Source of the DNA: Pseudomonadota bacterium
GTDB lineage: Bacteria > Pseudomonadota > Alphaproteobacteria > Rickettsiales > UBA8987
Assembly: GCA_048498735.1 (NCBI GenBank)
Contig: JBEHXK010000004.1
Location: forward strand, 2,283 to 66,282
Direction: 5' to 3'
DNA: 64,000 nt
Shown here: positions 1 to 64,000 of the stretch, piece after piece
Numbering within the stretch: position 1 is the stretch's first letter
How the letters are laid out: every line of letters begins with the position of its first letter
The notes under the pieces: generated by a model
The model's input: the letters and a program-made list of their open reading frames with translations, nothing else
Told to the model about the DNA's origin: nothing
Databases searched by the model: none
Program-made: the position numbers and the translations under genes

Positions 1-3000
1 ATCAGTTTTGCCATCAGCGCCTATGCTTATATTCCTGCCCACCAGAAGAACGTGCTGTTCGGTTGTACAGAAATCTTCACGGCAACGAGTTGTGGTTGGA
101 TTATCTACCGGGCAATTACACCAGAAACCAAACGGTTCTGTTTCACCGTATTTACTGATATCACCAGATGAAGGAGGTTTGTTCAACCAGAATTCCTGCT
201 GCTGCACCGAACCACTTGCATAATTCCTGAAGCTTTCAAGTGCATAATCCGGATCACCATCTGTAACGAGAGTGGTCATACCACCAGATACATCTATAGA
301 TCCTAAACCACCAAGATCACCACTGAACTGATCAAGGCCTTTATCAATTTTATTTGCCAGATCAGCTGCACCCACTGCTTTTGCTGCCGTAGAAAGTGCG
401 GTTTGTGCTGCACCCAAGAATTTGTCTATAGTTGTAAGCGTGCTGTTTATTGTATTTAGAGTGGATGCTATGGTATTAACAGCTGAAGCCGCGGTATTTA
501 ATGTATCATCAATGCTATCTAATGTTGGCTTGAATTCAGCAGATGCATTCATGCTTATAGAACCTGTTACGCCGTTCTTCATATTCGTACATACGTTTTG
601 CGCCTGAGTGAAGAATTTAGTTACCCCTGTTGCCGTTGATATTTCGCTACCGATCGCACTAGATAGGTCATCACCTGCTTTCATGGAATCATCAAATGCA
701 TCCATATACTCGCTTGCGCCGAAAACACTTGCCAGAACATCAGCAACAGTCTTGATAGTTTTAAAGCCAAATTTAACTTTTGCCTTACCTATGTTGAAGG
801 ATATAGAAATTCCTCGGATAGCTTGAAGCGTGCCGTTAAGCTTATCATCAACCGGTTTAACTATATTGGTCTGTAATTTATTTACCGTAGCTTTTGCTGT
901 TGCCAACGATGAATTAACAGTCGGGCCGGTTTCACCAGGTTCATCAACGCGACCATCATAATTGTCATCAATATGATTGCTTGCAAAAGGAGGATCACCT
1001 GCTGCAGGCTGGGTCATAGGTTTATCACAAAAATCAGACTGCGCATAACCACTTGCACTCGCCTTACTTAGTTGATCTACGGTCCCCCTGAGCATTTTTG
1101 AAACCCTTTGCAGATTTTGTATATCTGATTGCAGTGATTCCGTTTTTTCATCAGCTTCATCTACAGTGCCATCACCATCGTTATCCACACCATCTTTATT
1201 GGCAGGTTGTCCGCTGGAATTTGTTGAACTGCCTGAAACAAGGTTATTTATATCTGTAATATATTTACGAACGGTGGTTTCCAGTTTTTTGATATCGCCC
1301 AGAGTATTTGCTATATCTGTAAGGGTTTTCTTGTAATCTGCGGTTGTACCGCCGCCGCTGGTGCTGCTGCTTGCAGTTACGCTGTTGCTGGAACTATAAG
1401 ATGTATCATCCGATGTAGCATTTGCCGGGGTTATAGTTTTTGTTACTGTAAAGTTGGAACCGCTCTGGGTTCCTATTATCACCGCTTCAAATTCTTTTTC
1501 ACGACCATAGAACGTATCACCACGAGTAGCATAATCTATTGCCCTGATAGCGTTATCTACAGCTTTTTCTACAGATGTATATTTAGTTACAGTGTATTTT
1601 TTAGAGCTGCCTGTTCCAGTGCTTGATATTTTGTAACACCCGGTTTTCCTACATGCACCTGTATAGAAATTCTCTTTAGGATCAACATTGCTTCCAGGAA
1701 CTTTAGCAAGCGCATTATCTACGGTGCTTGCCATTGAACCAACTAAAGATAAATCACATTCAATTGGATCATCCTGGCCATAAACAGCAAGCGCTACGTT
1801 CACCACTGCCTTAGCTGCTTCGCACAGAGCATTTTGTTTATTGCGGGCCAATGCATCAACGTTCTCGTGGCATGGACTCTTATACCAATCAGGATTACCA
1901 TTTGTCTTATCGTAAGATACAGAACCAGGAACATCAATCACAGGGCCGGTGCAATCAAGGAAAGATTTCAGGAATTCATAATCAAAGCGAGGAAGCCTCC
2001 ATGCAATTATTTTCGGATCAGTTGTTCCGCGCTTATAAAGATCCAGCCAACCAGCGCAACGTGACTTGCTTGCAGGATTATCTTCACCCAGCAACCATTT
2101 ACCAAGCATTGTGTTAGGATCGTCAACCCAAGTTGAACGCACACCGAATGGACCACATGTATCGCGTATCCTCTCAACCCTATATAGCTCAAGTTTAGGT
2201 TTTGCAGCCGCAAGATCAACCGGATCGGACTTTGTTATTATAGTGTCCATATTATTGACCCAGAAGTGAGACATGATAGGCGTTTTGTTGAAATTAAAAT
2301 CATTATCAACTTTAATATCATTTCCTACAGTGTCCTTACCGGCAACGTTACCCTTAAAGAACGGATTATATGGAACTTCGAATTCACACCAGAAAGCTTT
2401 ATTTAAACCAACTGCAATAGACCATGCGTGTGGTAACCACTCAAAATAAGGTGTTTCATTATCACGAACTTTGAAACCACCGAATTCTTTATTGTCTGTA
2501 TATGTTATGCTGCCGCCTGAAGATGAGGATGAATTGGATGGCGGTGGTGTAAGGATCGGCATTTTACCGATATTGATATCATCATAAACATGCCATGCAT
2601 CACGAACCTGGTTTGCATTAGGAGAATCTTTGTCTATCTGATAATATTTCCTGCCATCAGCATCTACTATCAGATCATTATTGCCAGAACTATCGGCATT
2701 TTTCTTATTATACACTTCATCTATAACACTTGTAGGTACGTTTGGTATGTCTGGCCATCCTTGTATACCAAACAAGTTAGGAACCAGACCGATGGTTTTT
2801 GTTATATTTATAGGCTGATTGTGAATACATGAACTTGCAGGCCATGAATGATCAACCCATTCTTTGCTGGCTGTAAGGTTACTCTCATTCAACACCATGA
2901 CACCAAGTTTTGGACCCGTATCAACTGTGCGAGGAATTTCCTCATAAGCTTCATATGTACCATCACCGCCAAAATAAGCATAATCAACAGCAGCATCTGC

Positions 3001-6000
3001 ATTTTGACTGTCTGTCAGGCCATTTGTTTCCCAAGTTTTTTCTGCCATATGCTGGCTCAACATCGCCTTGCCACCCGCACGACCTATCCAGTTATCTTCT
3101 ATATAAACCGGGCTGCCTGAAGCACCGACCGTACCGAGTTCATATTTTTCCCAGTTCTGTTTTATATACATGCCAGAATCGGTATTAAAGCCATATGCAT
3201 AAACAGGCAGGCTAGGAATTGGAGTTATTAGAGATATAATCGGCGCATTAATATCTGTAGTCATCCAGTGCTTATATTTATAATTTGCACCACCAGCATT
3301 TAACGTATTGTTAATCACATCAAATGCAGCTGACACTACTGCCGAACCAAGTTTTGCTACACCACCACCACTCGCCATTGAATCTGAAAGGCTATTAACG
3401 ATCTTAGCACCAACGTTAGGATTACATATACCCCAAGGATTACTATCACTGACACCAAATGGATTTATAACATCCTTCCAGAAATGAGGTGGAACAACCG
3501 AACGGCAATTCCTTCTTTCCATATTCACCTGGTAACCAAGACCGTTCGTAACAGTTGATACAACATCAGAAACGTTTGTAGGATCTATAACAGGTGAGTA
3601 AAGATCAGATGTCAGTGGGATTGTATCACCGGTTATAGTTTTGGCCGCATCTGCAAGGGTTTGGAGCTGCTGGTTATTAAATGGACTACCATCACCAATA
3701 CGTGTCCCGTTCGTTAGATCACGCTGCTCTGACATCACAGAAAGTGCGCTGAAACTCAGGAAGTTATAATAGTCAAATATCTCAGGCCTGTAACCTCTTC
3801 TTCTTCTAAAACCATAATCGTTCATGTTATTCAGATTGTCGCTTAATGCACTATCAATTGCTTCCAACCCTTGGCCAACAAGATTTTTATTGTTGACGCT
3901 GGATGATTCCAAACGTTCAGGATCACTGCCAGGAAGTGAAGCAGGAGCATTCCATGATGTAAAGGCACCCACAACATTTGGCAGCGTACCACCGACCAGA
4001 TTCAGCTTTTGAGAATCAGGCGCATTAAGAACATTTTTGCGGTAGTTATTGTTCTTATCCTGCATTTTATAGAAATAATAAAGCATGGTCGCTTTGAAGG
4101 CATTACGCCCCTCCAATGCATTTTCCATACCGTAATTATCTGATGTATCGTAATATGCGACCCACTGGCACATGCTTGAATCCGGAGTTACGGCACCAAC
4201 AGTATTCCTTATAACTTTTTGGTTCGTATCAAGAACTATCGATCCCCTATCGCCTTCAAATGCCCATTGCTCAATGAACAATCTCAAGCACTGCTGCATC
4301 TTGGCTTTACGTCCCTGGTTCGATTCCACCGAAAGCACGCGAGGATCAAAGGTCTGAGGTTTTGCTCCATCCTTAGCATCAGGCGCATAAATATTATATG
4401 GATTTATAGAATAATCATTACGGCTTATTACTTTATCACGATAACCATACTCTTCCAGGCTCTGCTGGTTATGAGTAGTTGTATCACCTGATTTTGACTG
4501 CTGATCATAAACAACTCTTTCAGCGTAAGGAGTGAAACTCGGTCTTCTGTAATCCGTCGGTGTATAAATATTATTGCGGCCGAATATATCTTTCTGATTC
4601 ACCGCCGGAGTTCCAGAAGGTATCACACCTTTATACGCAAGCGGCAACCAGTGCTCCTCAGGATCAAGATCAAGAACATATGGTTTTGAAGCACTTTTTT
4701 CCCAACAATATGTATTATAGTTAAATACATATCTGTTATTGATATAGTTCTGAGTTATAGCAACCGGCACCCCGGCAATGTTGGTGGTTTGATATTCACG
4801 ATTCATGTAATAACCGCAGTAATCATCCATTTCTGCTACAGTATCATTAGCCAGGCATACAGGCAGGGAACCGCTCTGGATCCTGGCATCATCAGATGGC
4901 AATTTTACTTTCTGCATCGCTTTTACCTTTGCAGCAGGATCGCCAAGATTAACACCAGGAGAACCTGAGCTGGAACTTGATCCAGTAGAACTTGACGAAG
5001 TGGAAGTTGTTACTGAAACCATAGCGGCATTATGCTGAATCACGCAAAGAGGATGGCGCATCAGAAGCCTGTCATTAGGAACAAGATAGGTTGTGGTTTC
5101 AGCTGTAGGATCAGCAGCGGTATTGTCAGGATCAGTTCTCCCTTCAACTTTACCAGAAACCGCATCACCGGCACCGATAACTTCTTCATCCATTGGCAGG
5201 TTGGTATCATTTACAGGATTTTGCACAGAAACGATTGTTTTTGTGTATTGGCTTAAGAAACATTCATCTGCCATGGCTGCCGCTGCTGCCGCTGCTCCAG
5301 TTACTCCGGTAAGTTCGTCCAGGTCAACCACCCTTCTGGTAGGCTGATAGAATTTTATCGGCGTAGCATCTTTCCATTGACAGTTATACATAACTGACTT
5401 GGCATTATTGCTCGCATCAAACGCAAGCGGAGTACCGGCTTTATTGACAACCGGCTTGCTGAACTTGCCGGCAGGCATTAACACGAATCTCTCTTCAGGA
5501 TCATAACAACCGGTGCGGGATTCATATATATCTTCACTTGATGATCTTGCAGAAGTATCAAACGGCACGGCCTTATTGTTATTCACATAATGATTGCCAT
5601 CGGTAATATTAGGCAGATTGGAGTCTTGGGCAGGCAGATGCGTGTAGAAGAATTTACCGCGACCGCAATTACCTTTGTACGGGTTATTCTCACTGCTAAT
5701 TATATTCTGATAAGTTGTATCGATCGAATTATAAGCAGAACCTTCCTGCGCATTTGTGTTAGCAGTTTTACCGCCATCACTTGTTGAGTAATTCGGGAAT
5801 TTATCAAAATCAGGTTTGCCACTTGGGATCAACAAGCAATCTGGAACAACCATGCTCAATAAACCGCTTACACCATTCTGTATAACGCTACCAACATTAA
5901 TGTTAATACCATTAGAGCCGGTTATGGAGCTGGTTCCAAGCATCGGCTCACAACCTTGAGATTTAATTATATTATCTTTATTTCCGGTGATACCATCACG

Positions 6001-6633
6001 GGAAACTTTTACGCGGCGATCTTCATAACAATCTTCACATTTTTTCGTATTACCATCATGAACCGTACAGCCATCTTCCTGCATGATAGCAAATTTTATA
6101 CCCCATATATTCCTGGTACATGAATAATCGCCTGCTGAACAACCTTTATCGCAAGAACTTTGGCCTGGCGCATACGGATCTGTTCTTGCATCGGCATTTC
6201 TGAAGTAGCATTTGTCGATCATTTTATTTTCGTCCTTGAAAATACCAGTTCCAAGGAATCCATTCAGATCGATACCCTCCTTATATGCCACTATATACTG
6301 ACATTCGCCTTTTAACTGCGCCTTAACCTGCTGAAACGAAACTCTACAGTCTTCCTGCAATCTTGCTTTTATGCCTTTTGCAAGATTACCAGCAAAACAT
6401 AATAAACCATGCTTATCGGCCTGCGATATCGTGTTACAGATACTTGCATCAACATCTTTTGCGTAATAGGTATGAGCGCGGGTATCACCGCATGTCGCAT
6501 TCGGGTCCCAGCTTATTTCAAGAGGGGGAAGCCAGTTAACGCTTGGGTCAAATTGAGCGCTTTGCGCACCGGAAGAAACTATAGCAGCAAGGGCTATGAT
6601 AGGTATTTGGAGGATTTTCCAGTATTTCTTCAT
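1..6633 (-). CDS. Giant secreted protein of unknown family; N-terminal 2,211 codons only (the gene runs off the left edge of the window)
   Basis: Absent from the supplied ORF track, presumably because it has no in-window stop. Hand translation of the reverse strand gives ATG at 6633-6631 and then an unbroken frame to position 1 (6633 = 3 x 2211). Plus-strand triplets in register 1,4,7... never read tta/cta/tca. The N-terminus MKKYWKILQIPIIALAAIVSSGAQSA is a Sec signal peptide. Only 60-92 aa shadow ORFs lie on the + strand across the same 6.6 kb. Confidence 0.85.
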   Translation of the reverse strand, partial: MKKYWKILQIPIIALAAIVSSGAQSAQFDPSVNWLPPLEISWDPNATCGDTRAHTYYAKDVDASICNTISQADKHGLLCFAGNLAKGIKARLQEDCRVSFQQVKAQLKGECQYIVAYKEGIDLNGFLGTGIFKDENKMIDKCYFRNADARTDPYAPGQSSCDKGCSAGDYSCTRNIWGIKFAIMQEDGCTVHDGNTKKCEDCYEDRRVKVSRDGITGNKDNIIKSQGCEPMLGTSSITGSNGININVGSVIQNGVSGLLSMVVPDCLLIPSGKPDFDKFPNYSTSDGGKTANTNAQEGSAYNSIDTTYQNIISSENNPYKGNCGRGKFFYTHLPAQDSNLPNITDGNHYVNNNKAVPFDTSARSSSEDIYESRTGCYDPEERFVLMPAGKFSKPVVNKAGTPLAFDASNNAKSVMYNCQWKDATPIKFYQPTRRVVDLDELTGVTGAAAAAAAMADECFLSQYTKTIVSVQNPVNDTNLPMDEEVIGAGDAVSGKVEGRTDPDNTAADPTAETTTYLVPNDRLLMRHPLCVIQHNAAMVSVTTSTSSSSTGSSSSSGSPGVNLGDPAAKVKAMQKVKLPSDDARIQSGSLPVCLANDTVAEMDDYCGYYMNREYQTTNIAGVPVAITQNYINNRYVFNYNTYCWEKSASKPYVLDLDPEEHWLPLAYKGVIPSGTPAVNQKDIFGRNNIYTPTDYRRPSFTPYAERVVYDQQSKSGDTTTHNQQSLEEYGYRDKVISRNDYSINPYNIYAPDAKDGAKPQTFDPRVLSVESNQGRKAKMQQCLRLFIEQWAFEGDRGSIVLDTNQKVIRNTVGAVTPDSSMCQWVAYYDTSDNYGMENALEGRNAFKATMLYYFYKMQDKNNNYRKNVLNAPDSQKLNLVGGTLPNVVGAFTSWNAPASLPGSDPERLESSSVNNKNLVGQGLEAIDSALSDNLNNMNDYGFRRRRGYRPEIFDYYNFLSFSALSVMSEQRDLTNGTRIGDGSPFNNQQLQTLADAAKTITGDTIPLTSDLYSPVIDPTNVSDVVSTVTNGLGYQVNMERRNCRSVVPPHFWKDVINPFGVSDSNPWGICNPNVGAKIVNSLSDSMASGGGVAKLGSAVVSAAFDVINNTLNAGGANYKYKHWMTTDINAPIISLITPIPSLPVYAYGFNTDSGMYIKQNWEKYELGTVGASGSPVYIEDNWIGRAGGKAMLSQHMAEKTWETNGLTDSQNADAAVDYAYFGGDGTYEAYEEIPRTVDTGPKLGVMVLNESNLTASKEWVDHSWPASSCIHNQPINITKTIGLVPNLFGIQGWPDIPNVPTSVIDEVYNKKNADSSGNNDLIVDADGRKYYQIDKDSPNANQVRDAWHVYDDINIGKMPILTPPPSNSSSSSGGSITYTDNKEFGGFKVRDNETPYFEWLPHAWSIAVGLNKAFWCEFEVPYNPFFKGNVAGKDTVGNDIKVDNDFNFNKTPIMSHFWVNNMDTIITKSDPVDLAAAKPKLELYRVERIRDTCGPFGVRSTWVDDPNTMLGKWLLGEDNPASKSRCAGWLDLYKRGTTDPKIIAWRLPRFDYEFLKSFLDCTGPVIDVPGSVSYDKTNGNPDWYKSPCHENVDALARNKQNALCEAAKAVVNVALAVYGQDDPIECDLSLVGSMASTVDNALAKVPGSNVDPKENFYTGACRKTGCYKISSTGTGSSKKYTVTKYTSVEKAVDNAIRAIDYATRGDTFYGREKEFEAVIIGTQSGSNFTVTKTITPANATSDDTSYSSSNSVTASSSTSGGGTTADYKKTLTDIANTLGDIKKLETTVRKYITDINNLVSGSSTNSSGQPANKDGVDNDGDGTVDEADEKTESLQSDIQNLQRVSKMLRGTVDQLSKASASGYAQSDFCDKPMTQPAAGDPPFASNHIDDNYDGRVDEPGETGPTVNSSLATAKATVNKLQTNIVKPVDDKLNGTLQAIRGISISFNIGKAKVKFGFKTIKTVADVLASVFGASEYMDAFDDSMKAGDDLSSAIGSEISTATGVTKFFTQAQNVCTNMKNGVTGSISMNASAEFKPTLDSIDDTLNTAASAVNTIASTLNTINSTLTTIDKFLGAAQTALSTAAKAVGAADLANKIDKGLDQFSGDLGGLGSIDVSGGMTTLVTDGDPDYALESFRNYASGSVQQQEFWLNKPPSSGDISKYGETEPFGFWCNCPVDNPTTTRCREDFCTTEQHVLLVGRNISIGADGKTD

Positions 6634-6814
6634 CTGCCGCCAGTATCTCTAATATAGCAATTATACAATATTTTAATAAAAAATTAACTAAAAATTCATA
6701 AAATATGCTAAAATATTCTTCTTTTTGATCGACATATACTTATATATACTCATCACTGTCTAGACAATTAAATTTTGCTTAAAATCGCTTTATTACGGGA
6801 TTTTTATTATAAAC

Positions 6815-7600
6815 ATGTCAGAAAGCCGTAAATTCAATAATGATGACTATCGCGAACTTGCCGAAAAGATAGAATCCGGCCAATATTTCCAGGAAGCACA
6901 GGACTGGTATCTTAAGAAATATATGTACCAGTTCATTGAGCGGTCATATCTGATAATGCTGCTTCTGGCATTACTTATACTGGGCATGTTCCTGCGCAGT
7001 TATTATCATAGCATTTTACCTATCAGGAAAAGCTTGCCTATCCAGGTTAATATTTCTTCTGCGGCGGAATATTCAACGCGCATAACCTATCTTGGCAACG
7101 GCCGTAAAGATTTTGATGTGAATGATGTTTATGTGAATTATTTTGCAGGACGTTTTGTTGAAGCGATTGAAAGCTATGATTACCGGGATGATTTCAAGAA
7201 ACTGCGTATCAACAAAACCCTTATACATGAACTGGCTTCAAGTGATATATATGATTACTACATGGATAAAATATCGATTCGTAACGCAGATAGCGTGATT
7301 TTAAAATATCGCAAAAAAATATACCGCGTTATTAACGTTGATAAATCGAAAACTGAAATAGCCCTGATCCCTAAGGACAAGAACGATATCTATAATGACA
7401 AGAATGATGATATGCGCAAATATCAGGCAACAGTGAATTTCACCGCAACTGAATATGACCGCAACGGTATAGGAACTAAATCAAACTGGCAGGCTAAGTT
7501 TATCTTGTCTTTCCAGACCATAAAATATAATTTCAAGGAAAAGGATTTTTCACCGCTGAATTTTAAAGTTTTGAGCTATGAGAGTAAAAGGATCGATTAA
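6815..7600 (+). CDS. virB8: VirB8-like type IV secretion inner-membrane protein
   Basis: 261 aa. The cytoplasmic N-terminus carries YFQEAQDW (cf. VirB8 YF.EA.SWE). One TM helix (YLIMLLLALLILGMFL) is followed by a periplasmic domain with RFVEAIESYDY and C-terminal SPLNFKVLSYE (cf. Brucella VirB8 NPLGFNVTSYR). It overlaps the next gene by 23 nt. Confidence 0.7.
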   Translation: MSESRKFNNDDYRELAEKIESGQYFQEAQDWYLKKYMYQFIERSYLIMLLLALLILGMFLRSYYHSILPIRKSLPIQVNISSAAEYSTRITYLGNGRKDFDVNDVYVNYFAGRFVEAIESYDYRDDFKKLRINKTLIHELASSDIYDYYMDKISIRNADSVILKYRKKIYRVINVDKSKTEIALIPKDKNDIYNDKNDDMRKYQATVNFTATEYDRNGIGTKSNWQAKFILSFQTIKYNFKEKDFSPLNFKVLSYESKRID

Positions 7601-8429
7601 GTTTTTAGCACTGCTGGGGATTTTACTTCTGGCAAATAATTCATATGCAGCAAATGCCGTGAAAAGCATGCCTATAAACGGTGACAGAAGATTGCGCATG
7701 TGGAATTACCAGCCTAATACCATGTATGAATATACCGGTGTTACAAAAGCACCTTCCCGCATAGAACTTGACCCGACTGAAGAGATAGCAAGCATAACAA
7801 TGGGTGATCCGACCGACTGGCAGATAAACCCGGTAGGATCTACTCTTTTCCTGAAGCCAGTTGCAGCGAATGCCAATACGAACATGACAATCATCACCAA
7901 TAAACGCACATATTATTTTGAGATGTATTCAAAAGAAGGCACTGGCATGGATGACCCGGATATGGCCTTACTGACGAAATTCAATTATGTTGATGCCGAA
8001 GGTGCCAATGGCGATTCAAACTCAAGCGACTTTATCGACCTTTCCTCTTCTGCAACTACAGGCGCACCTGATTATGTTCCTGACCCATTGCAAAGCACAA
8101 AAGGTCTGAACTTAGGATATAGCATGAGCGGCTCTAAGGATATAGCACCACTCGAGGCTTTTGATGATGGCGAATTCACCTATTTCAAATTCAAAAATAT
8201 TAATGCTGATTATCCTGCGATCTTCCAGGTTCTGCCCGATGGAAACGAAGCTATTGTGAATTACCGAGTTTCAAGAAATGGTTATGTGGTGATAGAGATG
8301 GTCACCAGCCAATATACGCTTCGCTTCGGCAGTCAGATGGCTTGTATATTCAATGATTCCAAGCCTCTTCCTTATGTTAGCAGGAAAATAAAGAAGAGCA
8401 ATGAGGCCTCTTCCTACGGCATATATTAA
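7578..8429 (+). CDS. virB9: VirB9/TrbG/CagX-family type IV secretion outer-membrane core protein
   Basis: 283 aa. Signal peptide MRVKGSIKFLALLGILLLANNSYAANA. The N-domain shows YEYTGV...ITMGDPTDWQINPVGSTLFLKPV...TNMTIITNKRTYYFEM. The C-domain shows PLEAFDDGEFTYFKF...PAIFQVLPDGNEAIVNYRV..GYVVIE....YTLRFG. Both are classic VirB9 signatures. Confidence 0.8.
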   Translation: MRVKGSIKFLALLGILLLANNSYAANAVKSMPINGDRRLRMWNYQPNTMYEYTGVTKAPSRIELDPTEEIASITMGDPTDWQINPVGSTLFLKPVAANANTNMTIITNKRTYYFEMYSKEGTGMDDPDMALLTKFNYVDAEGANGDSNSSDFIDLSSSATTGAPDYVPDPLQSTKGLNLGYSMSGSKDIAPLEAFDDGEFTYFKFKNINADYPAIFQVLPDGNEAIVNYRVSRNGYVVIEMVTSQYTLRFGSQMACIFNDSKPLPYVSRKIKKSNEASSYGIY

Positions 8430-8491
8430 TAACTTCCGATATTGAACTTCCTCTTGAATTCCAAGCAATTCTGGGATAAATACAGAGCCCT

Positions 8492-10282
8492 ATGAATAAA
8501 AAGAATAAAGATCTTCCATTTAAAAATCCTGAGAACGGATCGGAACTGGTTCTTAACACTTTATATGAAGAAGGTGTTGAGGTTATTTTCGGCTATCCAG
8601 GTGGCGCAGTTCTTCCTATATATGATGCGATTTTCAAACAGGATAAAATCCGCCATATTCTTGTTCGTCACGAACAAGGTGCTGCACATGCCGCAGAAGG
8701 TTATGCACGCTCGACCGGTAAGGTTGGCGTTCTGCTTGTAACATCAGGCCCCGGTGCAACAAATACCATCACTGGTTTGACTGATGCATTGCTTGATTCA
8801 ATTCCATTAGTTTGCATCACCGGACAGGTTGCAACTCACCTGATCGGCTCCGATGCCTTCCAGGAAGCTGACACTGTGGGCATTACGATGTCATGCACGA
8901 AACATAATTACCTGGTTAAGGAATCAGGCAAGCTTGAGAATATTATCCGCGAAGCGTTCTATGTGGCTAAAAGCGGCCGCCCAGGCCCGGTTGTAATCGA
9001 CCTGCCAAAAGATATACAATTGAAACCGGCTGTTCCATCAGTTGATCATAAATTAAAAGCGCATGATTCTTACAAGCCTTCAACCGATGCTAACGCGGAA
9101 GAAGTTAAAAAGGCCGTAAAACTTATGGCTGAAGCTAAGCAACCGGTTTTCTATACTGGCGGCGGCTTGATAAACTCGGGCGAAGAAGCTTGCGAGCTTC
9201 TGGTTGAGTTCGTAAAACTTACTGGTTACCCGATCACCAGCACATTGATGGGCCTTGGCGCTTACCCGACCAATGATCCGCAATTCCTGAAAATGCTCGG
9301 CATGCACGGCTCACTTGAAGCCAACATGGCGATGGCTAAATGCGACGTGATGATAAATATCGGCGCACGTTTTGATGATCGTATCACCGGCAGGAAAGAT
9401 GCCTTCTCGGTTGGTTCGAAAAAGATCCATGTTGATATTGATGCTTCGTCGATAAACAAAAACATTAAAGTTGATATCCAACTTGTTGGTGATGCAAAAC
9501 ACGTATTGAAGCAGCTTATCGCCGAATGGAAAAAACAGAATTACAAGGCTGATGAGCTGGCACTTAAAAAATGGTGGAAGCAAATTGATGAATGGCGCGA
9601 AGCAAAATCTTTTGCATATCGCAATTCAGAGAAGGCCCCTCGCCCGCAATATATTCTTGATACATTAAACCGCCTGCTGCAGAAGGAAAAAGATTATTTC
9701 GTGACAACGGATGTTGGCCAACACCAAATGTGGGCAGCGCAATATATTGATTTCAAAAAACCAAATCGCTGGCTGACTTCTGGCGGCCTTGGAACAATGG
9801 GATATGGCCTGCCTGCGGCTCTGGGCGCACAAGTTGCGAACCCGGATAAAACGGTTGTTTGCGTTTCCGGTGAAGCTTCAATCCAGATGAATATCCAGGA
9901 ACTTTCAACCATAGTTCAATATCGCCTGCCGGTAAAATTGCTGATTTTGAATAACGGATATATGGGCATGGTTCGCCAGTGGCAGGAACTTTTCCACGGC
10001 GACAGAAAATCTGAGAGCTATATGGAAGCTTTGCCAGATTTCGTAAAACTTGCAGAAGCTTATGGCATTAAAGGCATCAGGTGTGAAAAACCTGCCGATG
10101 TTGAATCTGCTCTGAAAAAGATGCTGGATTATGATGGCCCGGTTGTTATGGACATGCTGACCGATAAGGCTGAAAATGTTTATCCGATGATTCCGGCTGG
10201 TGCTGCGCATTACGAGATCAAACTTAACCCTGATTCACCTGATATCAAGGTGGATAAGGCTGAGGCTGCAAAGCAGGTTTAG
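8492..10282 (+). CDS. ilvB: Acetolactate synthase (AHAS) large catalytic subunit
   Basis: 596 aa. Motifs [40 protein letters not shown] and the ThDP-binding [16 protein letters not shown]...[12 protein letters not shown]. Confidence 0.9.
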
Positions 10283-10298
10283 ACCCTTAAAGCTTAAT

Positions 10299-10314
10299 TG
10301 GCATAAGAGTTGCT
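10299..10314 (+). promoter_or_regulatory. Candidate sigma-54 (-24/-12) promoter for the 10346 gene
   Basis: TGGCAT-AAGAG-TTGCT compared with the consensus TGGCAC-N5-TTGCW. GG and GC are separated by exactly 10 nt. The site is intergenic, about 32 nt upstream of the ATG at 10346. Confidence 0.55.
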
Positions 10315-10319
10315 AATAT

Positions 10320-10341
10320 AATCCTTAAAACCTTAAGGATT
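10320..10341 (+). promoter_or_regulatory. Perfect 9-bp stem / 4-nt loop hairpin covering the Shine-Dalgarno of the 10346 gene
   Basis: AATCCTTAA-aacc-TTAAGGATT. The 3' arm contains AAGGA (10335-10339), 6 nt upstream of the ATG. No T-tract follows, so it is not a classical terminator for ilvB. Confidence 0.5.
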
Positions 10342-10345
10342 AGTC

Positions 10346-10984
10346 ATGAGCATCAATAATTTAACCTCTTCTTACTATAATTTGAGCCAGCAGCTTGCGT
10401 CACAAAGCAGCTCTAGCGGAACAAGCAGTTCATCCGATATTGATTCGCTCATTAAGCAGCTTGAAGGTGCAAGCACCTCAACTTCATCAGACAGCAATGA
10501 TGCTTTCAGCCTGAATTTAAGCCAAAGCGCACAAGATCTGCTTGATTCCGGATCTACAAACAGCACAAGCAGCTCCTCATCAACTGCAAGTTATACACTT
10601 ACAAAAGCGCAGCAGAAACAGCTTGATGCGATTCTTGCTAAATATAAGGATGCACCTTTTACACAAGATACATATAACCAGATCCAGGATGAGCTTCAAA
10701 AGGCTGGACTTGCACCAGATCAACTAGCTACTGAAGATAAAATAAAAAGCTTTAATACCACTCAGGTATTTATCGATGCGCTAAATGGCAAGGATGATTC
10801 CTCTTCATCTTCAACATCATCTGATGGCAGCACTTCAAGCAGTGACAGCACTGATTCTGATACAAAATCATCTAACTATATGCAGCAAGTGGTTTCGCAA
10901 TGGAAAAGCATTTCAACTACAGCCAATGCTGATAACTCTTCCACTGATCAAACATCAGGAAGCGGCATTTCAATTGATGCTTAA
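10346..10984 (+). CDS. Ser/Thr/Asp-rich low-complexity protein, no signal peptide or TM segment
   Basis: 212 aa. Ser runs include SSSSGTSSSS, STSSSSST and DDSSSSSTSSDGSTSSSDSTDSD. A less biased central block reads YTLTKAQQKQLDAILAKYKDAPFTQDTYNQIQDELQKAGL. Good SD. The N- and C-termini resemble those of the convergent neighbour. Confidence 0.7.
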   Translation: MSINNLTSSYYNLSQQLASQSSSSGTSSSSDIDSLIKQLEGASTSTSSDSNDAFSLNLSQSAQDLLDSGSTNSTSSSSSTASYTLTKAQQKQLDAILAKYKDAPFTQDTYNQIQDELQKAGLAPDQLATEDKIKSFNTTQVFIDALNGKDDSSSSSTSSDGSTSSSDSTDSDTKSSNYMQQVVSQWKSISTTANADNSSTDQTSGSGISIDA

Positions 10985-11008
10985 AAAAATAGAATTTTTG
11001 AAGATAAA

Positions 11009-11509
11009 TTAAGCTACGTCAGAATAAGTAGAGCCTGAACCCGAACCAGTGTTAACCAGCGTATTAGTTGCGCTTTCATATGCGCTGATCGCTTTCTGGA
11101 TAGGATCGGTGCTTAAAGCGGTTGTGCTGTCATTAGAAATAGATGAACTTGCATTCGTGCTGTAAGCGGTTTTTAGCAGATTATTATATGAACTTGAAAG
11201 CAGGCTGTTCACCAAGCCATCATCGCTACTATTGCTACTACCTAATATATCAGATGTAGTGCTGGTGCCGCTAAGAAGTTGGCTAAGAAGTGAAGCAACA
11301 TCAGATGAAAGCGAAACCTGATCCTGGTTTTGGCTTGAAGTGTTATTTGTAAGCGCTTTTGTAAGGGTATCAGTTAGTGAATCTGCAAAGCTTGAACTTG
11401 AATCATCACCTGAAAGCAGACTGCTTATAGAACTTGCTGTTGAATTTGAAGAACTCTTGCTACCAAGAAGTGAGCTAAGATATGAAGTAGTGTTCAATAT
11501 CGATGTCAT
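11009..11509 (-). CDS. Ser/Thr-rich low-complexity protein, paralog-like partner of 10346..10984
   Basis: 166 aa. The N-terminus MTSILNTTSYLSSLLGS matches MSINNLTSSYYNLSQQLAS in the partner. The C-terminus NTGSGSGSTYSDVA matches TSGSGISIDA. No signal peptide or TM. Confidence 0.65.
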   Translation of the reverse strand: MTSILNTTSYLSSLLGSKSSSNSTASSISSLLSGDDSSSSFADSLTDTLTKALTNNTSSQNQDQVSLSSDVASLLSQLLSGTSTTSDILGSSNSSDDGLVNSLLSSSYNNLLKTAYSTNASSSISNDSTTALSTDPIQKAISAYESATNTLVNTGSGSGSTYSDVA

Positions 11510-11732
11510 GAAAATAATATAGCACAGAAAGATGGGTTAAACAAATTTAATCACAGAAATTATTTCGTATTTTAAATAGAATTTTTATACCGTTGCTTTT
11601 AAGTTTGCAACTCTACGGCTGAACCGCCAAATCTCTGTGCTTACTTATTATTTTCTTATGATTCCAACCTTAAGTTTATATCGATAGGTTATATGAATCG
11701 CGATATTCTTTATTCATAATAAGAATCTTATA

Positions 11733-12134
11733 ATGAATATGGGCTTAAGATTTAAAAAAATATTTATCGCATTTTTCATGATAGCCGGACTCGATGCCTG
11801 TTCGACTGTTGATAATATGAATTATATGGACAGGAATGACTTGATTCAAGCACGCGGCACAGAAAATATCGATGGCGTGAGATATATGGATTATGGTAAT
11901 ACAAGCAGTATAAAAAGTTTAGGAGCACTGAAATTTAAAGGCTTTGATGAAGATAGCGGTGAACCTGATGATACTGTTATAGATCTGAAACGTAATAAAT
12001 CACGTTTATATGCTGAAACGCCCGTGTTTGAAAGCGACAACAAAGATAAATCCACCTTCGATAAAGGCCTGTTCAACTTCGGCATAGATAAAAAATCCAA
12101 AGGCCTTGGTATGGAACTTTCACTGCAATTCTAA
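11733..12134 (+). CDS. Small putative lipoprotein
   Basis: 133 aa. The N-terminus MNMGLRFKKIFIAFFMIAGLDAC has a lipobox-like LDAC, which is atypical at position -2. Confidence 0.5.
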   Translation: MNMGLRFKKIFIAFFMIAGLDACSTVDNMNYMDRNDLIQARGTENIDGVRYMDYGNTSSIKSLGALKFKGFDEDSGEPDDTVIDLKRNKSRLYAETPVFESDNKDKSTFDKGLFNFGIDKKSKGLGMELSLQF

Positions 12135-12228
12135 GGTTTATTCACTGCAACAATCAGAAATTTGAAACGCACATGCTTTTGTAAAAAGCTGGCCAATGTG
12201 CATTTTTCTAATATTTTTGGTTGTTTTT

Positions 12229-12274
12229 CCCAAATTTCAAATATACTATCCCATGATATCCCATAAAAAACCAT
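12229..12274 (+). promoter_or_regulatory. Candidate MraZ operator: phased CCCA/CCAT repeats upstream of mraZ
   Basis: CCCA occurs at 12229, 12250 and 12260, within TATCCCAT repeated exactly 10 bp apart. CCAT occurs at 12271. The reverse complement TGGGA matches the TGGGN repeat class bound by E. coli MraZ. The site ends about 30 nt upstream of the mraZ start. Confidence 0.35.
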
Positions 12275-12304
12275 AACGGCGTTTTGTGATACAGGGGCAA
12301 AAAA

Positions 12305-12766
12305 TTGAGTATTTTTCTTTCTACATATATTAACAAAATCGATAAAAAGGGGCGCGTTTCAGTGCCTGCCGCCTATCGCACCGTTACAGCAAAAGAAAAT
12401 TTCCACGGTATAATCGCTTACCCTTCATTTGTGCATGAATGCATTGAAGCCTGCGGCATAAGCCGCATTGAAAAGATCTCGGAAGCTATCGACACTATGG
12501 ACCCATATAGCGAAGATCGTGATGCCTTTGCGGCAGCAATCTTGGGTGAAGCACAACAGCTTGGTTTTGATAATGAAGGACGCGTAACACTTTCAGAGCA
12601 ATTGATAGAAAAAGCAAAGCTGAAAGATCAGGCTATTTTTGTCGGCAAAGGCCAGACCTTTGAGATCTGGAACCCGGATAATTATAATAAATATGCACGT
12701 AATGCCCGTGATATTGCAAAACAAAATCGCGGCAAACTTAGTTTGATAGGTAAAGCGGGCAAATGA
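12305..12766 (+). CDS. mraZ: Transcriptional regulator MraZ
   Basis: 153 aa. SIFLSTYINKIDKKGRVSVPAAYR plus a second DNEGRVTLSEQL repeat. It is the first gene of the dcw block. The track start is TTG. Confidence 0.9.
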   Translation: MSIFLSTYINKIDKKGRVSVPAAYRTVTAKENFHGIIAYPSFVHECIEACGISRIEKISEAIDTMDPYSEDRDAFAAAILGEAQQLGFDNEGRVTLSEQLIEKAKLKDQAIFVGKGQTFEIWNPDNYNKYARNARDIAKQNRGKLSLIGKAGK

Positions 12767-13800
12767 GATATCTGATCAACATACAGGATTATTCCCTTGA
12801 TGAGATTTGTTATATATACGAGAAGGCTGAGACATTAAAATATTTTGCTGAAATGAACTATGAACATCACATACCAGTATTGTTAAATGAAACATTGGAA
12901 CTTCTGCAGCCAAAAGATGGGGAAGTTTATGTTGATTGCACTTTTGGTGCCGGCGGTCATACACATGCGATATTAAAAGCTGCAAATTGTAAAGTGATCT
13001 CGATCGATCGCGACCCTCATACAAAACTTCTTGCGGATAAATTTGAAGCAGAATTCGGTGATCGCTTTACGTATGTGAATGATCGATTCAGCAATATCGA
13101 CAATATTCTTGATGATCTGAAAATTGAAAAAGTTGACGGCATAATCATGGATCTTGGTTTTTCCTCCATGCAGGTTGATACGCCACGTCGCGGCTTTTCA
13201 TTCCAGGCGGAAGGCCCGCTTGATATGCGCATGAGCAGCAGCGGTATTTCAGCGGCCGACTTCATCAACAATGCGTTTGAAGAAGAGATATCAGATATAC
13301 TTTACCGTTTCGGTGATGAGAAAAAATCCCGTCCGATCGCACGTGCAATTGTCCGCGAACGTGCAAAAGAAAAAATCACTACCACCACCAGACTTGCAGA
13401 AATAATTTCCGCCGCTGCTGGAAAATATGATGATGACATCAATGCTGCGACGAGAAGTTTTCAGGCGATAAGAATTTTCATCAATGAAGAATTTGAAGAA
13501 TTAAAAACTGTGTTGCAAATAGCAAAAGATCGATTAAAAGAAAATGGTAGGTTAGTTGTAATTACGTTCCATTCCGGGGAAGATAGTATAGTGAAAGATT
13601 TCTTTAAGAAGTATTCAGGCTCTGAAAGCCGCAGTTTCTCAAGGTATTCGCCGTCTTCAGTTTTGCCGCAGAATTCCGTCGCAAATGATTTTGAATTGCT
13701 CACCTCAAAACCTATCGGGCCAAGTGATGAAGAAATTGAAAATAATATTCGTGCACGTTCAGCAAAAGTTCGTGCAGTAAAAAGACTGGCGGCATTATAA
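12763..13800 (+). CDS. rsmH: 16S rRNA (cytosine1402-N4)-methyltransferase RsmH
   Basis: Motifs HIPVLLNETLELL, DCTFGAGGH, DLGFSSMQVD and RSFQAIRIFINEE. Conserved sequence begins near aa 36, so the ATG at 12853 (MNYEHHIPVLL) is a plausible alternative start. Confidence 0.9.
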   Translation: MRYLINIQDYSLDEICYIYEKAETLKYFAEMNYEHHIPVLLNETLELLQPKDGEVYVDCTFGAGGHTHAILKAANCKVISIDRDPHTKLLADKFEAEFGDRFTYVNDRFSNIDNILDDLKIEKVDGIIMDLGFSSMQVDTPRRGFSFQAEGPLDMRMSSSGISAADFINNAFEEEISDILYRFGDEKKSRPIARAIVRERAKEKITTTTRLAEIISAAAGKYDDDINAATRSFQAIRIFINEEFEELKTVLQIAKDRLKENGRLVVITFHSGEDSIVKDFFKKYSGSESRSFSRYSPSSVLPQNSVANDFELLTSKPIGPSDEEIENNIRARSAKVRAVKRLAAL

Positions 13801-13803
13801 AAT

Positions 13804-14139
13804 ATGAAAGTCAGACTTAGCACATATATTTATATTATTTCATGCCTGGCGATGGCGTGCATGGTATATTATTTCGAAAATAAGGTGCATGAAGTTACGG
13901 AAAAGATAGCCGATGTTAATGAGAAACTATCACATTATGATAATGACCTGCGCGTTCTTGAAGCTGAATGGAGCTATCTGAATGATCCAGACAGACTTGG
14001 AAAGCTAACCGCTCAAATCCATGATGATATGAACAGTCCGATAAGGGTGCAGTTCACTAACCTGAAAGATCTTCCTACACGTGAAGTGATGTCTGCCAGC
14101 AATGCGGGCAATATAACCGCGCAGAATATAATTCCATGA
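13804..14139 (+). CDS. ftsL: Cell division protein FtsL-like (single-pass membrane protein)
   Basis: 111 aa. N-terminal TM (YIYIISCLAMACMVYYF) followed by a coiled-coil-like segment. It holds the canonical position between rsmH and ftsI and overlaps ftsI by 4 nt. Confidence 0.65.
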   Translation: MKVRLSTYIYIISCLAMACMVYYFENKVHEVTEKIADVNEKLSHYDNDLRVLEAEWSYLNDPDRLGKLTAQIHDDMNSPIRVQFTNLKDLPTREVMSASNAGNITAQNIIP

Positions 14140-15872
14140 GAAATCCGGCACGCCCAAGGCCAAGCCTGATACTTGAAGGTTCAATCGACAGGGCGATCAA
14201 ACGTGCACAAGTAAGGCTTATAATATTGGGCTGCATGATATTGATCACTTTCCTTGCGGTTGCTGGTAAAACAGTAAAGCTAACTTTCTTCTTTGAACCG
14301 GAAGCCATCAAGCGCCTGAGCTACACAAAATCAGCAATTGAGCGTGCAGAAAACCCAGTTCCGACATCAGAAAAATTCCGCAAATCAATATATGATCGTA
14401 ATGGAATTCTGATTTCCTCGAACCTTATAACCTCATCACTTTATTGCGATCCGAAAGTCATGATCGATGAGAAGAACGCCGCACATCAGCTTGCAGCGAT
14501 CTTGCCGGAACTTGATGAAAAAGACCTATATAAAAAATTTACTGATAAAACTAAAAGCTTCGTCTGGCTGAAACGCAGCCTGCACCCAAAACAGAAATAT
14601 GAGATCAATGCGCTTGGTATCCCGGGTCTGAACTTTGAAGATGAGGAAAAAAGGATCTATCCGCACGGTAATCTGTTCGCGCATGTTATAGGCATGGTTG
14701 GCCAGGATGGCCACGGCCTGAGCGGCTTGGAAAAATATCTCGATACAGTTCCAATAGATAGTTATGACAAAGTTCTGAAAAACGACAGTATAGTCACCAC
14801 ACTTGATACACGTATACAATCTATCCTTCATGATGAGGTTCAGAAAGCATTTGATAAACACCACCCTGTGAATGCCAGCGGTATTGTCATGGATGTAAAT
14901 ACCGGCGAAATTTTGGCCATGGTGAGCCTACCTGATTTTGATCCCAACCTGCCACGCAGTGTTAAGCCTTCGAATATGTTCAATATGGCAACGCTTGGTG
15001 ATTACGAGCTTGGCTCGGTATTCAAGCCATTCACTTTTGCAACCGCGCTGGATAACGACAAAATAAACGAAAAGATGATCTTCGATGCAAGCCATCCACT
15101 GCAAATCGGCAAGGCAAAGATATCAGATTATCATGCCAAGAACCGTCCGCTTTCTGTGCCAGAAATATTGATGTATTCATCTAATATTGGTACTGGCAAG
15201 ATTGCAATGGAAGTTGGCATGGATAAAATGCAGGATTATTTCCACCGCTTCCATTTCTATGACAAGCTTGATACTGAAATTCAGGAAAAATCTACCCCCA
15301 CTACACCGAAAAAATGGAGCGAAGTTGGTTTGGTTACTATGTCATTCGGCCATGGCCTTGCATTATCACCATTACATGTGGCAGCGGGTTTAAGCGCGAT
15401 CGTTAATGGTGGATATTATTATGAACCTACACTTATAAAACGTTCAAAATCTGAGCAGCTGACGCAGCCAACACGTGTTATTTCCAAGAAAACATCTGAA
15501 CGCATGCGCGTTCTATTGCGCCTGGTCGTGGCAGGTGGTTCGGGAACACATGCGAATGTGGATGGTTATCTGGTCGGTGGTAAAACTGGAACTGCAAATA
15601 AGATCGAAGGCGGAAAATATAGCGACAACCGGGTTGTCGGTTCATTCATTGGTGTGTTCCCTTATAACGACCCAAAATATCTGGTGTTTGTTGTGCTTGA
15701 TGACCCTAAAGGAACGCCTGATACGCATGGCTTCATAACCGGCGCTTGGGTTGCAGCGCCCGCGGTTGCCAATGTTATAACCCGTATGGCGCCGATAATG
15801 AAAGTTCGTCCACAACAGGATGACACCAAAGAGATATTGACTAAATTCGGCCTTGAAAACGCCTCCGATTAG
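14136..15872 (+). CDS. ftsI: Peptidoglycan D,D-transpeptidase FtsI (class B PBP)
   Basis: 578 aa. TM anchor plus SxxK (GSVFKPF), SxN (YSSNIG) and KTG (GKTGTA) motifs. Confidence 0.9.
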   Translation: MRNPARPRPSLILEGSIDRAIKRAQVRLIILGCMILITFLAVAGKTVKLTFFFEPEAIKRLSYTKSAIERAENPVPTSEKFRKSIYDRNGILISSNLITSSLYCDPKVMIDEKNAAHQLAAILPELDEKDLYKKFTDKTKSFVWLKRSLHPKQKYEINALGIPGLNFEDEEKRIYPHGNLFAHVIGMVGQDGHGLSGLEKYLDTVPIDSYDKVLKNDSIVTTLDTRIQSILHDEVQKAFDKHHPVNASGIVMDVNTGEILAMVSLPDFDPNLPRSVKPSNMFNMATLGDYELGSVFKPFTFATALDNDKINEKMIFDASHPLQIGKAKISDYHAKNRPLSVPEILMYSSNIGTGKIAMEVGMDKMQDYFHRFHFYDKLDTEIQEKSTPTTPKKWSEVGLVTMSFGHGLALSPLHVAAGLSAIVNGGYYYEPTLIKRSKSEQLTQPTRVISKKTSERMRVLLRLVVAGGSGTHANVDGYLVGGKTGTANKIEGGKYSDNRVVGSFIGVFPYNDPKYLVFVVLDDPKGTPDTHGFITGAWVAAPAVANVITRMAPIMKVRPQQDDTKEILTKFGLENASD

Positions 15873-15897
15873 CCTATATTCTTCACACTTTTAGCCA

Positions 15898-18800
15898 ATG
15901 GCACTGAAGTTCAACATAAAAAATTCCACGAGGAATTTTCTATCTGATATACCTGCAGGCAGTGAAGTTTTCCCTCTGATCGAGATGGCTGAAAATTCAC
16001 CCGGCGGGCTGGTTCACATTTGCAAAAACGATTTTTATCTTGAAAAAATCCACGACCTTTTAAGTTTTTTTGCACCACAGATTAAACTATATTCCCTGCC
16101 CGCCTGGGATACAAATCCTTATGATAAGGTTTCGCCTAATCCTGAAGTTATTTCTGAGCGCCTGAAAACCCTGGCCGATATTTCTGGAGGACTAAAGAAA
16201 TGCGAAATAGTTCTGACAACCGCAAACGCATTAATTCAAAAACTGGTTCCACTTGAGGTTATAAAAGCCTCACACCTTAATATAAAGGTAAAGCAGCAGA
16301 TAAAACGCGAAGACATTTTAAGTTTCCTGGTCAATAACAGCTATATAAACGTGGCTGCAGCGGCTGATCATGGCGAATTTGCAGTTCGCGGAAGTATAAT
16401 AGATATTTTCCCACCATCATCGGCCAACGGCATTCGTCTGGATTTTTTTGGCGATGAGATTGAAACCATCAGAACCTATGACCCGTTAACGCAGATATCA
16501 TTGAGTAATATTGATGCTTTTGAACTGATACCTGCCAGTGAAGTGCTTCTTAATAAAAAATATATAGATAGTTTTAAGGAAAATTTTCTCGGCGAATTCG
16601 GGCCTGAATCTGGCAAAGATCCGGTATTTGAAGCCGTGATGGAAGGGCGTAAATATCCCGGATTTGAAAATTATTTACCGTTATTTTATGGCAGGCTTGC
16701 GAGTATTTTTGATTATGCACCACAGGCGATTTACAGTTTTGAACATGACCTTGAACCAGTAGTGGAAGAACGCCACGCGCATATAAAAGATAGCTATAAT
16801 GCAAGGCTTTCATACGCTAAATCTGGTCGTTATGGCAATGCAGATCATTTCATCCCGCCGGAAAAATTATATATAATGGAAGAGGAATATAAAAAGCTTC
16901 TCTCTAATCGCACGGAAGTTTTTTTCAGCCATTACAACATGCCAGAATCAATCATTGCCGGCTATAAACCAATCACTTCATATTTTGCAGAAGCAAAACC
17001 ACATAACCGCTCTGCACTTGACCTTTTCCGTGATGAACTGGCCGAGAACTTCAACAAAAACAATAAAACCAAAACTATTATCGCATGCATGAGCGCAGGA
17101 AGTTCAGAGCGTATGGCATCACTGCTCACTGAGCATGAAATAAAAAATATATTGATCACCGATTATTCAAAAGAGCAGGCCCTTCTGAATCGAACCAATG
17201 TGGGTGTGGCCGTGTTAGCGCTTGAACATGGGTTTGAGGCAGAAGGCATAAAGCTGGTGAGTGAAGCTGATCTGCTGGGCGAGAAGATATATCGTCGCAA
17301 GAGCGGACGCGGTAAAAAAGCAGAAGATTTCATACGCGAGGCAGCGAACCTTTCAACCGGTGAACTGGTTGTTCATAAAGAACATGGAATTGGAAAATTC
17401 ATCGGCCTGGAAACTTTAAAGATAAATAATACGGAACATGATTTCATTCTGCTAGAATATCTGGGGGGCGATAAATTATATGTTCCGGTTGAGAATATAG
17501 AGCTGATCAGCCGTTATGGTGGTGATAGCGAACATGTTGAAGTTGATAAGCTTGGCAGCCTGCAATGGCAGGAACGCACTGCTAAAGTTAAAAAGCGCAT
17601 AAAAGTTCTGGCAGAAGAGTTGATCAAGATCGCAGCAGAACGTGAAGTTCGTGGCGGAACGGTTTTTGATTTCCAAAGCGGTGCCTATGAAGAATTTGCC
17701 AGCCGTTTTCCTTACGTTGAAACTGATGACCAGTTAGGGGCCATAGAAGATGTGATGGATGATATTGTTTCCGGCAGGCCAATGGATAGGCTGATCTGCG
17801 GTGATGTTGGCTTTGGTAAAACTGAAGTTGCCTTGCGTGCTGCATTTGCAGTGGTGCAGAACAATAATAAAGAACAGCGTGCACAAGTGGCGGTGATATG
17901 CCCAACCACCCTGCTCTGCCGCCAGCATTATAACACTTTCCTGCAGCGTTTTGAGGGAACCGGAATTGTTATAAAACAACTTTCACGCATGGTTAGCAGT
18001 GGGGATATCAAAAAATCTAAAGAAGCGATAAAGAATGGTGAGGTTGATATAGTTATTGGTACTCATGCACTGCTTGCAGCCAATATGGAATTCAAAAACC
18101 TTTCGATGATAATAATAGATGAGGAACAGCGTTTTGGTGTTGCACAGAAAGAAAAGCTCAAAAAACTACGCGCCAATACTCACGTTCTAACCCTGACGGC
18201 AACCCCTATTCCACGCACATTGCAATTGTCACTCACGGGAATACGCGATCTTTCACTTATCGCAACGCCACCGGTTGACAGGCTGGCCGTTCGCACATTT
18301 GTAATGCCTTATGATGATGTGACCATACGCGAAGCAATATTGAAAGAGCATTATCGCGGGGGAAGAACTTATTTCGTCGCACCACGCATTACCGACCTCG
18401 AAGCATTGGAAAAGCGCCTGAAGGAAAACATTCCCGAAGTTCGCATAGTTTCAGCACATGGCCGCATGAAGCCTGACGAACTGGATAAGATCATGAATGA
18501 TTTTGATGAAGGCAAGTTTGATGTGCTGCTTGCAACAACGATAGTTGAATCTGGCCTGGATGTTTCTGCCGCTAATACAATTATAATATATCGCGCTGAT
18601 ATGTTCGGCCTGGCGCAGTTATATCAATTACGTGGGCGCGTCGGCAGAAGCAAGGTTCGTGCCTATGCTTACCTGACAGTTCCACCGCGCAAGATATTAA
18701 CCAAACATGCAGAAAAACGTTTAGAAGTTATGCAGAAGCTTGATAGCCTGGGCGCCGGTTTTACACTTGCAAGTTATGATATGGATATACGCGGTTTCGG

Positions 18801-19407
18801 CAACCTGCTTGGAGATGAGCAGAGTGGTAACATTAAGGAAGTTGGGGTTGAGCTTTATCAAAGCATGCTGCGTGATGCAATTGATTCCCTAAAAGCCAGC
18901 AATGATAATGTTGAAGAAGAAAAAAGTGATGGCATTTATTCTATAAAACTGAATTTAGGCATTTCCGTTCTGATACCGGAAAATTATGTTAACGATTCTG
19001 ACTTGAGAATGGGTCTGTATCGCCGCCTCGGCAATTTACAGAACGAAGCAGAGATAGAAAGCTTCGCGGTTGAGCTGGCAGATCGTTTTGGAAAAATACC
19101 TGAGGAAGTAGAAAATTTACTGGAAACATTAAAGATAAAATTTTTATGCCGCGAACTTGGCATTGAAAAACTTGATGCCGGTGAAAAAGGAGCTTCGATC
19201 CAGTTTCATAATAATAAATTCGCATATCCAGATGCGCTTATCAAGTTGCTGGCCATGAATCCGGTGCGCTTCAAAATAAAAGATGGCAGCAAATTCATAA
19301 TCGCGAATTGCAATTGGGCTGACCTGAAAGTGCGCGTGTTGGAATTAAAGAAGGTTCTGACCGAGATAAAAAACTTTGTGCATAACAATATAGTTAATGT
19401 GGCATGA
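15898..19407 (+). CDS. mfd: Transcription-repair coupling factor Mfd
   Basis: 1,169 aa. Superfamily-2 translocase motifs GDVGFGKTEVA, DEEQRFGV, TATPIPRT and QLRGRVGR. Confidence 0.95.
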   Translation: MALKFNIKNSTRNFLSDIPAGSEVFPLIEMAENSPGGLVHICKNDFYLEKIHDLLSFFAPQIKLYSLPAWDTNPYDKVSPNPEVISERLKTLADISGGLKKCEIVLTTANALIQKLVPLEVIKASHLNIKVKQQIKREDILSFLVNNSYINVAAAADHGEFAVRGSIIDIFPPSSANGIRLDFFGDEIETIRTYDPLTQISLSNIDAFELIPASEVLLNKKYIDSFKENFLGEFGPESGKDPVFEAVMEGRKYPGFENYLPLFYGRLASIFDYAPQAIYSFEHDLEPVVEERHAHIKDSYNARLSYAKSGRYGNADHFIPPEKLYIMEEEYKKLLSNRTEVFFSHYNMPESIIAGYKPITSYFAEAKPHNRSALDLFRDELAENFNKNNKTKTIIACMSAGSSERMASLLTEHEIKNILITDYSKEQALLNRTNVGVAVLALEHGFEAEGIKLVSEADLLGEKIYRRKSGRGKKAEDFIREAANLSTGELVVHKEHGIGKFIGLETLKINNTEHDFILLEYLGGDKLYVPVENIELISRYGGDSEHVEVDKLGSLQWQERTAKVKKRIKVLAEELIKIAAEREVRGGTVFDFQSGAYEEFASRFPYVETDDQLGAIEDVMDDIVSGRPMDRLICGDVGFGKTEVALRAAFAVVQNNNKEQRAQVAVICPTTLLCRQHYNTFLQRFEGTGIVIKQLSRMVSSGDIKKSKEAIKNGEVDIVIGTHALLAANMEFKNLSMIIIDEEQRFGVAQKEKLKKLRANTHVLTLTATPIPRTLQLSLTGIRDLSLIATPPVDRLAVRTFVMPYDDVTIREAILKEHYRGGRTYFVAPRITDLEALEKRLKENIPEVRIVSAHGRMKPDELDKIMNDFDEGKFDVLLATTIVESGLDVSAANTIIIYRADMFGLAQLYQLRGRVGRSKVRAYAYLTVPPRKILTKHAEKRLEVMQKLDSLGAGFTLASYDMDIRGFGNLLGDEQSGNIKEVGVELYQSMLRDAIDSLKASNDNVEEEKSDGIYSIKLNLGISVLIPENYVNDSDLRMGLYRRLGNLQNEAEIESFAVELADRFGKIPEEVENLLETLKIKFLCRELGIEKLDAGEKGASIQFHNNKFAYPDALIKLLAMNPVRFKIKDGSKFIIANCNWADLKVRVLELKKVLTEIKNFVHNNIVNVA

Positions 19408-19808
19408 AAGAACTTATAAAAATATACCAGCAATGTTTTCCTGATAAAAATGCCGAAGCGCAGGTAAAAGCTTTAGGTGAAAATTTTGAATATAAAATCA
19501 AGAATGGCAGTTTTATAATTTATATGACTGTTTCGCCAGATGAGGTTGAGATAATTGACATTGGCACTTCCCCTGAATTACGCCGCCAATCAGGCGCTAC
19601 AAATTTGCTGCAAGAAGTTTTCCTGTTATTACAACAAAAAGATATTAAGAATATTTATCTGGAAGTAGCTGAGAATAACACGCCAGCACTTGCGCTTTAT
19701 ATAAAAAACGGTTTTGAAAAATATTCGTTACGCAAAAATTACTATAATATTGATGGCAAAGGCGTAAACGCCGTTCTGATGAAGAAAAGCTTTGACTTTA
19801 AGGCCTAA
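19404..19808 (+). CDS. rimI: GNAT N-acetyltransferase, RimI-like
   Basis: 134 aa. Acetyl-CoA loop RRQSGATNLL and LEVAENNTPALALYIKNGF. It overlaps mfd by 4 nt. Confidence 0.65.
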   Translation: MKELIKIYQQCFPDKNAEAQVKALGENFEYKIKNGSFIIYMTVSPDEVEIIDIGTSPELRRQSGATNLLQEVFLLLQQKDIKNIYLEVAENNTPALALYIKNGFEKYSLRKNYYNIDGKGVNAVLMKKSFDFKA

Positions 19809-19836
19809 ACTCATTAAGCCAGAATAGATAAACTAT

Positions 19837-20799
19837 ATGGCTTTTACTATGAAATTCAGAAAGTTATTGGCTTTTATAATTTTACCGGCGCTATGCTTTT
19901 CACATAATGTAAATGCAGACCCGCTTGTACCAGCTTTTGATAATAAAGCACACCACGTTATGGACAGCCGCGGAAAATGCGTCCGCACAAAATGGGTGGC
20001 ACAACATTGCTGTGATATGTGCGCACCGCCTCCTCCACCGCCACCGGCAATAGTTGAGAAACAAAGAACCACGCAATATGTAGATCTAATCAGGCAGTCG
20101 ATCTATTTTGATATCAATAAAGATAATATCGATGTTAATGACCAGCAGCGCATGAACGATGTTATTACTGAGATCAGCAAAGGCGGAACATTACAAAGTG
20201 TTAAAATGGTTGGCTATGCAGATCGTTTTGCCAGCAGCAAATATAATATGGAACTTTCAAAACGCCGTGCGGAAAATGTACTGAATTATTTCCGCACTAA
20301 CGGATATTTCAATAATATCCAAGTAGGCTTTGGCTTTTTCGGCAAGGAAAAACCTGTTACAAATTGCCCGACCAATGTGAAAGTTGCAGAACAGATAGCC
20401 TGTTTACAAGCTGACAGGCGTGTTGATATAGAAGTTGAAATTGTTCGCCAGCGTGTAGAAATGGTGCGAGAAGTTATTCCACCGGCATATCCTAGACCCG
20501 GCACTTCAGGTGTAGAAGTTTATAGCCATCCTATGGCACCGGCACCTAATATGCCTATGCCTTCGGTGCAGCGTTCATATGATGCACCGGTTGCAGCATC
20601 TGCAACCCCTGTGGTTCAATCGCCGATGGAGCCTGTTTCAGCACCTGCTATGCAACCACGCTTGGCACCACCGATGACAGCATCACCAACCAATCCTTCA
20701 CAGGATAGTATGCCTGCGCAACCGGCAAGCCCAACTATGTATGATACTAATGTACAAGTGGCACCGAACAGCCTCGATAGTTTAAGACCTAGATATTAA
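19837..20799 (+). CDS. OmpA-family peptidoglycan-binding protein with a poly-Pro hinge and a Pro/Ala/Met-rich tail
   Basis: Signal peptide (KFRKLLAFIILPALCFSHNVNA). CAPPPPPPPA hinge. OmpA_C-like core reads SIYFDINKD...VKMVGYADRFASSKYNMELSKRRAENV...ADRRVDIEV. The last ~100 aa are P/A/M/S-rich. Confidence 0.8.
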   Translation: MAFTMKFRKLLAFIILPALCFSHNVNADPLVPAFDNKAHHVMDSRGKCVRTKWVAQHCCDMCAPPPPPPPAIVEKQRTTQYVDLIRQSIYFDINKDNIDVNDQQRMNDVITEISKGGTLQSVKMVGYADRFASSKYNMELSKRRAENVLNYFRTNGYFNNIQVGFGFFGKEKPVTNCPTNVKVAEQIACLQADRRVDIEVEIVRQRVEMVREVIPPAYPRPGTSGVEVYSHPMAPAPNMPMPSVQRSYDAPVAASATPVVQSPMEPVSAPAMQPRLAPPMTASPTNPSQDSMPAQPASPTMYDTNVQVAPNSLDSLRPRY

Positions 20800-20866
20800 T
20801 TGGCGCTGTTTTAGTGAACGGTCTTGAAATAATATAAAAAGCACTACATTGCTGATAGAATAATTT

Positions 20867-22093
20867 TTGGGAAAGCTTTTGAACATTAAACAGATACTCG
20901 CTGAGAAAACTCAGGGAAGAAAAGAATATCTTGAGCAGTTTTTCAGCTCACGTTATCAGCACACAAAACCACTTTTCTATTCTTCGGTTGATATCCGCAA
21001 TAGCGGCGCGAAGATGGTGCCGGTTGATACCAACCTGTTTCCCGCAGGTTGGAACCTGCTTTCTGAAAACCAACGTCATAAAGCCTCAGAAGAGGTGAAT
21101 AATTATTTTAAAACCTTTCATCCCGGCAAAAAGAAAGTTCTTATAATTCCTGAGAGCCATACAAAAAATAAATATTATCTGCTGAATGTTCAGCGCCTTT
21201 CAAAAATCCTGGAAGAAGCTGGGCTTGATGTGAAGATCGGTAATATTTCCATAACTGAAAAATTTGAAGAAGAGATTTTTCCGGGTGAAAAAATTACCAT
21301 GTACCCAGTTGAAAAGATAGATAACCAATTGCGCTCAGATGGGTTTATTGCTGATGTTATTGTGAATAATAATGATCTTTCTGGCGGCAGGCCTGATATA
21401 ATCACGCATTTAAAACATCAGCCTATAATACCACCAGTTGGCTTGGGCTGGTTCAGGCGCCGCAAGAGCCAGCATTTTGGCACATATGATGTTCTGGCGA
21501 AAGAATTCGCACGCGAATTTGATATCGATAGCTGGCAGATCTCAGCTTATTATGAACGTTGCGGGCATATAAACTTCAAAGAAAAATCGGGCCTGGATGC
21601 TGTTGCAAATGCCGTTGAAAATATAATCGCAAAAACTGCGAATAAATATAAACAATATGGCATTAATGATGAGCCTTACGCCTTCATCAAGGCAAACAGC
21701 GGCACATATGGCATGGGCATTATGGTTGTAAAAAGCGCGGAAGAGGTTCTGGAGATTAATAAAAAGAAACGCCACAGCATGAATGTTATAAAGGAAGGCG
21801 TTGAGAATTCTGAAGTAGTGGTACAGGAAGGCATCGCAACGCGTGATGAATATCAGGGCAAGCCAGCAGAACCCATGGTTTACTCTGTAAATGCCATGCC
21901 TATCGGATGCACTTACAGGCTTAACAGCAATCAGGATAAATATGGCAATCTTAATTCCAGCGGCATGGAATTTATTTCATTTGATTCAATGGAATCTGAA
22001 AATGGTGCGGATTGTCCATCGCAAAGTATCATCGCAAGGCTTGCGAGTTTGGCTGCTGCACGCGAATGCTATGTTGAGAACTGGGAAATCTAA
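20867..22093 (+). CDS. gshA: Putative glutamate--cysteine ligase (GshA, PF08886-type family)
   Basis: 408 aa. The N-terminal motif YSSVDIRNSGAKMVPVDTNLFPAGWNLL is one I associate with this GshA family. The assignment is from memory and needs an HMM check. The track start is TTG. Confidence 0.5.
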   Translation: MGKLLNIKQILAEKTQGRKEYLEQFFSSRYQHTKPLFYSSVDIRNSGAKMVPVDTNLFPAGWNLLSENQRHKASEEVNNYFKTFHPGKKKVLIIPESHTKNKYYLLNVQRLSKILEEAGLDVKIGNISITEKFEEEIFPGEKITMYPVEKIDNQLRSDGFIADVIVNNNDLSGGRPDIITHLKHQPIIPPVGLGWFRRRKSQHFGTYDVLAKEFAREFDIDSWQISAYYERCGHINFKEKSGLDAVANAVENIIAKTANKYKQYGINDEPYAFIKANSGTYGMGIMVVKSAEEVLEINKKKRHSMNVIKEGVENSEVVVQEGIATRDEYQGKPAEPMVYSVNAMPIGCTYRLNSNQDKYGNLNSSGMEFISFDSMESENGADCPSQSIIARLASLAAARECYVENWEI

Positions 22094-22578
22094 TCTTCCT
22101 GAATCATTTTAGAGTCTATAGCTTTATCAATAAAACTCTGCAAAATATAACCTGCCGCAACTTTATCTACTAACTCTTCCCGACGATCCCAGCTTATATC
22201 AGCTTCAAGCAATGCTTTTTCTGCCATTATACTTGAAAATCTTTCATCAAAAAAAGTTATATCGATATCTCTTATTTTAATAAGATTGCGTCCGAACTGG
22301 CGCGCTGACTGGCATTGTTTATTCTCACTGCCATCCATATTTAAAGGCAGACCTATCACTATGCCACCAACCTTTCTTTCATCTATGATCTTAAATATCT
22401 CTGCCGCAGTGTTTGTGAATTTCTTGTTGTGGATATTAACCAGAGGGCTTGCAATGCTCCAGCTTGGGTCAGCTATAGCAATGCCGATAGTATTGCCATG
22501 GTCAATCCCCATTATGGCACAGGATTTTGCCTTAGAGAGAATAAAGTCAGATGTTTCAACAATCGGCATAAAAAGCAA
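22090..22578 (-). CDS. ruvX: YqgF/RuvX-family putative pre-16S rRNA nuclease / Holliday junction resolvase-like protein
   Basis: IMGIDHGNTIGIAIAD and GGIVIGLPLNMDGSEN motifs. The true start may be a few codons downstream of the longest ORF. Confidence 0.8.
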   Translation of the reverse strand: MLFMPIVETSDFILSKAKSCAIMGIDHGNTIGIAIADPSWSIASPLVNIHNKKFTNTAAEIFKIIDERKVGGIVIGLPLNMDGSENKQCQSARQFGRNLIKIRDIDITFFDERFSSIMAEKALLEADISWDRREELVDKVAAGYILQSFIDKAIDSKMIQED

Positions 22579-22665
22579 TTACTAAATGGTTTTTATTCAA
22601 TTTATTTATCTGGGGTTTGCCAGCTTACAACTTGAATTTTATAATATAAGAATTACAATTATTTA

Positions 22666-24198
22666 ATGGTTAATCAAAGTCAAAATCTAGTTTTAAGGCA
22701 ATCACAGAATCTTGTGATGACGCAATCGATGCAACAATCACTCAAGATATTGCAGCTCTCCTCACTCGATCTGGCAAATTATATCGAAGCAGAACTTGAA
22801 AAAAACCCACTCCTTGAGGTTGAAGGTGAAGAGGAAAAAGATAAGGAAGAAGCTAATTCTGCTCAAGATCAGCAGAATACAGACACAGAAAATGAAGACA
22901 AGGATTCATTTAATGAGAAGGATAGCTTCGAAAACCTTACTTCTAATAATATGACCAGCAATTCTGCAGTACTTGATGACAATTCTGATTCAAATTGGAG
23001 TTCAGCAGAAAACAATTTTTCTAGCGATAATTACGTAGAAACCACCAATAATTATAATTCTGAAGATGATGATACCGGTAGCATTATCGAAAAAACATAT
23101 TCTGATGAACCTTCACTCAAAGAACACCTGACAGAACAGGTAAGCCTGGATTTTGATAACCCAAAAGATAAGATTATAGCCGCACATATAATCGATATGA
23201 TAGATCCTAGCGGCTATTTATCTTCGGAAACACTTCATGCTGATCTTATCTCATTAAGCAAACAGCTTGGCTGCAGTGTTGAGGATATAGAAGAGATTAT
23301 TTCCCGCCTGCAAAAACTGGATCCTTTAGGTGTTTGTTCGCGTAATTTGAAAGAATGCTTAAAAATCCAGCTGAATGAAAAAAGAACACTTGATCCCGCC
23401 ATTGAAAAACTTGTGGATAACCTTGAAATGCTGGCTAAAGGTGAAATGGATAAGCTTAAAAGGATCTGCGATGTAAGCGATGAAGATCTGGTGGAAATGA
23501 TAAAGGAAATAAAGGCACTTAATCCACGCCCCGGCAGTGGCTTTTCTGAAGGCAAAGCGCAGACTAAACATAGCGATCTTATACTTGAAAAGAAGAACGG
23601 TAAATGGGTGCTGGAATTAAATCAGGAACTTTTTCCGCGCCTGAATGTACGTAAAGATTATTACCAGAAAGTTAAATCTAATAGCCTGAAAGCCGGTGAG
23701 AAAAAATATATCAGTGATAATTATTCTTCGGCTAATTTCCTTATGCGCGCTATAAATATGCGCGCGGAAACTATGCTGAAAGTTGGCAATGCGCTGATGA
23801 AACGCCAGGAGCAGTTCTTAGAAAAAGGGATAAATTATCTGAAACCCATTTCAATGCGTGAGATCGCAGAAGAAGTTGGTTTGCATGAAAGTACTATTGG
23901 CCGTGTTGTATCTAACAAATATATAACTATTCCAAATGGTGTTTACGAATTGCGCTATTTCTTCACCACCGGTCTTTCAAGCATTTATAATGATAATGAT
24001 GTTTCCGTTGAAACGGTGAAGCACCAGATAAAAGAGATGATAGATGCTGAGAGCAAAGTGCTTTCTGATGATGACATTGCTGCAAATCTGAAAGCAAAAG
24101 GCATCAACATTGCAAGAAGAACGGTTGCAAAATATCGTGAGTCAATGAATATTGCGACCTCGGCAGTACGTAAAAGATTAAAAAAGATGAATGGATAA
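22666..24198 (+). CDS. rpoN: RNA polymerase sigma-54 factor RpoN
   Basis: 510 aa. Region I reads LRQSQNLVMTQSMQQSLKILQLSSLDL. An acidic region II follows. The C-terminal RpoN box reads ARRTVAKYRE. Confidence 0.95.
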   Translation: MVNQSQNLVLRQSQNLVMTQSMQQSLKILQLSSLDLANYIEAELEKNPLLEVEGEEEKDKEEANSAQDQQNTDTENEDKDSFNEKDSFENLTSNNMTSNSAVLDDNSDSNWSSAENNFSSDNYVETTNNYNSEDDDTGSIIEKTYSDEPSLKEHLTEQVSLDFDNPKDKIIAAHIIDMIDPSGYLSSETLHADLISLSKQLGCSVEDIEEIISRLQKLDPLGVCSRNLKECLKIQLNEKRTLDPAIEKLVDNLEMLAKGEMDKLKRICDVSDEDLVEMIKEIKALNPRPGSGFSEGKAQTKHSDLILEKKNGKWVLELNQELFPRLNVRKDYYQKVKSNSLKAGEKKYISDNYSSANFLMRAINMRAETMLKVGNALMKRQEQFLEKGINYLKPISMREIAEEVGLHESTIGRVVSNKYITIPNGVYELRYFFTTGLSSIYNDNDVSVETVKHQIKEMIDAESKVLSDDDIAANLKAKGINIARRTVAKYRESMNIATSAVRKRLKKMNG

Positions 24199-25168
24199 TA
24201 ATATGGCGGATCTTTCAGTAATTGGTGGGGGAGCATGGGGAACGGCTATTGCCAGCCTTCTTTCACGCGATGGCAAGAATGTAACTTTATATGCACGTGA
24301 AAAGGAAGCTGTTGATTCAATCAACTCTGAAAATATCAATAAGCCATTCCTGTCGGGCATCAAACTGCCAAAAACACTGAAAGCCACAAGCGCTATAGAA
24401 GATATTTTAGAAAGCAAATATATATTCATAACCACGCCTTCCCAATTCTTTCGCGGGCAGATAAGGCAATTAGCAAAGCATGATATAAGCCCGGACACAG
24501 TTTTTGTGATCTGCAGTAAAGGTATTGAAGGTGAATCACTAAAACTAATGAGCCAGATATTTGAAGAGATTATGGATCACCAGTTTGTTATTCTTTCAGG
24601 CCCTACATTTGCAGTCGAAGTTGGAAGTGGCATCACCACTTCAGCAAGCCTGGCAGCACATGATGTGCTTCTGGCAGAAAAATTGAAAAAGATCATCGAT
24701 CGCGATAATTTTAAAACCCACATTAACAATGATGTAATTGGCTCACAAATTTGTGGAGCAATAAAAAATGTGATCGCAATTGGTTGTGGCATCGTAAAGG
24801 GACTTGGTGAAGGCGAGAATACACGGGCAGCCCTTCTAACCAGAGGCTTTCATGAGATAGCACTGCTAGCTGAACAGATAGGTGGAAAATATACCACCCT
24901 GATGGAACCTTGCGGTATTGGCGACTTGATCCTTACCTGCAGCAGCGAAAAATCACGCAATTTCTCATTCGGCATGGAATTAGCGCAGGGAAAGGCATCC
25001 AGCGAGGATATTTTGAGCACAAAAATTGTTGTTGTTGAAGGTGTTGATACCTCGAGATCATTGGCGCAATTGCTTGGAAAACTTAAGCTTGATCTGCCAC
25101 TTTGCATCAAGATCCATGATATCATTGAAGGCAATGCCAAGCCTTCTGAAATTTTATCTCTTGTCTAA
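24191..25168 (+). CDS. gpsA: NAD(P)H-dependent glycerol-3-phosphate dehydrogenase
   Basis: 325 aa. VIGGGAWGTAIA Rossmann motif, plus SGPTFAVEV and KNVIAIGCG. It overlaps rpoN by 8 nt. Confidence 0.9.
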   Translation: MDNNMADLSVIGGGAWGTAIASLLSRDGKNVTLYAREKEAVDSINSENINKPFLSGIKLPKTLKATSAIEDILESKYIFITTPSQFFRGQIRQLAKHDISPDTVFVICSKGIEGESLKLMSQIFEEIMDHQFVILSGPTFAVEVGSGITTSASLAAHDVLLAEKLKKIIDRDNFKTHINNDVIGSQICGAIKNVIAIGCGIVKGLGEGENTRAALLTRGFHEIALLAEQIGGKYTTLMEPCGIGDLILTCSSEKSRNFSFGMELAQGKASSEDILSTKIVVVEGVDTSRSLAQLLGKLKLDLPLCIKIHDIIEGNAKPSEILSLV

Positions 25169-25227
25169 GATTTTTAAATCTATTATATCGCAATTTTACC
25201 CCCTTCATTAGACAGGCTGGTTAAACG

Positions 25228-26307
25228 ATGAAACAATTCTTACCCGGAAGCACTATAGGTATTTTAGGCTGTGGCCAACTTGGGCGTATGCTCGCTGTTG
25301 CTGCAGGAATGATGGGGTATAAAACCATAGCTTATGGCCCAAAAAGAGAAGGCGAAGCCTCTCCTTGTGAGCAGGTTTGCAATGATGTTATTTATGCCGA
25401 ATATGAAGATTATGAGCGCCTGCAGGAATTTGCGGCATCATGCAATCTGATAACTTTTGAATTCGAAAACATTCCTTCTGACACAATAAAATATCTGGAA
25501 AAGATAGCAACTGTTCGCCCCGGGCATGATGCTATACATTACACACAACACCGTGCACGTGAGCGTAATTTCATTACATCAGGCGGCTTCCCTACTCACC
25601 GCTTCTGGCATGTAAAAAGCCCGGAAGATATTCGCAAGGCTTTCAAGAAAGACCTTAAAAAAGGCGTGCTGAAAACAGCTTATTTCGGTTATGACGGCAA
25701 AGGCCAGAAGGTTATAAATTCTGAAACTGAGGCAGATGATATCTGGAAGGAATTAAAATTCCATGAAGCGGTTCTTGAAGAATTCGTTCCTTTCATGAAA
25801 GAAATTTCAATAGTGCTTGCACGTGGTACGAATAAAGAGATTGAAATATTCCCGATAGCTGAAAACCAGCACTCCACGGGCATTTTGGTAAAAAGTGAGA
25901 TTCCGGCAAAGATCGAGGATAAAACTAAACAACGCGCCATAGAAGTTGCAAGAGGCCTTGCAGAAAAATTGAAATTCATCGGGGTTATGGCAGTAGAATT
26001 TTTTGTTCTGCCAAATGGTGATGTATTTGTGAATGAGATAGCTCCGCGTGTACATAACTCAGGCCACTGGACACTCGATGGTTGCACGGTCAGCCAGTTC
26101 GAACAGCATATCCGCGCTATATGCGGCTTGCCTCTGGCTTCAGCCCGCCTGCTAACACCAACGGTAATGGAAAATATAATCGGCGATGATATTAAAAAAG
26201 TGCCGGATTATCTGCAGAATAAAAATGCCAATGTTTACCTTTACGGCAAAACTAAAGTTAAAGCCGGCCGCAAACTTGGGCATGTGAATATCATCTCTGC
26301 ACAATAA
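25228..26307 (+). CDS. purK: N5-carboxyaminoimidazole ribonucleotide synthase
   Basis: 359 aa. IGILGCGQLGRML and an ATP-grasp core (NEIAPRVHNSGHWT). Confidence 0.85.
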   Translation: MKQFLPGSTIGILGCGQLGRMLAVAAGMMGYKTIAYGPKREGEASPCEQVCNDVIYAEYEDYERLQEFAASCNLITFEFENIPSDTIKYLEKIATVRPGHDAIHYTQHRARERNFITSGGFPTHRFWHVKSPEDIRKAFKKDLKKGVLKTAYFGYDGKGQKVINSETEADDIWKELKFHEAVLEEFVPFMKEISIVLARGTNKEIEIFPIAENQHSTGILVKSEIPAKIEDKTKQRAIEVARGLAEKLKFIGVMAVEFFVLPNGDVFVNEIAPRVHNSGHWTLDGCTVSQFEQHIRAICGLPLASARLLTPTVMENIIGDDIKKVPDYLQNKNANVYLYGKTKVKAGRKLGHVNIISAQ

Positions 26308-26309
26308 CT

Positions 26310-26744
26310 ATGATGCACGAACTTATCATCTGCGTTCTTATCAGCACCTTTATGGTTTTGCTTACCTGCGCGCTTTTCTATGAAATAATGAAGATAAGTC
26401 TTTATCTGCTGGCAGATAGAACCATTTCACGCATACGGGTCCTTATTGTAGTATTGGTGATATTCACCGGTCATACACTGGCCGTATGGTTATATGGTGG
26501 TGCCTATTATGCTATGCAGCATTATTATGCCTTAGGTGAAATTAAAGGAGATATTAACGGGCAATTTATTGATTATGTATATTATTCTGCAGCAACCTAT
26601 TCATCACTTGGTATTGGCGATGTTTTCCCAACAAAATCGCTGCGCTTCCTTACCGGGGTTGAAGTACTAAATGGCCTTATTTTAATCGCCTGGAGTGCCT
26701 CCTTCATTTATCTCGTCATGGAAAAGATCTGGGGCAAGAAATAA
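26310..26744 (+). CDS. Small ion-channel family membrane protein with a non-canonical pore loop
   Basis: 144 aa. Hydrophobic helices flank YSSLGIGDVFP (cf. K+ channel T-V-G-Y-G-D). Confidence 0.55.
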   Translation: MMHELIICVLISTFMVLLTCALFYEIMKISLYLLADRTISRIRVLIVVLVIFTGHTLAVWLYGGAYYAMQHYYALGEIKGDINGQFIDYVYYSAATYSSLGIGDVFPTKSLRFLTGVEVLNGLILIAWSASFIYLVMEKIWGKK

Positions 26745-26812
26745 CCCTATTTTTCATATAGATATTTTACCTCAAATTTTATTATCTTTTTAATAATCTG
26801 TTAATAATTCTA

Positions 26813-26821
26813 TGGTATAAT
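26813..26821 (+). promoter_or_regulatory. Extended -10 promoter element (TGgTATAAT) for the 26841 gene
   Basis: TGGTATAAT lies about 20 nt upstream of a strong SD (AGGAG) and the ATG at 26841, in an AT-rich intergenic region. Confidence 0.45.
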
Positions 26822-26840
26822 ATTCTGCAGGAGAAAAGGC

Positions 26841-28010
26841 ATGGTTAATGATAAATCCTCAAATCCGTTTTTTGGCTTCACAGATGAAGATGCTGATGTG
26901 GTATTGAAGCGCGCAAAAGCTAAAGAAAAAGAAGAGAGAGAAAAGCGTGAGGAGATTCAGACCAATAGAGATAATGCAGATAATGCAAATTATCTAAGAA
27001 AACAAAATAACGATAAAGATGTTGATAAAAAAGTATTAGATAAACCAGATCTTCAGCTTAAGAAAAATGATCAGCCTGATAATAATGCTCAGATAAAAAA
27101 GGGTGACGATAACGATTTTAAACCTACAAACAATAATAGTTATAACGTATTAAACAATGATAAAAAACCGGTAGAAGACCAGATATTATTTAAAGATAAT
27201 ATCAATAATTCTTTAGGATCTAGTGGCTTCACTGGCAATTATGACTTTTCTGGATTTACTTCCAATTTTGATATTGGTGAAGTTAAACTAAAAACTTCCG
27301 GCAAAAACAGGCTTGGGAATCTGATCGCAGATATTGCGCAAAGATTTGTAGGAATACATGAAGAAGGCGGCAATAATATAGTTCCTGCCCTGCAGAAATA
27401 TGCCCGGGAAATTGGCATGAGTACAGAAGATGGCGGCGCATGGTGCGCAAAACTTACCTCGATTATAAGCCATGAAGCTGCTAAAGAACTGGGTAAGGAA
27501 ACTGGTATTGATATAAAAAATTTATTTCCTTCTTCAGAAGGTGTTCTTGATAAGTACGATAAATATGCAAAGCTTGGCGCTCTTTTAAGCCCGCAATATA
27601 TAGCCAAAAATATAAATAATATGGATACTGAATCTCTGAAAGGCATGGAGATATTTTTCTCACGCGAAACTGCGGAGGGGGGCAAAGGCCACACAGGAAC
27701 CATAATTAATGCTACAGAAAATGGTGATATATATGTGCTTGAGGGAAATCTTGGCCGGGACGGCAAAACTGCTGTAAGAAAATATAATATCAGAACATTA
27801 CTTGAACATGCGGGTTCAACTGATAGTGATGGAAATTACGGAACAAGGTTCTTAGGTTTTGGTGACCCTAATAAAGTTATCGAAAATAAAGATGCAGCGT
27901 TAGCAGTTTATCTGAATAACAAAGATAATCTTAATGGCCAGGACTATGCCTCTGCAAACAATAAGGCCAGCCAATTCACCATTAAAAAAACCGGCAAGGA
28001 ATACGTTTAG
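26841..28010 (+). CDS. CHAP / NlpC-P60-like cysteine hydrolase domain protein with a long disordered N-terminus
   Basis: 389 aa. Residues ~1-150 are K/D/N/E-rich with no signal peptide. The C-terminal domain has a Cys motif GGAWCAKLTS and a His motif GKGHTGTII, as in CHAP/TIGR02594-type peptidoglycan amidases. Confidence 0.6.
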   Translation: MVNDKSSNPFFGFTDEDADVVLKRAKAKEKEEREKREEIQTNRDNADNANYLRKQNNDKDVDKKVLDKPDLQLKKNDQPDNNAQIKKGDDNDFKPTNNNSYNVLNNDKKPVEDQILFKDNINNSLGSSGFTGNYDFSGFTSNFDIGEVKLKTSGKNRLGNLIADIAQRFVGIHEEGGNNIVPALQKYAREIGMSTEDGGAWCAKLTSIISHEAAKELGKETGIDIKNLFPSSEGVLDKYDKYAKLGALLSPQYIAKNINNMDTESLKGMEIFFSRETAEGGKGHTGTIINATENGDIYVLEGNLGRDGKTAVRKYNIRTLLEHAGSTDSDGNYGTRFLGFGDPNKVIENKDAALAVYLNNKDNLNGQDYASANNKASQFTIKKTGKEYV

Positions 28011-29590
28011 AATTTCAGGGTTTTTGCCTTCAGTACGCTTGGTAATTTCGCGATCTGGCCAAGAACATCAGAATTGATATCGCTATCAACTTCAACCAAT
28101 GCAATTGCCTGACCGTTTTTATTTTTGCTGCGCCCCAAGTGGAAGTTCGCAATATTAAGTTTATTATCACCTAATATTTTACCAAGACCACCGATAAGGC
28201 CAGGTTTGTCTTCGTTTTGAACATAAAGCATATTTCCGTTCAAAGAAGCTTCCAGATAAACATCACCCACATTTACGATACGCGGCTCATCATTGAATAG
28301 TGTTCCACGGATTGCTATAGTTTCCTTGCCAACAGTTATATTAACTGTAACCAGCGTGTGATATTCGCCTTGTTCAGCATTTTTGCTTTCAACAACTTTA
28401 ATATCCCTCTCCTGTGCAACAACAGGAGCATTGATCATATTTACAGTCTCAACGACATTTTCAAGCAGGCCGCGAAGAATAACATTCGTAACCAGCTTAG
28501 TATTAAGTTGTGCGACAGCGCCTTCATATGCAATTTCAACTTTACTGATGCCACCATCAATAACCTGCGCAGCAAGTTTGCCAAGCTTCTCGCCTAGAGA
28601 GATATATGGATTCAACTTCTTAGCATCTTCAGCAGAAACTGATGCAATGTTAAGCGCGTTGGTTATAGAACCTTTAGTTAAATATTCAGAGATCTGTTCA
28701 GCAACCTGAAGAGCAACATTTTCCTGAGCTTCATTAGTTGAAGCACCAAGGTGCGGAGTGCAGACGAAATTTTCATGACCGAAAAGCACGTTAGTTGTTG
28801 CAGGTTCAGTTTCAAAAACGTCAAACGCTGCAGCAGCCACATGGCCGGAATCAAGCAGTTCACGAAGGGCTTTTTCATCAACCAGGCCACCACGTGCACA
28901 ATTAACAATGATCACGCCTTTCTTAGTTTTTGCCAGAGTTTCTTTTCCAAGAATGTTGCGAGTCTGCTCTGTTAATGGAGTGTGAAGCGTAATGAAATCA
29001 GCACGTTTCAGAAGCTCATCAAGCGTAACTTTTTCAACGCCGATATCGCGAGCACGTTCTTCTGAAAGATAAGGGTCAGAAACAACAACTTTCATTTTAA
29101 GGCCTTGAGCGCGATCAGCAACGATAGAGCCGATATTGCCACAACCGATCATACCAAGGGTTTTGAACGCAAGTTCAACGCCCATGAACTTATTTTTTTC
29201 CCATTTGCCAGCATGCGTTGAAGCATTAGCAGCAGGAATCTGGCGTGCAGCAGCAAACATTAACGCGATCGCGTGTTCTGCAGTTGTGATAGAATTGCCG
29301 AACGGCGTGTTCATCACGATTATGCCTTTCGCCGTTGCAGCAGGTATATCAACGTTATCAACACCGATACCGGCGCGAGCTATAACTTTCAGATTAGCAG
29401 CTTTATTGATGATATCTTTAGTAACTTTGGTTGCAGAACGGATTGCAAGGCCATCATATTGACCGATAATTTCTGCAAGTTCTTCAGGTTTCAGGCCAAC
29501 TTTAACATCCACCTGAACGCCATTCTCTTCGAAAATCTCTTTGGCGCGAGTGGATAATTTATCTGAAATCAATACTTTAGCTTTTGCCAT
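28007..29590 (-). CDS. serA: D-3-phosphoglycerate dehydrogenase (long form with ACT domain)
   Basis: 527 aa. GMIGCGNIGS NAD motif, NCARGGLVDE and TPHLGAST. Confidence 0.9.
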   Translation of the reverse strand: MAKAKVLISDKLSTRAKEIFEENGVQVDVKVGLKPEELAEIIGQYDGLAIRSATKVTKDIINKAANLKVIARAGIGVDNVDIPAATAKGIIVMNTPFGNSITTAEHAIALMFAAARQIPAANASTHAGKWEKNKFMGVELAFKTLGMIGCGNIGSIVADRAQGLKMKVVVSDPYLSEERARDIGVEKVTLDELLKRADFITLHTPLTEQTRNILGKETLAKTKKGVIIVNCARGGLVDEKALRELLDSGHVAAAAFDVFETEPATTNVLFGHENFVCTPHLGASTNEAQENVALQVAEQISEYLTKGSITNALNIASVSAEDAKKLNPYISLGEKLGKLAAQVIDGGISKVEIAYEGAVAQLNTKLVTNVILRGLLENVVETVNMINAPVVAQERDIKVVESKNAEQGEYHTLVTVNITVGKETIAIRGTLFNDEPRIVNVGDVYLEASLNGNMLYVQNEDKPGLIGGLGKILGDNKLNIANFHLGRSKNKNGQAIALVEVDSDINSDVLGQIAKLPSVLKAKTLKF

Positions 29591-29687
29591 TTTTACCTGT
29601 CGAAATTTAAATTTTATGTAACTGCTTTATAATAATAAATCCTCAAGTTGCAAGTTCTGTTTTAACACTTTAGTTTGGGGGAAAATT

Positions 29688-32588
29688 ATGCAGCAGGCCA
29701 ATATTACACAATTTAAGTTCATTCCGTGGAAATTTGATTTCCAAGCTGCTGAAATAAATTGGCAAAGGCTTACTGAAAGCAATGTTCAACTGGCTAATAA
29801 AATAAGGAATTACGGCGCCTTTGGCCTGACAGATTCCATTTTCAGCAACAGCTCTTTCTTGAGCGATCTTATTATAAAAAATGCTGAATTCTATAATGAA
29901 CTGGTTAATGGCAATCTTGATGAACAATTCGACAACATTCTGAAAAATATAAAAGATTTCACTGGCGATTCGGAAGAGGTGCTGATGAAATTACTACGTC
30001 AATCACGCCAGAAGGCGGCCCTTCTTTTAGCTATAGCCGAGATTACTACATTATGGGATATCACACGGACAACTGAGGAGCTCTCGCGTTTCGCTGATCT
30101 TACAGTTAGCAAAACATGTGAATTCCTGCTCAAAAAATATCACGATAAAAGTTTCATAAAGCTAAAACACCCAACTGAACCATTAAAAGATTCGGGCTTA
30201 GTGGTTATTGCGCTAGGTAAACTGGGATCGAACGAACTGAATTATTCCAGCGATATTGATCTGTGCGTATTTTATGAAGATGAGAAACTTGAATATAAAG
30301 GCCGAATATCGATTGGACAGTTCTATATAAATCTGGCGCAGGATCTTATACGCATTCTTTCGGAGCGAACAAAAGATGGCTACGTGTTCCGGGTTGATTT
30401 TCGTCTTCGCCCTGATCCTGGCTCTAACCCGTTAGCGGTATCATTAAAAAAGGCCGAGAAATATTATTTCACAGTGGGCCAGAACTGGGAACGTGCAGCT
30501 TACACCAAAGCGAGATTCATATGCGGCGATGAAGATTCAAATAAAATATTCCGAGAATTCATGGATAGAAATATCTGGCGCAAACATCTGGATTTTGAAA
30601 CCATTGAAGATATCCACTCCATTAAACGCCAGATAGATACGAAACAAGGCTTACATCCACAAAACCTTTATGGGTACAATATCAAACTCGGCCTCGGAGG
30701 AATCAGGGAAATTGAATTTTTCGTGCAGACTCAGCAATTGATCTGGGGTGGAAGGAAGCCTCGCCTGAGAGCATCAAGAGTAATTAAAATTTTATATGCG
30801 CTGGTGCGTGAAAAGAAAATAACGAGCCGCACTGCGCGCGATCTGGAAGATGCATATTTATTCTATCGCATGGTTGAACACAGATTGCAGATGGTTGCAG
30901 ATGAACAGACCCACACCTTACCAAAAAACGAAAATGAGATGTATCATATCGCTATTTTTTGCGGCTATGTTGATACGATAAGTTTTTTGAATGTTCTGCA
31001 CCAGAAAATAAGTTTAGTTCGTGAACATTATAGCCACCTTTTCGAAACCTCACCTTCACTTGCATCTAACCTGCCAGAAGCTCAAGGCTCATTGATCTTC
31101 ACCGGAACTGAGAACCACCCGGACACTATAGATACATTGCGCAAAATGGGTTTCAAAAATCCTGAAAGAGTTTCTGATATGGTGCGTGGATGGCACCACG
31201 GCCGTTATTCAACTACAAAAAGCAAACGTGCGCGTGCGGAGCTTACAAAATTAATGCCACATCTTTTTGTAGCCTTTGCAAAGTCACCCTCTCCCGATAT
31301 TGCCTTTGCGCGTTTTGATGAGTTCTTAAGTAATCTGACGGAACATAACCAGATTTTCTCAATGTTATATGTTCACCAGAATATCATGGAACTGCTTGCA
31401 GATATAATGGGTGGTTATCCGGAAATCGCACAGAACATTGCTAAGAACCCTGCCCTGATAGAATATGTTCTGGCGCCGGAGTTCTATACCAGGCTACCTG
31501 AGAAAGAAGAACTGCAGAGAAGTCTAAAACGCGAGATAAAATCTGCAAAAAATGATCTCGATGAAGTGATCGAGGCCACAAAAAACTGGGCTAACGATCT
31601 TAAATTCCGCCTCGGTATTCAACTTGTCACCAAAGATATCACCACTGAGGGCCTTTTTATCGGGCTTTCTAATATTGCTGAAACGGTCATCCGCACTTTC
31701 ATGAAACTGGTAAATAAGGAAATGGAAGCGCAATATGGGAAAATTGCCAACGGAAATTTCGCAGTCATTGCTTTCGGCAAATTCGGCAGCAGAGAACTGA
31801 CCTTTAATTCTGATCTTGATCTGGTTTTTGCATATGATTTTGAAAAAGATAATTTAGATATACCAGCTACTGCATATTACAATCGCATGGTCACTAAACT
31901 TGTGACCATGCTTTCATCTGTTACTGCCGGAGGGAAATTATATGAAGTTGATATGAGGTTGCGCCCGCTTGGTGAGAGCGGCCCGCTGGCATCATCACTT
32001 GAAAGCCTTGATAATTATTATAACCCGGAGAAGAAAGATGGTTCGGCCTGGGTGTTTGAATATATAGCCCTGACGCGCGCACGTGTGATCTCAAACAACC
32101 CAGCATTTGAGCGAAAACTCAGCAAATTAATCAGATCAAAATTGCAGCATAAATGGAAGAGTGAAACCTTGCTTAAGGAAGCAAAATATATCCATGAGCG
32201 TTTCAGAAAAACTAAAAGACAGAAAAACATATTTGATATAAAAAATGCTGAAGGCGGGTTATTTGATCTGGAATTCCTAATTCGTTTCCTGCAATTACGG
32301 AATTTATATAAACATCCGAAAATACTTGGCCAATCGACTGTAAAAACAATCAATGCGCTGCATAAGAATAAACTTATCAATGCATCTGAATATAAAGTGA
32401 TCAGAGAGGCATATACACTCTATAAGGAAATACAGAATATATTGCGTATCACATCGGAAACGGAAGTGGAAACCTATACTGAAAAGCTTTTATGCAATAT
32501 TCTTAAGATTGGCAGTGTATCTGAATTACACGCCCTTATTACAGATACAAAACAACGGGTAAAAAACCTGTTTACAAAACTTATATAG
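29688..32588 (+). CDS. glnE: Bifunctional glutamine synthetase adenylyltransferase / adenylyl-removing enzyme
   Basis: 966 aa. Two nucleotidyltransferase modules are present: GKLGSNELNYSSDIDL...VDFRLRP and GKFGSRELTFNSDLDL...VDMRLRP. Confidence 0.9.
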   Translation: MQQANITQFKFIPWKFDFQAAEINWQRLTESNVQLANKIRNYGAFGLTDSIFSNSSFLSDLIIKNAEFYNELVNGNLDEQFDNILKNIKDFTGDSEEVLMKLLRQSRQKAALLLAIAEITTLWDITRTTEELSRFADLTVSKTCEFLLKKYHDKSFIKLKHPTEPLKDSGLVVIALGKLGSNELNYSSDIDLCVFYEDEKLEYKGRISIGQFYINLAQDLIRILSERTKDGYVFRVDFRLRPDPGSNPLAVSLKKAEKYYFTVGQNWERAAYTKARFICGDEDSNKIFREFMDRNIWRKHLDFETIEDIHSIKRQIDTKQGLHPQNLYGYNIKLGLGGIREIEFFVQTQQLIWGGRKPRLRASRVIKILYALVREKKITSRTARDLEDAYLFYRMVEHRLQMVADEQTHTLPKNENEMYHIAIFCGYVDTISFLNVLHQKISLVREHYSHLFETSPSLASNLPEAQGSLIFTGTENHPDTIDTLRKMGFKNPERVSDMVRGWHHGRYSTTKSKRARAELTKLMPHLFVAFAKSPSPDIAFARFDEFLSNLTEHNQIFSMLYVHQNIMELLADIMGGYPEIAQNIAKNPALIEYVLAPEFYTRLPEKEELQRSLKREIKSAKNDLDEVIEATKNWANDLKFRLGIQLVTKDITTEGLFIGLSNIAETVIRTFMKLVNKEMEAQYGKIANGNFAVIAFGKFGSRELTFNSDLDLVFAYDFEKDNLDIPATAYYNRMVTKLVTMLSSVTAGGKLYEVDMRLRPLGESGPLASSLESLDNYYNPEKKDGSAWVFEYIALTRARVISNNPAFERKLSKLIRSKLQHKWKSETLLKEAKYIHERFRKTKRQKNIFDIKNAEGGLFDLEFLIRFLQLRNLYKHPKILGQSTVKTINALHKNKLINASEYKVIREAYTLYKEIQNILRITSETEVETYTEKLLCNILKIGSVSELHALITDTKQRVKNLFTKLI

Positions 32589-32606
32589 TAAATAATATCA
32601 ATTGTT

Positions 32607-33083
32607 ATGGCCGATATTGAATTAAAAGAAGGGCATTTTGCCCCGGATTTCACTCTTGATACAGATGGTGCAAGGCATATGACCCTTTCATCCTTAAGAG
32701 GTAAAAATGTTGTGCTTTATTTTTACCCGAAGGATGATACACCGGGTTGTACCGTTGAAGCAAAAGACTTTGCTTTGGATGCGCCTCTTTTTGAAAGCGC
32801 TAACACAGTTGTTATTGGTGTTTCCAAAGATACGGTGGCAAGCCATGATAAATTCAAGGAAAAGCACTGCCTGCCGTTCGCACTGGCATCTGATGCCAAC
32901 TCAACCGTTTGCGAGGCCTATGGCACATGGGTTGAAAAAAATATGTATGGCAAAAAATATATGGGCATTTCCCGGGATACATTCCTTATAGACAAAACCG
33001 GCAAGATCAGAAAAATCTGGCGTAAAGTTAAAGTTGATGGACACGTACACGAAGTATTAAATGAAGTTAGAAAATTGGCTTAA
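32607..33083 (+). CDS. bcp: Peroxiredoxin Bcp
   Basis: 158 aa. YFYPKDDTPGCTVEA active-site motif. Confidence 0.9.
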   Translation: MADIELKEGHFAPDFTLDTDGARHMTLSSLRGKNVVLYFYPKDDTPGCTVEAKDFALDAPLFESANTVVIGVSKDTVASHDKFKEKHCLPFALASDANSTVCEAYGTWVEKNMYGKKYMGISRDTFLIDKTGKIRKIWRKVKVDGHVHEVLNEVRKLA

Positions 33084-33154
33084 CGCATCTTTTACCATTT
33101 GATTTTTCAGCATAAAAAAGCTACCTTAAGTTTCCATTTAATTGTGAGGGATAT

Positions 33155-33550
33155 ATGGAATATGAATTCGCAGGGTTCTGGAGAAGATTTGTTGCAATGT
33201 TTATCGATGGCATAATTCTTGCCATTATATTGCTTCCGCTTCAAACCATAATAGGTTTAGGCGGTGTGCATAATGGCATATATTATCTAATAAACCTGGC
33301 CGTTGGAATTGGGTATAGTGCTGGATGCAATTCCTCAAAGTGGCAGGCTACCATTGGCAAGAAAGTTATGGGCTGCTATATTATAAATACTGATGGAACA
33401 AGAATGTCTTTCGGTAAGGCGGTGCTAAGATATTTCTGCTACATCATCTCATCCCTGCCTTTAAGCCTTGGTTATATATGGGCAGGTTTTGATAAAAGAA
33501 AACGCGCTTTTCATGACATGATCGTCGGCACATATGTGGTGAAAGAATAA
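33155..33550 (+). CDS. RDD-family membrane protein
   Basis: 131 aa. FWRRFVAMFIDGIIL near the N-terminus and AFHDMIVGTYVV near the C-terminus. Confidence 0.75.
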   Translation: MEYEFAGFWRRFVAMFIDGIILAIILLPLQTIIGLGGVHNGIYYLINLAVGIGYSAGCNSSKWQATIGKKVMGCYIINTDGTRMSFGKAVLRYFCYIISSLPLSLGYIWAGFDKRKRAFHDMIVGTYVVKE

Positions 33551-33551
33551 T

Positions 33552-34346
33552 ATGAACGCCACAATCAGAACGGTTCCTAAAGAGCTATTTAAGAAATGGA
33601 AGAAACAACGTAAAGCCGCATTTTATGCAGGCATAACATTACTTATTGTACCTATACCAATTTTTATACTTTTGGCATTTGTTATAAGCATGGTGCAGAG
33701 CGAAGGGGTTGGCCTTAACAATAACAATGAAGCAGTTTATGTCTCTCAGGGAACGGTTACCAATGTTGAAGAAAGCGGCAATATAAGAACTTATTCCTAT
33801 ACCTATAATAAGATCGATAAAGGTGTGGTTAATGATAAAATGCTTAGTTCGATAAGCGATAACCAGGCCGTATATAAGAACGGCGATACTGTATCGATCG
33901 AATATACTACTAAAGAAAGTGGCATACATAAAATTAAAAGCCCCACTCTCAGGGAACTTTTTTATAAAAGAGATTCTTTTAAAAATGATGGGCTATTAAC
34001 GTTCATAATAATTATATTTGCGGTCTTTTTTATATTCATTCCATTTCTACCACTTGGAGTTTTTCTTCTCTATTATTCCGGCAGGCTTGCACGTAAACGC
34101 AAATATCTGCATGAAAAAGGCATAATGGTTCAGGGAAGGATCCGTGACATATATGATGTTATCGGTAAGAAGGTTGTGTCTTATGAATTCACGCCAGAAG
34201 GTGGAAATATGCTTTATAAGGAAAGGCAGGCACTGGTAAATCTGGATGTTATATTTAATAAACGCGCCGGAGATTCCATAGCTATAGTTTACAAGCCAAA
34301 CCGCCCCGATAAAAATGCGGTTTATGAAATTACTGATGCCGTGTAA
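33552..34346 (+). CDS. Membrane protein with two DUF3592-like beta-rich modules
   Basis: 264 aa. The layout is TM, soluble module (GTVTNVEESGN..YSYTYN...GDTVSIEY), TMs, then a second module (VQGRIRDIYD...VSYEF...GDSIAIVYKPNRP). It starts 2 nt after the RDD gene. Confidence 0.45.
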   Translation: MNATIRTVPKELFKKWKKQRKAAFYAGITLLIVPIPIFILLAFVISMVQSEGVGLNNNNEAVYVSQGTVTNVEESGNIRTYSYTYNKIDKGVVNDKMLSSISDNQAVYKNGDTVSIEYTTKESGIHKIKSPTLRELFYKRDSFKNDGLLTFIIIIFAVFFIFIPFLPLGVFLLYYSGRLARKRKYLHEKGIMVQGRIRDIYDVIGKKVVSYEFTPEGGNMLYKERQALVNLDVIFNKRAGDSIAIVYKPNRPDKNAVYEITDAV

Positions 34347-34432
34347 CATTTCGTAATAGAAAAATGCGCCAAAACCGGCCTTTTACTTAGGTTATTTCTT
34401 GTTTTTGTGCTTCGTTATGATATAGCACCTTC

Positions 34433-35782
34433 ATGGTAAAATTATTCGGGACAGATGGAATAAGGGGTGAAAGCAATAAAACCCCAATGGACACAGAAAC
34501 CGCACTTAAAGTGGGTTTAGCTGCCGGTGCATATTTCACAAAAGGCGGCCACAGGCACCGCGTTATTATCGGCAAGGATACGCGCCTTTCAGGTTATATG
34601 ATCGAACCTGCACTAACTGCCGGCTTTATTTCCATGGGAATGGATGTGTTTCTGGTAGGGCCGATGCCAACACCTGCAGTTGCTTTAGTTACAAGAAGTA
34701 TGCGTGCCGATGTGGGCGTTATGATCTCTGCTTCACACAATCCATATTATGATAACGGCATTAAACTTTTCCAACCCAATGGCTTGAAACTTTCTGACGA
34801 TGCAGAGGAAGAGATTGAAGCTCTGATGAATTCTGATCTAAGCCAATACAAGGCAAAACCTGCAGATCTGGGCCGCGCAAAACGTATCGATGATGCGCCG
34901 GGCAGATATATTGAATATCTGAAACAGACCTTCCCTAAACGCCTAAAATTAAAAGGCCTGAAGATAGTTCTGGATTGTGCAAATGGTGCGGCATATAAAA
35001 TCGCGCCGATAATATTCTGGGAGCTTGGTGCAGAAGTTGTAACTATAAATAATAACCCGGATGGCTTTAATATTAATGATCACTGTGGTTCTACATACCC
35101 GGAAAGCCTTATCAAAAAAGTAAAAGAGACTGGCGCAGATATCGGTATTGCTCTTGATGGAGATGCTGACCGCGTAGTGATTTGCGATGAGAAGGGCAAT
35201 ATAGTAGATGGTGACCAGATAATGGCAACGATTGCCACCAGCTGGCATAAACAGGGCAAACTCAAGGGCAATGCACTTGTAACCACGGTTATGAGCAATA
35301 TGGGCTTGGAGAAATATATTGAATCGCTTGGTTTGAAATTAGAGCGCACGCGCGTTGGTGACAGAAACGTTATGGCAAAGATGCGCGATATCGGCTGCAA
35401 CCTTGGCGGAGAACAATCAGGCCATATCATATTCAATGATTATACCACAACAGGTGATGGCATCCTGGCAAGCCTGCATCTTCTTTCTGCCCTTGCTGAA
35501 AATGGTGGTAAAGCAAGTGACGTATTACACGTATTTGAGCCTTGGCCACAGATATTACGTAATATAAAAATAGATAAGGAAAAAACTAATCCGCTTGAGA
35601 ATGACAAAATAAAAAAACTCATCAGTGATGCAGAAGATAAGCTTGGTGATAATGGCCGCCTGGTGATAAGAAAATCAGGCACTGAACCTTTGATACGCAT
35701 TATGTCTGAAGGTGTAGATAAAAAGCAAATCGAAGATATCTCAAGCGATATTGAAAACAATATCAAGAAACTGATCGCGTAA
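34433..35782 (+). CDS. glmM: Phosphoglucosamine mutase
   Basis: 449 aa. FGTDGIRG, the active-site motif SASHNPYYDNGIK, and DGDADR. Confidence 0.95.
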   Translation: MVKLFGTDGIRGESNKTPMDTETALKVGLAAGAYFTKGGHRHRVIIGKDTRLSGYMIEPALTAGFISMGMDVFLVGPMPTPAVALVTRSMRADVGVMISASHNPYYDNGIKLFQPNGLKLSDDAEEEIEALMNSDLSQYKAKPADLGRAKRIDDAPGRYIEYLKQTFPKRLKLKGLKIVLDCANGAAYKIAPIIFWELGAEVVTINNNPDGFNINDHCGSTYPESLIKKVKETGADIGIALDGDADRVVICDEKGNIVDGDQIMATIATSWHKQGKLKGNALVTTVMSNMGLEKYIESLGLKLERTRVGDRNVMAKMRDIGCNLGGEQSGHIIFNDYTTTGDGILASLHLLSALAENGGKASDVLHVFEPWPQILRNIKIDKEKTNPLENDKIKKLISDAEDKLGDNGRLVIRKSGTEPLIRIMSEGVDKKQIEDISSDIENNIKKLIA

Positions 35783-37112
35783 TTCTTAACTTCCGCAAAA
35801 CTTTCTGCACGAATTCAAAATTCAGAAAATTCATTATAAAGAACCAGATGGTATATTTAATAGCATTTGGAGAGGCACTTTTGCGATTATAAACCAAAAG
35901 ATAAGTACAAGTGATAACAAGCGGCTCAATCACCTTCCTGTACCTCCCCTCCATCACACCAGCGCTTTGCATAACAAACAGAATTATCATAGCAAGTGTA
36001 ACAGCCAGAACAAAGGCATGTTTCTCCGGCGATCTTGAGAAAAAACCGGCAATAAAGACAAATGTTATAAGCGGACACCAGATCCAGTGAGAATAAAAGG
36101 CAATTTTTTTATAAAGGATAGGATCGGTTTTTGAAGATTCCGGCCAATCCGGACTGAATAATAAAAAGACAAGATTCTCAACCTTACGAGCAAATGCATC
36201 ACGAATTGTATAATTAGATGAAAGCTTTTCTATTTCATCATCCCAATCTTTTGTGCCGTTATTTAAATCTACAGCAAAACTATATACCTTCTCCTCACGA
36301 GGCGGAATGTAGTCATAAAGCGGTTCCATAATATCAGTATAATAAGCCGGGCTGCCAAATATGAAGCCGCCAACATTCTTTACATCAAAATGGAATTTTT
36401 TTGAATCACAGAGATAGTATATCTGATTCATCTTAGTGAAATAAAACGGGGTGAATACTTTCAGAACGCGATATGAATAAATGCCGGTAGCAAGTGATGT
36501 TATAATGAATATTGAACATGCCGTAACAAAGAATTTTTTCTTCTGCACTTGTGAAAAATATATAAGAGGAAAAAGAAATAAACCTATAGGCGCCGCTGTC
36601 AGCTTGGAATGTGCCAGTAATAACATACTAATAAAAGCGCAAAGGCCTGAGGAAAAATCTTTCTTACGCATTGCACGAAAGCTTAACCAGAAACTAAGAG
36701 CAAGCATATTAAGCATTATGGTTTCGTTCATGAAATAGGCAAAAACGGTCCATGTAGTTGGAACCAGAGCAACCAGAATTGCTAATATATAGGCATGTTT
36801 TTTTGGCAATATTTCCTTGCAGAAGCGCATCCAGCAATAGGCAAAGCCAGCGCATTGCAGGCCGACCACTAATGCCACGATTGCGTAATTTTCACCGTTG
36901 TTTGAAATCAGCCTTAAGACGTACATGAATATCTGGTAAAGCTTAGGATCAATAGCATTAAATATATTTGGATGCACAAAACTTACAGCATTATTCATAT
37001 GTCGTTGGGCATCAGAGAAAAGGCTTTCCATAGGGTTATTTAAAAATGGAAAGAGAAGACGAGCAATAAGAATGCCGGTAAAGATCTGTTTTAAAATTCT
37101 GGTCGGGTTCAT
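35763..37112 (-). CDS. Polytopic inner-membrane protein, possibly a GT-C-type (ArnT/PMT-like) glycosyltransferase
   Basis: 449 aa with many hydrophobic helices and a ~110 aa soluble loop (residues ~250-360). It starts immediately after the stop of the acyltransferase gene upstream, which suggests an operon. The family call is weak. Confidence 0.35.
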   Translation of the reverse strand: MNPTRILKQIFTGILIARLLFPFLNNPMESLFSDAQRHMNNAVSFVHPNIFNAIDPKLYQIFMYVLRLISNNGENYAIVALVVGLQCAGFAYCWMRFCKEILPKKHAYILAILVALVPTTWTVFAYFMNETIMLNMLALSFWLSFRAMRKKDFSSGLCAFISMLLLAHSKLTAAPIGLFLFPLIYFSQVQKKKFFVTACSIFIITSLATGIYSYRVLKVFTPFYFTKMNQIYYLCDSKKFHFDVKNVGGFIFGSPAYYTDIMEPLYDYIPPREEKVYSFAVDLNNGTKDWDDEIEKLSSNYTIRDAFARKVENLVFLLFSPDWPESSKTDPILYKKIAFYSHWIWCPLITFVFIAGFFSRSPEKHAFVLAVTLAMIILFVMQSAGVMEGRYRKVIEPLVITCTYLLVYNRKSASPNAIKYTIWFFIMNFLNFEFVQKVLRKLRITRSVS

Positions 37113-37739
37113 TTAGAGATTATCTTCGTATAATTTCATCAGTATTTTCTGCATATTATTAATTGTCGCCTCATCCGCAGGAATTGGCTTACCACACACA
37201 GCCTTTATCGAGCGGCGAAAATAACGCGGCATGAATCGATATTTCTGGCCCAGGTATTTTCTACTGAATATACTACCCCACAAACCAATTAGTGCAATTG
37301 GTATAACAGGAACGGGATCATTTTTCAGCATCCACTCAACACCGAATTTAAAGCGGCTCATATAACCTGAATAGGTGATCTGCCCTTCCGGGAATATGGC
37401 AACTATCTCGCCATTCTGCAGTGCATCAGAGGCCTTTGCCAGAGCTTTTTTTACCTTTTCCCTGCTTGCTTTGATCGGAATAGCGCGATCCAATTTCATA
37501 AAATAATGCACAAAAGGTTTATTATAGATATCCTCATCAATAATAAAGCGCAACTGGCGATCTGCAGCACAGTTCAGGATAAGCCCATCCATATAGGAAA
37601 CGTGATTAGCTATGACTATACATGGGCCTTCTTTCGGGATATTTTCAAAACCAATAAACTCGCATGGATATATTACACGAATAAGAATCTTCGCGCAGGA
37701 GCGGTAAAACTTTTCTAGCAGATTAAGTTCTCGGGACAT
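37113..37739 (-). CDS. PlsC-family lysophospholipid acyltransferase
   Basis: 208 aa. HxxxxD motif (NHVSYMDG) and the FPEGQIT motif. Confidence 0.75.
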   Translation of the reverse strand: MSRELNLLEKFYRSCAKILIRVIYPCEFIGFENIPKEGPCIVIANHVSYMDGLILNCAADRQLRFIIDEDIYNKPFVHYFMKLDRAIPIKASREKVKKALAKASDALQNGEIVAIFPEGQITYSGYMSRFKFGVEWMLKNDPVPVIPIALIGLWGSIFSRKYLGQKYRFMPRYFRRSIKAVCGKPIPADEATINNMQKILMKLYEDNL

Positions 37740-37931
37740 TCCATAAACTTAAGATAAATCTCGGAATTCTCAATACTTCGCTTTATTTATGCTGCAATGC
37801 GGTCATTGATTTTATTAGTTTGATATCTTAATAACACAATCTCTCTAACAAAATAACCTTATTTTTAAATAACTTAATTAATATATACTCTTGTTAATCG
37901 TTTGTTAACTTTATTGTTATATATTAATAGG

Positions 37932-39389
37932 ATGGGCAAGAAAATCACTATCATAGGTGCGGCTGGCAGATCAGGCTCCGATACTATATCAGAATTATTT
38001 AACAATAAAATTCTGAGTTATGGTGATGAGCTTGTTATGGTTGATATTAATAACCGGGCTAAAGGTCTGGTAGGTGAGGTAAAAACCCTCAGCGAAAATT
38101 CGGAAATAAGAGTGAAAATAACACCAGTTTCTGCAACAAAGCGTAATGAACTTGATAATATTGCCAATTCCGATGTCATAGTTATGTGCACAGGTACCGC
38201 ATTCCCAAAAGGCGGCTTTAAATCAAGAGATTGGGCTTTGTATAGAAATGATAATATAAATTCCTTCTACGCAAAACTCATTGGTGAGATATCCCCCAAT
38301 TCAAAAGTCGTGATCGATACTAATCCTCTTGATAATATGACCACGCAATTTTGTATTGATAGCAAAATGTCTGCGAATTTTATTATTGGAAAAGGTGGTG
38401 ATCTCGATACACAAAGATTACGAAGTTTCCTTTCACGGGCTATAACAAAAAAAATTCATATGTCTGATCTCGACATAAAATTCCATGAACTAGAAGATCA
38501 GATATTCAAGGAAACTGCCAAATATCCAAATGATATTTGCATGGTTGGCGAACACTCAGCTGAAAACATGGTTGCTGTGATCAATACTGAAATAAAGTTA
38601 TTAGACAAACCTATTAAAGAATTTCTTTCTTACAGTGAACTTTCAGAAATTATCCACGAAGCAAAGAATGTGGGCCCAAAAAGTTCTGAATTGCTGGAGA
38701 TTGGATCACCAAGTAAAGGCAGTGCCAGAATAAACGCTATACTGGTGAAAAAATTGTTATCCAATGAATCTAGCCTGGCTTATATCTCGACTGACATGAA
38801 AGGAAAATATGGCATTGAAGAAAGCATATTTAGTTGTTCCTTATGTAGAATCTCAAGCAAGGGTGTTGAAGATGTTATCGAGCTTGATCAGATAAAAAAC
38901 AATATTTCCATAAAAGAAGATTTCATGAGGGGCATTTCTTCTACCAAGCGCAAAATGGATAAGATAAAAAAATACCGAGAAATACGGGAAGTAATGGGTG
39001 AAACACCAGCTTTTGAAGCGTTGATAAAACAAGATGGCAAATTTATAATTTCTTATGAAAATGATCGCGCTGAGAACACTGAAAAACTTATGCATTTTTT
39101 GATGGGCTTTAAAGAACTAGCGCCTTTTTCTGAAAATATGAACCTAATTAAAACCAGCAGGAATTATGCCATATTTGAACATCCTGAACCTAAAGAGATA
39201 AAAGCCTTTTTAGATGATCTGGGTATAACTTCGTATTTTGATATTGAGAAACAATTGAAAGAAATTCAGGAGCAGTCAAAAGACTTGAAAGCCAAATTCA
39301 ATAAATTCATGAAATTATCAGCTCCAAAAACAGCAATAGATAACGCAGAAATCATAGAAAAAACCAAAGGTACAATGGTTAAAACTTAG
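37932..39389 (+). CDS. Divergent Ldh/Mdh-fold dehydrogenase-like protein with a ~150 aa C-terminal extension
   Basis: KITIIGAAGRSGS Rossmann motif. FKSRDWAL (cf. MSRDDL), IDTNPLDNMT (cf. NPVD), GGDLDTQRLRSF (cf. LDSARFR) and VGEHSAEN (cf. GEHG). The track starts at TTG 37902, and I prefer the ATG at 37932. The tail after ~aa 330 has no match I recognise. Confidence 0.6.
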   Translation: MGKKITIIGAAGRSGSDTISELFNNKILSYGDELVMVDINNRAKGLVGEVKTLSENSEIRVKITPVSATKRNELDNIANSDVIVMCTGTAFPKGGFKSRDWALYRNDNINSFYAKLIGEISPNSKVVIDTNPLDNMTTQFCIDSKMSANFIIGKGGDLDTQRLRSFLSRAITKKIHMSDLDIKFHELEDQIFKETAKYPNDICMVGEHSAENMVAVINTEIKLLDKPIKEFLSYSELSEIIHEAKNVGPKSSELLEIGSPSKGSARINAILVKKLLSNESSLAYISTDMKGKYGIEESIFSCSLCRISSKGVEDVIELDQIKNNISIKEDFMRGISSTKRKMDKIKKYREIREVMGETPAFEALIKQDGKFIISYENDRAENTEKLMHFLMGFKELAPFSENMNLIKTSRNYAIFEHPEPKEIKAFLDDLGITSYFDIEKQLKEIQEQSKDLKAKFNKFMKLSAPKTAIDNAEIIEKTKGTMVKT

Positions 39390-39391
39390 CC

Positions 39392-40600
39392 TCACTTACG
39401 TAGTGCTCCAAGTTTCAAACGCAGGCCATTCAGTTTAATGAACCCCTCAGCGTCACGCTGGTTATAAACCTGATCTGCTTCGAAAGTTACAAGATCCATA
39501 TTATACAGGCTGTCATTTGCTGATTTACGACCAACCGCATTCACTGAACCTTTGTAAAGCTTCAATGCAACTGTACCGTTAACACGCTTTTGTGATTCAT
39601 CGATCGCCGCCTGTAACATCTTACGTTCCGGGCTGAACCAATAGCCATTATAGATCAATGATGCATAGCGTGGCATTAACTCATCTTTCAGGTGAGCAAC
39701 TTCACGATCAAGCGTGATCGATTCTATTGCACGGTGAGCCTCAAGAAGAATAGTTCCACCCGGTGTTTCATACACACCGCGGGATTTCATACCGACATAA
39801 CGGTTCTCAGCTATATCGATAACACCGATGCCATTCTCGCCACCAAGCTTATTAAGCTTGGCAAGCAATTTCGCCGGAGATAATTTTTCACCGTTGATAG
39901 CAACAGGATCGCCTTTCTCGAAATCGATCTCTATAATAGTTGCCTTATCAGGCGCTTTTTCTGCCGGAACCGTACGGATCAACATTGCAGGGTCATATTG
40001 CGCCCAAGGATCTTCAAGAACCTTACCTTCATAGGAAATATGGAGCAGATTTGCATCCATCGAATATGGCGGCTCATTAAGCTTGCTTACAGGAACATCG
40101 ATCCCGTTCTTACGTGCATATTCCAGAAGTTTCGTGCGGGAGTTCAGATCCCACTCGCGCCAAGGGGCAATGATTTTAACTTCCGGCATGAAAGCAAAAT
40201 AGCCAAGTTCAAAACGAACCTGATCATTACCTTTACCAGTAGCACCGTGAGACACGGCATCTGCGCCAGTTTGTTTTGCGATCTCGATCTGGCGTTTTGC
40301 AATTAGCGGACGCGCGATCGAAGTACCAAGAAGATATTTACCTTCATATAAGGTATTAGCGCGAAACATCGGGAAAACGTAATCGCGGACAAATTCTTCT
40401 TTAAGATCATCAATGAATATTTCCTTAATACCCATTTTTTCGGCTTTGCCACGCACATGGGAAAAATCATCTTCCTGGCCGATATCAGCGGTAAATGTTA
40501 CCACTTCACAGTTATATTCATCCTGCAACCAACGCAAAATGACAGATGTATCCAGACCACCAGAATATGCCAATACGGCTTTTTTAACAGATTTTTTCAT
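39392..40600 (-). CDS. argG: Argininosuccinate synthase
   Basis: AYSGGLDTS motif, and [13 protein letters not shown]. The longest ORF starts at TTG 40627. The ATG at 40600 ([15 protein letters not shown]) is preferred. Confidence 0.93.
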
Positions 40601-40675
40601 ATAATTATTATAGTTTACAGTTCGCAAATCGGTTATAGGATTATATCTGTATAGTCTAGTGTTTTTTGAGAATTT

Positions 40676-41542
40676 ATGAGCAAATATATAAAAATCCTTA
40701 CGATCTCATTATTGCTTATATTGGCCTCTGGCCAAGCTCAGGCAGGGCTTTTTGATGATCGCCCATCCTTCCCTTCGATGGAAGGGGTTAAATCCTTACG
40801 TGATATTTCCTACGGCAGCGATAAAAAGCAGAAATATGATGTTTTCATTCCGCCTCAGGCAAATAACGCACCGGTTATATTCATGGTACATGGCGGCGGC
40901 TGGAGGGTTGGTGATAAAACCAATTCGCGTATAGTAGAAAATAAAGGTAATTATTTCCTTTCAAAAGGCTATATATTTGTATCCGTCAATTACCCGATGA
41001 TACCACAGGCCAATCCTGTCCAGCAACTTGGCAATGTTATGTCTGCCCTTGCCGATGCACAGAAACATGCAAATGAATGGGGTGGAAATCCAAATAAATT
41101 TATATTGATGGGGCATTCTTCAGGCGCACATCTTGCCGCCTTGCTAAATTCTAACCCACAAAAAATGCATGATGCCGGTATAAAGCCGGTTATTGGCGCA
41201 GTTATTCTTGATAGCGCAGCATTTAATGTCACAGAAATAATGGAAGCACCGCATTATAATCTTTATGATGGTGCTTTTGGCAAGGATAAGAACTTCTGGA
41301 TTAAAGCTTCGCCTATAGAACAATTAAAGGCAGGTGCAGCACCAATGATGCTGGTGTGTTCAAGCAAGCGTAATGATTCATGCGGACAGGCTTATGAATT
41401 TGAGGATAAAGCCAAAAAACTTGGTGTGAGTGTAAAAGTTCTACCTGAAGATAAAACCCACAGTGAAATAAACTTCGCGTTAGGGACGGAGGGTGATTAC
41501 ACAGAAGCCGTGGAAGGTTTTATAGAAAGCTTGCTGAAGTAG
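40676..41542 (+). CDS. Secreted alpha/beta-hydrolase (carboxylesterase/lipase-like)
   Basis: 288 aa. Signal peptide, HGGGW oxyanion motif and GHSSGA nucleophile elbow. Confidence 0.8.
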
Positions 41543-41818
41543 TTATTCTGACTTTTGTTTAGTCATAACTTTGACCATTTTATGCTTTGCTGCATCCCAG
41601 CGATATTGTGTAACAACAACTTTCGTACCGGTGGTGATGATATCGCCGTTTTCCATCTGCAGAACATCATGGCCATGTTTCAGCGCATCGTTGATTATGT
41701 TCTGGCATGATTCAATATATTCATCCTCATAGATGAAATCTGTGTTGCCAGTTGAAGCTGATTTTTTCGGGATAGAATTAACTATGTCTTTTATGGATTT
41801 AGGCATCCTTATTCCCAT
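41543..41818 (-). CDS. Small hypothetical protein, overlapping the end of sspB
   Basis: 91 aa. Its start overlaps the sspB 3' end by 20 nt. No motif recognised. Confidence 0.4.
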   Translation of the reverse strand: MGIRMPKSIKDIVNSIPKKSASTGNTDFIYEDEYIESCQNIINDALKHGHDVLQMENGDIITTGTKVVVTQYRWDAAKHKMVKVMTKQKSE

Positions 41819-42305
41819 TCTTTTTTCTGAAACTATCCAAAGTTATCACATTTGATATGATTTTACCATCAGCATCTTTAAGTTCTTTCGATGCCGGCTC
41901 AGTTTTAACTTTCTCTGTCTCTTCTTTGTTAAGATAGTTCAGATTGAACTGCAAGCCGAAACGAACACTTGGATCTACAAATGAAGTAAGGGCTGCAAAT
42001 GGGATAGTGAGATTCTGCTTCACATGATCAAAACTCAGCACGATCGAGAAATAGTCATCCTCAACTTCCAAGTCATAGAATTGGTGCTGAATAACTATGG
42101 TCATTTCCTCAGGATATTTATTCTTCAGCGCATCTGATATCATTACACCTTCAGCATTAGTGCGGAATGAGATGAAGAAATGATGATCACCTGGAAGGCC
42201 GTTTATAACAGTTTCCTGCAGTACGCGGCGAACGACATAATGCATCGCTTCATCAATCAGTTTAGCGTAATCTATTTCACTTTTATCGGTCATATCTGCG
42301 CGCAT
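41799..42305 (-). CDS. sspB: ClpXP adaptor SspB (alphaproteobacterial type)
   Basis: 168 aa. IDYAKLIDEAMHYVVRRVLQ...GLPGDHHFFISFRT...VIQHQFYDLEV resembles alpha-type SspB. It has an acidic/Lys-rich C-terminal tail. Confidence 0.7.
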   Translation of the reverse strand: MRADMTDKSEIDYAKLIDEAMHYVVRRVLQETVINGLPGDHHFFISFRTNAEGVMISDALKNKYPEEMTIVIQHQFYDLEVEDDYFSIVLSFDHVKQNLTIPFAALTSFVDPSVRFGLQFNLNYLNKEETEKVKTEPASKELKDADGKIISNVITLDSFRKKNGNKDA

Positions 42306-42360
42306 ATATAATGTAGCTTATATTAACTCAAGGAATTTATAAACCAAAAATGTTTCAAAT

Positions 42361-43266
42361 TTAATCTAATCCCACCATAGCCCGGCCAAAATCTTCTGCC
42401 GAAAAACTTTTTAAGTCGTCAATCCCCTCACCTACACCCAGGCAATATATGGGCAATTTCAGCTGGTCAGCAAGCGCCACCACCGCTCCGCCCTTAGCCG
42501 TGCCATCAAGTTTTGTAACTATGATCCCGGTGATATTTGCAACCTCTTTAAATATTTCAGCCTGTGAAATTGCATTCTGCCCCGTTGTTCCATCCAGAAC
42601 CAGAATCGTCTGGTGAGGGATATTTTCATCATGCTTCTTTAGAACCCGTACTATTTTTCCAAGCTCATCCATCAAACCTTTTTTATTCTGCAAACGCCCT
42701 GCCGTATCTATAAATAACAGGTCAGAATTTTTAGCTTTAGCTTCGGCAAAGGCTTTATACGCAAGTGACGCAGGATCGGCATTTTGTTCGCCTTCAATTA
42801 TTGTGCTACCACTTCTTTGCGCCCAGATTTTCAATTGATCTGCCGCCGCCGCACGGAAAGTGTCACATGCTGCAACTATGGATGTTTTGCCTTCAGAAGC
42901 AGCTTGTGCCGCCAATTTACCAATAGTGGTAGTTTTCCCGCTGCCATTAACGCCAACAAACAATATAACCCGTGGACCGGTTTCAGGACGAGCAAAATCA
43001 ACCTTCGCTTCCAGTGGCTTTAATATTTTAATTATCTCTTCTGAAAGAGATTGCTTGATCTCATTTTCAGATATCTCTTTGCCGAAGCGATTTTGGGAAA
43101 ATTCCTGAACCAGCTTAATCGAGGTTTTAGGCCCAACATCAGCCAACATTAAGGCTTCCACCAGTTCATCCAACGTTTCGGTATCAAGCTTTTTCTTAGT
43201 TAAAACTGCGCTTATATTGCTTGAGGTTTTTGTAAGACCCTGCTTGAATTTATTAAATATACCCAT
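42361..43266 (-). CDS. ftsY: Signal recognition particle receptor FtsY (short form, NG domain only)
   Basis: 301 aa. GVNGSGKTTTIGKLA, DTAGRL and TKLDGTAKGG motifs. Confidence 0.95.
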   Translation of the reverse strand: MGIFNKFKQGLTKTSSNISAVLTKKKLDTETLDELVEALMLADVGPKTSIKLVQEFSQNRFGKEISENEIKQSLSEEIIKILKPLEAKVDFARPETGPRVILFVGVNGSGKTTTIGKLAAQAASEGKTSIVAACDTFRAAAADQLKIWAQRSGSTIIEGEQNADPASLAYKAFAEAKAKNSDLLFIDTAGRLQNKKGLMDELGKIVRVLKKHDENIPHQTILVLDGTTGQNAISQAEIFKEVANITGIIVTKLDGTAKGGAVVALADQLKLPIYCLGVGEGIDDLKSFSAEDFGRAMVGLD

Positions 43267-43425
43267 TTAAGCTTCTGTTTTTTAATTGAAAACAATCCGT
43301 ATATAAAATATACATCTTATCATATAGCATGGTTTTACACGCTATAAACTTAATGTAAATTTTTTTATTTTACAGTAGGGTTTTTGCGGCCAGATACGTA
43401 AATATTAATAAGAAAGGCAAATTCT

Positions 43426-43881
43426 ATGAAACGCATATTACAGTCATTTTCAGTTTTTATGCTTTGCGGCATTGTTATAGCAAGCCCTGCATTTTCTCAG
43501 GATGCCGGCAACCCACCTTCTAATGATAATGGGCCTCATCATGGCTTTGGCGGTGTTAATATTGACCCGGACAAAATGCAGCAGATGAAGGAGAAATATC
43601 AAAATGCTTCACCTGATGAACGCAAGCAGATGCGCGAGGATTTCAAAAAGGATAACCCGGAAGCATTTGACCGCATGCAAAAATTCCGTGATGAAATAAA
43701 AAATATGCCGCCGGAAGAACGTGAAGCACGCATTAAACAGAAACGTGAGGAATTTGAGCAGAAATGGAATAGCTCAAGCCCGGAAATGAAACAGAAATTC
43801 TGCCAGCACATAACTGATAGGTGCAGCAGTGGAGGCAAAATGGCCTGCACTATTGCGCATGATAAGTGCGGTGGAAGGTAA
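43426..43881 (+). CDS. Periplasmic helical repeat protein (DUF3106-like SP-D/E-E-R/M-K repeats) with a Cys-rich tail
   Basis: 151 aa. Signal peptide. Repeats SPDERKQMREDF, PPEEREARIKQKREEFEQKW and SPEMKQKF. The tail CQHITDRCSSGGKMACTIAHDKCGG has 4 Cys. It lies directly upstream of the ECF sigma gene. Confidence 0.5.
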   Translation: MKRILQSFSVFMLCGIVIASPAFSQDAGNPPSNDNGPHHGFGGVNIDPDKMQQMKEKYQNASPDERKQMREDFKKDNPEAFDRMQKFRDEIKNMPPEEREARIKQKREEFEQKWNSSSPEMKQKFCQHITDRCSSGGKMACTIAHDKCGGR

Positions 43882-43896
43882 AATATAGATATTGCC

Positions 43897-44460
43897 TTGT
43901 ATAGCACAAGTACAGACGAAGAGCTGATAAATCTTGCCGCGCAGGGTGACAGGGCGGCATTCAGCTATATCGTTGGAAGGTATGGTAGGAAAATGTATAG
44001 TTTGAGTTACAGGATTTTACAGAACAGCACCGCAGCAGAAGAAGCTGTGCAAGAAAGTTTTATCAAGGTGTGGAAACATGCTAAGGAGTGGAAAAAGGAA
44101 CTTTCAGCATTTTCTACCTGGCTATACCGTATAACTAGCAACACATGCATTGATCTGCGCCGCAAAGCCATTCGTCAAGGCGAACAAATGCTAAGTGAAA
44201 ACCTGGCTTCCGATTTCGATGATAAACAAATTGAAAGGGAAGAGATGGTGAAGTTCGTAGAAAGATTAATGCTGGAACTTTCACCGCAACAGCAAATGTG
44301 TTTAAATCTTTTCTATAAGGAAGAACTTAAACAGACAGAAATTGCGAAAGTGATGAATATTTCGGTCAAGGCAGTTGAGGGAAATCTTTTGCGTGGCAAA
44401 AGAAAACTGCTAGAAATTTTAAATAAGAAGGGAATCAAACTGGATGATTTTGCTTTATGA
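43897..44460 (+). CDS. ECF-type RNA polymerase sigma factor
   Basis: 187 aa. Region 2 reads AFSYIVGRYGRKMYSLSYRIL...AEEAVQESFIKVW. Region 4 reads LKQTEIAKVMNISVKAVEGNLLRGKRKL. TTG start. Confidence 0.85.
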   Translation: MYSTSTDEELINLAAQGDRAAFSYIVGRYGRKMYSLSYRILQNSTAAEEAVQESFIKVWKHAKEWKKELSAFSTWLYRITSNTCIDLRRKAIRQGEQMLSENLASDFDDKQIEREEMVKFVERLMLELSPQQQMCLNLFYKEELKQTEIAKVMNISVKAVEGNLLRGKRKLLEILNKKGIKLDDFAL

Positions 44461-44891
44461 GTAATAATATAAAAAACAATGAAACAATATTAGAAGGCCT
44501 GCTTTCCGATAAACGCCCGATAAAAGCACCGGATGGGCTTGAAGCACGCATAATGCAGCGCGTAAATAGCAATAAGGCAGAAAATAATTTTGTCTTCTTC
44601 GTATTCCGTAAGAACTATATGGTTTTTGCCTCTGTACTGACAGCCCTTGTAATGCTTTCAGCATATCTGAATTTCACCGCGCCAAGAACAGTGCAAAATG
44701 ATCAAGCATCAATTACTCAGGCTGATAATACAACTTCTGACGATCAGGAAATACAGCAGCTCAGTAATGAAGATGAATATTATGATATCGCAAACACTGC
44801 CCTAAGCCAGGCCGGTGATGATATAAACGTTGATGATGATGCACAGGATCTTGATGATCTGGATAGTTATATAGACTGGCTGCAATCTTAA
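44457..44891 (+). CDS. Putative single-pass anti-sigma factor
   Basis: 144 aa. It overlaps the sigma gene by 4 nt. It has a central TM (MVFASVLTALVMLSAYL) and an acidic periplasmic tail. No HxxxCxxC zinc motif. Confidence 0.5.
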   Translation: MSNNIKNNETILEGLLSDKRPIKAPDGLEARIMQRVNSNKAENNFVFFVFRKNYMVFASVLTALVMLSAYLNFTAPRTVQNDQASITQADNTTSDDQEIQQLSNEDEYYDIANTALSQAGDDINVDDDAQDLDDLDSYIDWLQS

Positions 44892-45554
44892 TCAGGCTGA
44901 TTTGCGGCTCACTTCAAATATACGCAGGAATTTTTTGAACGCATTTGCGCGATGGGAGATTCTCTGCTTTTCTTCTGAATCTATCTCGGCGAATGTTTGT
45001 ATATAATCATCGGGAACAAAAATCGCATCATAACCAAAACCTTTGCTGCCTCTAGGCGGGAATTGCAGATGACCGAAAACCTGGCCTTCGAAATTCTGTG
45101 TCGTACCGTCAGGTAAACATAATGATAGCAGGCAGGTGAAGTTAGCGCGTAAATTCTCACGTTCTTTTTCGGTGAGGGAACCACGAGTATTAACACTTAA
45201 ATCATTAAGCTTTTCCTCCACCATATTCATAGCCTTGTTGAAATCGCGCGGGTTACCTGCCCAATCAGCAGAATAAACGCCCGGCGCACCATCAAGCGCC
45301 ATAACTTCCAGACCAGAATCGTCTGAAAGTGCTGGAAGGCCGGTTTTTAAAGCATAGTATTTTGATTTTATCTCAGCGTTTTCGATAAATGTGGAACCGG
45401 TCTCGATAGGTTCAGGATAATCAAATGATGAGGCCGAGATCACCTCTATATCATAAGGCGCAAGCAGTTCGGAAATCTCTTTAACCTTACCTGCATTATT
45501 GCTGGCTATAACCAGTTTACTGCCCTTAATTTTTTTTGCTTCTTCTGCGGCCAT
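44892..45554 (-). CDS. rdgB: dITP/XTP pyrophosphatase (RdgB/HAM1 family)
   Basis: 220 aa. LVIASNNAGKVKE and GFGYDAIF motifs. Confidence 0.9.
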   Translation of the reverse strand: MAAEEAKKIKGSKLVIASNNAGKVKEISELLAPYDIEVISASSFDYPEPIETGSTFIENAEIKSKYYALKTGLPALSDDSGLEVMALDGAPGVYSADWAGNPRDFNKAMNMVEEKLNDLSVNTRGSLTEKERENLRANFTCLLSLCLPDGTTQNFEGQVFGHLQFPPRGSKGFGYDAIFVPDDYIQTFAEIDSEEKQRISHRANAFKKFLRIFEVSRKSA

Positions 45555-45601
45555 AAAAAATAATCATTCGATAATATTATAGAATAATTATTCCTGCCCA
45601 A

Positions 45602-46483
45602 TCAATCTTTATAATGTTTCTTATGGGAAATATTTGCAATAACGCTGCCGAACCTACCGAACATTGCGGAGAATATATAGAAGGCTCCAGCCGCAAGAAC
45701 TATTGCCGGACCTGATGGAATATCAAAATTATATGAAATCACCAAACCAGAATATGAGGCCAGAAAAGCAACCACGATGCTTGATATAACTATTTTATCA
45801 ATATTACGACTCCAGAAACCACATGCAATTGCTGGAAGGACTATGATTCCAAGCGCCATAAGCGTTCCCAGAACCTGAAACGCACATACAAGATTTAACA
45901 CCAACAGTAGAAAGAAAGTTTGACGAAGAATGTTTGAACGCTTAGCAAACTGCCCGGAACTGCCATCAAAACATTCAATTATAAGCCCACGATATATAAC
46001 TGATAAAATAACGGCCGATATTGTGGCCATTGCAGCAACCAGTAAAAGAGCATGATCATCAATTGCAAGAACATTGCCGAATAATATATGCATCAGATCA
46101 ATGTTGCTGCCATGAATTGAAACCAGCAATACACCAAGTGCCAGTGAAATCACATATAGGCCAGTAAAGCTTGCATCTTCTTTTAACAGGGTGAATTTTG
46201 TCAAGCCGCCCGCAATCATAACAATTATCATCCCGGCAATAAGTCCACCAACAACCATCGGCATTATAGAAGCGCCAAAAATCATGAATGCAACTGCAAC
46301 GCCCGGTAATATTGCGTGAGACATCGCATCACCAACCAGAGTCATGCGCCTTAGTGAAAGAAACACACCCAGTGGCGCACCACTGATAGAAAGTGCCAGA
46401 CATGCAGCCAGTGCATGGCGCATAAAACCATATTCAATAAATGGCTGGATCAAATGTGAATATAGTATCATGCCGCTGAACAT
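45602..46483 (-). CDS. znuB: Zinc/manganese ABC transporter permease (ABC-3 family)
   Basis: 293 aa polytopic protein. It sits downstream of, and overlaps, the znuC-like ATPase gene in a zur operon. Confidence 0.8.
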   Translation of the reverse strand: MFSGMILYSHLIQPFIEYGFMRHALAACLALSISGAPLGVFLSLRRMTLVGDAMSHAILPGVAVAFMIFGASIMPMVVGGLIAGMIIVMIAGGLTKFTLLKEDASFTGLYVISLALGVLLVSIHGSNIDLMHILFGNVLAIDDHALLLVAAMATISAVILSVIYRGLIIECFDGSSGQFAKRSNILRQTFFLLLVLNLVCAFQVLGTLMALGIIVLPAIACGFWSRNIDKIVISSIVVAFLASYSGLVISYNFDIPSGPAIVLAAGAFYIFSAMFGRFGSVIANISHKKHYKD

Positions 46484-47199
46484 ATTTCCGGATTGGCGGT
46501 GAAACTATCATTGGGGAAAGTTGCCCTTAAAAGATTTTCACGCGAAAGAGTTTCTGCAGAATTGCCCCATGCCACCGATTTTTTAGCCATTAAAAGACAC
46601 GAGGGAAAATATTTCCTGATCTGCTCAAAATCATGTAATACACATATAACCGTACGCTTTTCTTGATGCCAGTGCATTATCATATGCAGAAGTTTATCGG
46701 TTGTATCAGCATCCATTGATGTAAAAGGTTCATCAAGCAAAATTAGTTTTGCATCCTGCACTATCACGCGGGCGAATAAAACTCGCTGGAACTGTCCAGC
46801 CGAAAGTGATGCAAGATCACGCGTTTCAAAACCTTTTAAGCCCACCTGCTCTAAGCTCGCACTAATACGCTTTTTCATCTCTGTTGTTATGGATCTGAAA
46901 ATATTGTTTTTATGGATAAAACCAGTTGCAACAAGATGCATAACACTTAAAGGGAAATCACGCTGCATATCTGCATTTTGCGAAAGGAAAGCAATTTCTG
47001 ATTTTGGGAATGCTATTTCTATATCACCGCTAACATTCACAAGCCCGGCAATTGCTTTCAATAATGTACTTTTACCTGCACCGTTTGGCCCGGCAATTGC
47101 AGTTAATGACCCCTCCGCGAACTCACCGCTGATATGATGGATTGCAGGATGACGGTTATAAGCTACCGTTACGTTATTTAATTTTATCGCCGCACCCAT
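46468..47199 (-). CDS. znuC: Zinc ABC transporter ATP-binding protein
   Basis: Walker A GPNGAGKSTLL, signature LSAGQFQRV and Walker B LILLDEP. The longest ORF (to 47334) overlaps zur by 41 nt. The ATG at 47199 (MGAAIKLNNVTVAY) fits the family N-terminus. Confidence 0.85.
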   Translation of the reverse strand: MGAAIKLNNVTVAYNRHPAIHHISGEFAEGSLTAIAGPNGAGKSTLLKAIAGLVNVSGDIEIAFPKSEIAFLSQNADMQRDFPLSVMHLVATGFIHKNNIFRSITTEMKKRISASLEQVGLKGFETRDLASLSAGQFQRVLFARVIVQDAKLILLDEPFTSMDADTTDKLLHMIMHWHQEKRTVICVLHDFEQIRKYFPSCLLMAKKSVAWGNSAETLSRENLLRATFPNDSFTANPEICSAA

Positions 47200-47293
47200 T
47201 AGAACCCCACAGTCCATAAAACCATAAGCCACATGATGATCAGCAAAAAGCTGACGGCAAAAATTCTTTTTCCGGCGCTCCAGTAAAACATAT

Positions 47294-47695
47294 CTATCCG
47301 TTATAACAATCGCTGCACAGGCCTTTGACCTCAATAACTTCCTGCTCGATGTGGAATTTTTCCTTTTTGCAAAGTGAGGATATGATATTGCTTAAGGCAT
47401 GATCATGAAGTTCTGACGCTTTACCACACTTACGACAGACCGTGAATTGAGAAGAATGTTTATGCTGGTGCTCTTCACAATCATTATGGCATGAAACAAA
47501 TGCATTAATTGATTCAATGCGGTGCACCAACCCTTGTTCTGCCAAAGAATCCAGTGCGCGATATACTGTTGGCGGTGCTTTAATGCCGGATTTTGAAAGT
47601 TTTTCCATTATCTCATAGGCAGAAAGCGGCTTGCTGCTCTTATTAAGCAGATCAAAAACCTTTTTGCTGTTAGGCGTAAGCTTTTCTTGCGACAC
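47294..47695 (-). CDS. zur: Fur-family zinc uptake regulator
   Basis: 133 aa. Winged-helix region YRALDSLAEQGLVHRIES, plus HxxC...HQHKH...CRKCGK...CSDC metal sites. It is the first gene of the znuCB operon. Confidence 0.85.
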   Translation of the reverse strand: MSQEKLTPNSKKVFDLLNKSSKPLSAYEIMEKLSKSGIKAPPTVYRALDSLAEQGLVHRIESINAFVSCHNDCEEHQHKHSSQFTVCRKCGKASELHDHALSNIISSLCKKEKFHIEQEVIEVKGLCSDCYNG

Positions 47696-47721
47696 TTTAT
47701 TATCTCCTTGGGCGACTCGCT

Positions 47722-47738
47722 ATGTTATAACATAACAT
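47722..47738. promoter_or_regulatory. Candidate Zur box
   Basis: ATGTTAT-AAC-ATAACAT inverted repeat (cf. the Zur consensus core TGTTATA-N-TATAACA), 27 nt upstream of the zur start. Confidence 0.5.
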
Positions 47739-47868
47739 ACGATTTATACAAGCTTGTTTATCCTATTGATAATAATTAAATATCAGCCTTCCGCCAATAA
47801 TCACAAACCGTTATAATAATAGCTGAATATAAGCCTTTCATGAGAAATTAAACTTGCAAAAATCTCTG

Positions 47869-47887
47869 GAAAGTGATAATCATTCTC
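47869..47887. promoter_or_regulatory. Candidate Fur box upstream of tonB-exbB-exbD
   Basis: GAAAGTGATAATCATTCTC matches GATAATGATAATCATTATC at 16 of 19 positions. A second, weaker palindrome TGATAATAATTAAATATCA lies at 47767-47785. Confidence 0.5.
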
Positions 47888-47900
47888 AACTATAGATGAT

Positions 47901-48716
47901 ATGCAGCTTAAAAGTCAAAGAAATCAGTTACAGAATATTTCTCTGGTCGGTCTTAACGGCACAGCATTCACTATGACTGATTTTAAAGCATATATAAATA
48001 TGAACAGAAGTTACGCTGCAAAAAAAATTTCTTATCTAAGCAGCAATTCTGTTTCTTTCTGGACGATAGCACTTATCCACGTCGCAATTTTGTTCTTTAT
48101 ATTTTTTAGTCCCGTGAAAGTTAAACCGGCGCCGATAATTTCATTCACAGTTAATATGATGGATCCCGCTTCCTCGCAAACGGCGGTTTCAACTGCAGCA
48201 AGCTCACCAACTTCTATACCGCAGCCACAAAAACAAGAACAGGTTGAAGAAAAAAAAGAAGTTAAAGCTGAAACAAAGCAGGAAATAAAACCTGTTCAAA
48301 GCGTGATGCAAAATGTGAAGGTGGCACAAACAGAACAGAAAAAGCAGGAAGTGAAAAAAGCAGTTTATTATACACCAACGACCAATGCCCCTGTTTCAAT
48401 GGCCTCGGTTCAGCATAATGCCGTGGTATCAGATATACCAGCAAGTTATGATGCCGCCTATCTTCATAATAATTCCCCAACCTATCCTCCACTTTCGCGC
48501 AAGAAAGGCGAGGAAGGAAATATTCTGCTTAATGTTTTCGTAAACGCTCAAGGCGCTGCTGAAAAGGTTGATCTGCAACAAGGTTCTGGCTTTAGCAGAC
48601 TTGATCAGGCTGCTCTTGATACTGTAAAAACCTGGCGATTTGCTGCCGCAAAACACGGTGATAGCTTTGTATCTTCCTGGGTGCAGGTGCCGATAAAATT
48701 CGTATTGGAGAATTAA
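47901..48716 (+). CDS. tonB: TonB energy-transducer protein
   Basis: TM with a conserved His (FWTIALIHVAILFF). K/E/Q-rich linker. C-terminal TonB domain reads YPPLSRKKGEEGNILLNVFVNAQG...LDQAALDTVKTWRF. The ATG at 48000 (MNRSYAAKK) is a plausible alternative start. Confidence 0.85.
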   Translation: MQLKSQRNQLQNISLVGLNGTAFTMTDFKAYINMNRSYAAKKISYLSSNSVSFWTIALIHVAILFFIFFSPVKVKPAPIISFTVNMMDPASSQTAVSTAASSPTSIPQPQKQEQVEEKKEVKAETKQEIKPVQSVMQNVKVAQTEQKKQEVKKAVYYTPTTNAPVSMASVQHNAVVSDIPASYDAAYLHNNSPTYPPLSRKKGEEGNILLNVFVNAQGAAEKVDLQQGSGFSRLDQAALDTVKTWRFAAAKHGDSFVSSWVQVPIKFVLEN

Positions 48717-48718
48717 TA

Positions 48719-49543
48719 ATGAATGAAACTTCTAACACAATTCCGGCCACTGCCGGAAACACTTCTGCAACGCTTCTTAGCGCACCTAGTGCACCGGCTG
48801 AGAATTATGGTGCATCCGATATGTGGGGCAAAGGTGATTTCATAAGCCATACGGTTATAATTATTCTGCTTTTCATGTCTATCGCTAGCTGGACGAAAAT
48901 CGTAGTTAAATCATGGCGCGCATATAGCCGCAAGAAGTCTGCTAATGTAGTTGAAAGTTTCTGGGACAAAACAACTATTGATGATGCCGTTGCTTCGCTT
49001 GATAAGGATAGTGGCAATGAATCTTTTGCAGCGCTTGCTCATCAGGCAGTAAATGCTGCAGCACATTTTGATGAACATGCTAATAACACTTTAGGTGCAA
49101 GCCTAGAGCGCGGTGAATTTATTACCCGCGCAATGCGCCAGAGCATAATGCGCAGCACAGCAAAACTTGAAACGGGCCTAACAATGCTTGCATCGATCGG
49201 TTCAGTTGCGCCGTTCGTTGGATTATTCGGAACTGTCTGGGGAATTTATCATGCACTAATGGGTCTCTCTACTACTGGCCAGGCAACGATAGATAAAGTT
49301 TCCGGCCCGGTTGGTGAAGCGCTGATAATGACCGCAGCTGGACTTTTTGTAGCCATACCAGCAGTGTTGGCATATAACGCTTTTGTAAGACTTAACCGCA
49401 TTGAACTTACCGAACTTGATGGCTTTGCACATGATCTTCACTCTTTCCTAGATACAGGTGTGAGGATGAATTCTTCAAAACCGCGCTCCAGTTCAAAAGA
49501 CAAAAAAGCGCAACTGCAACTAGTCGAAAAAGGTAATAACTAA
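48719..49543 (+). CDS. exbB: MotA/TolQ/ExbB proton-channel protein
   Basis: 274 aa. LASIGSVAPFVGLFGTVWGI and GPVGEALIMTAAGLFVAIPAV motifs. Confidence 0.9.
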   Translation: MNETSNTIPATAGNTSATLLSAPSAPAENYGASDMWGKGDFISHTVIIILLFMSIASWTKIVVKSWRAYSRKKSANVVESFWDKTTIDDAVASLDKDSGNESFAALAHQAVNAAAHFDEHANNTLGASLERGEFITRAMRQSIMRSTAKLETGLTMLASIGSVAPFVGLFGTVWGIYHALMGLSTTGQATIDKVSGPVGEALIMTAAGLFVAIPAVLAYNAFVRLNRIELTELDGFAHDLHSFLDTGVRMNSSKPRSSSKDKKAQLQLVEKGNN

Positions 49544-49968
49544 TGGCTTTTGGCGGTTTCAGCGATCAGAATTCACAAGCACCAATGAGTGAGATCAACA
49601 CCACTCCTTTGGTGGATGTTATGCTTGTTCTGCTTATTATATTCATGATCACAGCTCCATTAATCACTAATAGCGTGAATGTTAATCTGCCAGGAACAAA
49701 AACGGCAGCAACACCAGATAAACCTGATGTGATAAATATAAGCATTAATGACAAAGGAAAATTATTCTGGAATGAAACATCTATTCAGGATTCTGAGCTG
49801 GCAACAAAACTTTCTTCTGCCACCGCAACTAAAGATAAATCACAAGTTGAACTGCATTTACGCGCAGATAAAAACACTACATATGAAAAAATCACCCAAG
49901 TGATGACAGAGGTTCAAAAAGCTGGAATTACCAAACTTGGCTTTATCAGCCATGCAGAAGGCGAATAA
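49543..49968 (+). CDS. exbD: Biopolymer transport protein ExbD
   Basis: 141 aa. SEINTTPLVDVMLVLLIIFM motif. TAATG overlap with exbB. Confidence 0.9.
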   Translation: MAFGGFSDQNSQAPMSEINTTPLVDVMLVLLIIFMITAPLITNSVNVNLPGTKTAATPDKPDVINISINDKGKLFWNETSIQDSELATKLSSATATKDKSQVELHLRADKNTTYEKITQVMTEVQKAGITKLGFISHAEGE

Positions 49969-50901
49969 TTATATCACCTCATTAGGTGCAAGTTCACAAT
50001 CACCACTGCCTATCTCGATCTGTATAGTTGTGTGGTCTATATTGAAATCATGGCTCAATTCATGTGCAAGATTTTTTATAAACTCATCACCAGGATGGCC
50101 GGAAGGAATAATCAGATGCGCAGTTAATGCATTTGAAGTTGTGCTCATTGCCCAAATGTGAAGATCATGAACTTCTGAAACACCCTGCTGGCTTTTTAAA
50201 AATTCCATTACCTTATTTCTATCAATTGATTGTGGCACAGCGTGAAGTGTTAGGTTCAATGCCTCTTTTAACAAACCCCAGGTTCCCAAAACTATAATGA
50301 AAGAGATAACCAAGCTCGCGACAGGATCAAGCCATAACCAGCCAGTGTATATTATCAATATTGCTGTAAAAACCACCCCCAGAGAAACAGCAGCATCAGC
50401 GACGAAATGCAAATAGGCAGCTTTTAGGTTCAAATCATTTTTTCTGTCTGCAGCAAGCAGGTATGCTGTAAGACCATTTACAAGAATACCAATTATTGCA
50501 ACTACTATGATAGTATTTCCGTTAATAGCATCGGGCTGAGAAAGTCTTTTTATTGATTCCAATATTATCGCCCCGATCGCCACTAACAATAACACTGTGT
50601 TCGCAAGTGCTGCAAGAATGGAAGTGCTCTGCAAACCATATGTATAACGTTCACTAGGCTTACGATTGGAAAGTATTATTGCCCCCCAAGCTAAAAATAA
50701 CCCCAGCACATCACTGGCATTATGCCCCGCATCGGCAAGAAGCGCCATCGATCCGGCCTTGAAGCCATAAAATACCTCAGCGATAATAAAAATTACATTT
50801 ATTGTTATTCCTATAGCAAAAGTTCTGCCATATTTCATGGGCCCGTGATTATGGCCGTGGTGATCATGATCGTGACTATGATTATGGTGGTGGTTATGCA
50901 T
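49969..50901 (-). CDS. czcD: Cation diffusion facilitator (Zn/Co/Cd efflux), CzcD/ZitB-like
   Basis: 310 aa. His-rich N-terminus MHNHHHNHSHDHDHHGHNHG. Six TM helices with HNASD and HFVAD metal-site motifs. Confidence 0.85.
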   Translation of the reverse strand: MHNHHHNHSHDHDHHGHNHGPMKYGRTFAIGITINVIFIIAEVFYGFKAGSMALLADAGHNASDVLGLFLAWGAIILSNRKPSERYTYGLQSTSILAALANTVLLLVAIGAIILESIKRLSQPDAINGNTIIVVAIIGILVNGLTAYLLAADRKNDLNLKAAYLHFVADAAVSLGVVFTAILIIYTGWLWLDPVASLVISFIIVLGTWGLLKEALNLTLHAVPQSIDRNKVMEFLKSQQGVSEVHDLHIWAMSTTSNALTAHLIIPSGHPGDEFIKNLAHELSHDFNIDHTTIQIEIGSGDCELAPNEVI

Positions 50902-50976
50902 AAATGTATGTAATTTTTATACTAATCTTTATTTTGTAGCAAGGATTGTTAGGTTAGCGATATTACTAAAAGATTT

Positions 50977-52776
50977 ATGAAAATAAAATTATCATATTTG
51001 ATATTTTTCAGCGTTCTATTGATGGCATTGCCCAAAAATGCCGCAGCTGCATGGTGGTGGCCGTTTGGTTATAAAGGCATTAAATATGAAATAAAGATTG
51101 AGGGACTAGATGAAGACACTCTCAGATGGATAAAAACCTTAAAATTAACTGAGCGCAATGAAGAAAATCCGCCTAAGGATGAAGAGGAGCTAACCCAAGA
51201 ATCAGTTGCGTTAGGAGCCAAAATAAAGAAAGCACTTGATGCTCACGGCTTTTATGATGCCGTGATCCAGCAAAAAGTTATAAATGAAAACAACAAGAAC
51301 GAGATCGATTTCAATATCAATCCCGGCACTAGATATAGCATTTCAGAAATTGCCGTGATATGGCCCGAAAATGAAACGCCTGTAAAACAGGTAAATCTAA
51401 GTAAACTGAAAACCCATATAGGTGATGGCATCGATACGGTTATGATCCATGAAGATGCCATACGTATATTGAATCATATCAATAAAAACACCTGCCTGCT
51501 TTCGCTGGATGTATCACCGCTGTTAAAATTATATAGCGGCAGACATGAGGCAAAGCTTGAATTCACCGTTACACATGGGCCTGTTGCGAATTTTGGAAAT
51601 ACAGAAATCAACGGCAACAAAAAAGTTTATGATCCGGCTATCAAACGTTCAATAACATGGAAGCAGGGTGAGTGTTTTGATAAGAAAAAAATCGAGCAAA
51701 CGCAGAATAACCTGATCCAGAACGGCTTATTTGCAAGCGTAAAAGTATCGCCGGAAAATAACGTTAATAATAAAGGCGAAGTTCCGATCGATGTGGTTGT
51801 GAAGGAGCGCGTTCCGCGCACTATAAAGGCCGGTGCGAGTTACAGTACGGATGTTGGTGCTGGTGTTACTTTCGGCTGGGAAAACCGGAACTATTTCAAC
51901 AACGGTGAAAAACTTGATATTGATGGCAAACTTGCTGAGCAAGAACAATCTCTCACCAGCACAATGCGTGTTCCTGGATTTATCAGAAGCGACCAGACCC
52001 TTGTTCTTAATGGCAGTATCGTGAGTGAAAATACTGACGCATATCTATCGGATTCAATAAAAAGCAGCCTGGCATTCGAAAGAAGGTTATATCCAACGCT
52101 AAATTCCGGCCTTGGTGTTGGTTATGAGATTCAAAAAACCCAAGATGCACTGGCAGGCACCAGCAGATATGCCCTGCTCTCTTTCCCAGGCTTTATGGAA
52201 TATGATTCCCGAGATAATGCGCTTGATGCCAAGAAGGGAATTTTTGCGCGCGTAAATCTGACGCCTTATACAGAAACATTCGGTGATGGCGGTAGATTCT
52301 TTAAAACGCAAGGCATTGGCCAAACCTATCTAACCGCCGATGCGCTTACTTTAAAACCAACACTGGCCCTTAAACTTGCAGTGGGCACAATAACCGGCCA
52401 GACTGGTGATAAAATTCCATCTGACGTACGTTTCTATGAAGGCGGCAGCGGTTCAGTACGTGGTTATAGCTATCAATCATTGGGTCCACGCTTGAATGGT
52501 CAGCCAATTGGTGGCTCAAGTTCTATCGAGGCTTCAAGCGAGATCAGGATGAGGTTTACTGAAAAATTTGGTGGAGTTATTTTTGCTGATGCCGGCAATG
52601 CATATGCGGAGGAAATCCCACAATATGACCAGAAATTATATTACGGCGCTGGTATCGGCTTCAGATATTTTTCACCGGTTGGCCCTTTGAGATTTGATAT
52701 CGCATTTCCCATTAACGGCAGCGATATAAACCAGACCGGTTATCAATTTTATGTGAGCATAGGGCAGGATTTTTAA
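50977..52776 (+). CDS. tamA: Omp85-family translocation and assembly module protein TamA
   Basis: 599 aa. Signal peptide, POTRA-like N-terminal repeats and a C-terminal surface-antigen beta-barrel ending ...YQFYVSIGQDF. It is paired with a TamB-like gene. Confidence 0.8.
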   Translation: MKIKLSYLIFFSVLLMALPKNAAAAWWWPFGYKGIKYEIKIEGLDEDTLRWIKTLKLTERNEENPPKDEEELTQESVALGAKIKKALDAHGFYDAVIQQKVINENNKNEIDFNINPGTRYSISEIAVIWPENETPVKQVNLSKLKTHIGDGIDTVMIHEDAIRILNHINKNTCLLSLDVSPLLKLYSGRHEAKLEFTVTHGPVANFGNTEINGNKKVYDPAIKRSITWKQGECFDKKKIEQTQNNLIQNGLFASVKVSPENNVNNKGEVPIDVVVKERVPRTIKAGASYSTDVGAGVTFGWENRNYFNNGEKLDIDGKLAEQEQSLTSTMRVPGFIRSDQTLVLNGSIVSENTDAYLSDSIKSSLAFERRLYPTLNSGLGVGYEIQKTQDALAGTSRYALLSFPGFMEYDSRDNALDAKKGIFARVNLTPYTETFGDGGRFFKTQGIGQTYLTADALTLKPTLALKLAVGTITGQTGDKIPSDVRFYEGGSGSVRGYSYQSLGPRLNGQPIGGSSSIEASSEIRMRFTEKFGGVIFADAGNAYAEEIPQYDQKLYYGAGIGFRYFSPVGPLRFDIAFPINGSDINQTGYQFYVSIGQDF

Positions 52777-55253
52777 TGAAAATATTTTTTAAAATATTGC
52801 TCACTTTGCTTATACTTCTGGTTGTTTCAACTGCCGCAGGTTATGGCCTGCTTAAATCCGATGGCGGCAAGAAATTCCTAACCGAAAAACTTGGAAGACT
52901 AACGCATGGCAAGGTTGATATTCAAAATCTGAGCGGCGATATATTTTCAGAATTTTCTATAGCTTCAGTTACTTTAAAAGATAATAAAGGTATCTGGCTT
53001 GAGATTAATGATCTAAAAATAAACTGGATACCTAAAGCTTTGATTGAGAAACAGCCAATATTTAAAAGCATTGATATTGAAGAATTAAAAATATCAAGGT
53101 TCCCTGAAGATAAAAAAAGAAATTCATCTTCCAGCTTCGATTTAAAGAAATATATGAACTACCTGCCGCAGCATATTTCTGTAAACAGAATAATTCTGCC
53201 TTCTGCCCTTACTGCAAATAATCAGGAGTTAACATTAAGTGGCGATCTGCATGATAATTATTATGACCTCTCCTTAAAAACCATAAAAGGTGCAGATACC
53301 AACCTAACTGCACATATTAAGGCCGATAATGAGAATATTGATGCCAATCTGAAACTAAAGGCAAATGACCTTTCTATAATTCCAACACCTGCGAATCTGG
53401 GATTGGCAGGTAAAATAAATTCTGAATTCAGTGCCAGTGGCCCAGTTGGCGCAATCATATTGAAAGGTTATTTAGCTGGCCATGACCTATATGTAAGTGG
53501 AAGAAGAATATATAATTTCAATTTCCAGCTTGATACGAAAATAAATTCACTCGAACAGAAACCGGCTGATGCTCTCAATATTTCTAGCAGCACTTTGGTG
53601 ATAAATACACCGCAAGGGAAAATCACCGCAAACGGAACTTTGCTTGCTGACCAACTTAATTTCAGCTTGAAGGCAAAAAATTTCGATATGCAGTTCTTAC
53701 CTCTTTCCAATATGCCAAAAACAACTCTTGGCTTGGCATTAAACCTGACAGGAAAGGCCGAAAATCCTATAATTGATATGAAATCCGATCTCAAGATCGC
53801 CGATGCCAGCTATCCTGTTACTGTTTCTTCAATAGGCAAATGGCAGGAAGGTGAGCTTACATTAAATCTAAATGCGAAAAGTAATAAAGCTTCATTCACT
53901 GCATCATCAACCATGAAAGCAAAGCTTTCACTTCTTCCATTTCATACTGATCTAAATAAAGAAACAGAGGTCTCTGCCAAATCTTCCGGCAGTCTGCCGC
54001 TTGATATGCTCAATACTTCTCTAAGACCAATTGGACACAGAATTTCAGGCATGTTAAATGGCGGTATTGATATCACTGGAAATATTGGCACACCAAAAGT
54101 TAAAGGTGATATTCGTTTAAGCAATGGCGAATATGAGAATGCAAAAAGCGGTATATGCCTGCACAATATAAGCTCTGAAATTTCCGCTAATGAAAATGAA
54201 TTAAATATAGTTTCACTCACCGCCAATGATCGCACCGGCGGTAATATGCAGGGCAATACAAAACTTTCTCTCGATGAAATAAAAACGCTAAGTGGCAATA
54301 TAGGTTTTAATCATTTGCGGCTTTTCTGCGGTGGACTTGCAACCGGTTATATTGAGGGCAATATGGGCATTTCTGGCACTCTTGCGGCGGCGATGCTTAA
54401 AGGTAATTTCACTGTCGGTCCGTTAAATGTTCAGATACCTGGTAAACGAAATGAGCAAGGAATTCCTGAGGTTAAAACTGTGTGGATAGAAAATGATCTT
54501 TCCAATAAATCAGATAAACCAATTGAAAATAAAACCGCTAAATCAATAAATGTCGATATTGATGTCAATGCACCAAATCGTATTTTCGTGCGAGGCCGCG
54601 GTGTAGATGCAGAATTTTATGGCAATTTCCACATTATAGGTACTGCTGACAAGCCAGTAATTACCGGAAATCTTACCGCCAAGCGTGGCAAATTCAATCT
54701 ATTTGATCGTGTTCTAACGCTTAAAGATACAAGCATTATATTCGAAGGCATCGTTCCGCCTTCCCCTGTATTAAATGTTAATGCTGAAACGGTTGTAAAA
54801 GATACAACCATAGATGTTAATCTAACAGGCCCATTGACCTCACCAACACTGACCCTCACTTCCACCCCAGTGTTGCCTCAAGATGAACTTCTAGCGCTTA
54901 TACTTTTCGGCCGCCAGATAGATAACATTTCCCCATTCCAGGCAATAAAACTTGCCAATGCAGCAAGAACACTTGCGGGTGAAGATGATGACAGCAACGA
55001 CATACTTTCCAAATCACGTGATAAATTAGGGTTAGATACTCTAGATATAGAAACTGATGAAAATTCCAATGCAACCCTTAACAGTGGAAAATATTTAACT
55101 GACAAGGTTTATGTCGGTGTCAGCCAGGGGCAGGATATTGAAAATCGACAACTTACGACAGAGGTTGAAGTAGCACCAAAAATATCTGCGAAAACCTCCG
55201 TTGATTCCAAAGGTGGTCAGACCCTTGGCCTTGAGTGGAAGCAAGACTATTAA
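52776..55253 (+). CDS. tamB: Translocation and assembly module protein TamB (short form)
   Basis: 825 aa. N-terminal anchor (ILLTLLILLVVSTAAGYGLL), a long beta-rich body and a DUF490-like C-terminus (SGKYLTDKVYVGVSQG...GLEWKQDY). TAATG overlap with tamA. Confidence 0.75.
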   Translation: MKIFFKILLTLLILLVVSTAAGYGLLKSDGGKKFLTEKLGRLTHGKVDIQNLSGDIFSEFSIASVTLKDNKGIWLEINDLKINWIPKALIEKQPIFKSIDIEELKISRFPEDKKRNSSSSFDLKKYMNYLPQHISVNRIILPSALTANNQELTLSGDLHDNYYDLSLKTIKGADTNLTAHIKADNENIDANLKLKANDLSIIPTPANLGLAGKINSEFSASGPVGAIILKGYLAGHDLYVSGRRIYNFNFQLDTKINSLEQKPADALNISSSTLVINTPQGKITANGTLLADQLNFSLKAKNFDMQFLPLSNMPKTTLGLALNLTGKAENPIIDMKSDLKIADASYPVTVSSIGKWQEGELTLNLNAKSNKASFTASSTMKAKLSLLPFHTDLNKETEVSAKSSGSLPLDMLNTSLRPIGHRISGMLNGGIDITGNIGTPKVKGDIRLSNGEYENAKSGICLHNISSEISANENELNIVSLTANDRTGGNMQGNTKLSLDEIKTLSGNIGFNHLRLFCGGLATGYIEGNMGISGTLAAAMLKGNFTVGPLNVQIPGKRNEQGIPEVKTVWIENDLSNKSDKPIENKTAKSINVDIDVNAPNRIFVRGRGVDAEFYGNFHIIGTADKPVITGNLTAKRGKFNLFDRVLTLKDTSIIFEGIVPPSPVLNVNAETVVKDTTIDVNLTGPLTSPTLTLTSTPVLPQDELLALILFGRQIDNISPFQAIKLANAARTLAGEDDDSNDILSKSRDKLGLDTLDIETDENSNATLNSGKYLTDKVYVGVSQGQDIENRQLTTEVEVAPKISAKTSVDSKGGQTLGLEWKQDY

Positions 55254-55370
55254 TAAGCCTTTGTTAGCATTAATTAATTTAAAATCAGCCTGCAAAGCCG
55301 TGGTTGCTAATAACTATGATTTTAATATTGATTTAGCCCCATCTATACATTATAACCGCCGTTCTAAAGT

Positions 55371-55460
55371 GGAAGCGTGGCCGAGCGGTTTAAGGCAGCA
55401 GTCTTGAAAACTGCCGAGGGGGCAACTCCTCCGTGAGTTCGAATCTCACCGCTTCCGCCA
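55371..55460 (+). tRNA. tRNA-Ser (anticodon UGA), CCA encoded
   Basis: Acceptor GGAAGCG/CGCTTCC. Anticodon stem-loop GCAGT-CTTGAAA-ACTGC. Long variable arm. T-arm GTGAG-TTCGAAT-CTCAC. Discriminator G followed by CCA. Confidence 0.93.
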
Positions 55461-55575
55461 GTTTTTTATTGAAGTGATTAGCGCAACAGCGCCACTTTAA
55501 TAAAAAGCTGGAAGATAGTTTGAGATGAGAACGAAGTTCGAAAGCAAAGCCAACAGGCTGCGGCTTGCACGAAGT

Positions 55576-55595
55576 GAATCTCACCGCTTCCGCCA
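55576..55595 (+). repeat. Exact 20-nt direct repeat of the tRNA-Ser 3' end (att-like scar)
   Basis: GAATCTCACCGCTTCCGCCA is identical to 55441-55460, 115 nt downstream of the tRNA. Confidence 0.9.
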
Positions 55596-55623
55596 TTTGA
55601 AACGAAAACGGCTCCGATTTGCT

Positions 55624-55649
55624 AAGTTCGAATCTCAGTCGAGGCTCCA
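55624..55649 (+). repeat. Second tRNA 3'-end-like fragment (T-loop + T-stem + acceptor + CCA layout)
   Basis: AAGTTCGAATCTCAG-TCGAGGC-T-CCA. The first 14 nt match the tRNA-Ser T-arm at 13 of 14 positions, and the acceptor part differs. Confidence 0.55.
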
Positions 55650-55670
55650 TTAGGTTCGAAACCTCAAATT

Positions 55671-56120
55671 TTATCTCAAAGCCAAGCTATTTATTTTCGA
55701 AATCAGTGCTGCTGGGAAAATCTTACTGACGCTATCAGGAAAAGATCGAATTTCAGCTTTTGATAAAAAATCCGTAATTTCGAATTTAGTCTTATCTATG
55801 GCGGCTACCCTAGCTGCTCCCTCGTTTTGAATAATGCCCTTAGAAGAAATTTTTACCCAAACATAATATTTTGGATATGCAACGCCGCTTTGCGTAGGAC
55901 CATCTCGAAGCATCTCGTATTCCACAAGAGTGTTTTTTTGCTCATCATTTTTAAAATAAGCTTTTAAATCTCTTTTTAGAAAGGAATCAAAATTCTCAGC
56001 AGATGGAACATTCCCCTTAATATAAGAAAGTTGAACATTTGCCATTTCTTGAGCATGGCATATGGATGAGAAGCTCATTCCCAATAACACAAGAATAGAC
56101 AATAGAGATTTTAGCATCAT
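55671..56120 (-). CDS. Small secreted hypothetical protein
   Basis: 149 aa. Signal peptide MMLKSLLSILVLLGMSFSSICHA. No recognised motif. It lies between tRNA-like fragments. Confidence 0.55.
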   Translation of the reverse strand: MMLKSLLSILVLLGMSFSSICHAQEMANVQLSYIKGNVPSAENFDSFLKRDLKAYFKNDEQKNTLVEYEMLRDGPTQSGVAYPKYYVWVKISSKGIIQNEGAARVAAIDKTKFEITDFLSKAEIRSFPDSVSKIFPAALISKINSLALR

Positions 56121-56280
56121 TTTAACCCTAGCGGTTTATTATTAAACAATAACTAAATTTACATAACGAGCAATGTTTTATATAAGATAGGACTATACTG
56201 GCATTAGGTAATTAACTGCATGATAGCACTGCTACTTGTCCAATTGATTTTGTGCCTTATAATTCTAACAAAATCAGTGG

Positions 56281-56314
56281 GGCGAGTTCGAAATCCGTTC
56301 GCTACGCGCCGCCA
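56281..56314 (+). other. Degenerate tRNA 3'-end-like fragment ending in GCCA
   Basis: GGCGAGTTCGAAATCCGTTCGCTACGCGCCGCCA has a GAGTTCGAA(A)TC core like the tRNA-Ser T-arm. The stem GGCGA/TCGCT encloses an oversized loop. Confidence 0.3.
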
Positions 56315-56333
56315 TTAGATTATCATCTATATT

Positions 56334-57122
56334 TTATTCTAAATTCCCAAAAGCGTAGGCATCCATAGCAAGAACTCCGAGAGTAACATCATCATGGAGT
56401 TTTTTGACTTGTTTTAAATCTTCCCCTGCAGCGCCAAGGCTAACAAAAAACGGAAGAAAATGTTCAGGCGTTGGGTGATTTTGTTTCGCATATGGTGCCT
56501 GACTTTCCCACTGCAATAAATTCTCAATATTGTGTTCTTTAAGATTTTCTTCAACCCAGGAAGAAAAATCACTTACCCATTGCGGAGTTTTTTTATAACC
56601 ATTTCTGATCTCACGTAAATTATGTGTAAGGTTACCTGTGCCGATGATCAAAATATTTTTTTCACGAAGTTTGGCTAAAGCACGGCCAATATTGTAATGC
56701 CATTTCGCATCATGAAGGGGCTGGATCGAAAGTTCTATCACCGGAATATCCGCCTCCGGATACATAAGAAGAAGCGGGTTCCATGCGCCATGATCAAGGC
56801 CGCGATGTGCATCCAAACCTGAAACAAAACCTACCTCACGCAAAATGTTGCTTATATCTGCTGCAAGTTGTGGATCACCTTTTGCGGGATATTGTAGTTT
56901 ATATAATTCTTCCGGAAAGCCATAAAAATCATGTTTTGTGAAAAGGTTCTCGGCTCCTGTCAGCATTGGGTTTTCAGTTTCCCAATGTGCAGAGGCAACC
57001 AAAATAGCTTTGGGCCTAGGAAGTTTTTTTGAAATATCACGCAAAAACTTTGTTGTAGGCGCATCTTCAAGCGCCAGCATAGGCGAACCATGTGATATGA
57101 ATAATGTCGGCATTGAGGTCAT
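56334..57122 (-). CDS. ygiD: Class III extradiol dioxygenase, YgiD / 4,5-DOPA dioxygenase family
   Basis: 262 aa. Collinear with E. coli YgiD through MPTLFISHGSPM, LPRPKAILVASAHWE, HDFYGFPEELY, LDHGAWNPL, YPEADIPVIELS and TGNLTHNL. Confidence 0.9.
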   Translation of the reverse strand: MTSMPTLFISHGSPMLALEDAPTTKFLRDISKKLPRPKAILVASAHWETENPMLTGAENLFTKHDFYGFPEELYKLQYPAKGDPQLAADISNILREVGFVSGLDAHRGLDHGAWNPLLLMYPEADIPVIELSIQPLHDAKWHYNIGRALAKLREKNILIIGTGNLTHNLREIRNGYKKTPQWVSDFSSWVEENLKEHNIENLLQWESQAPYAKQNHPTPEHFLPFFVSLGAAGEDLKQVKKLHDDVTLGVLAMDAYAFGNLE

Positions 57123-57204
57123 AAAAAGCTTTTAAGACTAGATAATATAAGTTTTCAAGCATACAATATGGTTACAAAAGAGTAAGTAACGCTTTGGGGG
57201 ATAA

Positions 57205-57687
57205 ATGCCTGAACAATTAAATGAAAATAATCACCGTTCAGCTCTAGAAGATGCATATATAGATATTATGCACAGCACAACTGCAGAAAATTTGAGCGCT
57301 TTCATAATTAAATCCAGAGAAATGGGCGTAAATCCTGATGGATTTGGTAAGGCATTCAGGCAATATAAAACTTTATTTTATGATATCGGCAAGAAAATGA
57401 AAGATCAATTTGGTGCGCAAAGTGCCGAGGAATACCAACAAGTTATAAAATCAACCATTTCACAATATATAAATCTCTCGCTCTGCCCAAGCGAATTGAG
57501 AAGCAAAGAAGAATGGCAAAAAAATATCGATGGCTTCAAGCAGCTTGATCTTCACAATCTCGTTCGGGAACATATTTCAGGTTTTGCTCCTCAAGAAGCT
57601 CAGCTATTTTTTGATACAATCGAAAAACACCAGCAAGGCTGGAAACAAGGCGTAAATATTACTGATGGCGAAATTGAAAAAATTTAA
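57205..57687 (+). CDS. Hypothetical cytoplasmic protein
   Basis: 160 aa. Its composition suggests a helical protein. GGGGG SD-like run upstream. No motif recognised. Confidence 0.5.
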   Translation: MPEQLNENNHRSALEDAYIDIMHSTTAENLSAFIIKSREMGVNPDGFGKAFRQYKTLFYDIGKKMKDQFGAQSAEEYQQVIKSTISQYINLSLCPSELRSKEEWQKNIDGFKQLDLHNLVREHISGFAPQEAQLFFDTIEKHQQGWKQGVNITDGEIEKI

Positions 57688-58433
57688 ACTGTTCCGCCAT
57701 TAACTCTTAGAACCTGCCCGTTCACCCAACCACCTTCTGGGCTTGCAAGGAATGCAACCGCAGAAGCAATATCTTCCGGTGTGCCAAGCCTTTCAAGTGG
57801 CGAAAGTTTTTTGAACATGGAAACCAGTTCTTCGCTTTTGCCTTCCATAAATAACTCTGTTGCTGTTGGGCCAGGAGCAACGGCATTCACAGTTATTTCA
57901 CGCCCACGCATCTCTTTAGACATAACCGCAGTGATAGCTTCAACCGCCGCCTTCGAAGCCGAATATATGCTATAACCCTCGCGGCGCATTGGTATAACAC
58001 TTGATGAAAGATTGATGATACGCCCGCCGTTTCTTAAAACTTTTGCCGCCTCACGCAGCACTAGGAATGTACCTTTTACGTTTATATCAAAAATACTGTC
58101 GAAGGTTTCATCATCAGTATCTGCAACCGTTGGAAGTTTCGGCGAAAGAATACCGGCATTATTAACGATAATATCAACTCCACTGAAATTCTTTATCGTT
58201 TCATCAAAAAGTTTTTTTACTTCATCACTCTTGCTCACATCTGCCTTAATGGCAATTGCCTTTGCGCCAGCTTTTTTGATCTGCTCAACAACTTCTTCTG
58301 CCTGCGCCACTTTGGAAGCGTAATTAACAACAACATTAGCACCCATTTCACCTAACTTGCCTGCTATTGCAGCGCCTATACCTCGCGAACCACCAGTAAC
58401 AATTGCTGTTTTATTTTCCAAAGTTTTACTCAT
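57684..58433 (-). CDS. Short-chain dehydrogenase/reductase (FabG-like)
   Basis: TGGSRGIGAAIA, NNAG and YSASKAA motifs. The ATG at 58433 has a GGAG SD 6 nt upstream. The longest ORF (to 58475) would overlap the AKR gene. Confidence 0.85.
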   Translation of the reverse strand: MSKTLENKTAIVTGGSRGIGAAIAGKLGEMGANVVVNYASKVAQAEEVVEQIKKAGAKAIAIKADVSKSDEVKKLFDETIKNFSGVDIIVNNAGILSPKLPTVADTDDETFDSIFDINVKGTFLVLREAAKVLRNGGRIINLSSSVIPMRREGYSIYSASKAAVEAITAVMSKEMRGREITVNAVAPGPTATELFMEGKSEELVSMFKKLSPLERLGTPEDIASAVAFLASPEGGWVNGQVLRVNGGTV

Positions 58434-58449
58434 CCCAAACTCCAAATTA

Positions 58450-59271
58450 TTATGCTGCATCCCATTTAGGGGCAAATGTCGGGTTTACAAGCCGGCTGTT
58501 TTTATCTAGCGAATTTATCCTCTGCATATCATTTTCATCAAGGGAAAAATCAAAAATATCAAAATTTTCCCGGGCATTTTTTTCACTAGATGCTTTTGGA
58601 ATCGCCGCCACATTCTGCTCTATTATCCAGCGCAGAATTACCTGATTTGCGTTTTTACCATATTTTTTACCTATTTCGGTTAGTTGAGGATCATCTGTTA
58701 GTTTCCCCCTAGCCAACGGCGAATATGCGATAACAACCATATTATGGCTTTGCGCATATTCAATAACTCTGTTCTGCGAAAGCATGGGATGATATTCAAT
58801 CTGGTTGCACGCTATTGGCGCATGATATTTTTCAATCGCTTCCTGCATTAAAGAAACCGGAAAGTTACTAACACCAATCGCACGCGCTCTGCCCTGCATT
58901 AGAAGCTTTTGCAGCGCCTGCAGTGTTTCTTCAAGCGAAACATCCGGGTTAGGCCAATGCAATAACAACAGGTCTACATAATCAGTTTTTAGCTTGTTAA
59001 GTGATGTTATTGTTGATGATGATATGCGACCGGAAATATAATTATCAGGCCATATTTTAGTGGTGAGGAAAATATCTTCCCGTGTAACACCACTGTTTTT
59101 TATAGCCTGGCCTACCTCAGCCTCATTACCATACATTTGTGCCGTATCAATATGGCGATAGCCTATCTTTAACGCATTTTCCACTGCTGAAACACAGCCC
59201 AAACCATCCAGTTGCCATGTGCCAAAACCCAGGGCCGGCATTTGTTTTCCGTATATATCTAAATATTTCAT
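58450..59271 (-). CDS. Aldo/keto reductase (DkgA/DkgB-like)
   Basis: 273 aa. MPALGFGTWQL, YRHIDTAQMYGNE, LLLHWP and IPKASSEKNARENF motifs. Confidence 0.85.
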   Translation of the reverse strand: MKYLDIYGKQMPALGFGTWQLDGLGCVSAVENALKIGYRHIDTAQMYGNEAEVGQAIKNSGVTREDIFLTTKIWPDNYISGRISSSTITSLNKLKTDYVDLLLLHWPNPDVSLEETLQALQKLLMQGRARAIGVSNFPVSLMQEAIEKYHAPIACNQIEYHPMLSQNRVIEYAQSHNMVVIAYSPLARGKLTDDPQLTEIGKKYGKNANQVILRWIIEQNVAAIPKASSEKNARENFDIFDFSLDENDMQRINSLDKNSRLVNPTFAPKWDAA

Positions 59272-59409
59272 CTCATATCTTGTTATTTTTTCTGATTAAA
59301 CTCATAGGCTCATAATTTTTCTATAAGTTTCTATTAAAAACAAGCCTCTATGATTGCAAAACGGGTGATTATGGCTTATATAGGCTGCCATATTCCTTAA
59401 ATATTTTCT

Positions 59410-60612
59410 ATGCAAAATAATATTAAAAATAGTGATACCGTATTCGCAATATTGGTAGCAATCAGCTTCTGCCATATGCTTAATGATATGATCCAGTCAT
59501 TGATATTGGCGATCTACCCCTTGCTAAAAACCAATTTCAGCCTGACTTTTGGCCAGATCGGTCTTATCACCCTGACCTATCAATTAACAGCTTCAATATT
59601 GCAGCCACTGGTTGGAACATACACCGATAAGCGCCCCAGGCCATTCTCACTTGTTGCCGGAATGACAAGCACATTAACCGGCCTGATATTACTTGCCACA
59701 GCCACAAGCTTTCATCGCATATTATTTGCAGCAGCAATGGTTGGAACTGGGTCATCCATATTTCACCCTGAATCTTCACGCGTTGCACGCCTTGCATCAG
59801 GCGGCAGGCATGGGTTTGCACAATCATTGTTTCAGGTGGGTGGGAATTTTGGCTCCTCAATCGGGCCATTACTTGCAGCATTCATTATATTGCCGAATGG
59901 CCAAAAAAGTGTTGCATGGTTTTCTATTGCAGCGATCTTAGCGATAGCTGTGCTTTCACGCATTGGGGTATGGTATCGTAAAAGAATATTGGAAGTGGCA
60001 CCAAAAGCAAAAAGCCGTGAACGCGCTGTTCATTTAAGCCGAAAGCAAGTTGCAACTTCTATTACAATTTTATTGCTGCTGGTATTTTCAAAATATTTTT
60101 ACCTTGCAAGCATCAACAGCTATTACACATTTTATCTGATGCACACATTTAATATATCTGTAAAAAGTGCACAGCTTCATCTGTTTGCATTTCTTGGTGC
60201 CGTTGCTGCAGGAACTTTCATAGGTGGTCCGATCGGTGATAAAATCGGGCGTAAATATGTGATATGGGGATCTATTTTAGGTGTTCTTCCATTCACATTA
60301 ATGCTTCCGCATGCCAATTTATTCTGGACTGGCGTTTTAAGTGTTATAATTGGCGTGGTTTTGGCCTCCGCCTTCTCTGCCATATTAGTTTATGCTCAGG
60401 AATTATTACCTGGAAGGGTTGGTATGGTTGCCGGTTTATTCTTTGGCTTTGCTTTTGGCATGGGAGGTATCGGGGCCGGAGTTTTGGGTAAACTTGCAGA
60501 TATAACCAGCATAACTTTTGTATACCAGGTATGTGCATTCCTGCCAGCAATCGGGCTTCTAACCTTCTTCCTGCCTGATTTAAGCAAGCCGGTCAAAGTT
60601 AAGGCTGCTTAA
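59410..60612 (+). CDS. fsr: MFS transporter, fosmidomycin-resistance protein Fsr family
   Basis: 400 aa. Collinear with E. coli Fsr through HMLNDMIQSLILAIYPLLK..FSLTFGQIGLITLTYQL, GTGSSIFHPESSRVARLASGGRHGFAQSLFQVGGNFGSSIGPLLAA. Confidence 0.9.
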   Translation: MQNNIKNSDTVFAILVAISFCHMLNDMIQSLILAIYPLLKTNFSLTFGQIGLITLTYQLTASILQPLVGTYTDKRPRPFSLVAGMTSTLTGLILLATATSFHRILFAAAMVGTGSSIFHPESSRVARLASGGRHGFAQSLFQVGGNFGSSIGPLLAAFIILPNGQKSVAWFSIAAILAIAVLSRIGVWYRKRILEVAPKAKSRERAVHLSRKQVATSITILLLLVFSKYFYLASINSYYTFYLMHTFNISVKSAQLHLFAFLGAVAAGTFIGGPIGDKIGRKYVIWGSILGVLPFTLMLPHANLFWTGVLSVIIGVVLASAFSAILVYAQELLPGRVGMVAGLFFGFAFGMGGIGAGVLGKLADITSITFVYQVCAFLPAIGLLTFFLPDLSKPVKVKAA

Positions 60613-60725
60613 TTTTGAGACATTAAAACTTATTGCAAAGGGTTTTACAAAATGCATCGTATAAACCTATGTAACCAGAGTTTTGGTTACTCCCTATAAA
60701 GGGAAAATCAATCAAGGAGAATACG

Positions 60726-61082
60726 ATGAAAAAGTCACTTCTTACTCTAACTGCCATCAGCACTATGGCAATTGCCACAGCTTCTTTCGCTCACGATGGT
60801 GATAAAGATGGCCATAAAGGTCCTAATAAAGACTGGAAAGAAAAAGTGTTCAAGGAAATGGATGCTAATAACGATGGTAAAGTTTCTAAGGACGAATATC
60901 TAGCTTACGAAGGTAAAAAATTCGATGAAATAGATGTTAACAAAAAAGGTGCTTTAACTCCTGAGGATTTCGAAGCTCATCACAAAGCGATGATGGAAAA
61001 ATTCCATAAGGATCATCCTAAAAAATCAGATAACAGCACAACAGCTCCAGCTACTGATACAGCTCCTGTAGAAGGTAAATAG
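60726..61082 (+). CDS. Periplasmic EF-hand calcium-binding protein
   Basis: 118 aa. Signal peptide. Canonical EF loop DANNDGKVSKDE and a second loop DVNKKGALTPED. AAGGAG SD. Confidence 0.75.
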   Translation: MKKSLLTLTAISTMAIATASFAHDGDKDGHKGPNKDWKEKVFKEMDANNDGKVSKDEYLAYEGKKFDEIDVNKKGALTPEDFEAHHKAMMEKFHKDHPKKSDNSTTAPATDTAPVEGK

Positions 61083-61106
61083 TAATATTATCTTTTAGTA
61101 AAAAGG

Positions 61107-61135
61107 AAGGGGAAGAAATTTCTTCCCCTTTTTTT
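61107..61135. terminator. Bidirectional Rho-independent terminator between the EF-hand gene and tolC
   Basis: AAGGGGAAGA / TCTTCCCCTT GC-rich stem, flanked by an A-run upstream and TTTTTTT downstream. It lies between convergent genes. Confidence 0.8.
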
Positions 61136-61159
61136 ATTCTTTAAAAAACTTCAAAATAA

Positions 61160-62884
61160 TTAATGAAGGTCATTTATTTTAGTGGTCGGAATAACCAATT
61201 CTGGCTCATCTTCAGCCGGCTGACTAGTTGGTACCGCTTGTGTCTGAACGTCATTCACCGGTTGAGTTACAGCGTTTTGTGAGTTTGTATTAGCATCTGT
61301 AACCGGCGCTTTAATCATTGATGCCGGAATTTTTTTCGCCTGCTGCGCAACCTGATCAGAATTATTAAAAGCAGAATCTTCTGGCATCACCGCAGGTGCG
61401 TTTTGCACTTGAACAGTTCCGGCAGGGAGTGGCTGCTGCACTTGCGCTTGCTGGTCAGCTTCGATCTTTGAATTCACTAACACAGGCTTTAGATCCTGCT
61501 GCCAGGATTGGCTGCCGATAGCACGATAAAGATCAAACCTGGTTATTAATATATTGTAACGCGCTTCTACCCATTGCCTTCTTGCATCTGCAAGACTTGC
61601 CTGCGCATCAAGTGTGTCATTTAATGTTCCCTTACCAACCTTATATCTGCCAAGTGCAAGATCTTCAGATTCCTGTGCACTGCTTAGAAGGGTTTGCGCC
61701 GTAGTAAATTTTTTCTGCGCCGTCAGGAAATTATGATAAGTATTCCACACATCAAGCTTAACACTATTTTCTGCACTCTGCCTGTTCGCACGCGCCGCCT
61801 CCAGAAGATTGCGAGCTTCCATTTTTTTATAATTATTATTGAAGCCGGTGAATAGCGGGAAGCTCAGATTCAGGCCAATAGTATTGTTCTGCTCACTGCC
61901 ATCCAGGTTAATATAATCATATTTACTGGTTGTTCCATTAACACTTAGATATGGATAATATAGTGTTTTTGAATATTTATAATCAGCTGCTGCCTGCTTT
62001 TCCTGCGCTAAATATGCTGCCAGATCAGGCCGGTTTTTTAAACCCTCATCAATATATTGTTGGATGTCATGATCTAATGCAGAATTTGCCTGCAGAGGAT
62101 CTATAGCCGCTAATTGTAATACCTGATCCGGTGGCAGATTTAGCATCACGGCAAAATTACCTTCAACCAGTTTCATGTCATTTTCCGCCTGTTCACGCGC
62201 CAGACGGCTTTGTGCATATGCAGTTTCTGCCTGTGCCTGATCGACTTTAGTCACTACACCAACTTCAAACTTTGCTTTTGCAGCATCAAATGCTTCTTTT
62301 GCTGCCGCTTCAGATTTCACCTCTGATTCATAATCCTCATGCGCAGTGAAAACATTTAAATAGGCATTTATAACTTGAAACACTGTGTTCTGGATAGTGC
62401 TGTTATAGTTGAATGCCGCCTGCAACATCTGTTGCTTTAAGGATTCTGTATTATATTTCCTGCTGCCAAAATCATATACAATATAATCAAGGCTTAAGCC
62501 CGGGCCATAGCTTGTAGAATTTTGTGAAAGATTACGCGTGCTGCCGTTATTTGAAATTCCGCTGACAGTATTTTTATTATAGGTTTTTACTAACTCACCA
62601 GTTGCGGTAAGAGTGGGCAGATAAGCCGACTTGCCCTCGCCCAAACGTGCAGCGCTTGCCTTAGCATTTAGCCATGAAGCACGCGTGTTTGGATTATTGC
62701 ATAAAGCTATATCTATTGAATCTACAAGGTTTATCTCTTTCGCAATATCAACATTCGTACATTCAGGAAGTGTTACATTGCCATTGAGTTTATCTTTAAC
62801 GCCGAATGGATCGACCACGGCATACGAATTCCCTGCATAAAGAAGGAAAATAGCAAAAACCAAAAATTTACCAGCCTTTGGCAT
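61160..62884 (-). CDS. tolC: TolC-family outer-membrane efflux channel with a Q/P/A/V-rich C-terminal extension
   Basis: 574 aa. Signal peptide and two OEP repeats (..LNAKASAARLGEGKSAYLPTL.. and ..AQASLADARRQWVEARYNILITRFDLYRAIG). About 110 extra low-complexity residues follow. Confidence 0.85.
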   Translation of the reverse strand: MPKAGKFLVFAIFLLYAGNSYAVVDPFGVKDKLNGNVTLPECTNVDIAKEINLVDSIDIALCNNPNTRASWLNAKASAARLGEGKSAYLPTLTATGELVKTYNKNTVSGISNNGSTRNLSQNSTSYGPGLSLDYIVYDFGSRKYNTESLKQQMLQAAFNYNSTIQNTVFQVINAYLNVFTAHEDYESEVKSEAAAKEAFDAAKAKFEVGVVTKVDQAQAETAYAQSRLAREQAENDMKLVEGNFAVMLNLPPDQVLQLAAIDPLQANSALDHDIQQYIDEGLKNRPDLAAYLAQEKQAAADYKYSKTLYYPYLSVNGTTSKYDYINLDGSEQNNTIGLNLSFPLFTGFNNNYKKMEARNLLEAARANRQSAENSVKLDVWNTYHNFLTAQKKFTTAQTLLSSAQESEDLALGRYKVGKGTLNDTLDAQASLADARRQWVEARYNILITRFDLYRAIGSQSWQQDLKPVLVNSKIEADQQAQVQQPLPAGTVQVQNAPAVMPEDSAFNNSDQVAQQAKKIPASMIKAPVTDANTNSQNAVTQPVNDVQTQAVPTSQPAEDEPELVIPTTKINDLH

Positions 62885-62985
62885 TACTTATAGAATATTT
62901 ATATCAAAAATATAAAAATCATTGCTAAAATAATAATCATGAATATTATAAGCATTGTATATTAATTCACAAGTTATTATTTTAT

Positions 62986-63441
62986 ATGTCCCTAAATCTT
63001 AAAGATGATATCGAAAATAACGAGATAATTTTTTTCCAGGAAATCGCCAAGCAATCAAAATTATGCTTTGACAGAAAGGTGCAACCTATGGGTCTGACAC
63101 GTTCTCAATGGCGCGTTCTGAACATCCTGCGTCGCCGGCCGGGAATCAGCCAGGCCAAGCTGGCAGAAATTATAGAAGTTGAACCTATGACACTATGTCG
63201 CCTGCTTGACCGCATGGAAAAAAACGGCTGGATAGCTCGCAAACCTGATCCCAGGGATAGACGTGCCAATTGTGTCATACTTACTGACAAAGTTAAACCA
63301 CTTGCTGGCAAATTAAAGAATTATTCTTTGAGCTTAAGGCATGAGTTTTTAAAGGACATTAATGAGAAGGACTATGAAACCATGCTCGATTGCCTGATGA
63401 AAATAAAAGGTAATATATCTGAAATACTGTCAGGTAAGTAA
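62986..63441 (+). CDS. marR: MarR-family transcriptional regulator
   Basis: 151 aa. LTRSQWRVLNILRRRPGISQAKLAEIIEVEPMTLCRLLDRMEKNGWIARKPDPRDRR winged-helix region. Confidence 0.9.
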   Translation: MSLNLKDDIENNEIIFFQEIAKQSKLCFDRKVQPMGLTRSQWRVLNILRRRPGISQAKLAEIIEVEPMTLCRLLDRMEKNGWIARKPDPRDRRANCVILTDKVKPLAGKLKNYSLSLRHEFLKDINEKDYETMLDCLMKIKGNISEILSGK

Positions 63442-64000
63442 TGAAAAGATTCATTATAATTATAGTTGTCCTTATAGCCGCTTATTATGGCTGGCATAAG
63501 TGGAGCGCTGACGAAAAGAAAAATAAAGAAAACAAGAAACCTCCGGTTCTTGTAAGCGTTGCGGCCGCACAGCAGCAGGATATATCAACTGATGTAACTA
63601 ATGTTGGCACTGTAACACCTATTCAAACGGTCGCCGTCAGATCGCGCATTGATTCACAGATAATGGAAATCAAATTTAAAGATGGCGATTATGTGAAACA
63701 GGGTGATCTACTCTTTGTCCTTGATGACAGAACTTTGAAAGCACAGCTGGTGCAATTCCAGGCAAATCTTGTTGCGGCACAAAGCCAGCTTGAAAATCTA
63801 CGCCAGCAATATGAAAGGAATAAGCAGCTTATAAAAAGCGGCTTCGAATCACAGGAAGATCTTGATAACTCAAAAGCAGCTTATGAGGCTCAAGTTGCCA
63901 ATGTGAATGCAATTCAAGCCAGCATCGATAGTTCAAAAGTACAGATAGAATATACAAAAATCACCGCACCTATCTCGGGTCGTACCGGAACTATTAATTC
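63441..64000 (+). CDS. RND-efflux periplasmic adaptor (membrane fusion protein), 5' part; continues past the window
   Basis: Not in the ORF track, because it has no in-window stop. The ATG at 63441 overlaps the marR stop (TAATG). The protein begins MKRFIIIIVVLIAAYYGW (anchor), ...VAVRSRIDSQIMEIKFKDGDYVKQGDLLFVLDD..., then a coiled coil, ...YTKITAPISGRTG. This is the typical AcrA/MdtA family layout. Confidence 0.85.
   Translation, partial: MKRFIIIIVVLIAAYYGWHKWSADEKKNKENKKPPVLVSVAAAQQQDISTDVTNVGTVTPIQTVAVRSRIDSQIMEIKFKDGDYVKQGDLLFVLDDRTLKAQLVQFQANLVAAQSQLENLRQQYERNKQLIKSGFESQEDLDNSKAAYEAQVANVNAIQASIDSSKVQIEYTKITAPISGRTGTIN

Follow-up and report, generated by a model that had tools for sequence, protein, structure and literature searches.

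The first 6,633 nucleotides of the window (the whole 64,000-nucleotide stretch of DNA that was analysed) raise the question of whether a region with listed ORFs of only 80-92 aa can hold one giant secreted protein, and what such a protein might do for the cell.

Reality and extent of the giant ORF

The computed translation confirmed the hidden reverse-strand ORF of the original prediction, which runs from 6633 to 1 for 2,211 codons with zero stops and continues past the window edge. The probability of such an open frame in random sequence of the same composition is about 1e-59. The ORF is missing from the list because the listing tool omits ORFs that run off the end of the source. A contig of another deposited assembly (JBEHXW010000052.1 of GCA_048498495.1) is identical to window 1335-14020, its last 15 bases excepted, which argues against frameshift errors within that range. 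A decaying pseudogene or an assembly chimera might be suspected from the fact that the gene is cut by the window and that the other assembly breaks at window 1335, next to a Ser-rich low-complexity stretch. However, the stop-free codons, the same sequence in a second assembly and the colinearity with intact homologues of 2,388-3,338 aa, with conservation that resumes past an insertion, leave this explanation close to refuted. The stretch 6633..1 is a genuine uninterrupted gene coding for roughly the N-terminal two-thirds of a protein that would reach about 3,000-3,200 residues, and full-length relatives extend 800-1,000 aa beyond the window edge (807-1,016 aa after the block C motif). Homologues are 33-43% identical across some 1,700 aa, and at least 28 Cys are among the many invariant residues, which suggests that the gene is under purifying selection. 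Its regions inside the window are as follows.

6556..6633 (-): start codon and Sec-type signal peptide MKKYWKILQIPIIALAAIVSSGAQSA, residues 1-26
4969..6555 (-): cysteine-rich N-terminal region, residues 27-555
5275-5295, giant ORF: Ala7 run
4960-5007, giant ORF: Ser-rich linker TSTSSSSTGSSSSSGS
1501..4968 (-): conserved core, residues 556-1711 (alignments A3-A5)
4129-4866 (-): block A, residues ~590-835
2509-2547, giant ORF: Ser-rich linker PPPSNSSSSSGGS
1924-2436 (-): block B, residues ~1400-1570
244..1500 (-): lineage-specific insertion of ~420 aa, residues ~1712-2130
1348-1395, giant ORF: third Ser linker SSSNSVTASSSTSGGG
1147-1188, giant ORF: DxDxDG-type acidic loop VDNDGDGTVDEADE
931-969, giant ORF: DxDxDG-type acidic loop DDNYDGRVDEPGE
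373-525, giant ORF: A/T/S/N-rich stretch
1..243 (-): first part of the conserved C-terminal half, residues 2131-2211; the window edge truncates the ORF here
64-141 (-): block C, EPFGFWCNCPxDxxTTRCREDFCT, residues 2165-2190

The predicted Sec signal peptide holds the most hydrophobic 19-residue stretch of the translated part (Kyte-Doolittle mean 1.58 at residues 7-25, with a runner-up of 1.41), and no other segment there is hydrophobic enough to span a membrane. The N-termini of close homologues are equivalent to it and finish with ...AQ(S/T/A), and the signal peptide carries no lipobox cysteine. The N-terminus is Cys-rich as proposed, but the first 265 residues hold 13 Cys, not 14, out of 42 in the window part. 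The linkers, the Ala7 run, the acidic loops and the A/T/S/N stretch were all found within a few nucleotides of where they had been placed; the search for RTX, Rhs or Ig-repeat signatures was as empty as anticipated, and self-BLAST of the giant ORF gave no internal repeats.

A colinear family and its C-terminal module

The claim that the protein belongs to no recognisable family held, in that Pfam, NCBIfam and PHROGs gave no above-threshold match to the giant ORF, and three profile searches of PDB sequences with the N-terminal region and core found nothing significant. Among 1.84 billion (1.84e9) representative proteins, an exhaustive profile search recovered 34 relatives, which range from 273 to 3,596 aa and in 29 cases exceed 1,000 aa. 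Most have a signal-peptide-like N-terminus, and in most of them block A and block B are both present and identically ordered. The giant protein thus appears to be a member of a very rare, colinear superfamily, previously undescribed, with a conserved architecture of about 1,250 residues that would have been expanded lineage by lineage through insertions at fixed hot spots. The family was found mostly in uncultured Rickettsiales, with some members outside the Rickettsiales-like clade. The sampled matches were all from uncultured MAGs and metagenomes, and we therefore infer that classical Rickettsiales are without the giant protein.

Conservation is strongest in a few motifs. The N-terminal region has 19 invariant Cys between residues 27 and 555 (alignments A1 and A2) and the family-invariant motifs GNCGRGKFFY (321-330), TGCYDPEERF (374-383) and VPNDRLLMRHPLC (518-530), and TGCYxPEERF is retained even by the most distant members. 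Block A contains GSLPVCL, LEEYGYRD, GRKAKxQQCLRLFIEQWAFEGD and MCQWVAYYD, block B contains WCEFEVPYNP, KPKLELYRVERIRDxCGPFG and WRLPRFDYEFLK, and block C is 37-70% identical by BLAST to that of nearly every family member. AlphaFold2 gave no confident fold for the core (residues 556-1711, mean pLDDT 29.7), which is part of the roughly 1,700 conserved residues inside the window, and the window body, with its Cys-rich N region and blocks A and B, is best read as non-catalytic.

The insertion comprises a linker of Ser and Thr, two acidic loops of the DxDxDG-like kind and an A/T/S/N-rich stretch of helical, coiled-coil-like character, and gave only sub-threshold coiled-coil or acidic-repeat matches in Pfam and NCBIfam. 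The spacing from ATRGD to PFGFWC is 465 aa here versus 64-74 aa in P0003, P0004, P0005 and P0006 (the L012 protein), and P0001 has 545 aa of unrelated sequence at this place. Judged from these spacings, the insertion is private to the lineage and not a family feature. The acidic loops and helical region, which had been offered as functional clues, lie within it together with the third Ser linker, and are not supported in that role.

The original prediction overlooked both this superfamily and a catalytic-looking C-terminal module just past the window edge. The module is present in 30 of 37 sequences searched. Cys, His, Glu and Asp residues are invariant in it, its Cys...His...Glu motif set is almost invariant, and it carries the motifs GPRGCDIGGWYEMMLYQARC, RHxAYVE and ExNWGKxxDSCGNT. 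By homology, the giant protein should end in such a papain-like (CHAP/NlpC-P60-type) Cys-His-Glu hydrolase module, which lies outside the window and for the source genome is expected from homologues only. The sole recurrent Pfam family was CHAP (PF05257), which matched 6 of 13 isolated modules with a best E of 2e-5; all of these matches score under the gathering cutoff and cover only the His half of the domain. The module profile had no match among PDB sequences. In an AlphaFold2 model of the compact member P0024, pLDDT reached 60-90 in the C-terminal module only, with the Cys directly in front of a helix and, after it, strands bearing GDxxI, RHxAxVE and ExNW. The top Foldseek matches in the PDB were the papain-like IdeS/Mac-1/IdeC proteases, at non-significant E-values (0.5 or worse), and Foldseek against BFVD recovered no phage CHAP endolysin. 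Classical CHAP domains have a Cys-to-His spacing of roughly 60 aa, and the spacing of about 140-240 aa in this module counts against the CHAP type.

These results also bear on the suggestion of a surface adhesin or Sca-like autotransporter passenger whose export TamA and TamB would assist. Its giant size, Sec signal and N/D/T/G/S-rich composition would suit this role, and TamA and TamB are encoded in the genome. However, a Pfam scan of 27 longer relatives, most but not all of which reach the conserved C-terminal module, gave no autotransporter beta-barrel or other outer-membrane anchor domain, and these relatives end in the Cys/His module instead. The giant ORF has neither tandem repeats nor Ig-like arrays, the best-conserved part resembles an active site and not a binding repeat, and some 44 kb separate the giant gene from TamA and TamB (50977-55253), which sit among housekeeping genes. 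We consider this role very unlikely.

Gene neighbourhood and possible roles

A VirB8-like/VirB9 pair immediately upstream was also overlooked by the original prediction.

6634..6814: AT-rich divergent intergenic region of 181 bp that separates the giant gene from the VirB8-like gene
6815..7600 (+): VirB8-like gene, 261 aa, one membrane segment
7578..8429 (+): full-length VirB9 (CagX family) gene, overlapping the VirB8-like gene by 23 nt

The intergenic region probably holds the promoters of the giant and VirB8-like genes. A consensus scan of 6400-7000 found no sigma-70-like site within 6634-6814, and its single weak match (6947-6918) lies within the VirB8-like gene. The VirB8-like protein scores 21.4 bits against Pfam VirB8, slightly below the 23.2 cutoff, is 46-59% identical to the copies at relatives' loci and resembles the atypical RvhB8-II class. 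The VirB9 (CagX E 1.4e-53; TIGR02781 199 bits over profile positions 1-247 of 248) resembles RvhB9-I. In Rickettsia and Neorickettsia, rvhB8-II and rvhB9-I form one separate operon (PMC4676284).

The giant gene is divergent from this pair (6815-8429) in 9 of 9 Rickettsiales-like lineages, and VirB genes are nearby in none of the four non-Rickettsiales-like loci with upstream DNA (the upstream stretch of L018 is too short). An acetolactate-synthase-like TPP enzyme gene beside virB9 is kept in 7 of the 9 lineages (not in L008 and L017), so the VirB synteny may be merely ancestral gene order. Directly downstream of the giant gene, most lineages examined have a gene for a secreted, cysteine-rich "CC-motif" partner, conserved by transitive homology at most loci with downstream DNA, including the non-Rickettsiales-like L018 and L021. 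ORFs at 14136-19407 encode a penicillin-binding protein and Mfd. The genes mraZ-rsmH-ftsI lie within a few kb in the window and in L010; PBP5, RlpA-like and MltB-like genes lie near the giant gene of L008, and YkuD (L001), SLT and SH3 (L020) and Amidase_3 (L022) genes near those of other loci.

Our proposal, which is plausible though far from secure, is that the protein is exported, stabilised by disulfides and resident in the envelope, that it ends in a papain-like hydrolase and that it may be tied to a type IV system. The signal peptide suggests that Sec would export the protein, and the invariant cysteines suggest that many disulfides would stabilise it. After export and oxidative folding it would be kept in or on the cell envelope with its CC-motif partner; no outer-membrane export signal was found. 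The bond cleaved by the C-terminal module would be an amide or peptide bond, and the substrate either peptidoglycan or a protein of the envelope or the host. In the Rickettsiales-like bacteria, where the gene and the rvhB8-II-like/rvhB9-I-like pair are kept head-to-head, it may share its regulation with the rvh type IV secretion apparatus and act there.

Another reading is a two-step T4SS substrate or surface appendage, with Sec export and periplasmic oxidation followed by passage through, or display on, the rvh outer-membrane core (VirB9), where the giant protein and its Cys-rich partner(s) would act on a eukaryotic host as effector, toxin or adhesive tip. In its favour, the giant protein and its partners have Sec signals as well as conserved cysteines, and in all nine lineages the gene is divergent from the VirB pair despite differing other flanks. 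The rvh system is not known to have a VirB5-type tip protein. The duplicated Rvh-II proteins have no known role (PMC4676284). Against it, members outside the Rickettsiales-like clade have no nearby VirB genes, the VirB pair exists in classical Rickettsiales where the giant protein is probably absent, the unrelated TPP enzyme gene is almost equally syntenic, and Pfam, NCBIfam and PDB profile searches gave no similarity to a known T4SS substrate or component. We judge this reading unlikely.

The protein could instead serve in the periplasm as a scaffold and enzyme of peptidoglycan remodelling, functionally unconnected with the T4SS, the VirB adjacency being inherited gene order. In favour of this are the CHAP-like motifs, a Sec signal with no outer-membrane export signal, the chromosomal housekeeping neighbourhoods, the recurrence of cell-wall genes within a few kb (window, L010, L008, L001, L020 and L022) and the retention of the TPP enzyme gene together with VirB9. 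However, a peptidoglycan hydrolase needs neither 1,300-3,600 residues nor a dedicated Cys-rich partner, cell-wall genes are common enough for their closeness to be chance, and the giant-VirB8 junction persists in all nine lineages, including the TPP-less L008 and L017. This too seems improbable to us.

Comparison with known systems

The Sca autotransporters and extended VirB6 paralogues of Rickettsiales share very large size and Rickettsiales hosts with the proposed envelope protein, and VirB6-4 is associated with the rvh T4SS (PMC7648143). The differences are that the homologues scanned carry no autotransporter beta-barrel and that the giant protein has neither TrbL/VirB6 domains nor membrane segments. 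Pertussis toxin and its Ptl system, a Sec-dependent, disulfide-bonded T4SS substrate, offer a functional analogy only. Here too a Sec-signal, Cys-rich protein and its partners are encoded beside VirB8/VirB9 homologues, but there is no sequence similarity, just two T4SS genes are adjacent, and some family members have no T4SS genes next to them.

TraN, the cysteine-rich outer-membrane mating-pair stabiliser of F-type conjugation, is a lead only, in that it is secreted, has many conserved cysteines and is encoded next to T4SS genes. Pfam TraN, TraU and TraH did not match the giant ORF even at E<=1, the giant protein is 4-5 times larger, and the neighbouring system is P-type (rvh) and not F-type.

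The likeness to CHAP and NlpC-P60 amidases/peptidases (PF05257, clan Peptidase_CA) is limited to the C-terminal module. There the Cys and His halves are parted by an insertion of 100-200 aa, and the rest of the 1,300-3,600 aa protein that carries the module is without known relatives. What the two share is the Cys just before a helix, then the GDxxI, RHxAYVE and ExNW strands, together with the sub-threshold PF05257 matches and the clan-CA IdeS proteases as top Foldseek matches.

The reading frame of the giant gene

The original prediction had placed a giant gene in a region where the ORF list holds ORFs of 80-92 aa only, and translation bears this out. The minus strand is open from window position 6633 to 1, giving 2,211 sense codons with no stops, and a frame of this length would arise by chance with a probability of about 1e-59 given the base composition. 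The gene is absent from the list because the tool omits ORFs that run off the end of the source, a reminder that edge-truncated giant genes can go unseen in ORF tracks. The translation starts with a Sec-type signal peptide, as had been read from the sequence, and since this is the sole stretch with the hydrophobicity of a membrane segment the claimed lack of TM segments holds as well. Self-BLAST of the protein found no internal repeats, in agreement with the lack of obvious tandem Ig-like repeats noted before, and all of the quoted motifs were found within a few nucleotides of where they had been placed. The N-terminus is indeed Cys-rich, but we counted 13 Cys in the first 265 residues rather than 14; the part of the protein inside the window has 42 altogether. 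The uninterrupted frame bears directly on the rival account that this is a pseudogene, and our conclusion is that the gene is intact and under purifying selection.

A contig from a second assembly (L011, JBEHXW010000052.1, GCA_048498495.1) is identical to window 1335-14020 except for its last 15 bases, and it ends within the giant gene, at window position 1335. This break adjoins a Ser/Thr-rich low-complexity stretch (1348-1395) and has the look of one caused by short-read assembly.

A rare family with a conserved C-terminal module

The window protein had been described as belonging to no recognised family, and it has no match above threshold in Pfam, NCBIfam or PHROGs; neither do the compact and long homologues or 25 distant members. 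PDB sequences gave no significant match to the profiles of five tiles, three of them from the window protein. Searching 5.8 billion proteins by a word index turned up five homologues (2,388-3,338 aa, 33-36% identity), one of which is labelled as a Rickettsiales MAG. DNA scans added three further lineages (L005, L006 and L012), and the genome-scan titles shown were all those of uncultured Rickettsiales MAGs. When 1.84 billion representatives were searched exhaustively with an HMMER profile, no more than 34 proteins (273-3,596 aa) came back, 29 of them longer than 1,000 aa and most with a signal-peptide-like N-terminus; all 10 clusters that were checked are singletons. To judge from these sequence searches, the family is missing from the curated libraries and the PDB and is extremely rare.

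The members share colinear blocks, beginning with TGCYxPEERF (window residues 374-383) and ending in a conserved C-terminal half. Between these lie the following blocks.

Conserved blocks (residues of the window protein)
~590-835: block A
~1400-1570: block B
2167-2190: block C, GFWCxCP...C..E..CT

One compact member, P0024 (1,301 aa), contains the entire architecture. As the compact members hold all of the blocks, the window protein can be described as the expanded form of a unit of ~1,250 residues; the conserved residues within the window number ~1,700. An AlphaFold2 model of window residues 556-1715, built from a 4-sequence alignment, had a mean pLDDT of 29.7 and was unusable.

Part of the expansion lies between the ATRGD and PFGFWC motifs. 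This site is an insertion hot spot, where the gap is 64-74 residues in four homologues (P0003, P0004, P0005 and P0006), 465 in the window protein and 545 in P0001 (locus L010), the last of these not being similar to the window insert.

Private insertion of the window protein
nt 244-1500, minus strand: holds the DxDxDG-like loops, the third Ser/Thr linker and the helical A/T/S/N stretch

The acidic loops and the helical region had been offered as functional clues, a use that they lose here because both are within a private insertion of one lineage. These features, and the linker with them, are uninformative on the function of the family, and a calcium-binding or coiled-coil role for it was rejected on the same ground. 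More generally, the striking features of giant proteins may be private insertions and not the conserved functional core.

The homologues run 807-1,016 residues past block C, and therefore the full window protein should be ~3,000-3,200 aa. By homology, the motifs expected to the left of the window are YGPxxRWLQCYYQARAKACP, EEPNxLARLP, GPRGCDIGGWYEMMLYQARC, RHxAYVE and ExNWGKxxDSCGNT. In the homologues themselves the C-terminal module carries the series IVGPRGCDIGGWYEMMLYQARCI..C.CDY.KTF, GD..I.DE, RRHxAYVE and E.NWGK..DSCGNTDRW. The module was detected in 30 of the 37 sequences searched, and its Cys, His and Glu do not vary among members that are otherwise ~25% identical. In A9, an alignment of 13 divergent members, C20, H197 and E219 never vary and N221 hardly does. 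The catalytic Cys, His and polar third residue required of a CHAP domain are thus found in the correct order in the homologues, in a region that lies outside the window. CHAP (PF05257) is also the sole recurrent Pfam family, matching 6 of 13 isolated modules with a best E-value of 2e-5. No module reaches the gathering threshold of 26 bits (the P0004 module scores 16.6-20.8 bits), and the alignment is limited to profile positions 41-81, which is the His half.

The AlphaFold2 model of P0024, from a 26-sequence alignment, has a mean pLDDT of 46.7 and is confident in the C-terminal module only (pLDDT 60-90). There the Cys sits right before a helix that is followed by a beta-sheet, with the GD, RH and ExNW motifs on strands. 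A Foldseek search of the PDB with this model placed the papain-like IdeS/Mac-1/IdeC proteases at ranks 1, 2, 3, 5, 6, 8, 10 and 12, with non-significant E-values of 0.5-3.5. The search of BFVD gave noise only, and PDB sequences gave no match to the module profile. The link to a known superfamily appears faint and confined to the far C-terminus of the family. Taking the motifs, the weak CHAP matches, the model and the Foldseek ranks together, we hold it probable but unproven that the module is a papain-like Cys/His hydrolase, a prediction that reaches the window genome through its homologues. On this reading we class it among the giant exported multidomain proteins, its catalytic end being probably papain-like.

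Genes beside the giant gene

Where downstream DNA is available, most lineages have genes for secreted Cys-rich proteins with repeated CC motifs directly 3' of the giant gene. Transitive homology links these proteins (~280 to 1,250 aa) into a single family, those from the non-Rickettsiales-like loci L018 and L021 among them, and they matched no Pfam family.

Regions encoding the CC-motif family
L001 18701-20755
L008 17167-18405
L012 11670-13158
L013 12269-13336
L017 15713-19474
L021 14771-16900
L022 14579-18208

The downstream ORF of L019 has no similarity to the CC-motif proteins, and L020 has no such partner downstream of the giant gene. The giant gene and its CC-motif partner look like the commonest conserved unit. 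In some loci the two have another small ORF between them, for a secreted product whose N-terminus has a conserved DSTGGLQ; in L008 it is fused to the CC protein.

On its other side the giant gene is divergent from a pair of VirB genes, with 181 bp between.

VirB genes upstream of the giant gene
6815-7600, plus strand: VirB8-like gene, Pfam 21.4 bits, slightly under the cutoff
7578-8429, plus strand: full-length VirB9 gene, CagX E 1.4e-53; TIGR02781 199 bits, positions 1-247 of 248

These two genes (6815-8429) overlap by 23 nt. The next gene is an acetolactate-synthase-like TPP enzyme rather than virB10, virB11 or virD4, and a scan of 15 window ORFs, most of the largest among them, turned up no other T4SS gene. 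An isolated rvhB8-II/rvhB9-I operon has been described for Rickettsia and Neorickettsia (PMC4676284), and in arrangement the pair resembles this islet. The head-to-head layout recurs in each of the nine Rickettsiales-like lineages whose upstream DNA is available (the window, L001, L008, L010, L006, L012, L013, L017 and L022), so that the adjacency is conserved within one clade. P0022 shares the layout, and its giant protein is as far from that of the window as the non-Rickettsiales-like members are. The loci of four other members (L015, L019, L020 and L021) have no VirB genes near the giant gene, and the upstream DNA of L018 is too short to judge. The TPP enzyme gene is kept beside virB9 in 7 of the 9 lineages, and inherited gene order could therefore explain much of the VirB synteny. 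These two observations have to be set beside the fixed layout when a T4SS-linked role is weighed against the rival account of a peptidoglycan-remodelling scaffold that works independently of any T4SS.

In several lineages, cell-wall genes (PBP5, RlpA-like, MltB-like, YkuD, SLT, Amidase_3 and the mraZ-ftsI cluster) lie no more than a few kb from the giant gene. They differ by locus, and chance is a possible explanation.

Cell-wall genes near the giant gene
L008 19015-22511
L001 23614-24150
L020 18376-21337
L022 486-1430
Window 12305-15872

In the window, a 212-aa Ser-rich ORF without a family (10346-10984) lies after the TPP enzyme gene and before the mraZ-rsmH-ftsI cluster (12305-15872); the second assembly has an identical copy (L011 9012-9650). 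Further along are four genes of metabolism and regulation.

Metabolic and regulatory genes of the window
22666-24198: RpoN
29688-32588: GlnE
20867-22093: glutamate-cysteine ligase
28007-29590: SerA

Judged by these genes and the flagellar FlhA carried by relatives (L013), reduction in metabolism and regulation seems to have gone less far than in classical obligate intracellular Rickettsiales. The family is found in deep-branching, uncultured Rickettsiales, a group whose shift to host association is still being worked out.

Possible roles and known systems

The giant protein had been likened to a Sca-like autotransporter, and an adhesin or autotransporter is one alternative account of a protein with a Sec signal. 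Type V autotransporters have a C-terminal 12-stranded beta-barrel (PF03797 or related). Pfam found no barrel in the homologues scanned (P0001, P0004, 25 others and 5 isolated C-termini), and the C-terminus of the window protein is itself off the edge. As for a beta-helical passenger, AlphaFold2 modelled the body with pLDDT values under 50, and self-BLAST is without repeats. The proposed help from TamA and TamB also loses its footing, as their genes (50977-55253) are ~44 kb from the giant gene; the ORFs at 14136-19407 encode a penicillin-binding protein and Mfd.

Several other classes were rejected. RTX proteins of the type I pathway have Gly/Asp-rich nonapeptides (HemolysinCabind), to which there is no Pfam match, and lack a Sec signal, whereas the giant protein has a Sec signal and just two isolated DxDxDG-like loops, both inside the lineage-specific insertion. 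A Rhs/YD toxin is argued against by the lack of YD or Rhs Pfam matches, and a polymorphic toxin, where a variable C-terminal toxin domain with an immunity gene would be expected, by the C-terminal module, which is not variable but better conserved than any other part of the family. A VirB6/TrbL-type subunit, which would have several membrane segments, was rejected given no hydrophobic segment beyond the signal peptide and no Pfam match.

The giant protein has a Sec-type signal, and its cysteines, its architecture and its partner gene are conserved. From these we would propose that Sec exports the protein, that it folds oxidatively in the periplasm and that it may stay in or on the envelope alongside its CC-motif partner, where the C-terminal module could hydrolyse an amide bond. 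Co-regulation or cooperation of the giant gene with the rvh T4SS is a possible further step. If the family is real, as the evidence indicates, it makes up a new superfamily, very rare at 34 clusters in 1.84 billion representatives, whose giant, disulfide-rich proteins are exported, have a catalytic-looking motif that hardly varies and come with a secreted partner of their own.

The fixed position of the giant gene relative to the rvhB8-II/rvhB9-I-like pair gives a testable lead on the puzzling duplicated rvh components. One reading of it follows pertussis toxin, with a two-step T4SS cargo or appendage; the layout in the one clade speaks for this and the VirB-less loci speak against it. In its specific form, where the giant protein and the CC-motif protein would together be a new cargo of the rvh T4SS that passes through a periplasmic intermediate, or else a new external appendage, assembled with RvhB8-II and RvhB9-I, we consider it unlikely. 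Were it true, the duplicated Rvh-II components would for the first time have a functional rationale, and the giant proteins would join pertussis toxin among the Sec-dependent T4SS substrates, as a new class.

Follow-up and report, generated by a model that had tools for sequence, protein, structure and literature searches.

An RvhB8-II/RvhB9-I-type virB8-virB9 pair lies divergent from the gene of a giant, putatively secreted protein

[quoted passage not shown] The paralogue RvhB8-II has a degenerate NPXG motif, retains a cytoplasmic Trp and Tyr as well as the beta-4 Tyr, and is partnered with a full-length VirB9 (PMC4676284). In Rickettsia, the chromosomal genes rvhB8a-rvhB9a encode such a deviant VirB8 followed by a full-length VirB9, lie among housekeeping genes, and diverge from rvhB7-rvhB8b-rvhB9b-rvhB10-rvhB11-rvhD4 (PMC2653234, PMC4676284). 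In Anaplasma phagocytophilum, according to Al-Khedery 2012 (PMC3556328), virB8-2 and virB9-2 are detached from the vir clusters and keep conserved chromosomal positions. What the duplicated, divergent VirB8 and VirB9 paralogues do in rvh has been an open question since 2009.

In this work, a virB8-virB9 pair was analysed within a 64-kb stretch of DNA (the window). The pair is like rvhB8a-rvhB9a in its degenerate NPXG, its full-length VirB9, its chromosomal place among housekeeping genes, and its divergence from the neighbouring gene, and it is like virB8-2/virB9-2 in that both paralogues lie outside vir clusters. Unlike the Rickettsia pair, however, it faces the gene of a giant secreted-type protein and has no other vir gene within 55 kb. 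The features concerned are the following.

1-6633, minus strand: 5' part of the giant gene, codons 1-2211 open; the gene continues beyond the left edge of the window
1-255, minus strand: start of the conserved C-terminal region (aa 2127-2211), with an FWCNCP motif at aa 2170
6634-6814, no strand: divergent spacer, 181 bp, 23% GC
6660-6693, minus strand: conserved cis element ATTATAC-N6-8-TTAA-NN-AAAAATTAACTAAAA
6815-7600, plus strand: virB8, ORF of 261 aa, VirB8 paralogue of RvhB8-II type
7578-7600, plus strand: virB8/virB9 overlap of 23 nt, consistent with translational coupling
7578-8429, plus strand: virB9, ORF of 283 aa, full-length VirB9 of RvhB9-I type
8492-10282, plus strand: ilvB, acetolactate synthase large subunit, a housekeeping gene outside the system

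By sequence comparison, the product of 7578-8429 is a full-length VirB9, a subunit of the outer-membrane core complex. It scored 182.1 bits with Pfam CagX PF03524 (cut-off 34.2) and 199.3 bits with TIGR02781, slightly below the equivalog cut-off of 217.7. A profile of six orthologues aligned with TrwF of R388 over the whole length (E = 4e-33), and the N- and C-terminal domains are both present, with residues 4-241 of the 266 of TrwF aligned. The profile matched the R388 structure 7o3j, and query residues 175-259 aligned with the C-terminal domain of TraO. The N-terminus is signal-peptide-like, Cys256 is invariant across relatives, and the C-terminal tail is aromatic (SYGIY here, FFG[IVL]F in relatives). 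The sequence-only reading of this DNA had claimed clear VirB8 and VirB9 signatures and had proposed HMM searches for both. The claim held for VirB9, which lies well above the CagX cut-off, whereas VirB8 reached only 21.4 bits with PF04335 (E = 2.5e-4), below the cut-off of 23.2, and an NCBIfam scan of VirB8 gave no match.

The identity of this deviant protein as a VirB8 is settled, at the level of sequence, by profile comparison with the PDB and by homology to other VirB8s. Its profile matched the Bartonella VirB8 structure 4lso (E = 1.3e-3) and, weakly, three other VirB8 structures. The R. typhi RvhB8-II structure was not among the matches of this search, as expected because the paralogue is fast-evolving. 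Full-length homology was found to the pair-type VirB8s of loci L020 and L021 (E = 3e-35 to 1e-37), whose recorded Pfam VirB8 matches are at E <= 1e-5 and weak, respectively. The VirB8 of L022, with a Pfam VirB8 match on record, aligned at E = 5e-14, and that of the pair in the Rickettsiaceae contig L041, which scored 52 bits with Pfam VirB8 when scanned here, at E = 9e-12. The predicted topology is bitopic, with one transmembrane helix at about aa 44-66 followed by a periplasmic domain; a hydrophobic segment at about aa 33-69 is present in all five of five orthologues and reads YLIMLLLALLILGMFL in the window by inspection. The cytoplasmic N-terminus carries the motif ESG(Q/E)YFxEAxxWY; W31, Y32, and Y36 are invariant in alignment A2, and Y255 is invariant in alignment A8. 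In place of the NPXG dimerisation motif, SPLN aligns with NPVG of the L041 operon VirB8, and the motif is degenerate in all pair-type VirB8s (A8). With these two alignments, every RvhB8-II trait named above was found in the window VirB8.

Judged by these sequence features, the pair is of a known kind: its counterpart in the Rickettsiales rvh system is the divergent RvhB8-II/RvhB9-I pair. In contig L041, virB8-virB9(truncated)-virB10-virB11-virD4 stands opposite this pair, as in the layout described by Gillespie 2009 (PMC2653234), and the window VirB8 matches the VirB8 of the divergent pair, not that of the operon. The L041 VirB10 shares 55-60% identity with the VirB10 of Rickettsia and Tisiphia, and a VirB10 search seeded from L041 gave solely Rickettsiaceae among the best 120 matches listed. 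The rvh-likeness proposed from the letters alone is borne out by the degenerate NPXG and by the divergent pair of L041. The absence of adjoining virB10, virB11, virD4, virB4, and virB6, the 23-nt overlap, and acetolactate synthase as the next gene had likewise been read correctly. The same 23-nt overlap occurs in L002, L003, L009, and L017. The virB10 neighbour expected of a virB operon is lacking, and virB9 is followed by ilvB (TIGR00118, 783 bits; cut-off 538). Searches by tblastn with VirB1, VirB2-B6, VirB10, VirB11, and part of VirD4 of a Xanthomonas plasmid gave no match in the window. The 30 ORFs of at least 200 aa scanned to the right of the pair were housekeeping or had no Pfam family, and no further vir gene was found in the remaining 55 kb. 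The host genome is metabolically rich (ilvB, argG, serA, purK, rpoN) and has about 40% GC. The ilvB gene follows the pair in most of the core loci and also in several distant loci, and because of this conservation it was used as a control for the persistence of plain synteny.

On the other side of the pair, the minus frame from 6633 to 1 is open for 2,211 codons and begins with a Sec-type signal-like N-terminus (MKKYWKILQIPIIALAAIVSSGAQS/AQF), which agrees with the earlier prediction of a secreted protein of more than 2,211 aa. The part in the window (aa 1-2211) contains 42 Cys. Acidic DxDxDG-like motifs occur twice, near aa 1815-1828 and 1888-1900, and Ser-rich linkers span aa 540-561 and 1751-1765; a hydropathy scan gave no transmembrane segment after the N-terminus. 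The start of the C-terminal region shares 59% identity with L017 aa 1623-1699 and 70% with L018 aa 1826-1868, and the signature domain of about 250 aa (alignment A7) lies further 3', beyond the window. Homologues P0001-P0005 (2,388-3,338 aa) are 33-36% identical to the giant protein. Family members range from 780 to >3,300 aa, and the domain of about 250 aa in the C-terminal region is the only part conserved family-wide. The family is rare: a search of 1.84 billion proteins yielded 151 representatives at E <= 1e-3.

No Pfam or NCBIfam family was detected in the window fragment, and three full-length homologues gave no Pfam family at E <= 1 beyond chance-level matches. In the downstream Cys-rich ORFs and ten distant family members, Pfam found nothing but an SLT lytic transglycosylase domain in one distant member. 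Diagnostic Pfam domains of giant exoprotein classes (for example autotransporter, two-partner secretion, RTX) were not detected, and profile searches of the PDB, run with the C-terminal region (A5) and then with the A7 domain, gave chance hits only. An AlphaFold2 model of aa 24-1200 from a 6-sequence alignment was unusable (pLDDT 29); the A7 domain was modelled at pLDDT 65.8. As judged from these searches, the family is undescribed, with no Pfam, PDB, or fold match. Assignment of the giant protein as a VirB6, a VirB10/CagY-like protein, or an autotransporter was rejected, as it has neither transmembrane segments nor such domains.

The spacer between the two transcription units is AT-rich, as had been noted before. 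An exact 15-mer of the conserved element (6679-6693) was present in the giant/virB8 spacer of all core lineages that were examined, nine distinct ones. Each of 16 fetched loci has a single copy, and the 64-kb window has no second one even when up to two mismatches are allowed. In the control spacer between virB9 and ilvB, no k-mer of 10 or more was common to more than two lineages. On the giant-gene strand the element reads TTTTAGTTAATTTTT...TATAAT, the TATAAT box (6665-6660) preceding the giant ATG by 27 nt. A simple sigma-70 scan of the spacer gave no strong consensus promoter; it is the TATAAT box together with the conservation, and nothing besides, that makes the element a putative promoter of the giant gene. 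It is possibly also a regulator site common to the giant gene and virB8. A known RNA was considered for the element and rejected, as there was no Rfam match.

The giant gene and virB8-virB9 co-localise well beyond the window. Comparative synteny had been suggested as a check on their link, with giant homologues that never stand beside vir genes as the contrary outcome. Instead, searching with the giant's own sequence gave five homologues, all five encoded next to and divergently from a VirB8-VirB9 pair, and the outer flanks of these five loci vary (ilvB, META, CutA1, or ClpX). Further loci with pair and giant gene are L011, L014, L017, L018, and L020, and an HMM of the A7 domain revealed 23 distinct loci in which a partner of 780 to >3,300 aa directly adjoins the pair and is transcribed away from it. 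Assemblies with the module are GCA_048498495.1 (of the window's own species), GCA_035909535.1, GCA_964445765.1, GCA_033762595.1, and GCA_964588995.1, together with the 812-kb JGI contig Ga0480394_0000001 of sample 3300042957; the 2.1-Mb contig ERZ25072999 ctg321779 lacks the partner. Of 44 metagenome loci whose upstream sequence reaches 3 kb or more, 12 had the partner, always on the opposite strand and 0.7-2 kb from the virB9 start, and 32 (about 70%) lacked it. The partner-bearing loci represent three or more VirB9 lineages, with VirB9 identity at about 40%, and none has another vir gene within 10 kb; relatives' loci were read to +/-10 kb, and the window over its 64 kb. A VirB9-profile scan of genome contigs, with narrow patterns, gave five loci, the window's own genome not being among them. 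The 13-kb contig of the distant family member P0150 (L104) ends within a split giant gene, short of any virB8.

Because the same pairing recurs in 23 distinct loci, the giant gene and virB8-virB9 are probably linked in function. We propose, with a probability of roughly 0.55, that the RvhB8-II/RvhB9-I-like pair of a P-type T4SS of the rvh kind is co-regulated with the facing giant gene, whose product acts with a VirB9-containing complex. The pair is detached from the virB8-I-virB9-II-virB10-virB11-virD4 operon, which it faces in Rickettsiaceae; in the window clade, as in two or more further VirB9 lineages, the gene of a very large Cys-rich protein stands opposite it instead. The VirB8 paralogue is a bitopic inner-membrane protein, and the VirB9, translationally coupled to it, a subunit of the outer-membrane core complex. 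Since both transcription units would share a bidirectional control region with a selected element of 15-40 bp, we infer that they are co-regulated. The giant protein would be exported by Sec, fold oxidatively in the periplasm, and then act at or through the VirB9-containing envelope complex. It may be an accessory or surface component, an option that deserves notice because rvh systems have no VirB5 adhesin, or a periplasm-routed cargo, as pertussis toxin is for Ptl. Genes for the remaining machine (B3, B4, B6, B10, B11, D4) are assumed to lie at other sites of the genome. We suggest, only tentatively, that the giant family belongs to the rvh T4SS as a lineage-restricted component that has so far gone unrecognised, or as its dedicated cargo, and works specifically with the RvhB8-II/RvhB9-I pair.

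The arrangement may, on the other hand, be an ordinary islet of a scattered rvh system, beside which an unrelated secreted adhesin or toxin gene landed once or a few times and stayed by slow rearrangement. We regard this as possible, if somewhat doubtful. The ilvB flank is conserved nearly as well as the partner, so slow genome rearrangement alone can preserve neighbours in the core loci, and the many partner-less pairs imply that the pair works without the giant gene as its neighbour. Moreover, ds1 and ds2 are confined to the core clade, there is no known biochemical link, and the giant protein has a Sec signal and lacks a known T4SS recognition feature, which counts against a functional link. 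However, the partner outlasts the ilvB flank in L006 and L008, it recurs in at least three VirB9 lineages despite its extreme variation in size around one conserved domain, it is always immediately adjacent and divergent, and the spacer element is under selection. A third view has the VirB8-like protein and VirB9 co-opted as a dedicated envelope scaffold by which the giant protein would be exported or anchored with no need of a complete T4SS. The conserved aromatic tail of VirB9 and the isolation of the pair from other vir genes (10 kb in partner-bearing loci, 55 kb in the window) would fit it. It is established from the R388 and pKM101 core complexes, however, that a secretion channel cannot be built from VirB8 and VirB9 by themselves, and the outer-membrane pore of solved core complexes is made by VirB10, not VirB9. 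The pair is, furthermore, orthologous to one inside the complete rvh locus of Rickettsiaceae. We therefore consider an independent scaffold very improbable, and the earlier idea of a duplicated scaffold dedicated to the giant protein is not supported, as the pair looks like a standard RvhB8-II/RvhB9-I component rather than an additional copy and 32 of 44 related pairs lack the partner.

The giant protein could also be a cell-wall remodelling factor for machine assembly, analogous to VirB1, with a papain-like (CHAP/NlpC-P60-like) peptidoglycan peptidase domain. There are weak hints of a papain-like hydrolase fold in the conserved domain. Pfam CHAP matched two of five members at E = 0.003, below the gathering score, and the AIM3/BBC1 cysteine-proteinase fold matched at E = 0.18. 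The domain has an invariant Cys in LNC(I/L)C and, in most members, a His in HxAYV, and its SExNxGK motif is similar to the ExN of CHAP domains. The SLT domain of the one distant member would agree with such a role, as would the IdeS/Mac-1 cysteine proteinases that head the Foldseek hits of the A7 model against the PDB. Every one of these signals is nevertheless below significance, including the Foldseek match (IdeS, E = 0.76, TM-score 0.12) and the CHAP score, no PDB sequence matched, and a Cys-rich protein of 3,000 aa is much larger than known VirB1 analogues. A cell-wall factor thus appears unlikely.

If the giant protein acts as a component or cargo of rvh, as we tentatively suggest, it would provide the first clue, on the side of function, as to why a second, deviant VirB8 is kept together with the full-length VirB9 as a separate unit in Rickettsiales, and it would be a candidate for the extracellular or adhesive part missing from VirB5-less rvh systems. 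If the link is merely historical, the locus is one more split rvh islet and ordinary. What is new is a conserved genomic partner for exactly the RvhB8-II/RvhB9-I pair, found in relatives from the environment whose metabolism is richer than that of the classical pathogens. Together with the selected regulatory element, this partner turns the question of the paralogues into testable experiments on co-expression, interaction, and localisation.

Very large proteins encoded beside T4SS channel genes are known from other systems. CagY of H. pylori is a VirB10 homologue whose gene adjoins cagX/VirB9. Anaplasma VirB6-4 exceeds 4,000 aa (PMC7648143). The giant gene of the window resembles both in its position. 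Unlike CagY and VirB6-4, its product lacks transmembrane segments as well as any VirB10/TrbI or VirB6 domain, has a Sec-type N-terminus, is Cys-rich, and showed no homology to them in any search run. For the giant protein as cargo, the Ptl system, unrelated to it in sequence, may offer an analogy: there, a Sec-exported, disulfide-bonded periplasmic cargo, pertussis toxin, leaves the cell via a VirB-type machine.

The sequence-only reading described a virB8-virB9 pair with overlapping ORFs, a divergent giant gene, an ilvB neighbour and no further vir gene, and ORF calling, Pfam and tblastn bore out this observation as written. The features concerned are as follows.

6815-7600, + strand: virB8-like ORF, 261 aa
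7578-8429, + strand: virB9 ORF, 283 aa
6633 down to 1, - strand: 5' part of the giant gene, frame open for 2,211 codons, exits the window
6634-6814: giant/virB8 spacer, 181 bp, 23% GC
6660-6693: conserved spacer element, block of ~34 bp with the exact 15-mer AAAAATTAACTAAAA at 6679-6693
8492-10282: acetolactate synthase large subunit (ilvB), next gene after virB9 (TIGR00118, 783 bits)

The two vir ORFs overlap by 23 nt. No other vir gene was found in the window by tblastn with Xanthomonas plasmid VirB2-B6, B10, B11, B1 and part of VirD4, and the 30 further ORFs of at least 200 aa between 14 and 64 kb are, by Pfam scan, housekeeping genes (FtsI, Mfd, OmpA-like, GshA, RpoN, GpsA, PurK, SerA, GlnE, GlmM, ArgG, FtsY, TonB/ExbB, TamA/TamB, TolC-like) or have no Pfam family. 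Many related lineages, including distant ones, keep ilvB next to virB9. There is no ilvH directly after the window ilvB, where the next ORF (10346-10984, 212 aa) matches no family; the related loci L018 and L020 have ilvH and ilvC after ilvB. In its usual form, the gene cluster for division and cell wall has murE after ftsI. At window 12305-19407, mraZ, rsmH, a small ORF and ftsI lead directly to mfd (15898-19407) with no murE, so the cluster appears to be broken there.

The ORF at 7578-8429 matches Pfam CagX with 182 bits, and a profile of six VirB9 orthologues aligns end to end with TrwF of R388 (E = 4e-33) and also with the C-terminal domain of TraO; by sequence, this ORF is a full-length VirB9. 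The C-termini of these VirB9s (window 8369-8429; alignments A1 and A6) carry a basic stretch and an aromatic tail (SYGIY; FFG[IVL]F); the tail is similar to the C-terminal signal of outer-membrane proteins, and neither L022 nor the Rickettsiaceae VirB9 in L041 has it. Cys256 is invariant in the aligned VirB9s (10/10). The ORF at 6815-7600 reaches 21.4 bits against Pfam VirB8, under the cut-off of 23.2, and has no NCBIfam match. Its profile, however, reaches four VirB8 crystal structures (best 4lso, E = 1.3e-3), and its alignment with the counterparts in the farther loci L020 (E = 3e-35) and L021 (E = 2e-37) spans the full length; the recorded Pfam VirB8 matches of these two are unmarked and weak, respectively. 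Because of these structure matches and this full-length homology, the ORF is judged to be a true, though deviant, VirB8.

With the 2,211-aa giant fragment as query against 5.8 billion proteins, five homologues were obtained (2,388-3,338 aa, 33-36% identity), and their contigs were retrieved without reference to vir genes. The objection that homologues of the giant gene might never lie near vir genes is contradicted by these contigs: in 5/5, the giant gene is divergent from a VirB8-like gene of 261-269 aa and a CagX gene. The outer flanks of the five loci vary (ilvB; META and ilvB; CutA1 and a glycosyltransferase; ClpX). Further instances were retrieved through VirB9.

L011: giant gene cut by the contig end
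L014: giant of 2,881 aa
L017: giant of 2,593 aa
L018: giant of 2,716 aa
L020: giant split into ORFs of 1,760 and 1,158 aa

In L020 (329-9088) and L104 (1-5068) the giant gene consists of two ORFs, each with a signal-like N-terminus. In L016 (1267-9052) it is broken into 1,495, 75 and 926 aa; the near-identical L017 (1271-9052) has the single 2,593-aa ORF. Fission, pseudogenisation or assembly error could account for such genes. In the core clade of these loci, one or two Cys-rich ORFs for secreted products (ds1 and ds2: L002 20019-21186; L003 18701-20755; L006 17167-18405; L017 101-1268) lie downstream of the giant gene; their counterpart position falls outside the window. The ds1 product has a DSTGGLQ motif, with additional Cys-rich repeats in L003, and ds2 encodes ~280 aa; both are fused into a single protein of 408-412 aa in L006 and L008. 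Neither has a Pfam family.

By inspection, the giant protein has a Sec-type N-terminus, and no transmembrane segment follows it. It is Cys-rich (42 Cys in the window fragment, 56-68 in full-length homologues), with Ser-rich linkers and acidic DxDxDG-like motifs, and fits no Pfam or NCBIfam family; an AF2 model of aa 24-1200 has a pLDDT of 29. Conservation in the family is highest over the C-terminal ~900 aa, from the FWCNCP motif onward. In the window protein this motif lies at aa 2170, which leaves most of the region outside the window. An exhaustive HMMER search with this region against 1.84 billion representative proteins gave only 151 proteins at E <= 1e-3, and distant members share a domain of ~250 aa with the motifs WxELKLYQ, LNC(I/L)C, GLDxAxxGDII, HxAYV and SExNxGKxxDxCGNTDxWG. 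There are weak hints that this domain is a papain-like hydrolase. One Cys in it is invariant, and most members also have a His; matches to Pfam CHAP (E = 0.003 in 2/5 members) and to a Pfam family of cysteine-proteinase fold (E = 0.18) are not significant, and neither are the top Foldseek hits of its model (pLDDT 66), the IdeS/Mac-1 cysteine proteinases. The only link of the family to a known activity is the distant member P0168 (981 aa), in which an SLT lytic transglycosylase domain (aa 258-365) occurs together with the family domain (aa 744-961).

The domain HMM was run on every ORF of all fetched loci. A domain-bearing ORF stands immediately next to virB8-virB9, in divergent orientation, in all core loci sequenced as far as the domain, and in 12/44 metagenome VirB9 loci that extend at least 3 kb upstream. 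These partner ORFs encode 780 to >3,000 aa, are always on the opposite strand and leave a gap of 0.7-2 kb to the virB9 start. Partner-bearing distinct loci number 23, counting the window and L011, whose sequence ends before the domain, and are spread over at least three lineages in an NJ tree of VirB9; among the fetched loci, the HMM found no partner in the Rickettsiaceae-like lineage and several other VirB9 lineages. Sequence comparison thus establishes a recurrent, strictly adjacent and divergent partnership of the pair with a rare family of giant secreted-type proteins.

The 15-mer AAAAATTAACTAAAA occurs once in the 64-kb window, even allowing two mismatches, and once per locus in 16 fetched loci. 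It lies inside the giant/virB8 spacer in 9/9 distinct core lineages, in which the longer block reads ATTATAC-N6-8-TTAA-NN-15-mer. The proteins of these nine lineages are only 33-65% identical, so neutral DNA between them should be saturated, and in the control spacer virB9-ilvB no k-mer of at least 10 is common to more than two lineages. The spacer element is evidently under selection in the core clade. On the giant-gene strand, a TATAAT box (6665-6660) stands 27 nt before the ATG, with the invariant 15-mer upstream over the -35 region; we therefore read the block as a putative promoter of the giant gene, possibly with an activator site. The element has no Rfam match, and a simple sigma-70 scan of the spacer gave no canonical promoter.

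The main rival explanation is plain synteny. The ilvB flank on the other side is conserved nearly as well as the giant partner, and ~70% of related pairs with enough upstream sequence are without a partner. However, the partnership persists where the ilvB flank is lost, and it spans VirB9 divergence down to ~40% identity, while the partner has changed almost throughout except for one domain. We infer that the giant gene and the virB8-virB9 unit may be co-regulated and that the giant protein is probably linked in function to a VirB9-containing envelope complex. It could be an accessory or surface part of this complex, or a cargo routed through the periplasm.

The paralogue type of the pair can be read from L041 (1466-10762; JGI Ga0335396_10000214, the same as L038), a metagenome contig with the textbook layout of the Rickettsiales vir homolog (rvh) system. 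Its VirB10 is 55-60% identical to those of Rickettsia and Tisiphia, so L041 comes from a Rickettsiaceae bacterium. One strand carries an operon that encodes VirB8 (Pfam 121 bits), a VirB9 that has just the N-terminal domain (146 aa), VirB10, VirB11 and VirD4. The opposite strand carries, divergently, a VirB8 with a lower score (52 bits) and a VirB9 of full length. This is the layout of Rickettsia, where virB8a flanks virB9a on one strand, virB8b-virB9b-virB10-virB11-virD4 occupy the other, and VirB9b is truncated (Gillespie et al., PMC2653234). In the same comparison, the window VirB8 hits the VirB8 of the divergent pair in L041 (E = 9e-12) but not the operon VirB8, and the full-length VirB9s of the window and of L041 share 41% identity. 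Where the operon VirB8 has the NPVG dimerisation motif, the window VirB8 reads SPLN. This motif is degenerate in all pair-type VirB8s aligned, which retain Tyr at beta-4 as well as the cytoplasmic Trp and Tyr, and these traits were reported for RvhB8-II (PMC4676284). Given the L041 layout, the pair-VirB8 match and the degenerate-motif traits, we identify the window pair as RvhB8-II/RvhB9-I of an rvh-type system, separated from its remaining genes; its identity, paralogue type and detachment are established at the sequence level.

The remaining rvh genes would be encoded elsewhere in the genome. Among metagenome loci that extend at least 3 kb downstream, 0/39 have VirB10 or VirB11 within the fetched flanks. 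The suggestion, made from adjacency, that the pair is a duplicated scaffold serving only the giant protein is unlikely: a standard rvh component is orthologous to the pair, and VirB8 and VirB9 by themselves are not known to form a channel. Two more distant relatives, L021 (2.1-Mb contig ERZ25072999 ctg321779) and L022 (GCA_964535825.1), have a lone virB8-virB9 surrounded by housekeeping genes; neither locus has a giant partner, and neither has virB10 or virB11 within 10 kb. The L021 pair is parted from ilvB by a toxin-antitoxin/HTH insertion. Taken as a vir islet alone, the window pair is of a kind already known, since detached virB8-2 and virB9-2 are described for Anaplasma (PMC3556328).

Follow-up and report, generated by a model that had tools for sequence, protein, structure and literature searches.

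Two genes lie tail to tail in the window, the whole 64-kb stretch of DNA that was analyzed: P1 (10346 to 10984, plus strand) encodes a protein of 212 aa and P2 (11009 to 11509, minus strand) one of 166 aa, and their stop codons are separated by a 24-bp A/T-rich spacer (10985 to 11008) in which 0 terminator-like sites were detected in a search for intrinsic terminators. These dimensions, as well as both termini of each protein, are as given in a preliminary description of the locus. P1 is acidic and Cys-free, and its conserved helices are connected by linkers rich in Ser and Thr (S 26%, T 10%, D 10%; longest S/T/D/N/G run, 24 residues), and P2 is likewise Cys-free and rich in S/T/N/Q/A (S 30%, L 13%, T 13%, N 8%). 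As described before, Sec signals and transmembrane segments are absent: neither protein has a hydrophobic segment (maximal Kyte-Doolittle mean over 19 residues, -0.05 in P1 and 0.84 in P2) or a twin-arginine (RR) pair, and inspection for a positive region with hydrophobic core, a twin-arginine motif or a lipobox revealed no Sec, Tat or lipoprotein signal. Pfam and NCBIfam searches returned no match for either protein, flagellin models included, in line with the earlier statements that no described family fits and that the flagellin core is missing.

Chance might keep reading frames of this kind open in DNA rich in AGC/TCA, or they might be degenerate remnants of flagellin genes. The strongly biased composition is compatible with such an artifact, as are three properties of P2: no Shine-Dalgarno sequence is visible before its ATG, a word-indexed protein search gave no match, and its exact sequence is missing from a collection of 15 billion proteins. 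Against this, codon usage is gene-like (log-odds 0.276 for P1 and 0.32 for P2, with 0.19-0.36 for bona fide genes), the five other frames at P1 and at P2 all have coding scores below the sense frame, and conservation is frame-specific in all relatives: all relatives of P1 (26/26) and of P2 (10/10) keep the sense frame open, whereas each alternative frame, antisense included, carries 4-10 stops on average. The pattern that had been named as the mark of a compositional artifact, lack of frame conservation with the antisense frames 10375-10566 and 11340-11522 equally conserved, is thus the reverse of what we found. P2 is also called as a 166-aa gene in record GCA_048498495.1, Flagellin_N/C matches are absent, and the motifs, promoter and ribosome-binding site described below are conserved, the motifs being non-repetitive. 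Coding scores, frame conservation, the 230 clusters of P1 relatives and the significance of P2 against its own relatives (see below) establish that P1 and P2 are genuine genes and not chance ORFs; codon usage, the P2 comparison and frame conservation refute the artifact for practical purposes and leave it a negligible probability.

P1 belongs to a family with a conserved helical core

Six homologs of P1 were detected at E values of 7e-36 to 4e-23, and the family that they belong to, here termed family 1, comprises 230 clusters (50% identity, E<=1e-3), 127 of them at E<=1e-30, all of ~180-215 aa and matching end to end. The conserved features were read from an alignment of 123 sequences; a 25-sequence subset of it was used for DNA-pattern generation since the full set was too diverse. 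The N-terminus of P1, MSINNLTSSYYNLSQQLAS (10346 to 10402, plus strand), follows the family consensus M-[ST]-[ST]-I-[NST]-[SNT]...YYQL, with Ser (60) or Thr (51) at position 2, Ser (45) or Thr (43) at position 3, Ile (86) or Val (12) at position 4 and Asn (49), Ser (32) or Thr (18) at position 5 (n=123). It is followed by the helix AFSLNLSQSAQDLL (10502 to 10543, plus strand; consensus AYxLDLSPxAQxYL), in which L58, S59 and A62 are nearly invariant among the 123 sequences, and by a conserved helical core (residues ~81-150; 10586 to 10795, plus strand) that includes the KYKDAPFTQDT loop (10640 to 10672) and the PDQLA and SFNTT motifs. Invariant or nearly so in the core are L85, I96, K99, Y100, K101, D102, A103, P104, T106, Q107, T109, I113, L117, L127, F136 and G148. 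A further conserved helix lies towards the C-terminus (residues ~166-195; 10841 to 10930, plus strand) and holds the nearly invariant W186 (WKSIST, 10901 to 10918). AlphaFold2 modeled the core blocks with pLDDT values of 83-97 from the 123-sequence alignment and residues 171-190 with 92-95, a confident prediction of a compact helical core that bears the KYKDAPxTQ loop; variable, disordered linkers rich in Ser/Thr connect the conserved parts. This non-repetitive core and the promoter upstream of it, both missed in the preliminary description, are the most informative features of the locus.

Family 1 and the family of P2 (the companion family, below) resemble each other in composition: Cys is absent from 122/123 family 1 members and from all companions, His, Arg and Trp are very low, and the proteins are acidic and rich in S/T/A/N/Q. 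Within family 1, 82/123 members have no Lys or Arg among the first 25 residues and 63/123 end in Ala. The extreme Ser content that had first drawn attention holds for the window copy, which ranks first of 123 for Ser and for S+T, but not for the family (S+T 0.36 in P1 versus a median of 0.24). Sequence profiles of PDB entries and Foldseek searches against PDB and BFVD gave no meaningful match for the two families, PHROGs and PADLOC models gave only sub-threshold noise, and no relative was found among IMG/VR viral contigs. By these searches, family 1 and the companions are two previously undescribed families, matching nothing in Pfam, NCBIfam, PDB, PHROG or PADLOC. Their members come from metagenome-assembled genomes labelled Rickettsiales or Alphaproteobacteria, from peat, soil, moss and freshwater metagenomes, and both families are so far found only in uncultured alphaproteobacteria.

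P2 represents a second family that adjoins family 1

The companion family was found by searching the sequences that flank family 1 loci with an iterated HMM. P2, a divergent member, was picked up by this HMM and also matched the companions of other loci in BLASTP (L009c, E=1.3e-7; L006c, E=3.5e-4), and it scored 8.3 bits with an HMM of three further companions, compared with -19.8 +/- 3.5 (maximum 0.0) for 500 shuffles. Word-indexed searches, in which low-complexity words predominated, gave no match or just an input sequence for P2 and for a companion profile. Two motifs of the family are recognizable in P2, both on the minus strand: VSLSSDVASLL (11285 to 11317; consensus LxLSSAVLSLLQ), with L67 nearly invariant and L75 invariant, and PIQKAISAYESATN (11063 to 11104; consensus P-V/I-Q-N-x-I-x-S-Y-N-x-A-x-N), with I141, Y144 and N149 conserved. 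Companions end in ...PLVA, ...LTA or ...DVA, and their C-terminal half has heptad-repeat character; a weak resemblance to the coronavirus spike HR1 (E ~0.03) was discarded as reflecting heptad-repeat composition only.

Companions adjoin family 1 genes in the window and at L005, L006, L009, L011, L013, L015, L016/17, L018, L021, L022, L025, L027 and L030. Of these ~14 loci, most have a divergent layout with the companion upstream; the convergent arrangement reported for the pair is real in the window but peculiar to it. The two proteins had also been described as paralogs, a claim that the comparisons do not sustain: composition-adjusted BLASTP of P1 against P2 gave E=0.067, and in an hhalign comparison of the two families just 24 columns aligned, over an LxLSxxA motif (probability 0.3%, E=0.2), the AFSLNLSQSAQDLL helix being the sole segment of family 1 that aligns with companions. 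Nor is the 'MTSIL' start of P2 a property of its family, in which the consensus N-terminus reads MVxAIS..FDPxxYL; the flagellin-like M-S/T-S/T-I-N/S/T start is kept across family 1. Among companions, the family 1 HMM matched only L009c (E=2e-7, over the N-terminal 100 residues), a single bridging sequence that hints at a shared N-terminal module. An HMM of this module made no significant detection of other proteins (L011x, E=0.32), so that, L009c aside, the notion of a shared module is qualitative only. Judged by these alignments, P1 and P2 fall into two distinct families and are not demonstrable paralogs.

A conserved putative sigma-54 promoter precedes family 1

Upstream of P1 lies a putative -24/-12 promoter, TGGCATaagagTTGCT (10299 to 10314, plus strand), which matches GGCAYN5TTGCW exactly and shows the exact spacing of the sigma-54 class (TGGCAC-N5-TTGCW) between the -24 GG (10300-10301) and the -12 GC (10312-10313), the GG lying 46 nt from the ATG. 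At 18/25 non-redundant loci the same GGCAY-N5-TTGCW element stands before the family 1 start codon, at a median distance of 48 nt (GG to ATG), against a background of ~0.005 per locus (150 nt; binomial P ~5e-37). It is also present before family 1 in L030, before a truncated family 1 paralog (L011x) and before other Ser-rich ORFs in L001, L026 and L025. The other three matches in the window are located inside genes and are probably due to chance. A Shine-Dalgarno-like AAGGA (10335 to 10339, plus strand) sits 6 nt before the P1 ATG, with GGAG or AGGA at the same place in homologous loci. The window further encodes an intact, three-domain sigma-54 factor, rpoN (22666 to 24198, plus strand; Pfam Sigma54_AID 2e-16, Sigma54_CBD 4e-50, Sigma54_DBD 2e-54), and we infer that its product reads the P1 promoter. 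Companion genes carry a different promoter, an extended -10 sigma-70 element (TGGTATAAT). A search for upstream activator sites, by k-mers and dyads upstream of the promoters, found nothing beyond this -10 element, no enhancer-binding protein (Sigma54_activat) was detected among window ORFs of >=150 aa, three of which were judged by precomputed Pfam annotation, and a literature search on rpoN, Rickettsiales and flagella yielded nothing specific.

Family 1 appears to be transcribed from a conserved predicted sigma-54 promoter ~48 nt before its ATG, and the two families together form a conserved two-gene module, predicted to be under differential control. As the -24/-12 promoter is kept across genomes of 41-59% GC, the family 1 gene would mark a core output of the sigma-54 regulon.

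Genomic context and possible functions of the module

No flagellar, type III secretion/injectisome or type I secretion (ABC/MFP) gene is present in the 64-kb window, nor is fliA, and inspection of ORF N-termini together with ORF clustering revealed no flagellar, injectisome, type I secretion or enhancer-binding protein gene beside the module in other loci. Apart from the companion, the neighbors of family 1 are unrelated housekeeping genes; prepilin-like neighbors were rejected as an association, since L012 and L013, which are related to each other, are the sole loci that have them. The family 1 gene of L001 and of L026 belongs to an operon with a sigma-54 promoter and is followed after 4-25 nt by a gene for a Stealth-family (Stealth_CR2) transferase, which in L001 is surrounded by methyltransferase, sulfatase and acyltransferase genes. 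Elsewhere in the window, unlinked to the pair, are genes for a TolC-like outer membrane efflux protein (OEP; 61160 to 62884) and a PMT_2-family glycosyltransferase (35763 to 37112).

The most plausible reading, as we infer it, is export by a non-Sec route, to which we assign a probability of roughly 40%: upon a signal, an enhancer-binding protein would switch on family 1 through the sigma-54 promoter, and both P1 and P2 would leave the cytoplasm unfolded. The favored route would be a flagellar or type III-like one that recognizes the N-terminus; once exported, the proteins would act extracellularly or on the cell surface, perhaps as a complex and perhaps with (phospho)glycosylated Ser/Thr linkers. 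This reading draws on the acidic, Cys-free, S/T/A/N/Q-rich composition with little His, Arg and Trp, on the lack of Sec, Tat and transmembrane features, on the heptad character of the companions, on the Stealth operon in L001 and L026, and on N-termini that resemble those of type III substrates. For such substrates, three rules come from P. syringae: Ser makes up >10% of residues 1-50, position 3 or 4 is aliphatic or Pro, and residues 1-12 include no acidic one. These rules are neither specific nor required for secretion (PMC3338616). Individually, 116, 118 and 117 of the 123 family 1 members conform to them, and 108 conform to all three (window background ORFs, 3/48), an agreement that follows in part from Ser-rich composition. 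P2 also conforms to all three, whereas only 2/11 companions do.

Against export, no flagellar, injectisome, ABC/MFP or enhancer-binding protein gene lies in the window or was seen on inspection beside the module elsewhere, the neighbors other than the companion are housekeeping genes, the search for an upstream activator site was negative, and no fold or sequence relative anchors the function. In addition, the conserved KYKDAPxTQ surface loop on a predicted compact helical domain would fit a specific intracellular partner equally well. The main rival is a cytoplasmic regulatory pair. Here family 1 would be a sigma-54-induced feedback modulator, whose loop and core bind a regulator such as an enhancer-binding protein or a sigma factor, and the companion its constitutively expressed antagonist or partner, functionally like PspA-PspF, HrpV-HrpS or FlgM-sigma28. 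The two promoter types (sigma-54 versus extended -10 sigma-70) and the divergent layout are typical of regulator/target pairs, the confidently predicted domain with its invariant polar loop points the same way, as does the failure to see an export apparatus near the module in any locus inspected, and the LxLSxxAQ motif of family 1 resembles the V-x-L-S-x-x-A motif of FlgM; scattered sub-threshold matches (RsdA_SigD_bd, 0.011; Sigma70_r1_1, 0.25) add to these. On the other hand, FlgM, PspA and regulator families have no Pfam match in 25 family 1 members and 11 companions, cytoplasmic regulators of bacteria seldom have long variable Ser/Thr-rich linkers or lack Cys altogether, and the strictly conserved extreme N-terminus would go unexplained. 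We consider a regulatory pair possible but less probable than export.

The Stealth linkage and the protein ends, mostly Ala or other small residues in both families (Ala in 63/123 of family 1), bear on another possibility: surface or matrix proteins exported through a C-terminal signal in the manner of type I substrates, with (phospho)glycosylated Ser/Thr tracts, that form a capsule- or glycoconjugate-associated coat. Such a role would suit acidic, Cys-free proteins whose C-terminal tail may resemble the 'hydroxylated tail' of HlyA, an operon that runs on into a sugar-phosphate transferase gene (L001, L026) amid the modifying enzymes of L001, and the unlinked TolC-like and PMT_2 genes of the window. 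It is nevertheless improbable: RTX repeats (GGxGxD) occur in 1/123 members of family 1 and in 0/11 companions, inspection of the loci showed no adjoining ABC/MFP exporter, and the Stealth linkage is confined to one subclade of 2 loci. Still less probable are intracellular disordered proteins with a protective or scaffolding role (hydrophilin/LEA-like protectants or condensate scaffolds) induced by sigma-54 under stress; the hydrophilic, Cys/Trp-poor composition, the amphipathic helices split by disordered linkers, the putative sigma-54 inducibility and the peat, soil and moss sources would agree with this, but strongly conserved motifs and a folded core favor specific interactions over a bulk physico-chemical function, and neither the conserved N-terminus nor the conserved gene partner would be accounted for.

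Returning to non-Sec export, its most specific form is a speculative and rather unlikely one: the module may define a previously unrecognized class of secreted disordered proteins, switched by sigma-54 and signalled through the N-terminus, in uncultured, probably protist-associated alphaproteobacteria, substrates of a retained or repurposed flagellar-type export gate (effector-, harpin- or FlgM-like), which in one subclade would be phosphoglycosylated by the operon-encoded Stealth transferase.

Under export and cytoplasmic function alike, an odd-looking pair of ORFs becomes a defined, testable module. Two conserved families that match no curated library would gain an experimental handle in the conserved sigma-54 promoter and the fixed partner gene, and host-associated or reduced alphaproteobacteria have a poorly mapped sigma-54 regulon. 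Non-Sec export, if it holds, would make the proteins candidates for secreted factors or effectors in lineages akin to Rickettsiales-like symbionts; a cytoplasmic location would make them a new type of sigma-54-linked regulatory pair.

Comparison with known systems

The serine-rich repeat proteins of Gram-positive bacteria share a very high Ser content and possible O-glycosylation with the proteins described here but differ in being very large and in possessing dipeptide SRR repeats, a SecA2/Y2 locus, an LPXTG anchor and a long signal peptide, all of them absent here (LPXT[GAN] occurs in 1/123 family 1 members). PspA, which binds PspF, and HrpV/HrpG, which bind HrpS, are likewise small helical proteins encoded in sigma-54 regulons, and HrpV/HrpG also act as a pair; they show no sequence or fold similarity to our families and lack Ser/Thr-rich disordered linkers and a Cys-free composition.

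Flagellins and axial proteins (PF00669, PF00700) have in common with them an M-T/S-S-I-N/L-T-type start, the absence of Cys, low His and Trp, an S/T/A/N/Q-rich composition and helical termini, and in Caulobacter-type hierarchies late flagellar genes are sigma-54-dependent. Unlike flagellins, the proteins here have no D0/D1 core, no PDB sequence or fold match and a length of only ~200 aa, and the N-terminus of the companion family is not flagellin-like. No flagellin Pfam match was found in P1 and P2 (E<=10), 25 family 1 members (E<=1) or 11 companions (E<=10), and PDB sequence-profile searches found no flagellin.

FlgM (PF04316), an anti-sigma-28 factor exported by the flagellar type III system, differs in that family 1 is twice its length and has another conserved core (KYKDAPxTQ...PDQLA...SFN), PF04316 has no match in P1, P2 or the 36 members scanned, and the module was not seen beside fliA or flagellar genes by inspection of ORF N-termini and clustering. 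FlgM is nonetheless small, largely disordered, Ser/Thr-rich, Cys-poor and devoid of a Sec signal, its expression is sigma-54-dependent in several bacteria, and the phi-x-L-S-x-x-A-Q helix motif found here presumably resembles its own. Harpins (HrpN/HrpZ-type secreted helpers) differ in that their genes depend on HrpL and not directly on sigma-54, in their phylum-level distribution, in their association with injectisome genes, which were not seen here, and in that our proteins are not Gly-rich (6% Gly) and match no family. Like harpins, however, the proteins described here are acidic and Cys-free, lack a signal peptide, carry low-complexity tracts between amphipathic helices and have an N-terminus that conforms to the P. 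syringae substrate rules, and harpin chains end in Ala, as do most of the proteins here.

P1 and P2 are protein-coding genes

P1 (10346..10984, + strand, 212 aa) and P2 (11009..11509, - strand, 166 aa) converge on an A/T-rich spacer of 24 bp, and our reading of the sequence agrees with the preliminary description on both ORFs and their termini. Ser, Thr and Asp account for 26%, 10% and 10% of P1; Ser, Leu, Thr and Asn account for 30%, 13%, 13% and 8% of P2. As had been noted, both lack a Sec signal and transmembrane segments: hydrophobic segments are absent, the highest Kyte-Doolittle mean in any 19-residue stretch being -0.05 (P1) and 0.84 (P2), and so are twin-arginine and lipobox motifs. 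Scored for codon usage by log-odds, with 33 long window ORFs as the training set, the proposed frames reach 0.276 (P1) and 0.32 (P2), compared with 0.19-0.36 for bona fide genes, and the five remaining frames of each ORF all score below the proposed one. Compositional artefacts, with antisense frames conserved equally well, had been raised as a way in which the proposal might fail; the sense frame is open in 26/26 family 1 and 10/10 companion relatives, and the alternative frames, the suspected antisense ones included, average 4-10 stops each. A Shine-Dalgarno sequence, AAGGA, lies 6 nt before the P1 ATG, and assembly GCA_048498495.1 contains a 166-aa gene call for P2. P1 and P2 are real genes, and an origin as artefacts or flagellin remnants can in practice be dismissed.

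The region upstream of P2 (11510-11560, - strand) has no visible Shine-Dalgarno sequence, unlike other companions, whose GGAGG sites are strong. An extended -10-like element, TGCTATATT, ends 6 nt ahead of the P2 ATG, so the P2 mRNA might be leaderless.

P1 defines a family with a predicted helical core

Neither P1 nor P2 matched Pfam or NCBIfam, even at E<=10, consistent with the earlier remark that no described family fits. A word-indexed search with P1 returned six homologs (E 7e-36 to 4e-23), and a profile search run exhaustively over 1.84 billion representatives recovered 230 family 1 clusters at 50% identity, 127 of them at E<=1e-30; almost all span 180-215 aa and align end to end. The alignments reveal a conserved N-terminus, M-[ST]-[ST]-I-[NST]-[SNT]...YYQL, followed by the helices AYxLDLSPxAQxYL and FxLTxxQQxxI, the most conserved element, ILxKYKDAPxTQxTFxxIQxDLxxAGLxPxQLAxxDxxxSFNxT, and a C-terminal helix with an invariant Trp in WKSIS. 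Linkers rich in Ser/Thr/Gly/Asn, which vary in length, connect these elements.

From an alignment of 123 sequences, AlphaFold2 produced an all-helical model of P1 (overall pLDDT 73, pTM 0.60), with local pLDDT of 83-97 over residues ~81-150 and 92-95 over residues 171-190; with 7 sequences only, pLDDT was 46. Family 1 had no match among PDB sequences, Foldseek found no match to the predicted fold in PDB and nothing significant in BFVD, and 25 members searched against Pfam gave scattered sub-threshold noise only. Family 1 was not found on viral contigs, in PHROGs or in PADLOC. A protective role as a disordered protein, to which the variable hydrophilic linkers would lend themselves, appears very improbable beside this confidently modelled core. 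The Ser excess that had caught attention is true of the window copy, from a 41% GC genome, and does not define the family: P1 is the richest in Ser among 123 members (S+T 0.36 vs a median of 0.24), a local extreme.

Family 1 is linked to a second family

Word-indexed searches with P2 and its companions yielded no usable match, the index being saturated by low-complexity words. Using an iterated HMM on the ORFs of 6 genome loci, 19 metagenome loci and a few look-ups, we found a companion adjoining family 1 in L005, L006, L011, L013, L015, L016/L017, L018, L021, L022, L025, L027, L030 and the window, and a variant in L009; about nine loci with adequate flanks have no companion adjoining family 1. 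Its signature comprises MVxAIS..FDPxxYL, LxLSSAVLSLLQ, NPLSGLY and P-V/I-Q-N-x-I-x-S-Y-N-x-A-x-N-A-Y-N-x-x-L-x-Q-N-A-Q-A. By sequence, P2 is a divergent member: composition-adjusted BLASTP gives E=1.3e-7 against the L009 companion (L009c) and 3.5e-4 against that of L006 (L006c), and an HMM made without P2 scores it at 8.3 bits vs -19.8 +/- 3.5 (maximum 0.0) for 500 shuffles of P2. Other neighbours of family 1 vary by locus, as judged by clustering of flanking ORFs and by eye. The P1 family and its companion are two undescribed families with conserved linkage. The convergent layout reported for the window holds there and is the exception among loci, the commonest arrangement being divergent, with the companion directly upstream on the opposite strand.

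The proposed paralogy was not borne out: P1 against P2 gives E=0.067 in BLASTP, profile-profile comparison aligns the LxLSxxA motif alone (probability 0.3%), and the N-terminal module of family 1, used as an HMM, did not detect companions. L009c bridges both families, its residues 1-100 aligning with family 1 positions 3-94 (E ~2e-7 for Z=1000) and its C-terminal part with P2, so the N-terminal regions may share a remote ancestor; paralogy is not demonstrable. The module is real, previously undescribed and more structured than the preliminary description had it, which recognized the pair and missed the helical core, the partner gene as a family and the sigma-54 promoter. It is also less exotic: P1 and P2 are not paralogs, and their convergence and Ser richness are local quirks.

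A conserved predicted sigma-54 promoter precedes family 1

The sigma-54 promoter consensus is TGGCAC-N5-TTGCW. Directly upstream of P1 lies a near-perfect -24/-12 match, TGGCATaagagTTGCT (10299-10314), and in the 150 nt upstream of the family 1 ATG, 18/25 non-redundant loci carry the core GGCA[CT]-N5-[TA]TGC[ATC] on the coding strand, at a median GG-to-ATG distance of 48 nt. L004, L020 and L023 have near-misses, and L030 also carries the element. Elsewhere the pattern occurs 10 times in ~322 kb scanned on both strands, giving an expectation of ~0.005 per locus and a binomial P of ~5e-37 for 18/25. No sigma-54 element was found upstream of the companion, which is preceded by an extended -10 sigma-70 promoter, TGGTATAAT, in 6-7/12 loci. 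Family 1 thus carries a conserved predicted sigma-54 promoter and the companion a predicted sigma-70 promoter. The window encodes an intact rpoN (22666-24198); an upstream activator motif for the family 1 promoters was not found, nor was an enhancer-binding protein among the ORFs of at least 150 aa in the 64 kb.

These promoters would suit the main alternative to export, a cytoplasmic regulatory pair in which sigma-54-induced family 1 binds a regulator through the KYKDAPxTQ loop, part of its most conserved element, and is modulated by a constitutive companion. We consider it rather unlikely, given a composition unusual for cytoplasmic regulators and a conserved N-terminus for which it does not account (see below).

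Several remaining sigma-54-type matches precede small Ser-rich, Cys-free ORFs (L011x, L001x, L026x and L025x). L011x matches the family 1 HMM (E=3.5e-6); this truncated paralog of 139 aa (L011 4119-4591, + strand) has the N-terminus MTSIQSS..., the FSFNFSDAALNAL motif and the first two core helices, and lies 3 kb from the full-length copy behind a sigma-54 promoter of its own, GGCATGATTATTGCT. The other three (L001 5142-5990, L026 4065-4814, L025 405-803) are Ser/Gly-rich and each contain a His5-6 tract (AVHHHHHHAV, PHHHHHHIL and GGHHHHHSS, respectively); L001x and L026x are homologous (E=2.5e-11). At L001 5089-7459 and L026 4005-6225, in otherwise unlike contexts, a conserved three-gene sigma-54 operon runs from the His-tract protein through family 1 to a gene of the Stealth_CR2 family (sugar-1-phosphate transferase-like), which follows after 4-25 nt. 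This arrangement is a lead to phosphoglycosylation or capsule association in the subclade.

Possible export of the products

Cys is all but absent from family 1 (0.0%; present in 1/123 members), and His (0.3%), Arg (1.1%) and Trp (0.5%) are very low. Ser makes up 14.5% of residues, Ala 11.9%, Thr 9.6%, Gln 8.2% and Asn 7.0%, and the median net charge is -7; companions are similar in composition, and in both families the chain mostly ends in a small residue plus Ala. Three rules, neither necessary nor universal, describe the N-termini of Pseudomonas syringae type III secretion substrates: Ser exceeds 10% over residues 1-50, position 3 or 4 holds Pro or an aliphatic residue, and acidic residues are missing from positions 1-12 (PMC3338616). 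All three features are present in 108/123 family 1 N-termini vs 3/48 window ORFs, a difference that partly follows from composition; given these limits, the resemblance is a lead and not proof. We infer, with a probability of roughly 0.4, that both proteins pass out of the cytoplasm in an unfolded state through a non-Sec pathway, most likely by recognition of the N-terminus (flagellar or T3SS-like), and would act outside it. This reading draws on a composition free of Cys and rich in S/T/N/Q/A, on the conservation of the extreme N-terminus, on the absence of Sec features and on the Stealth operon of one subclade. A T1SS/glycoconjugate role at the surface, towards which the Stealth linkage might also point, seems improbable to us. 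The 64-kb window contains no T1SS exporter genes, and no flagellar, injectisome or chemotaxis genes either.

Genomic context

The window is ordinary chromosomal DNA (~41% GC) of an uncultured alphaproteobacterium, and the MAGs related to it carry the labels Rickettsiales, Alphaproteobacteria or Pseudomonadota. It encodes VirB9/CagX, a TPP-dependent acetolactate-synthase-like protein, mraZ-rsmH-ftsI, mfd, rpoN, gpsA, purK, serA, glnE, argG, ftsY, an ECF sigma factor, TonB/ExbB, TamA/TamB and a TolC-like protein. Between P2 and mraZ, an ORF of 133 aa (11733-12134, + strand; a 118-aa gene call in GCA_048498495.1) begins like a lipoprotein (...FFMIAGLDAC) and matches no family. The division/cell-wall cluster (12305-19407, + strand) is truncated, with mraZ, rsmH and ftsI followed immediately by mfd (1169 aa) instead of mur genes. 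A PMT_2-family (ArnT/protein-O-mannosyltransferase-like) membrane glycosyltransferase (35763-37112, - strand) is a borderline assignment (26.8 bits vs a cutoff of 26.1); just within its 5' end, GGCATTCTTATTGCT (37062-37076) fits the sigma-54 pattern, probably by chance. The sole match of a 495-aa protein (37902-39389, + strand) is an N-terminal Ldh_1_N domain (lactate/malate dehydrogenase NAD-binding), its C-terminal ~330 residues matching nothing. A 105-aa protein with weak EF-hand matches (~60765-61082, + strand, located from L029 112-429) adjoins a TolC-like OEP gene (61160-62884) and a MarR regulator (62986-63441).

An ORF of >2216 aa (1-6648, - strand) extends beyond the left end of the window. 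The predicted product begins with MKKYWKILQIPIIALAAIVSSGAQSA..., which resembles a Sec signal peptide, and is therefore probably a secreted or surface protein of very large size. The same interval contains no second ORF of at least 150 aa and no rRNA. Next to it lies an isolated type IV secretion fragment (6815-8429, + strand), comprising a VirB9/CagX homolog (7578-8429, + strand; PF03524, E=1e-53) and, overlapping upstream, a 261-aa ORF that has no Pfam match and is possibly VirB8-like. With no further T4SS genes nearby, this lone VirB9/CagX fragment recalls the scattered rvh-type T4SS layout of Rickettsiales.
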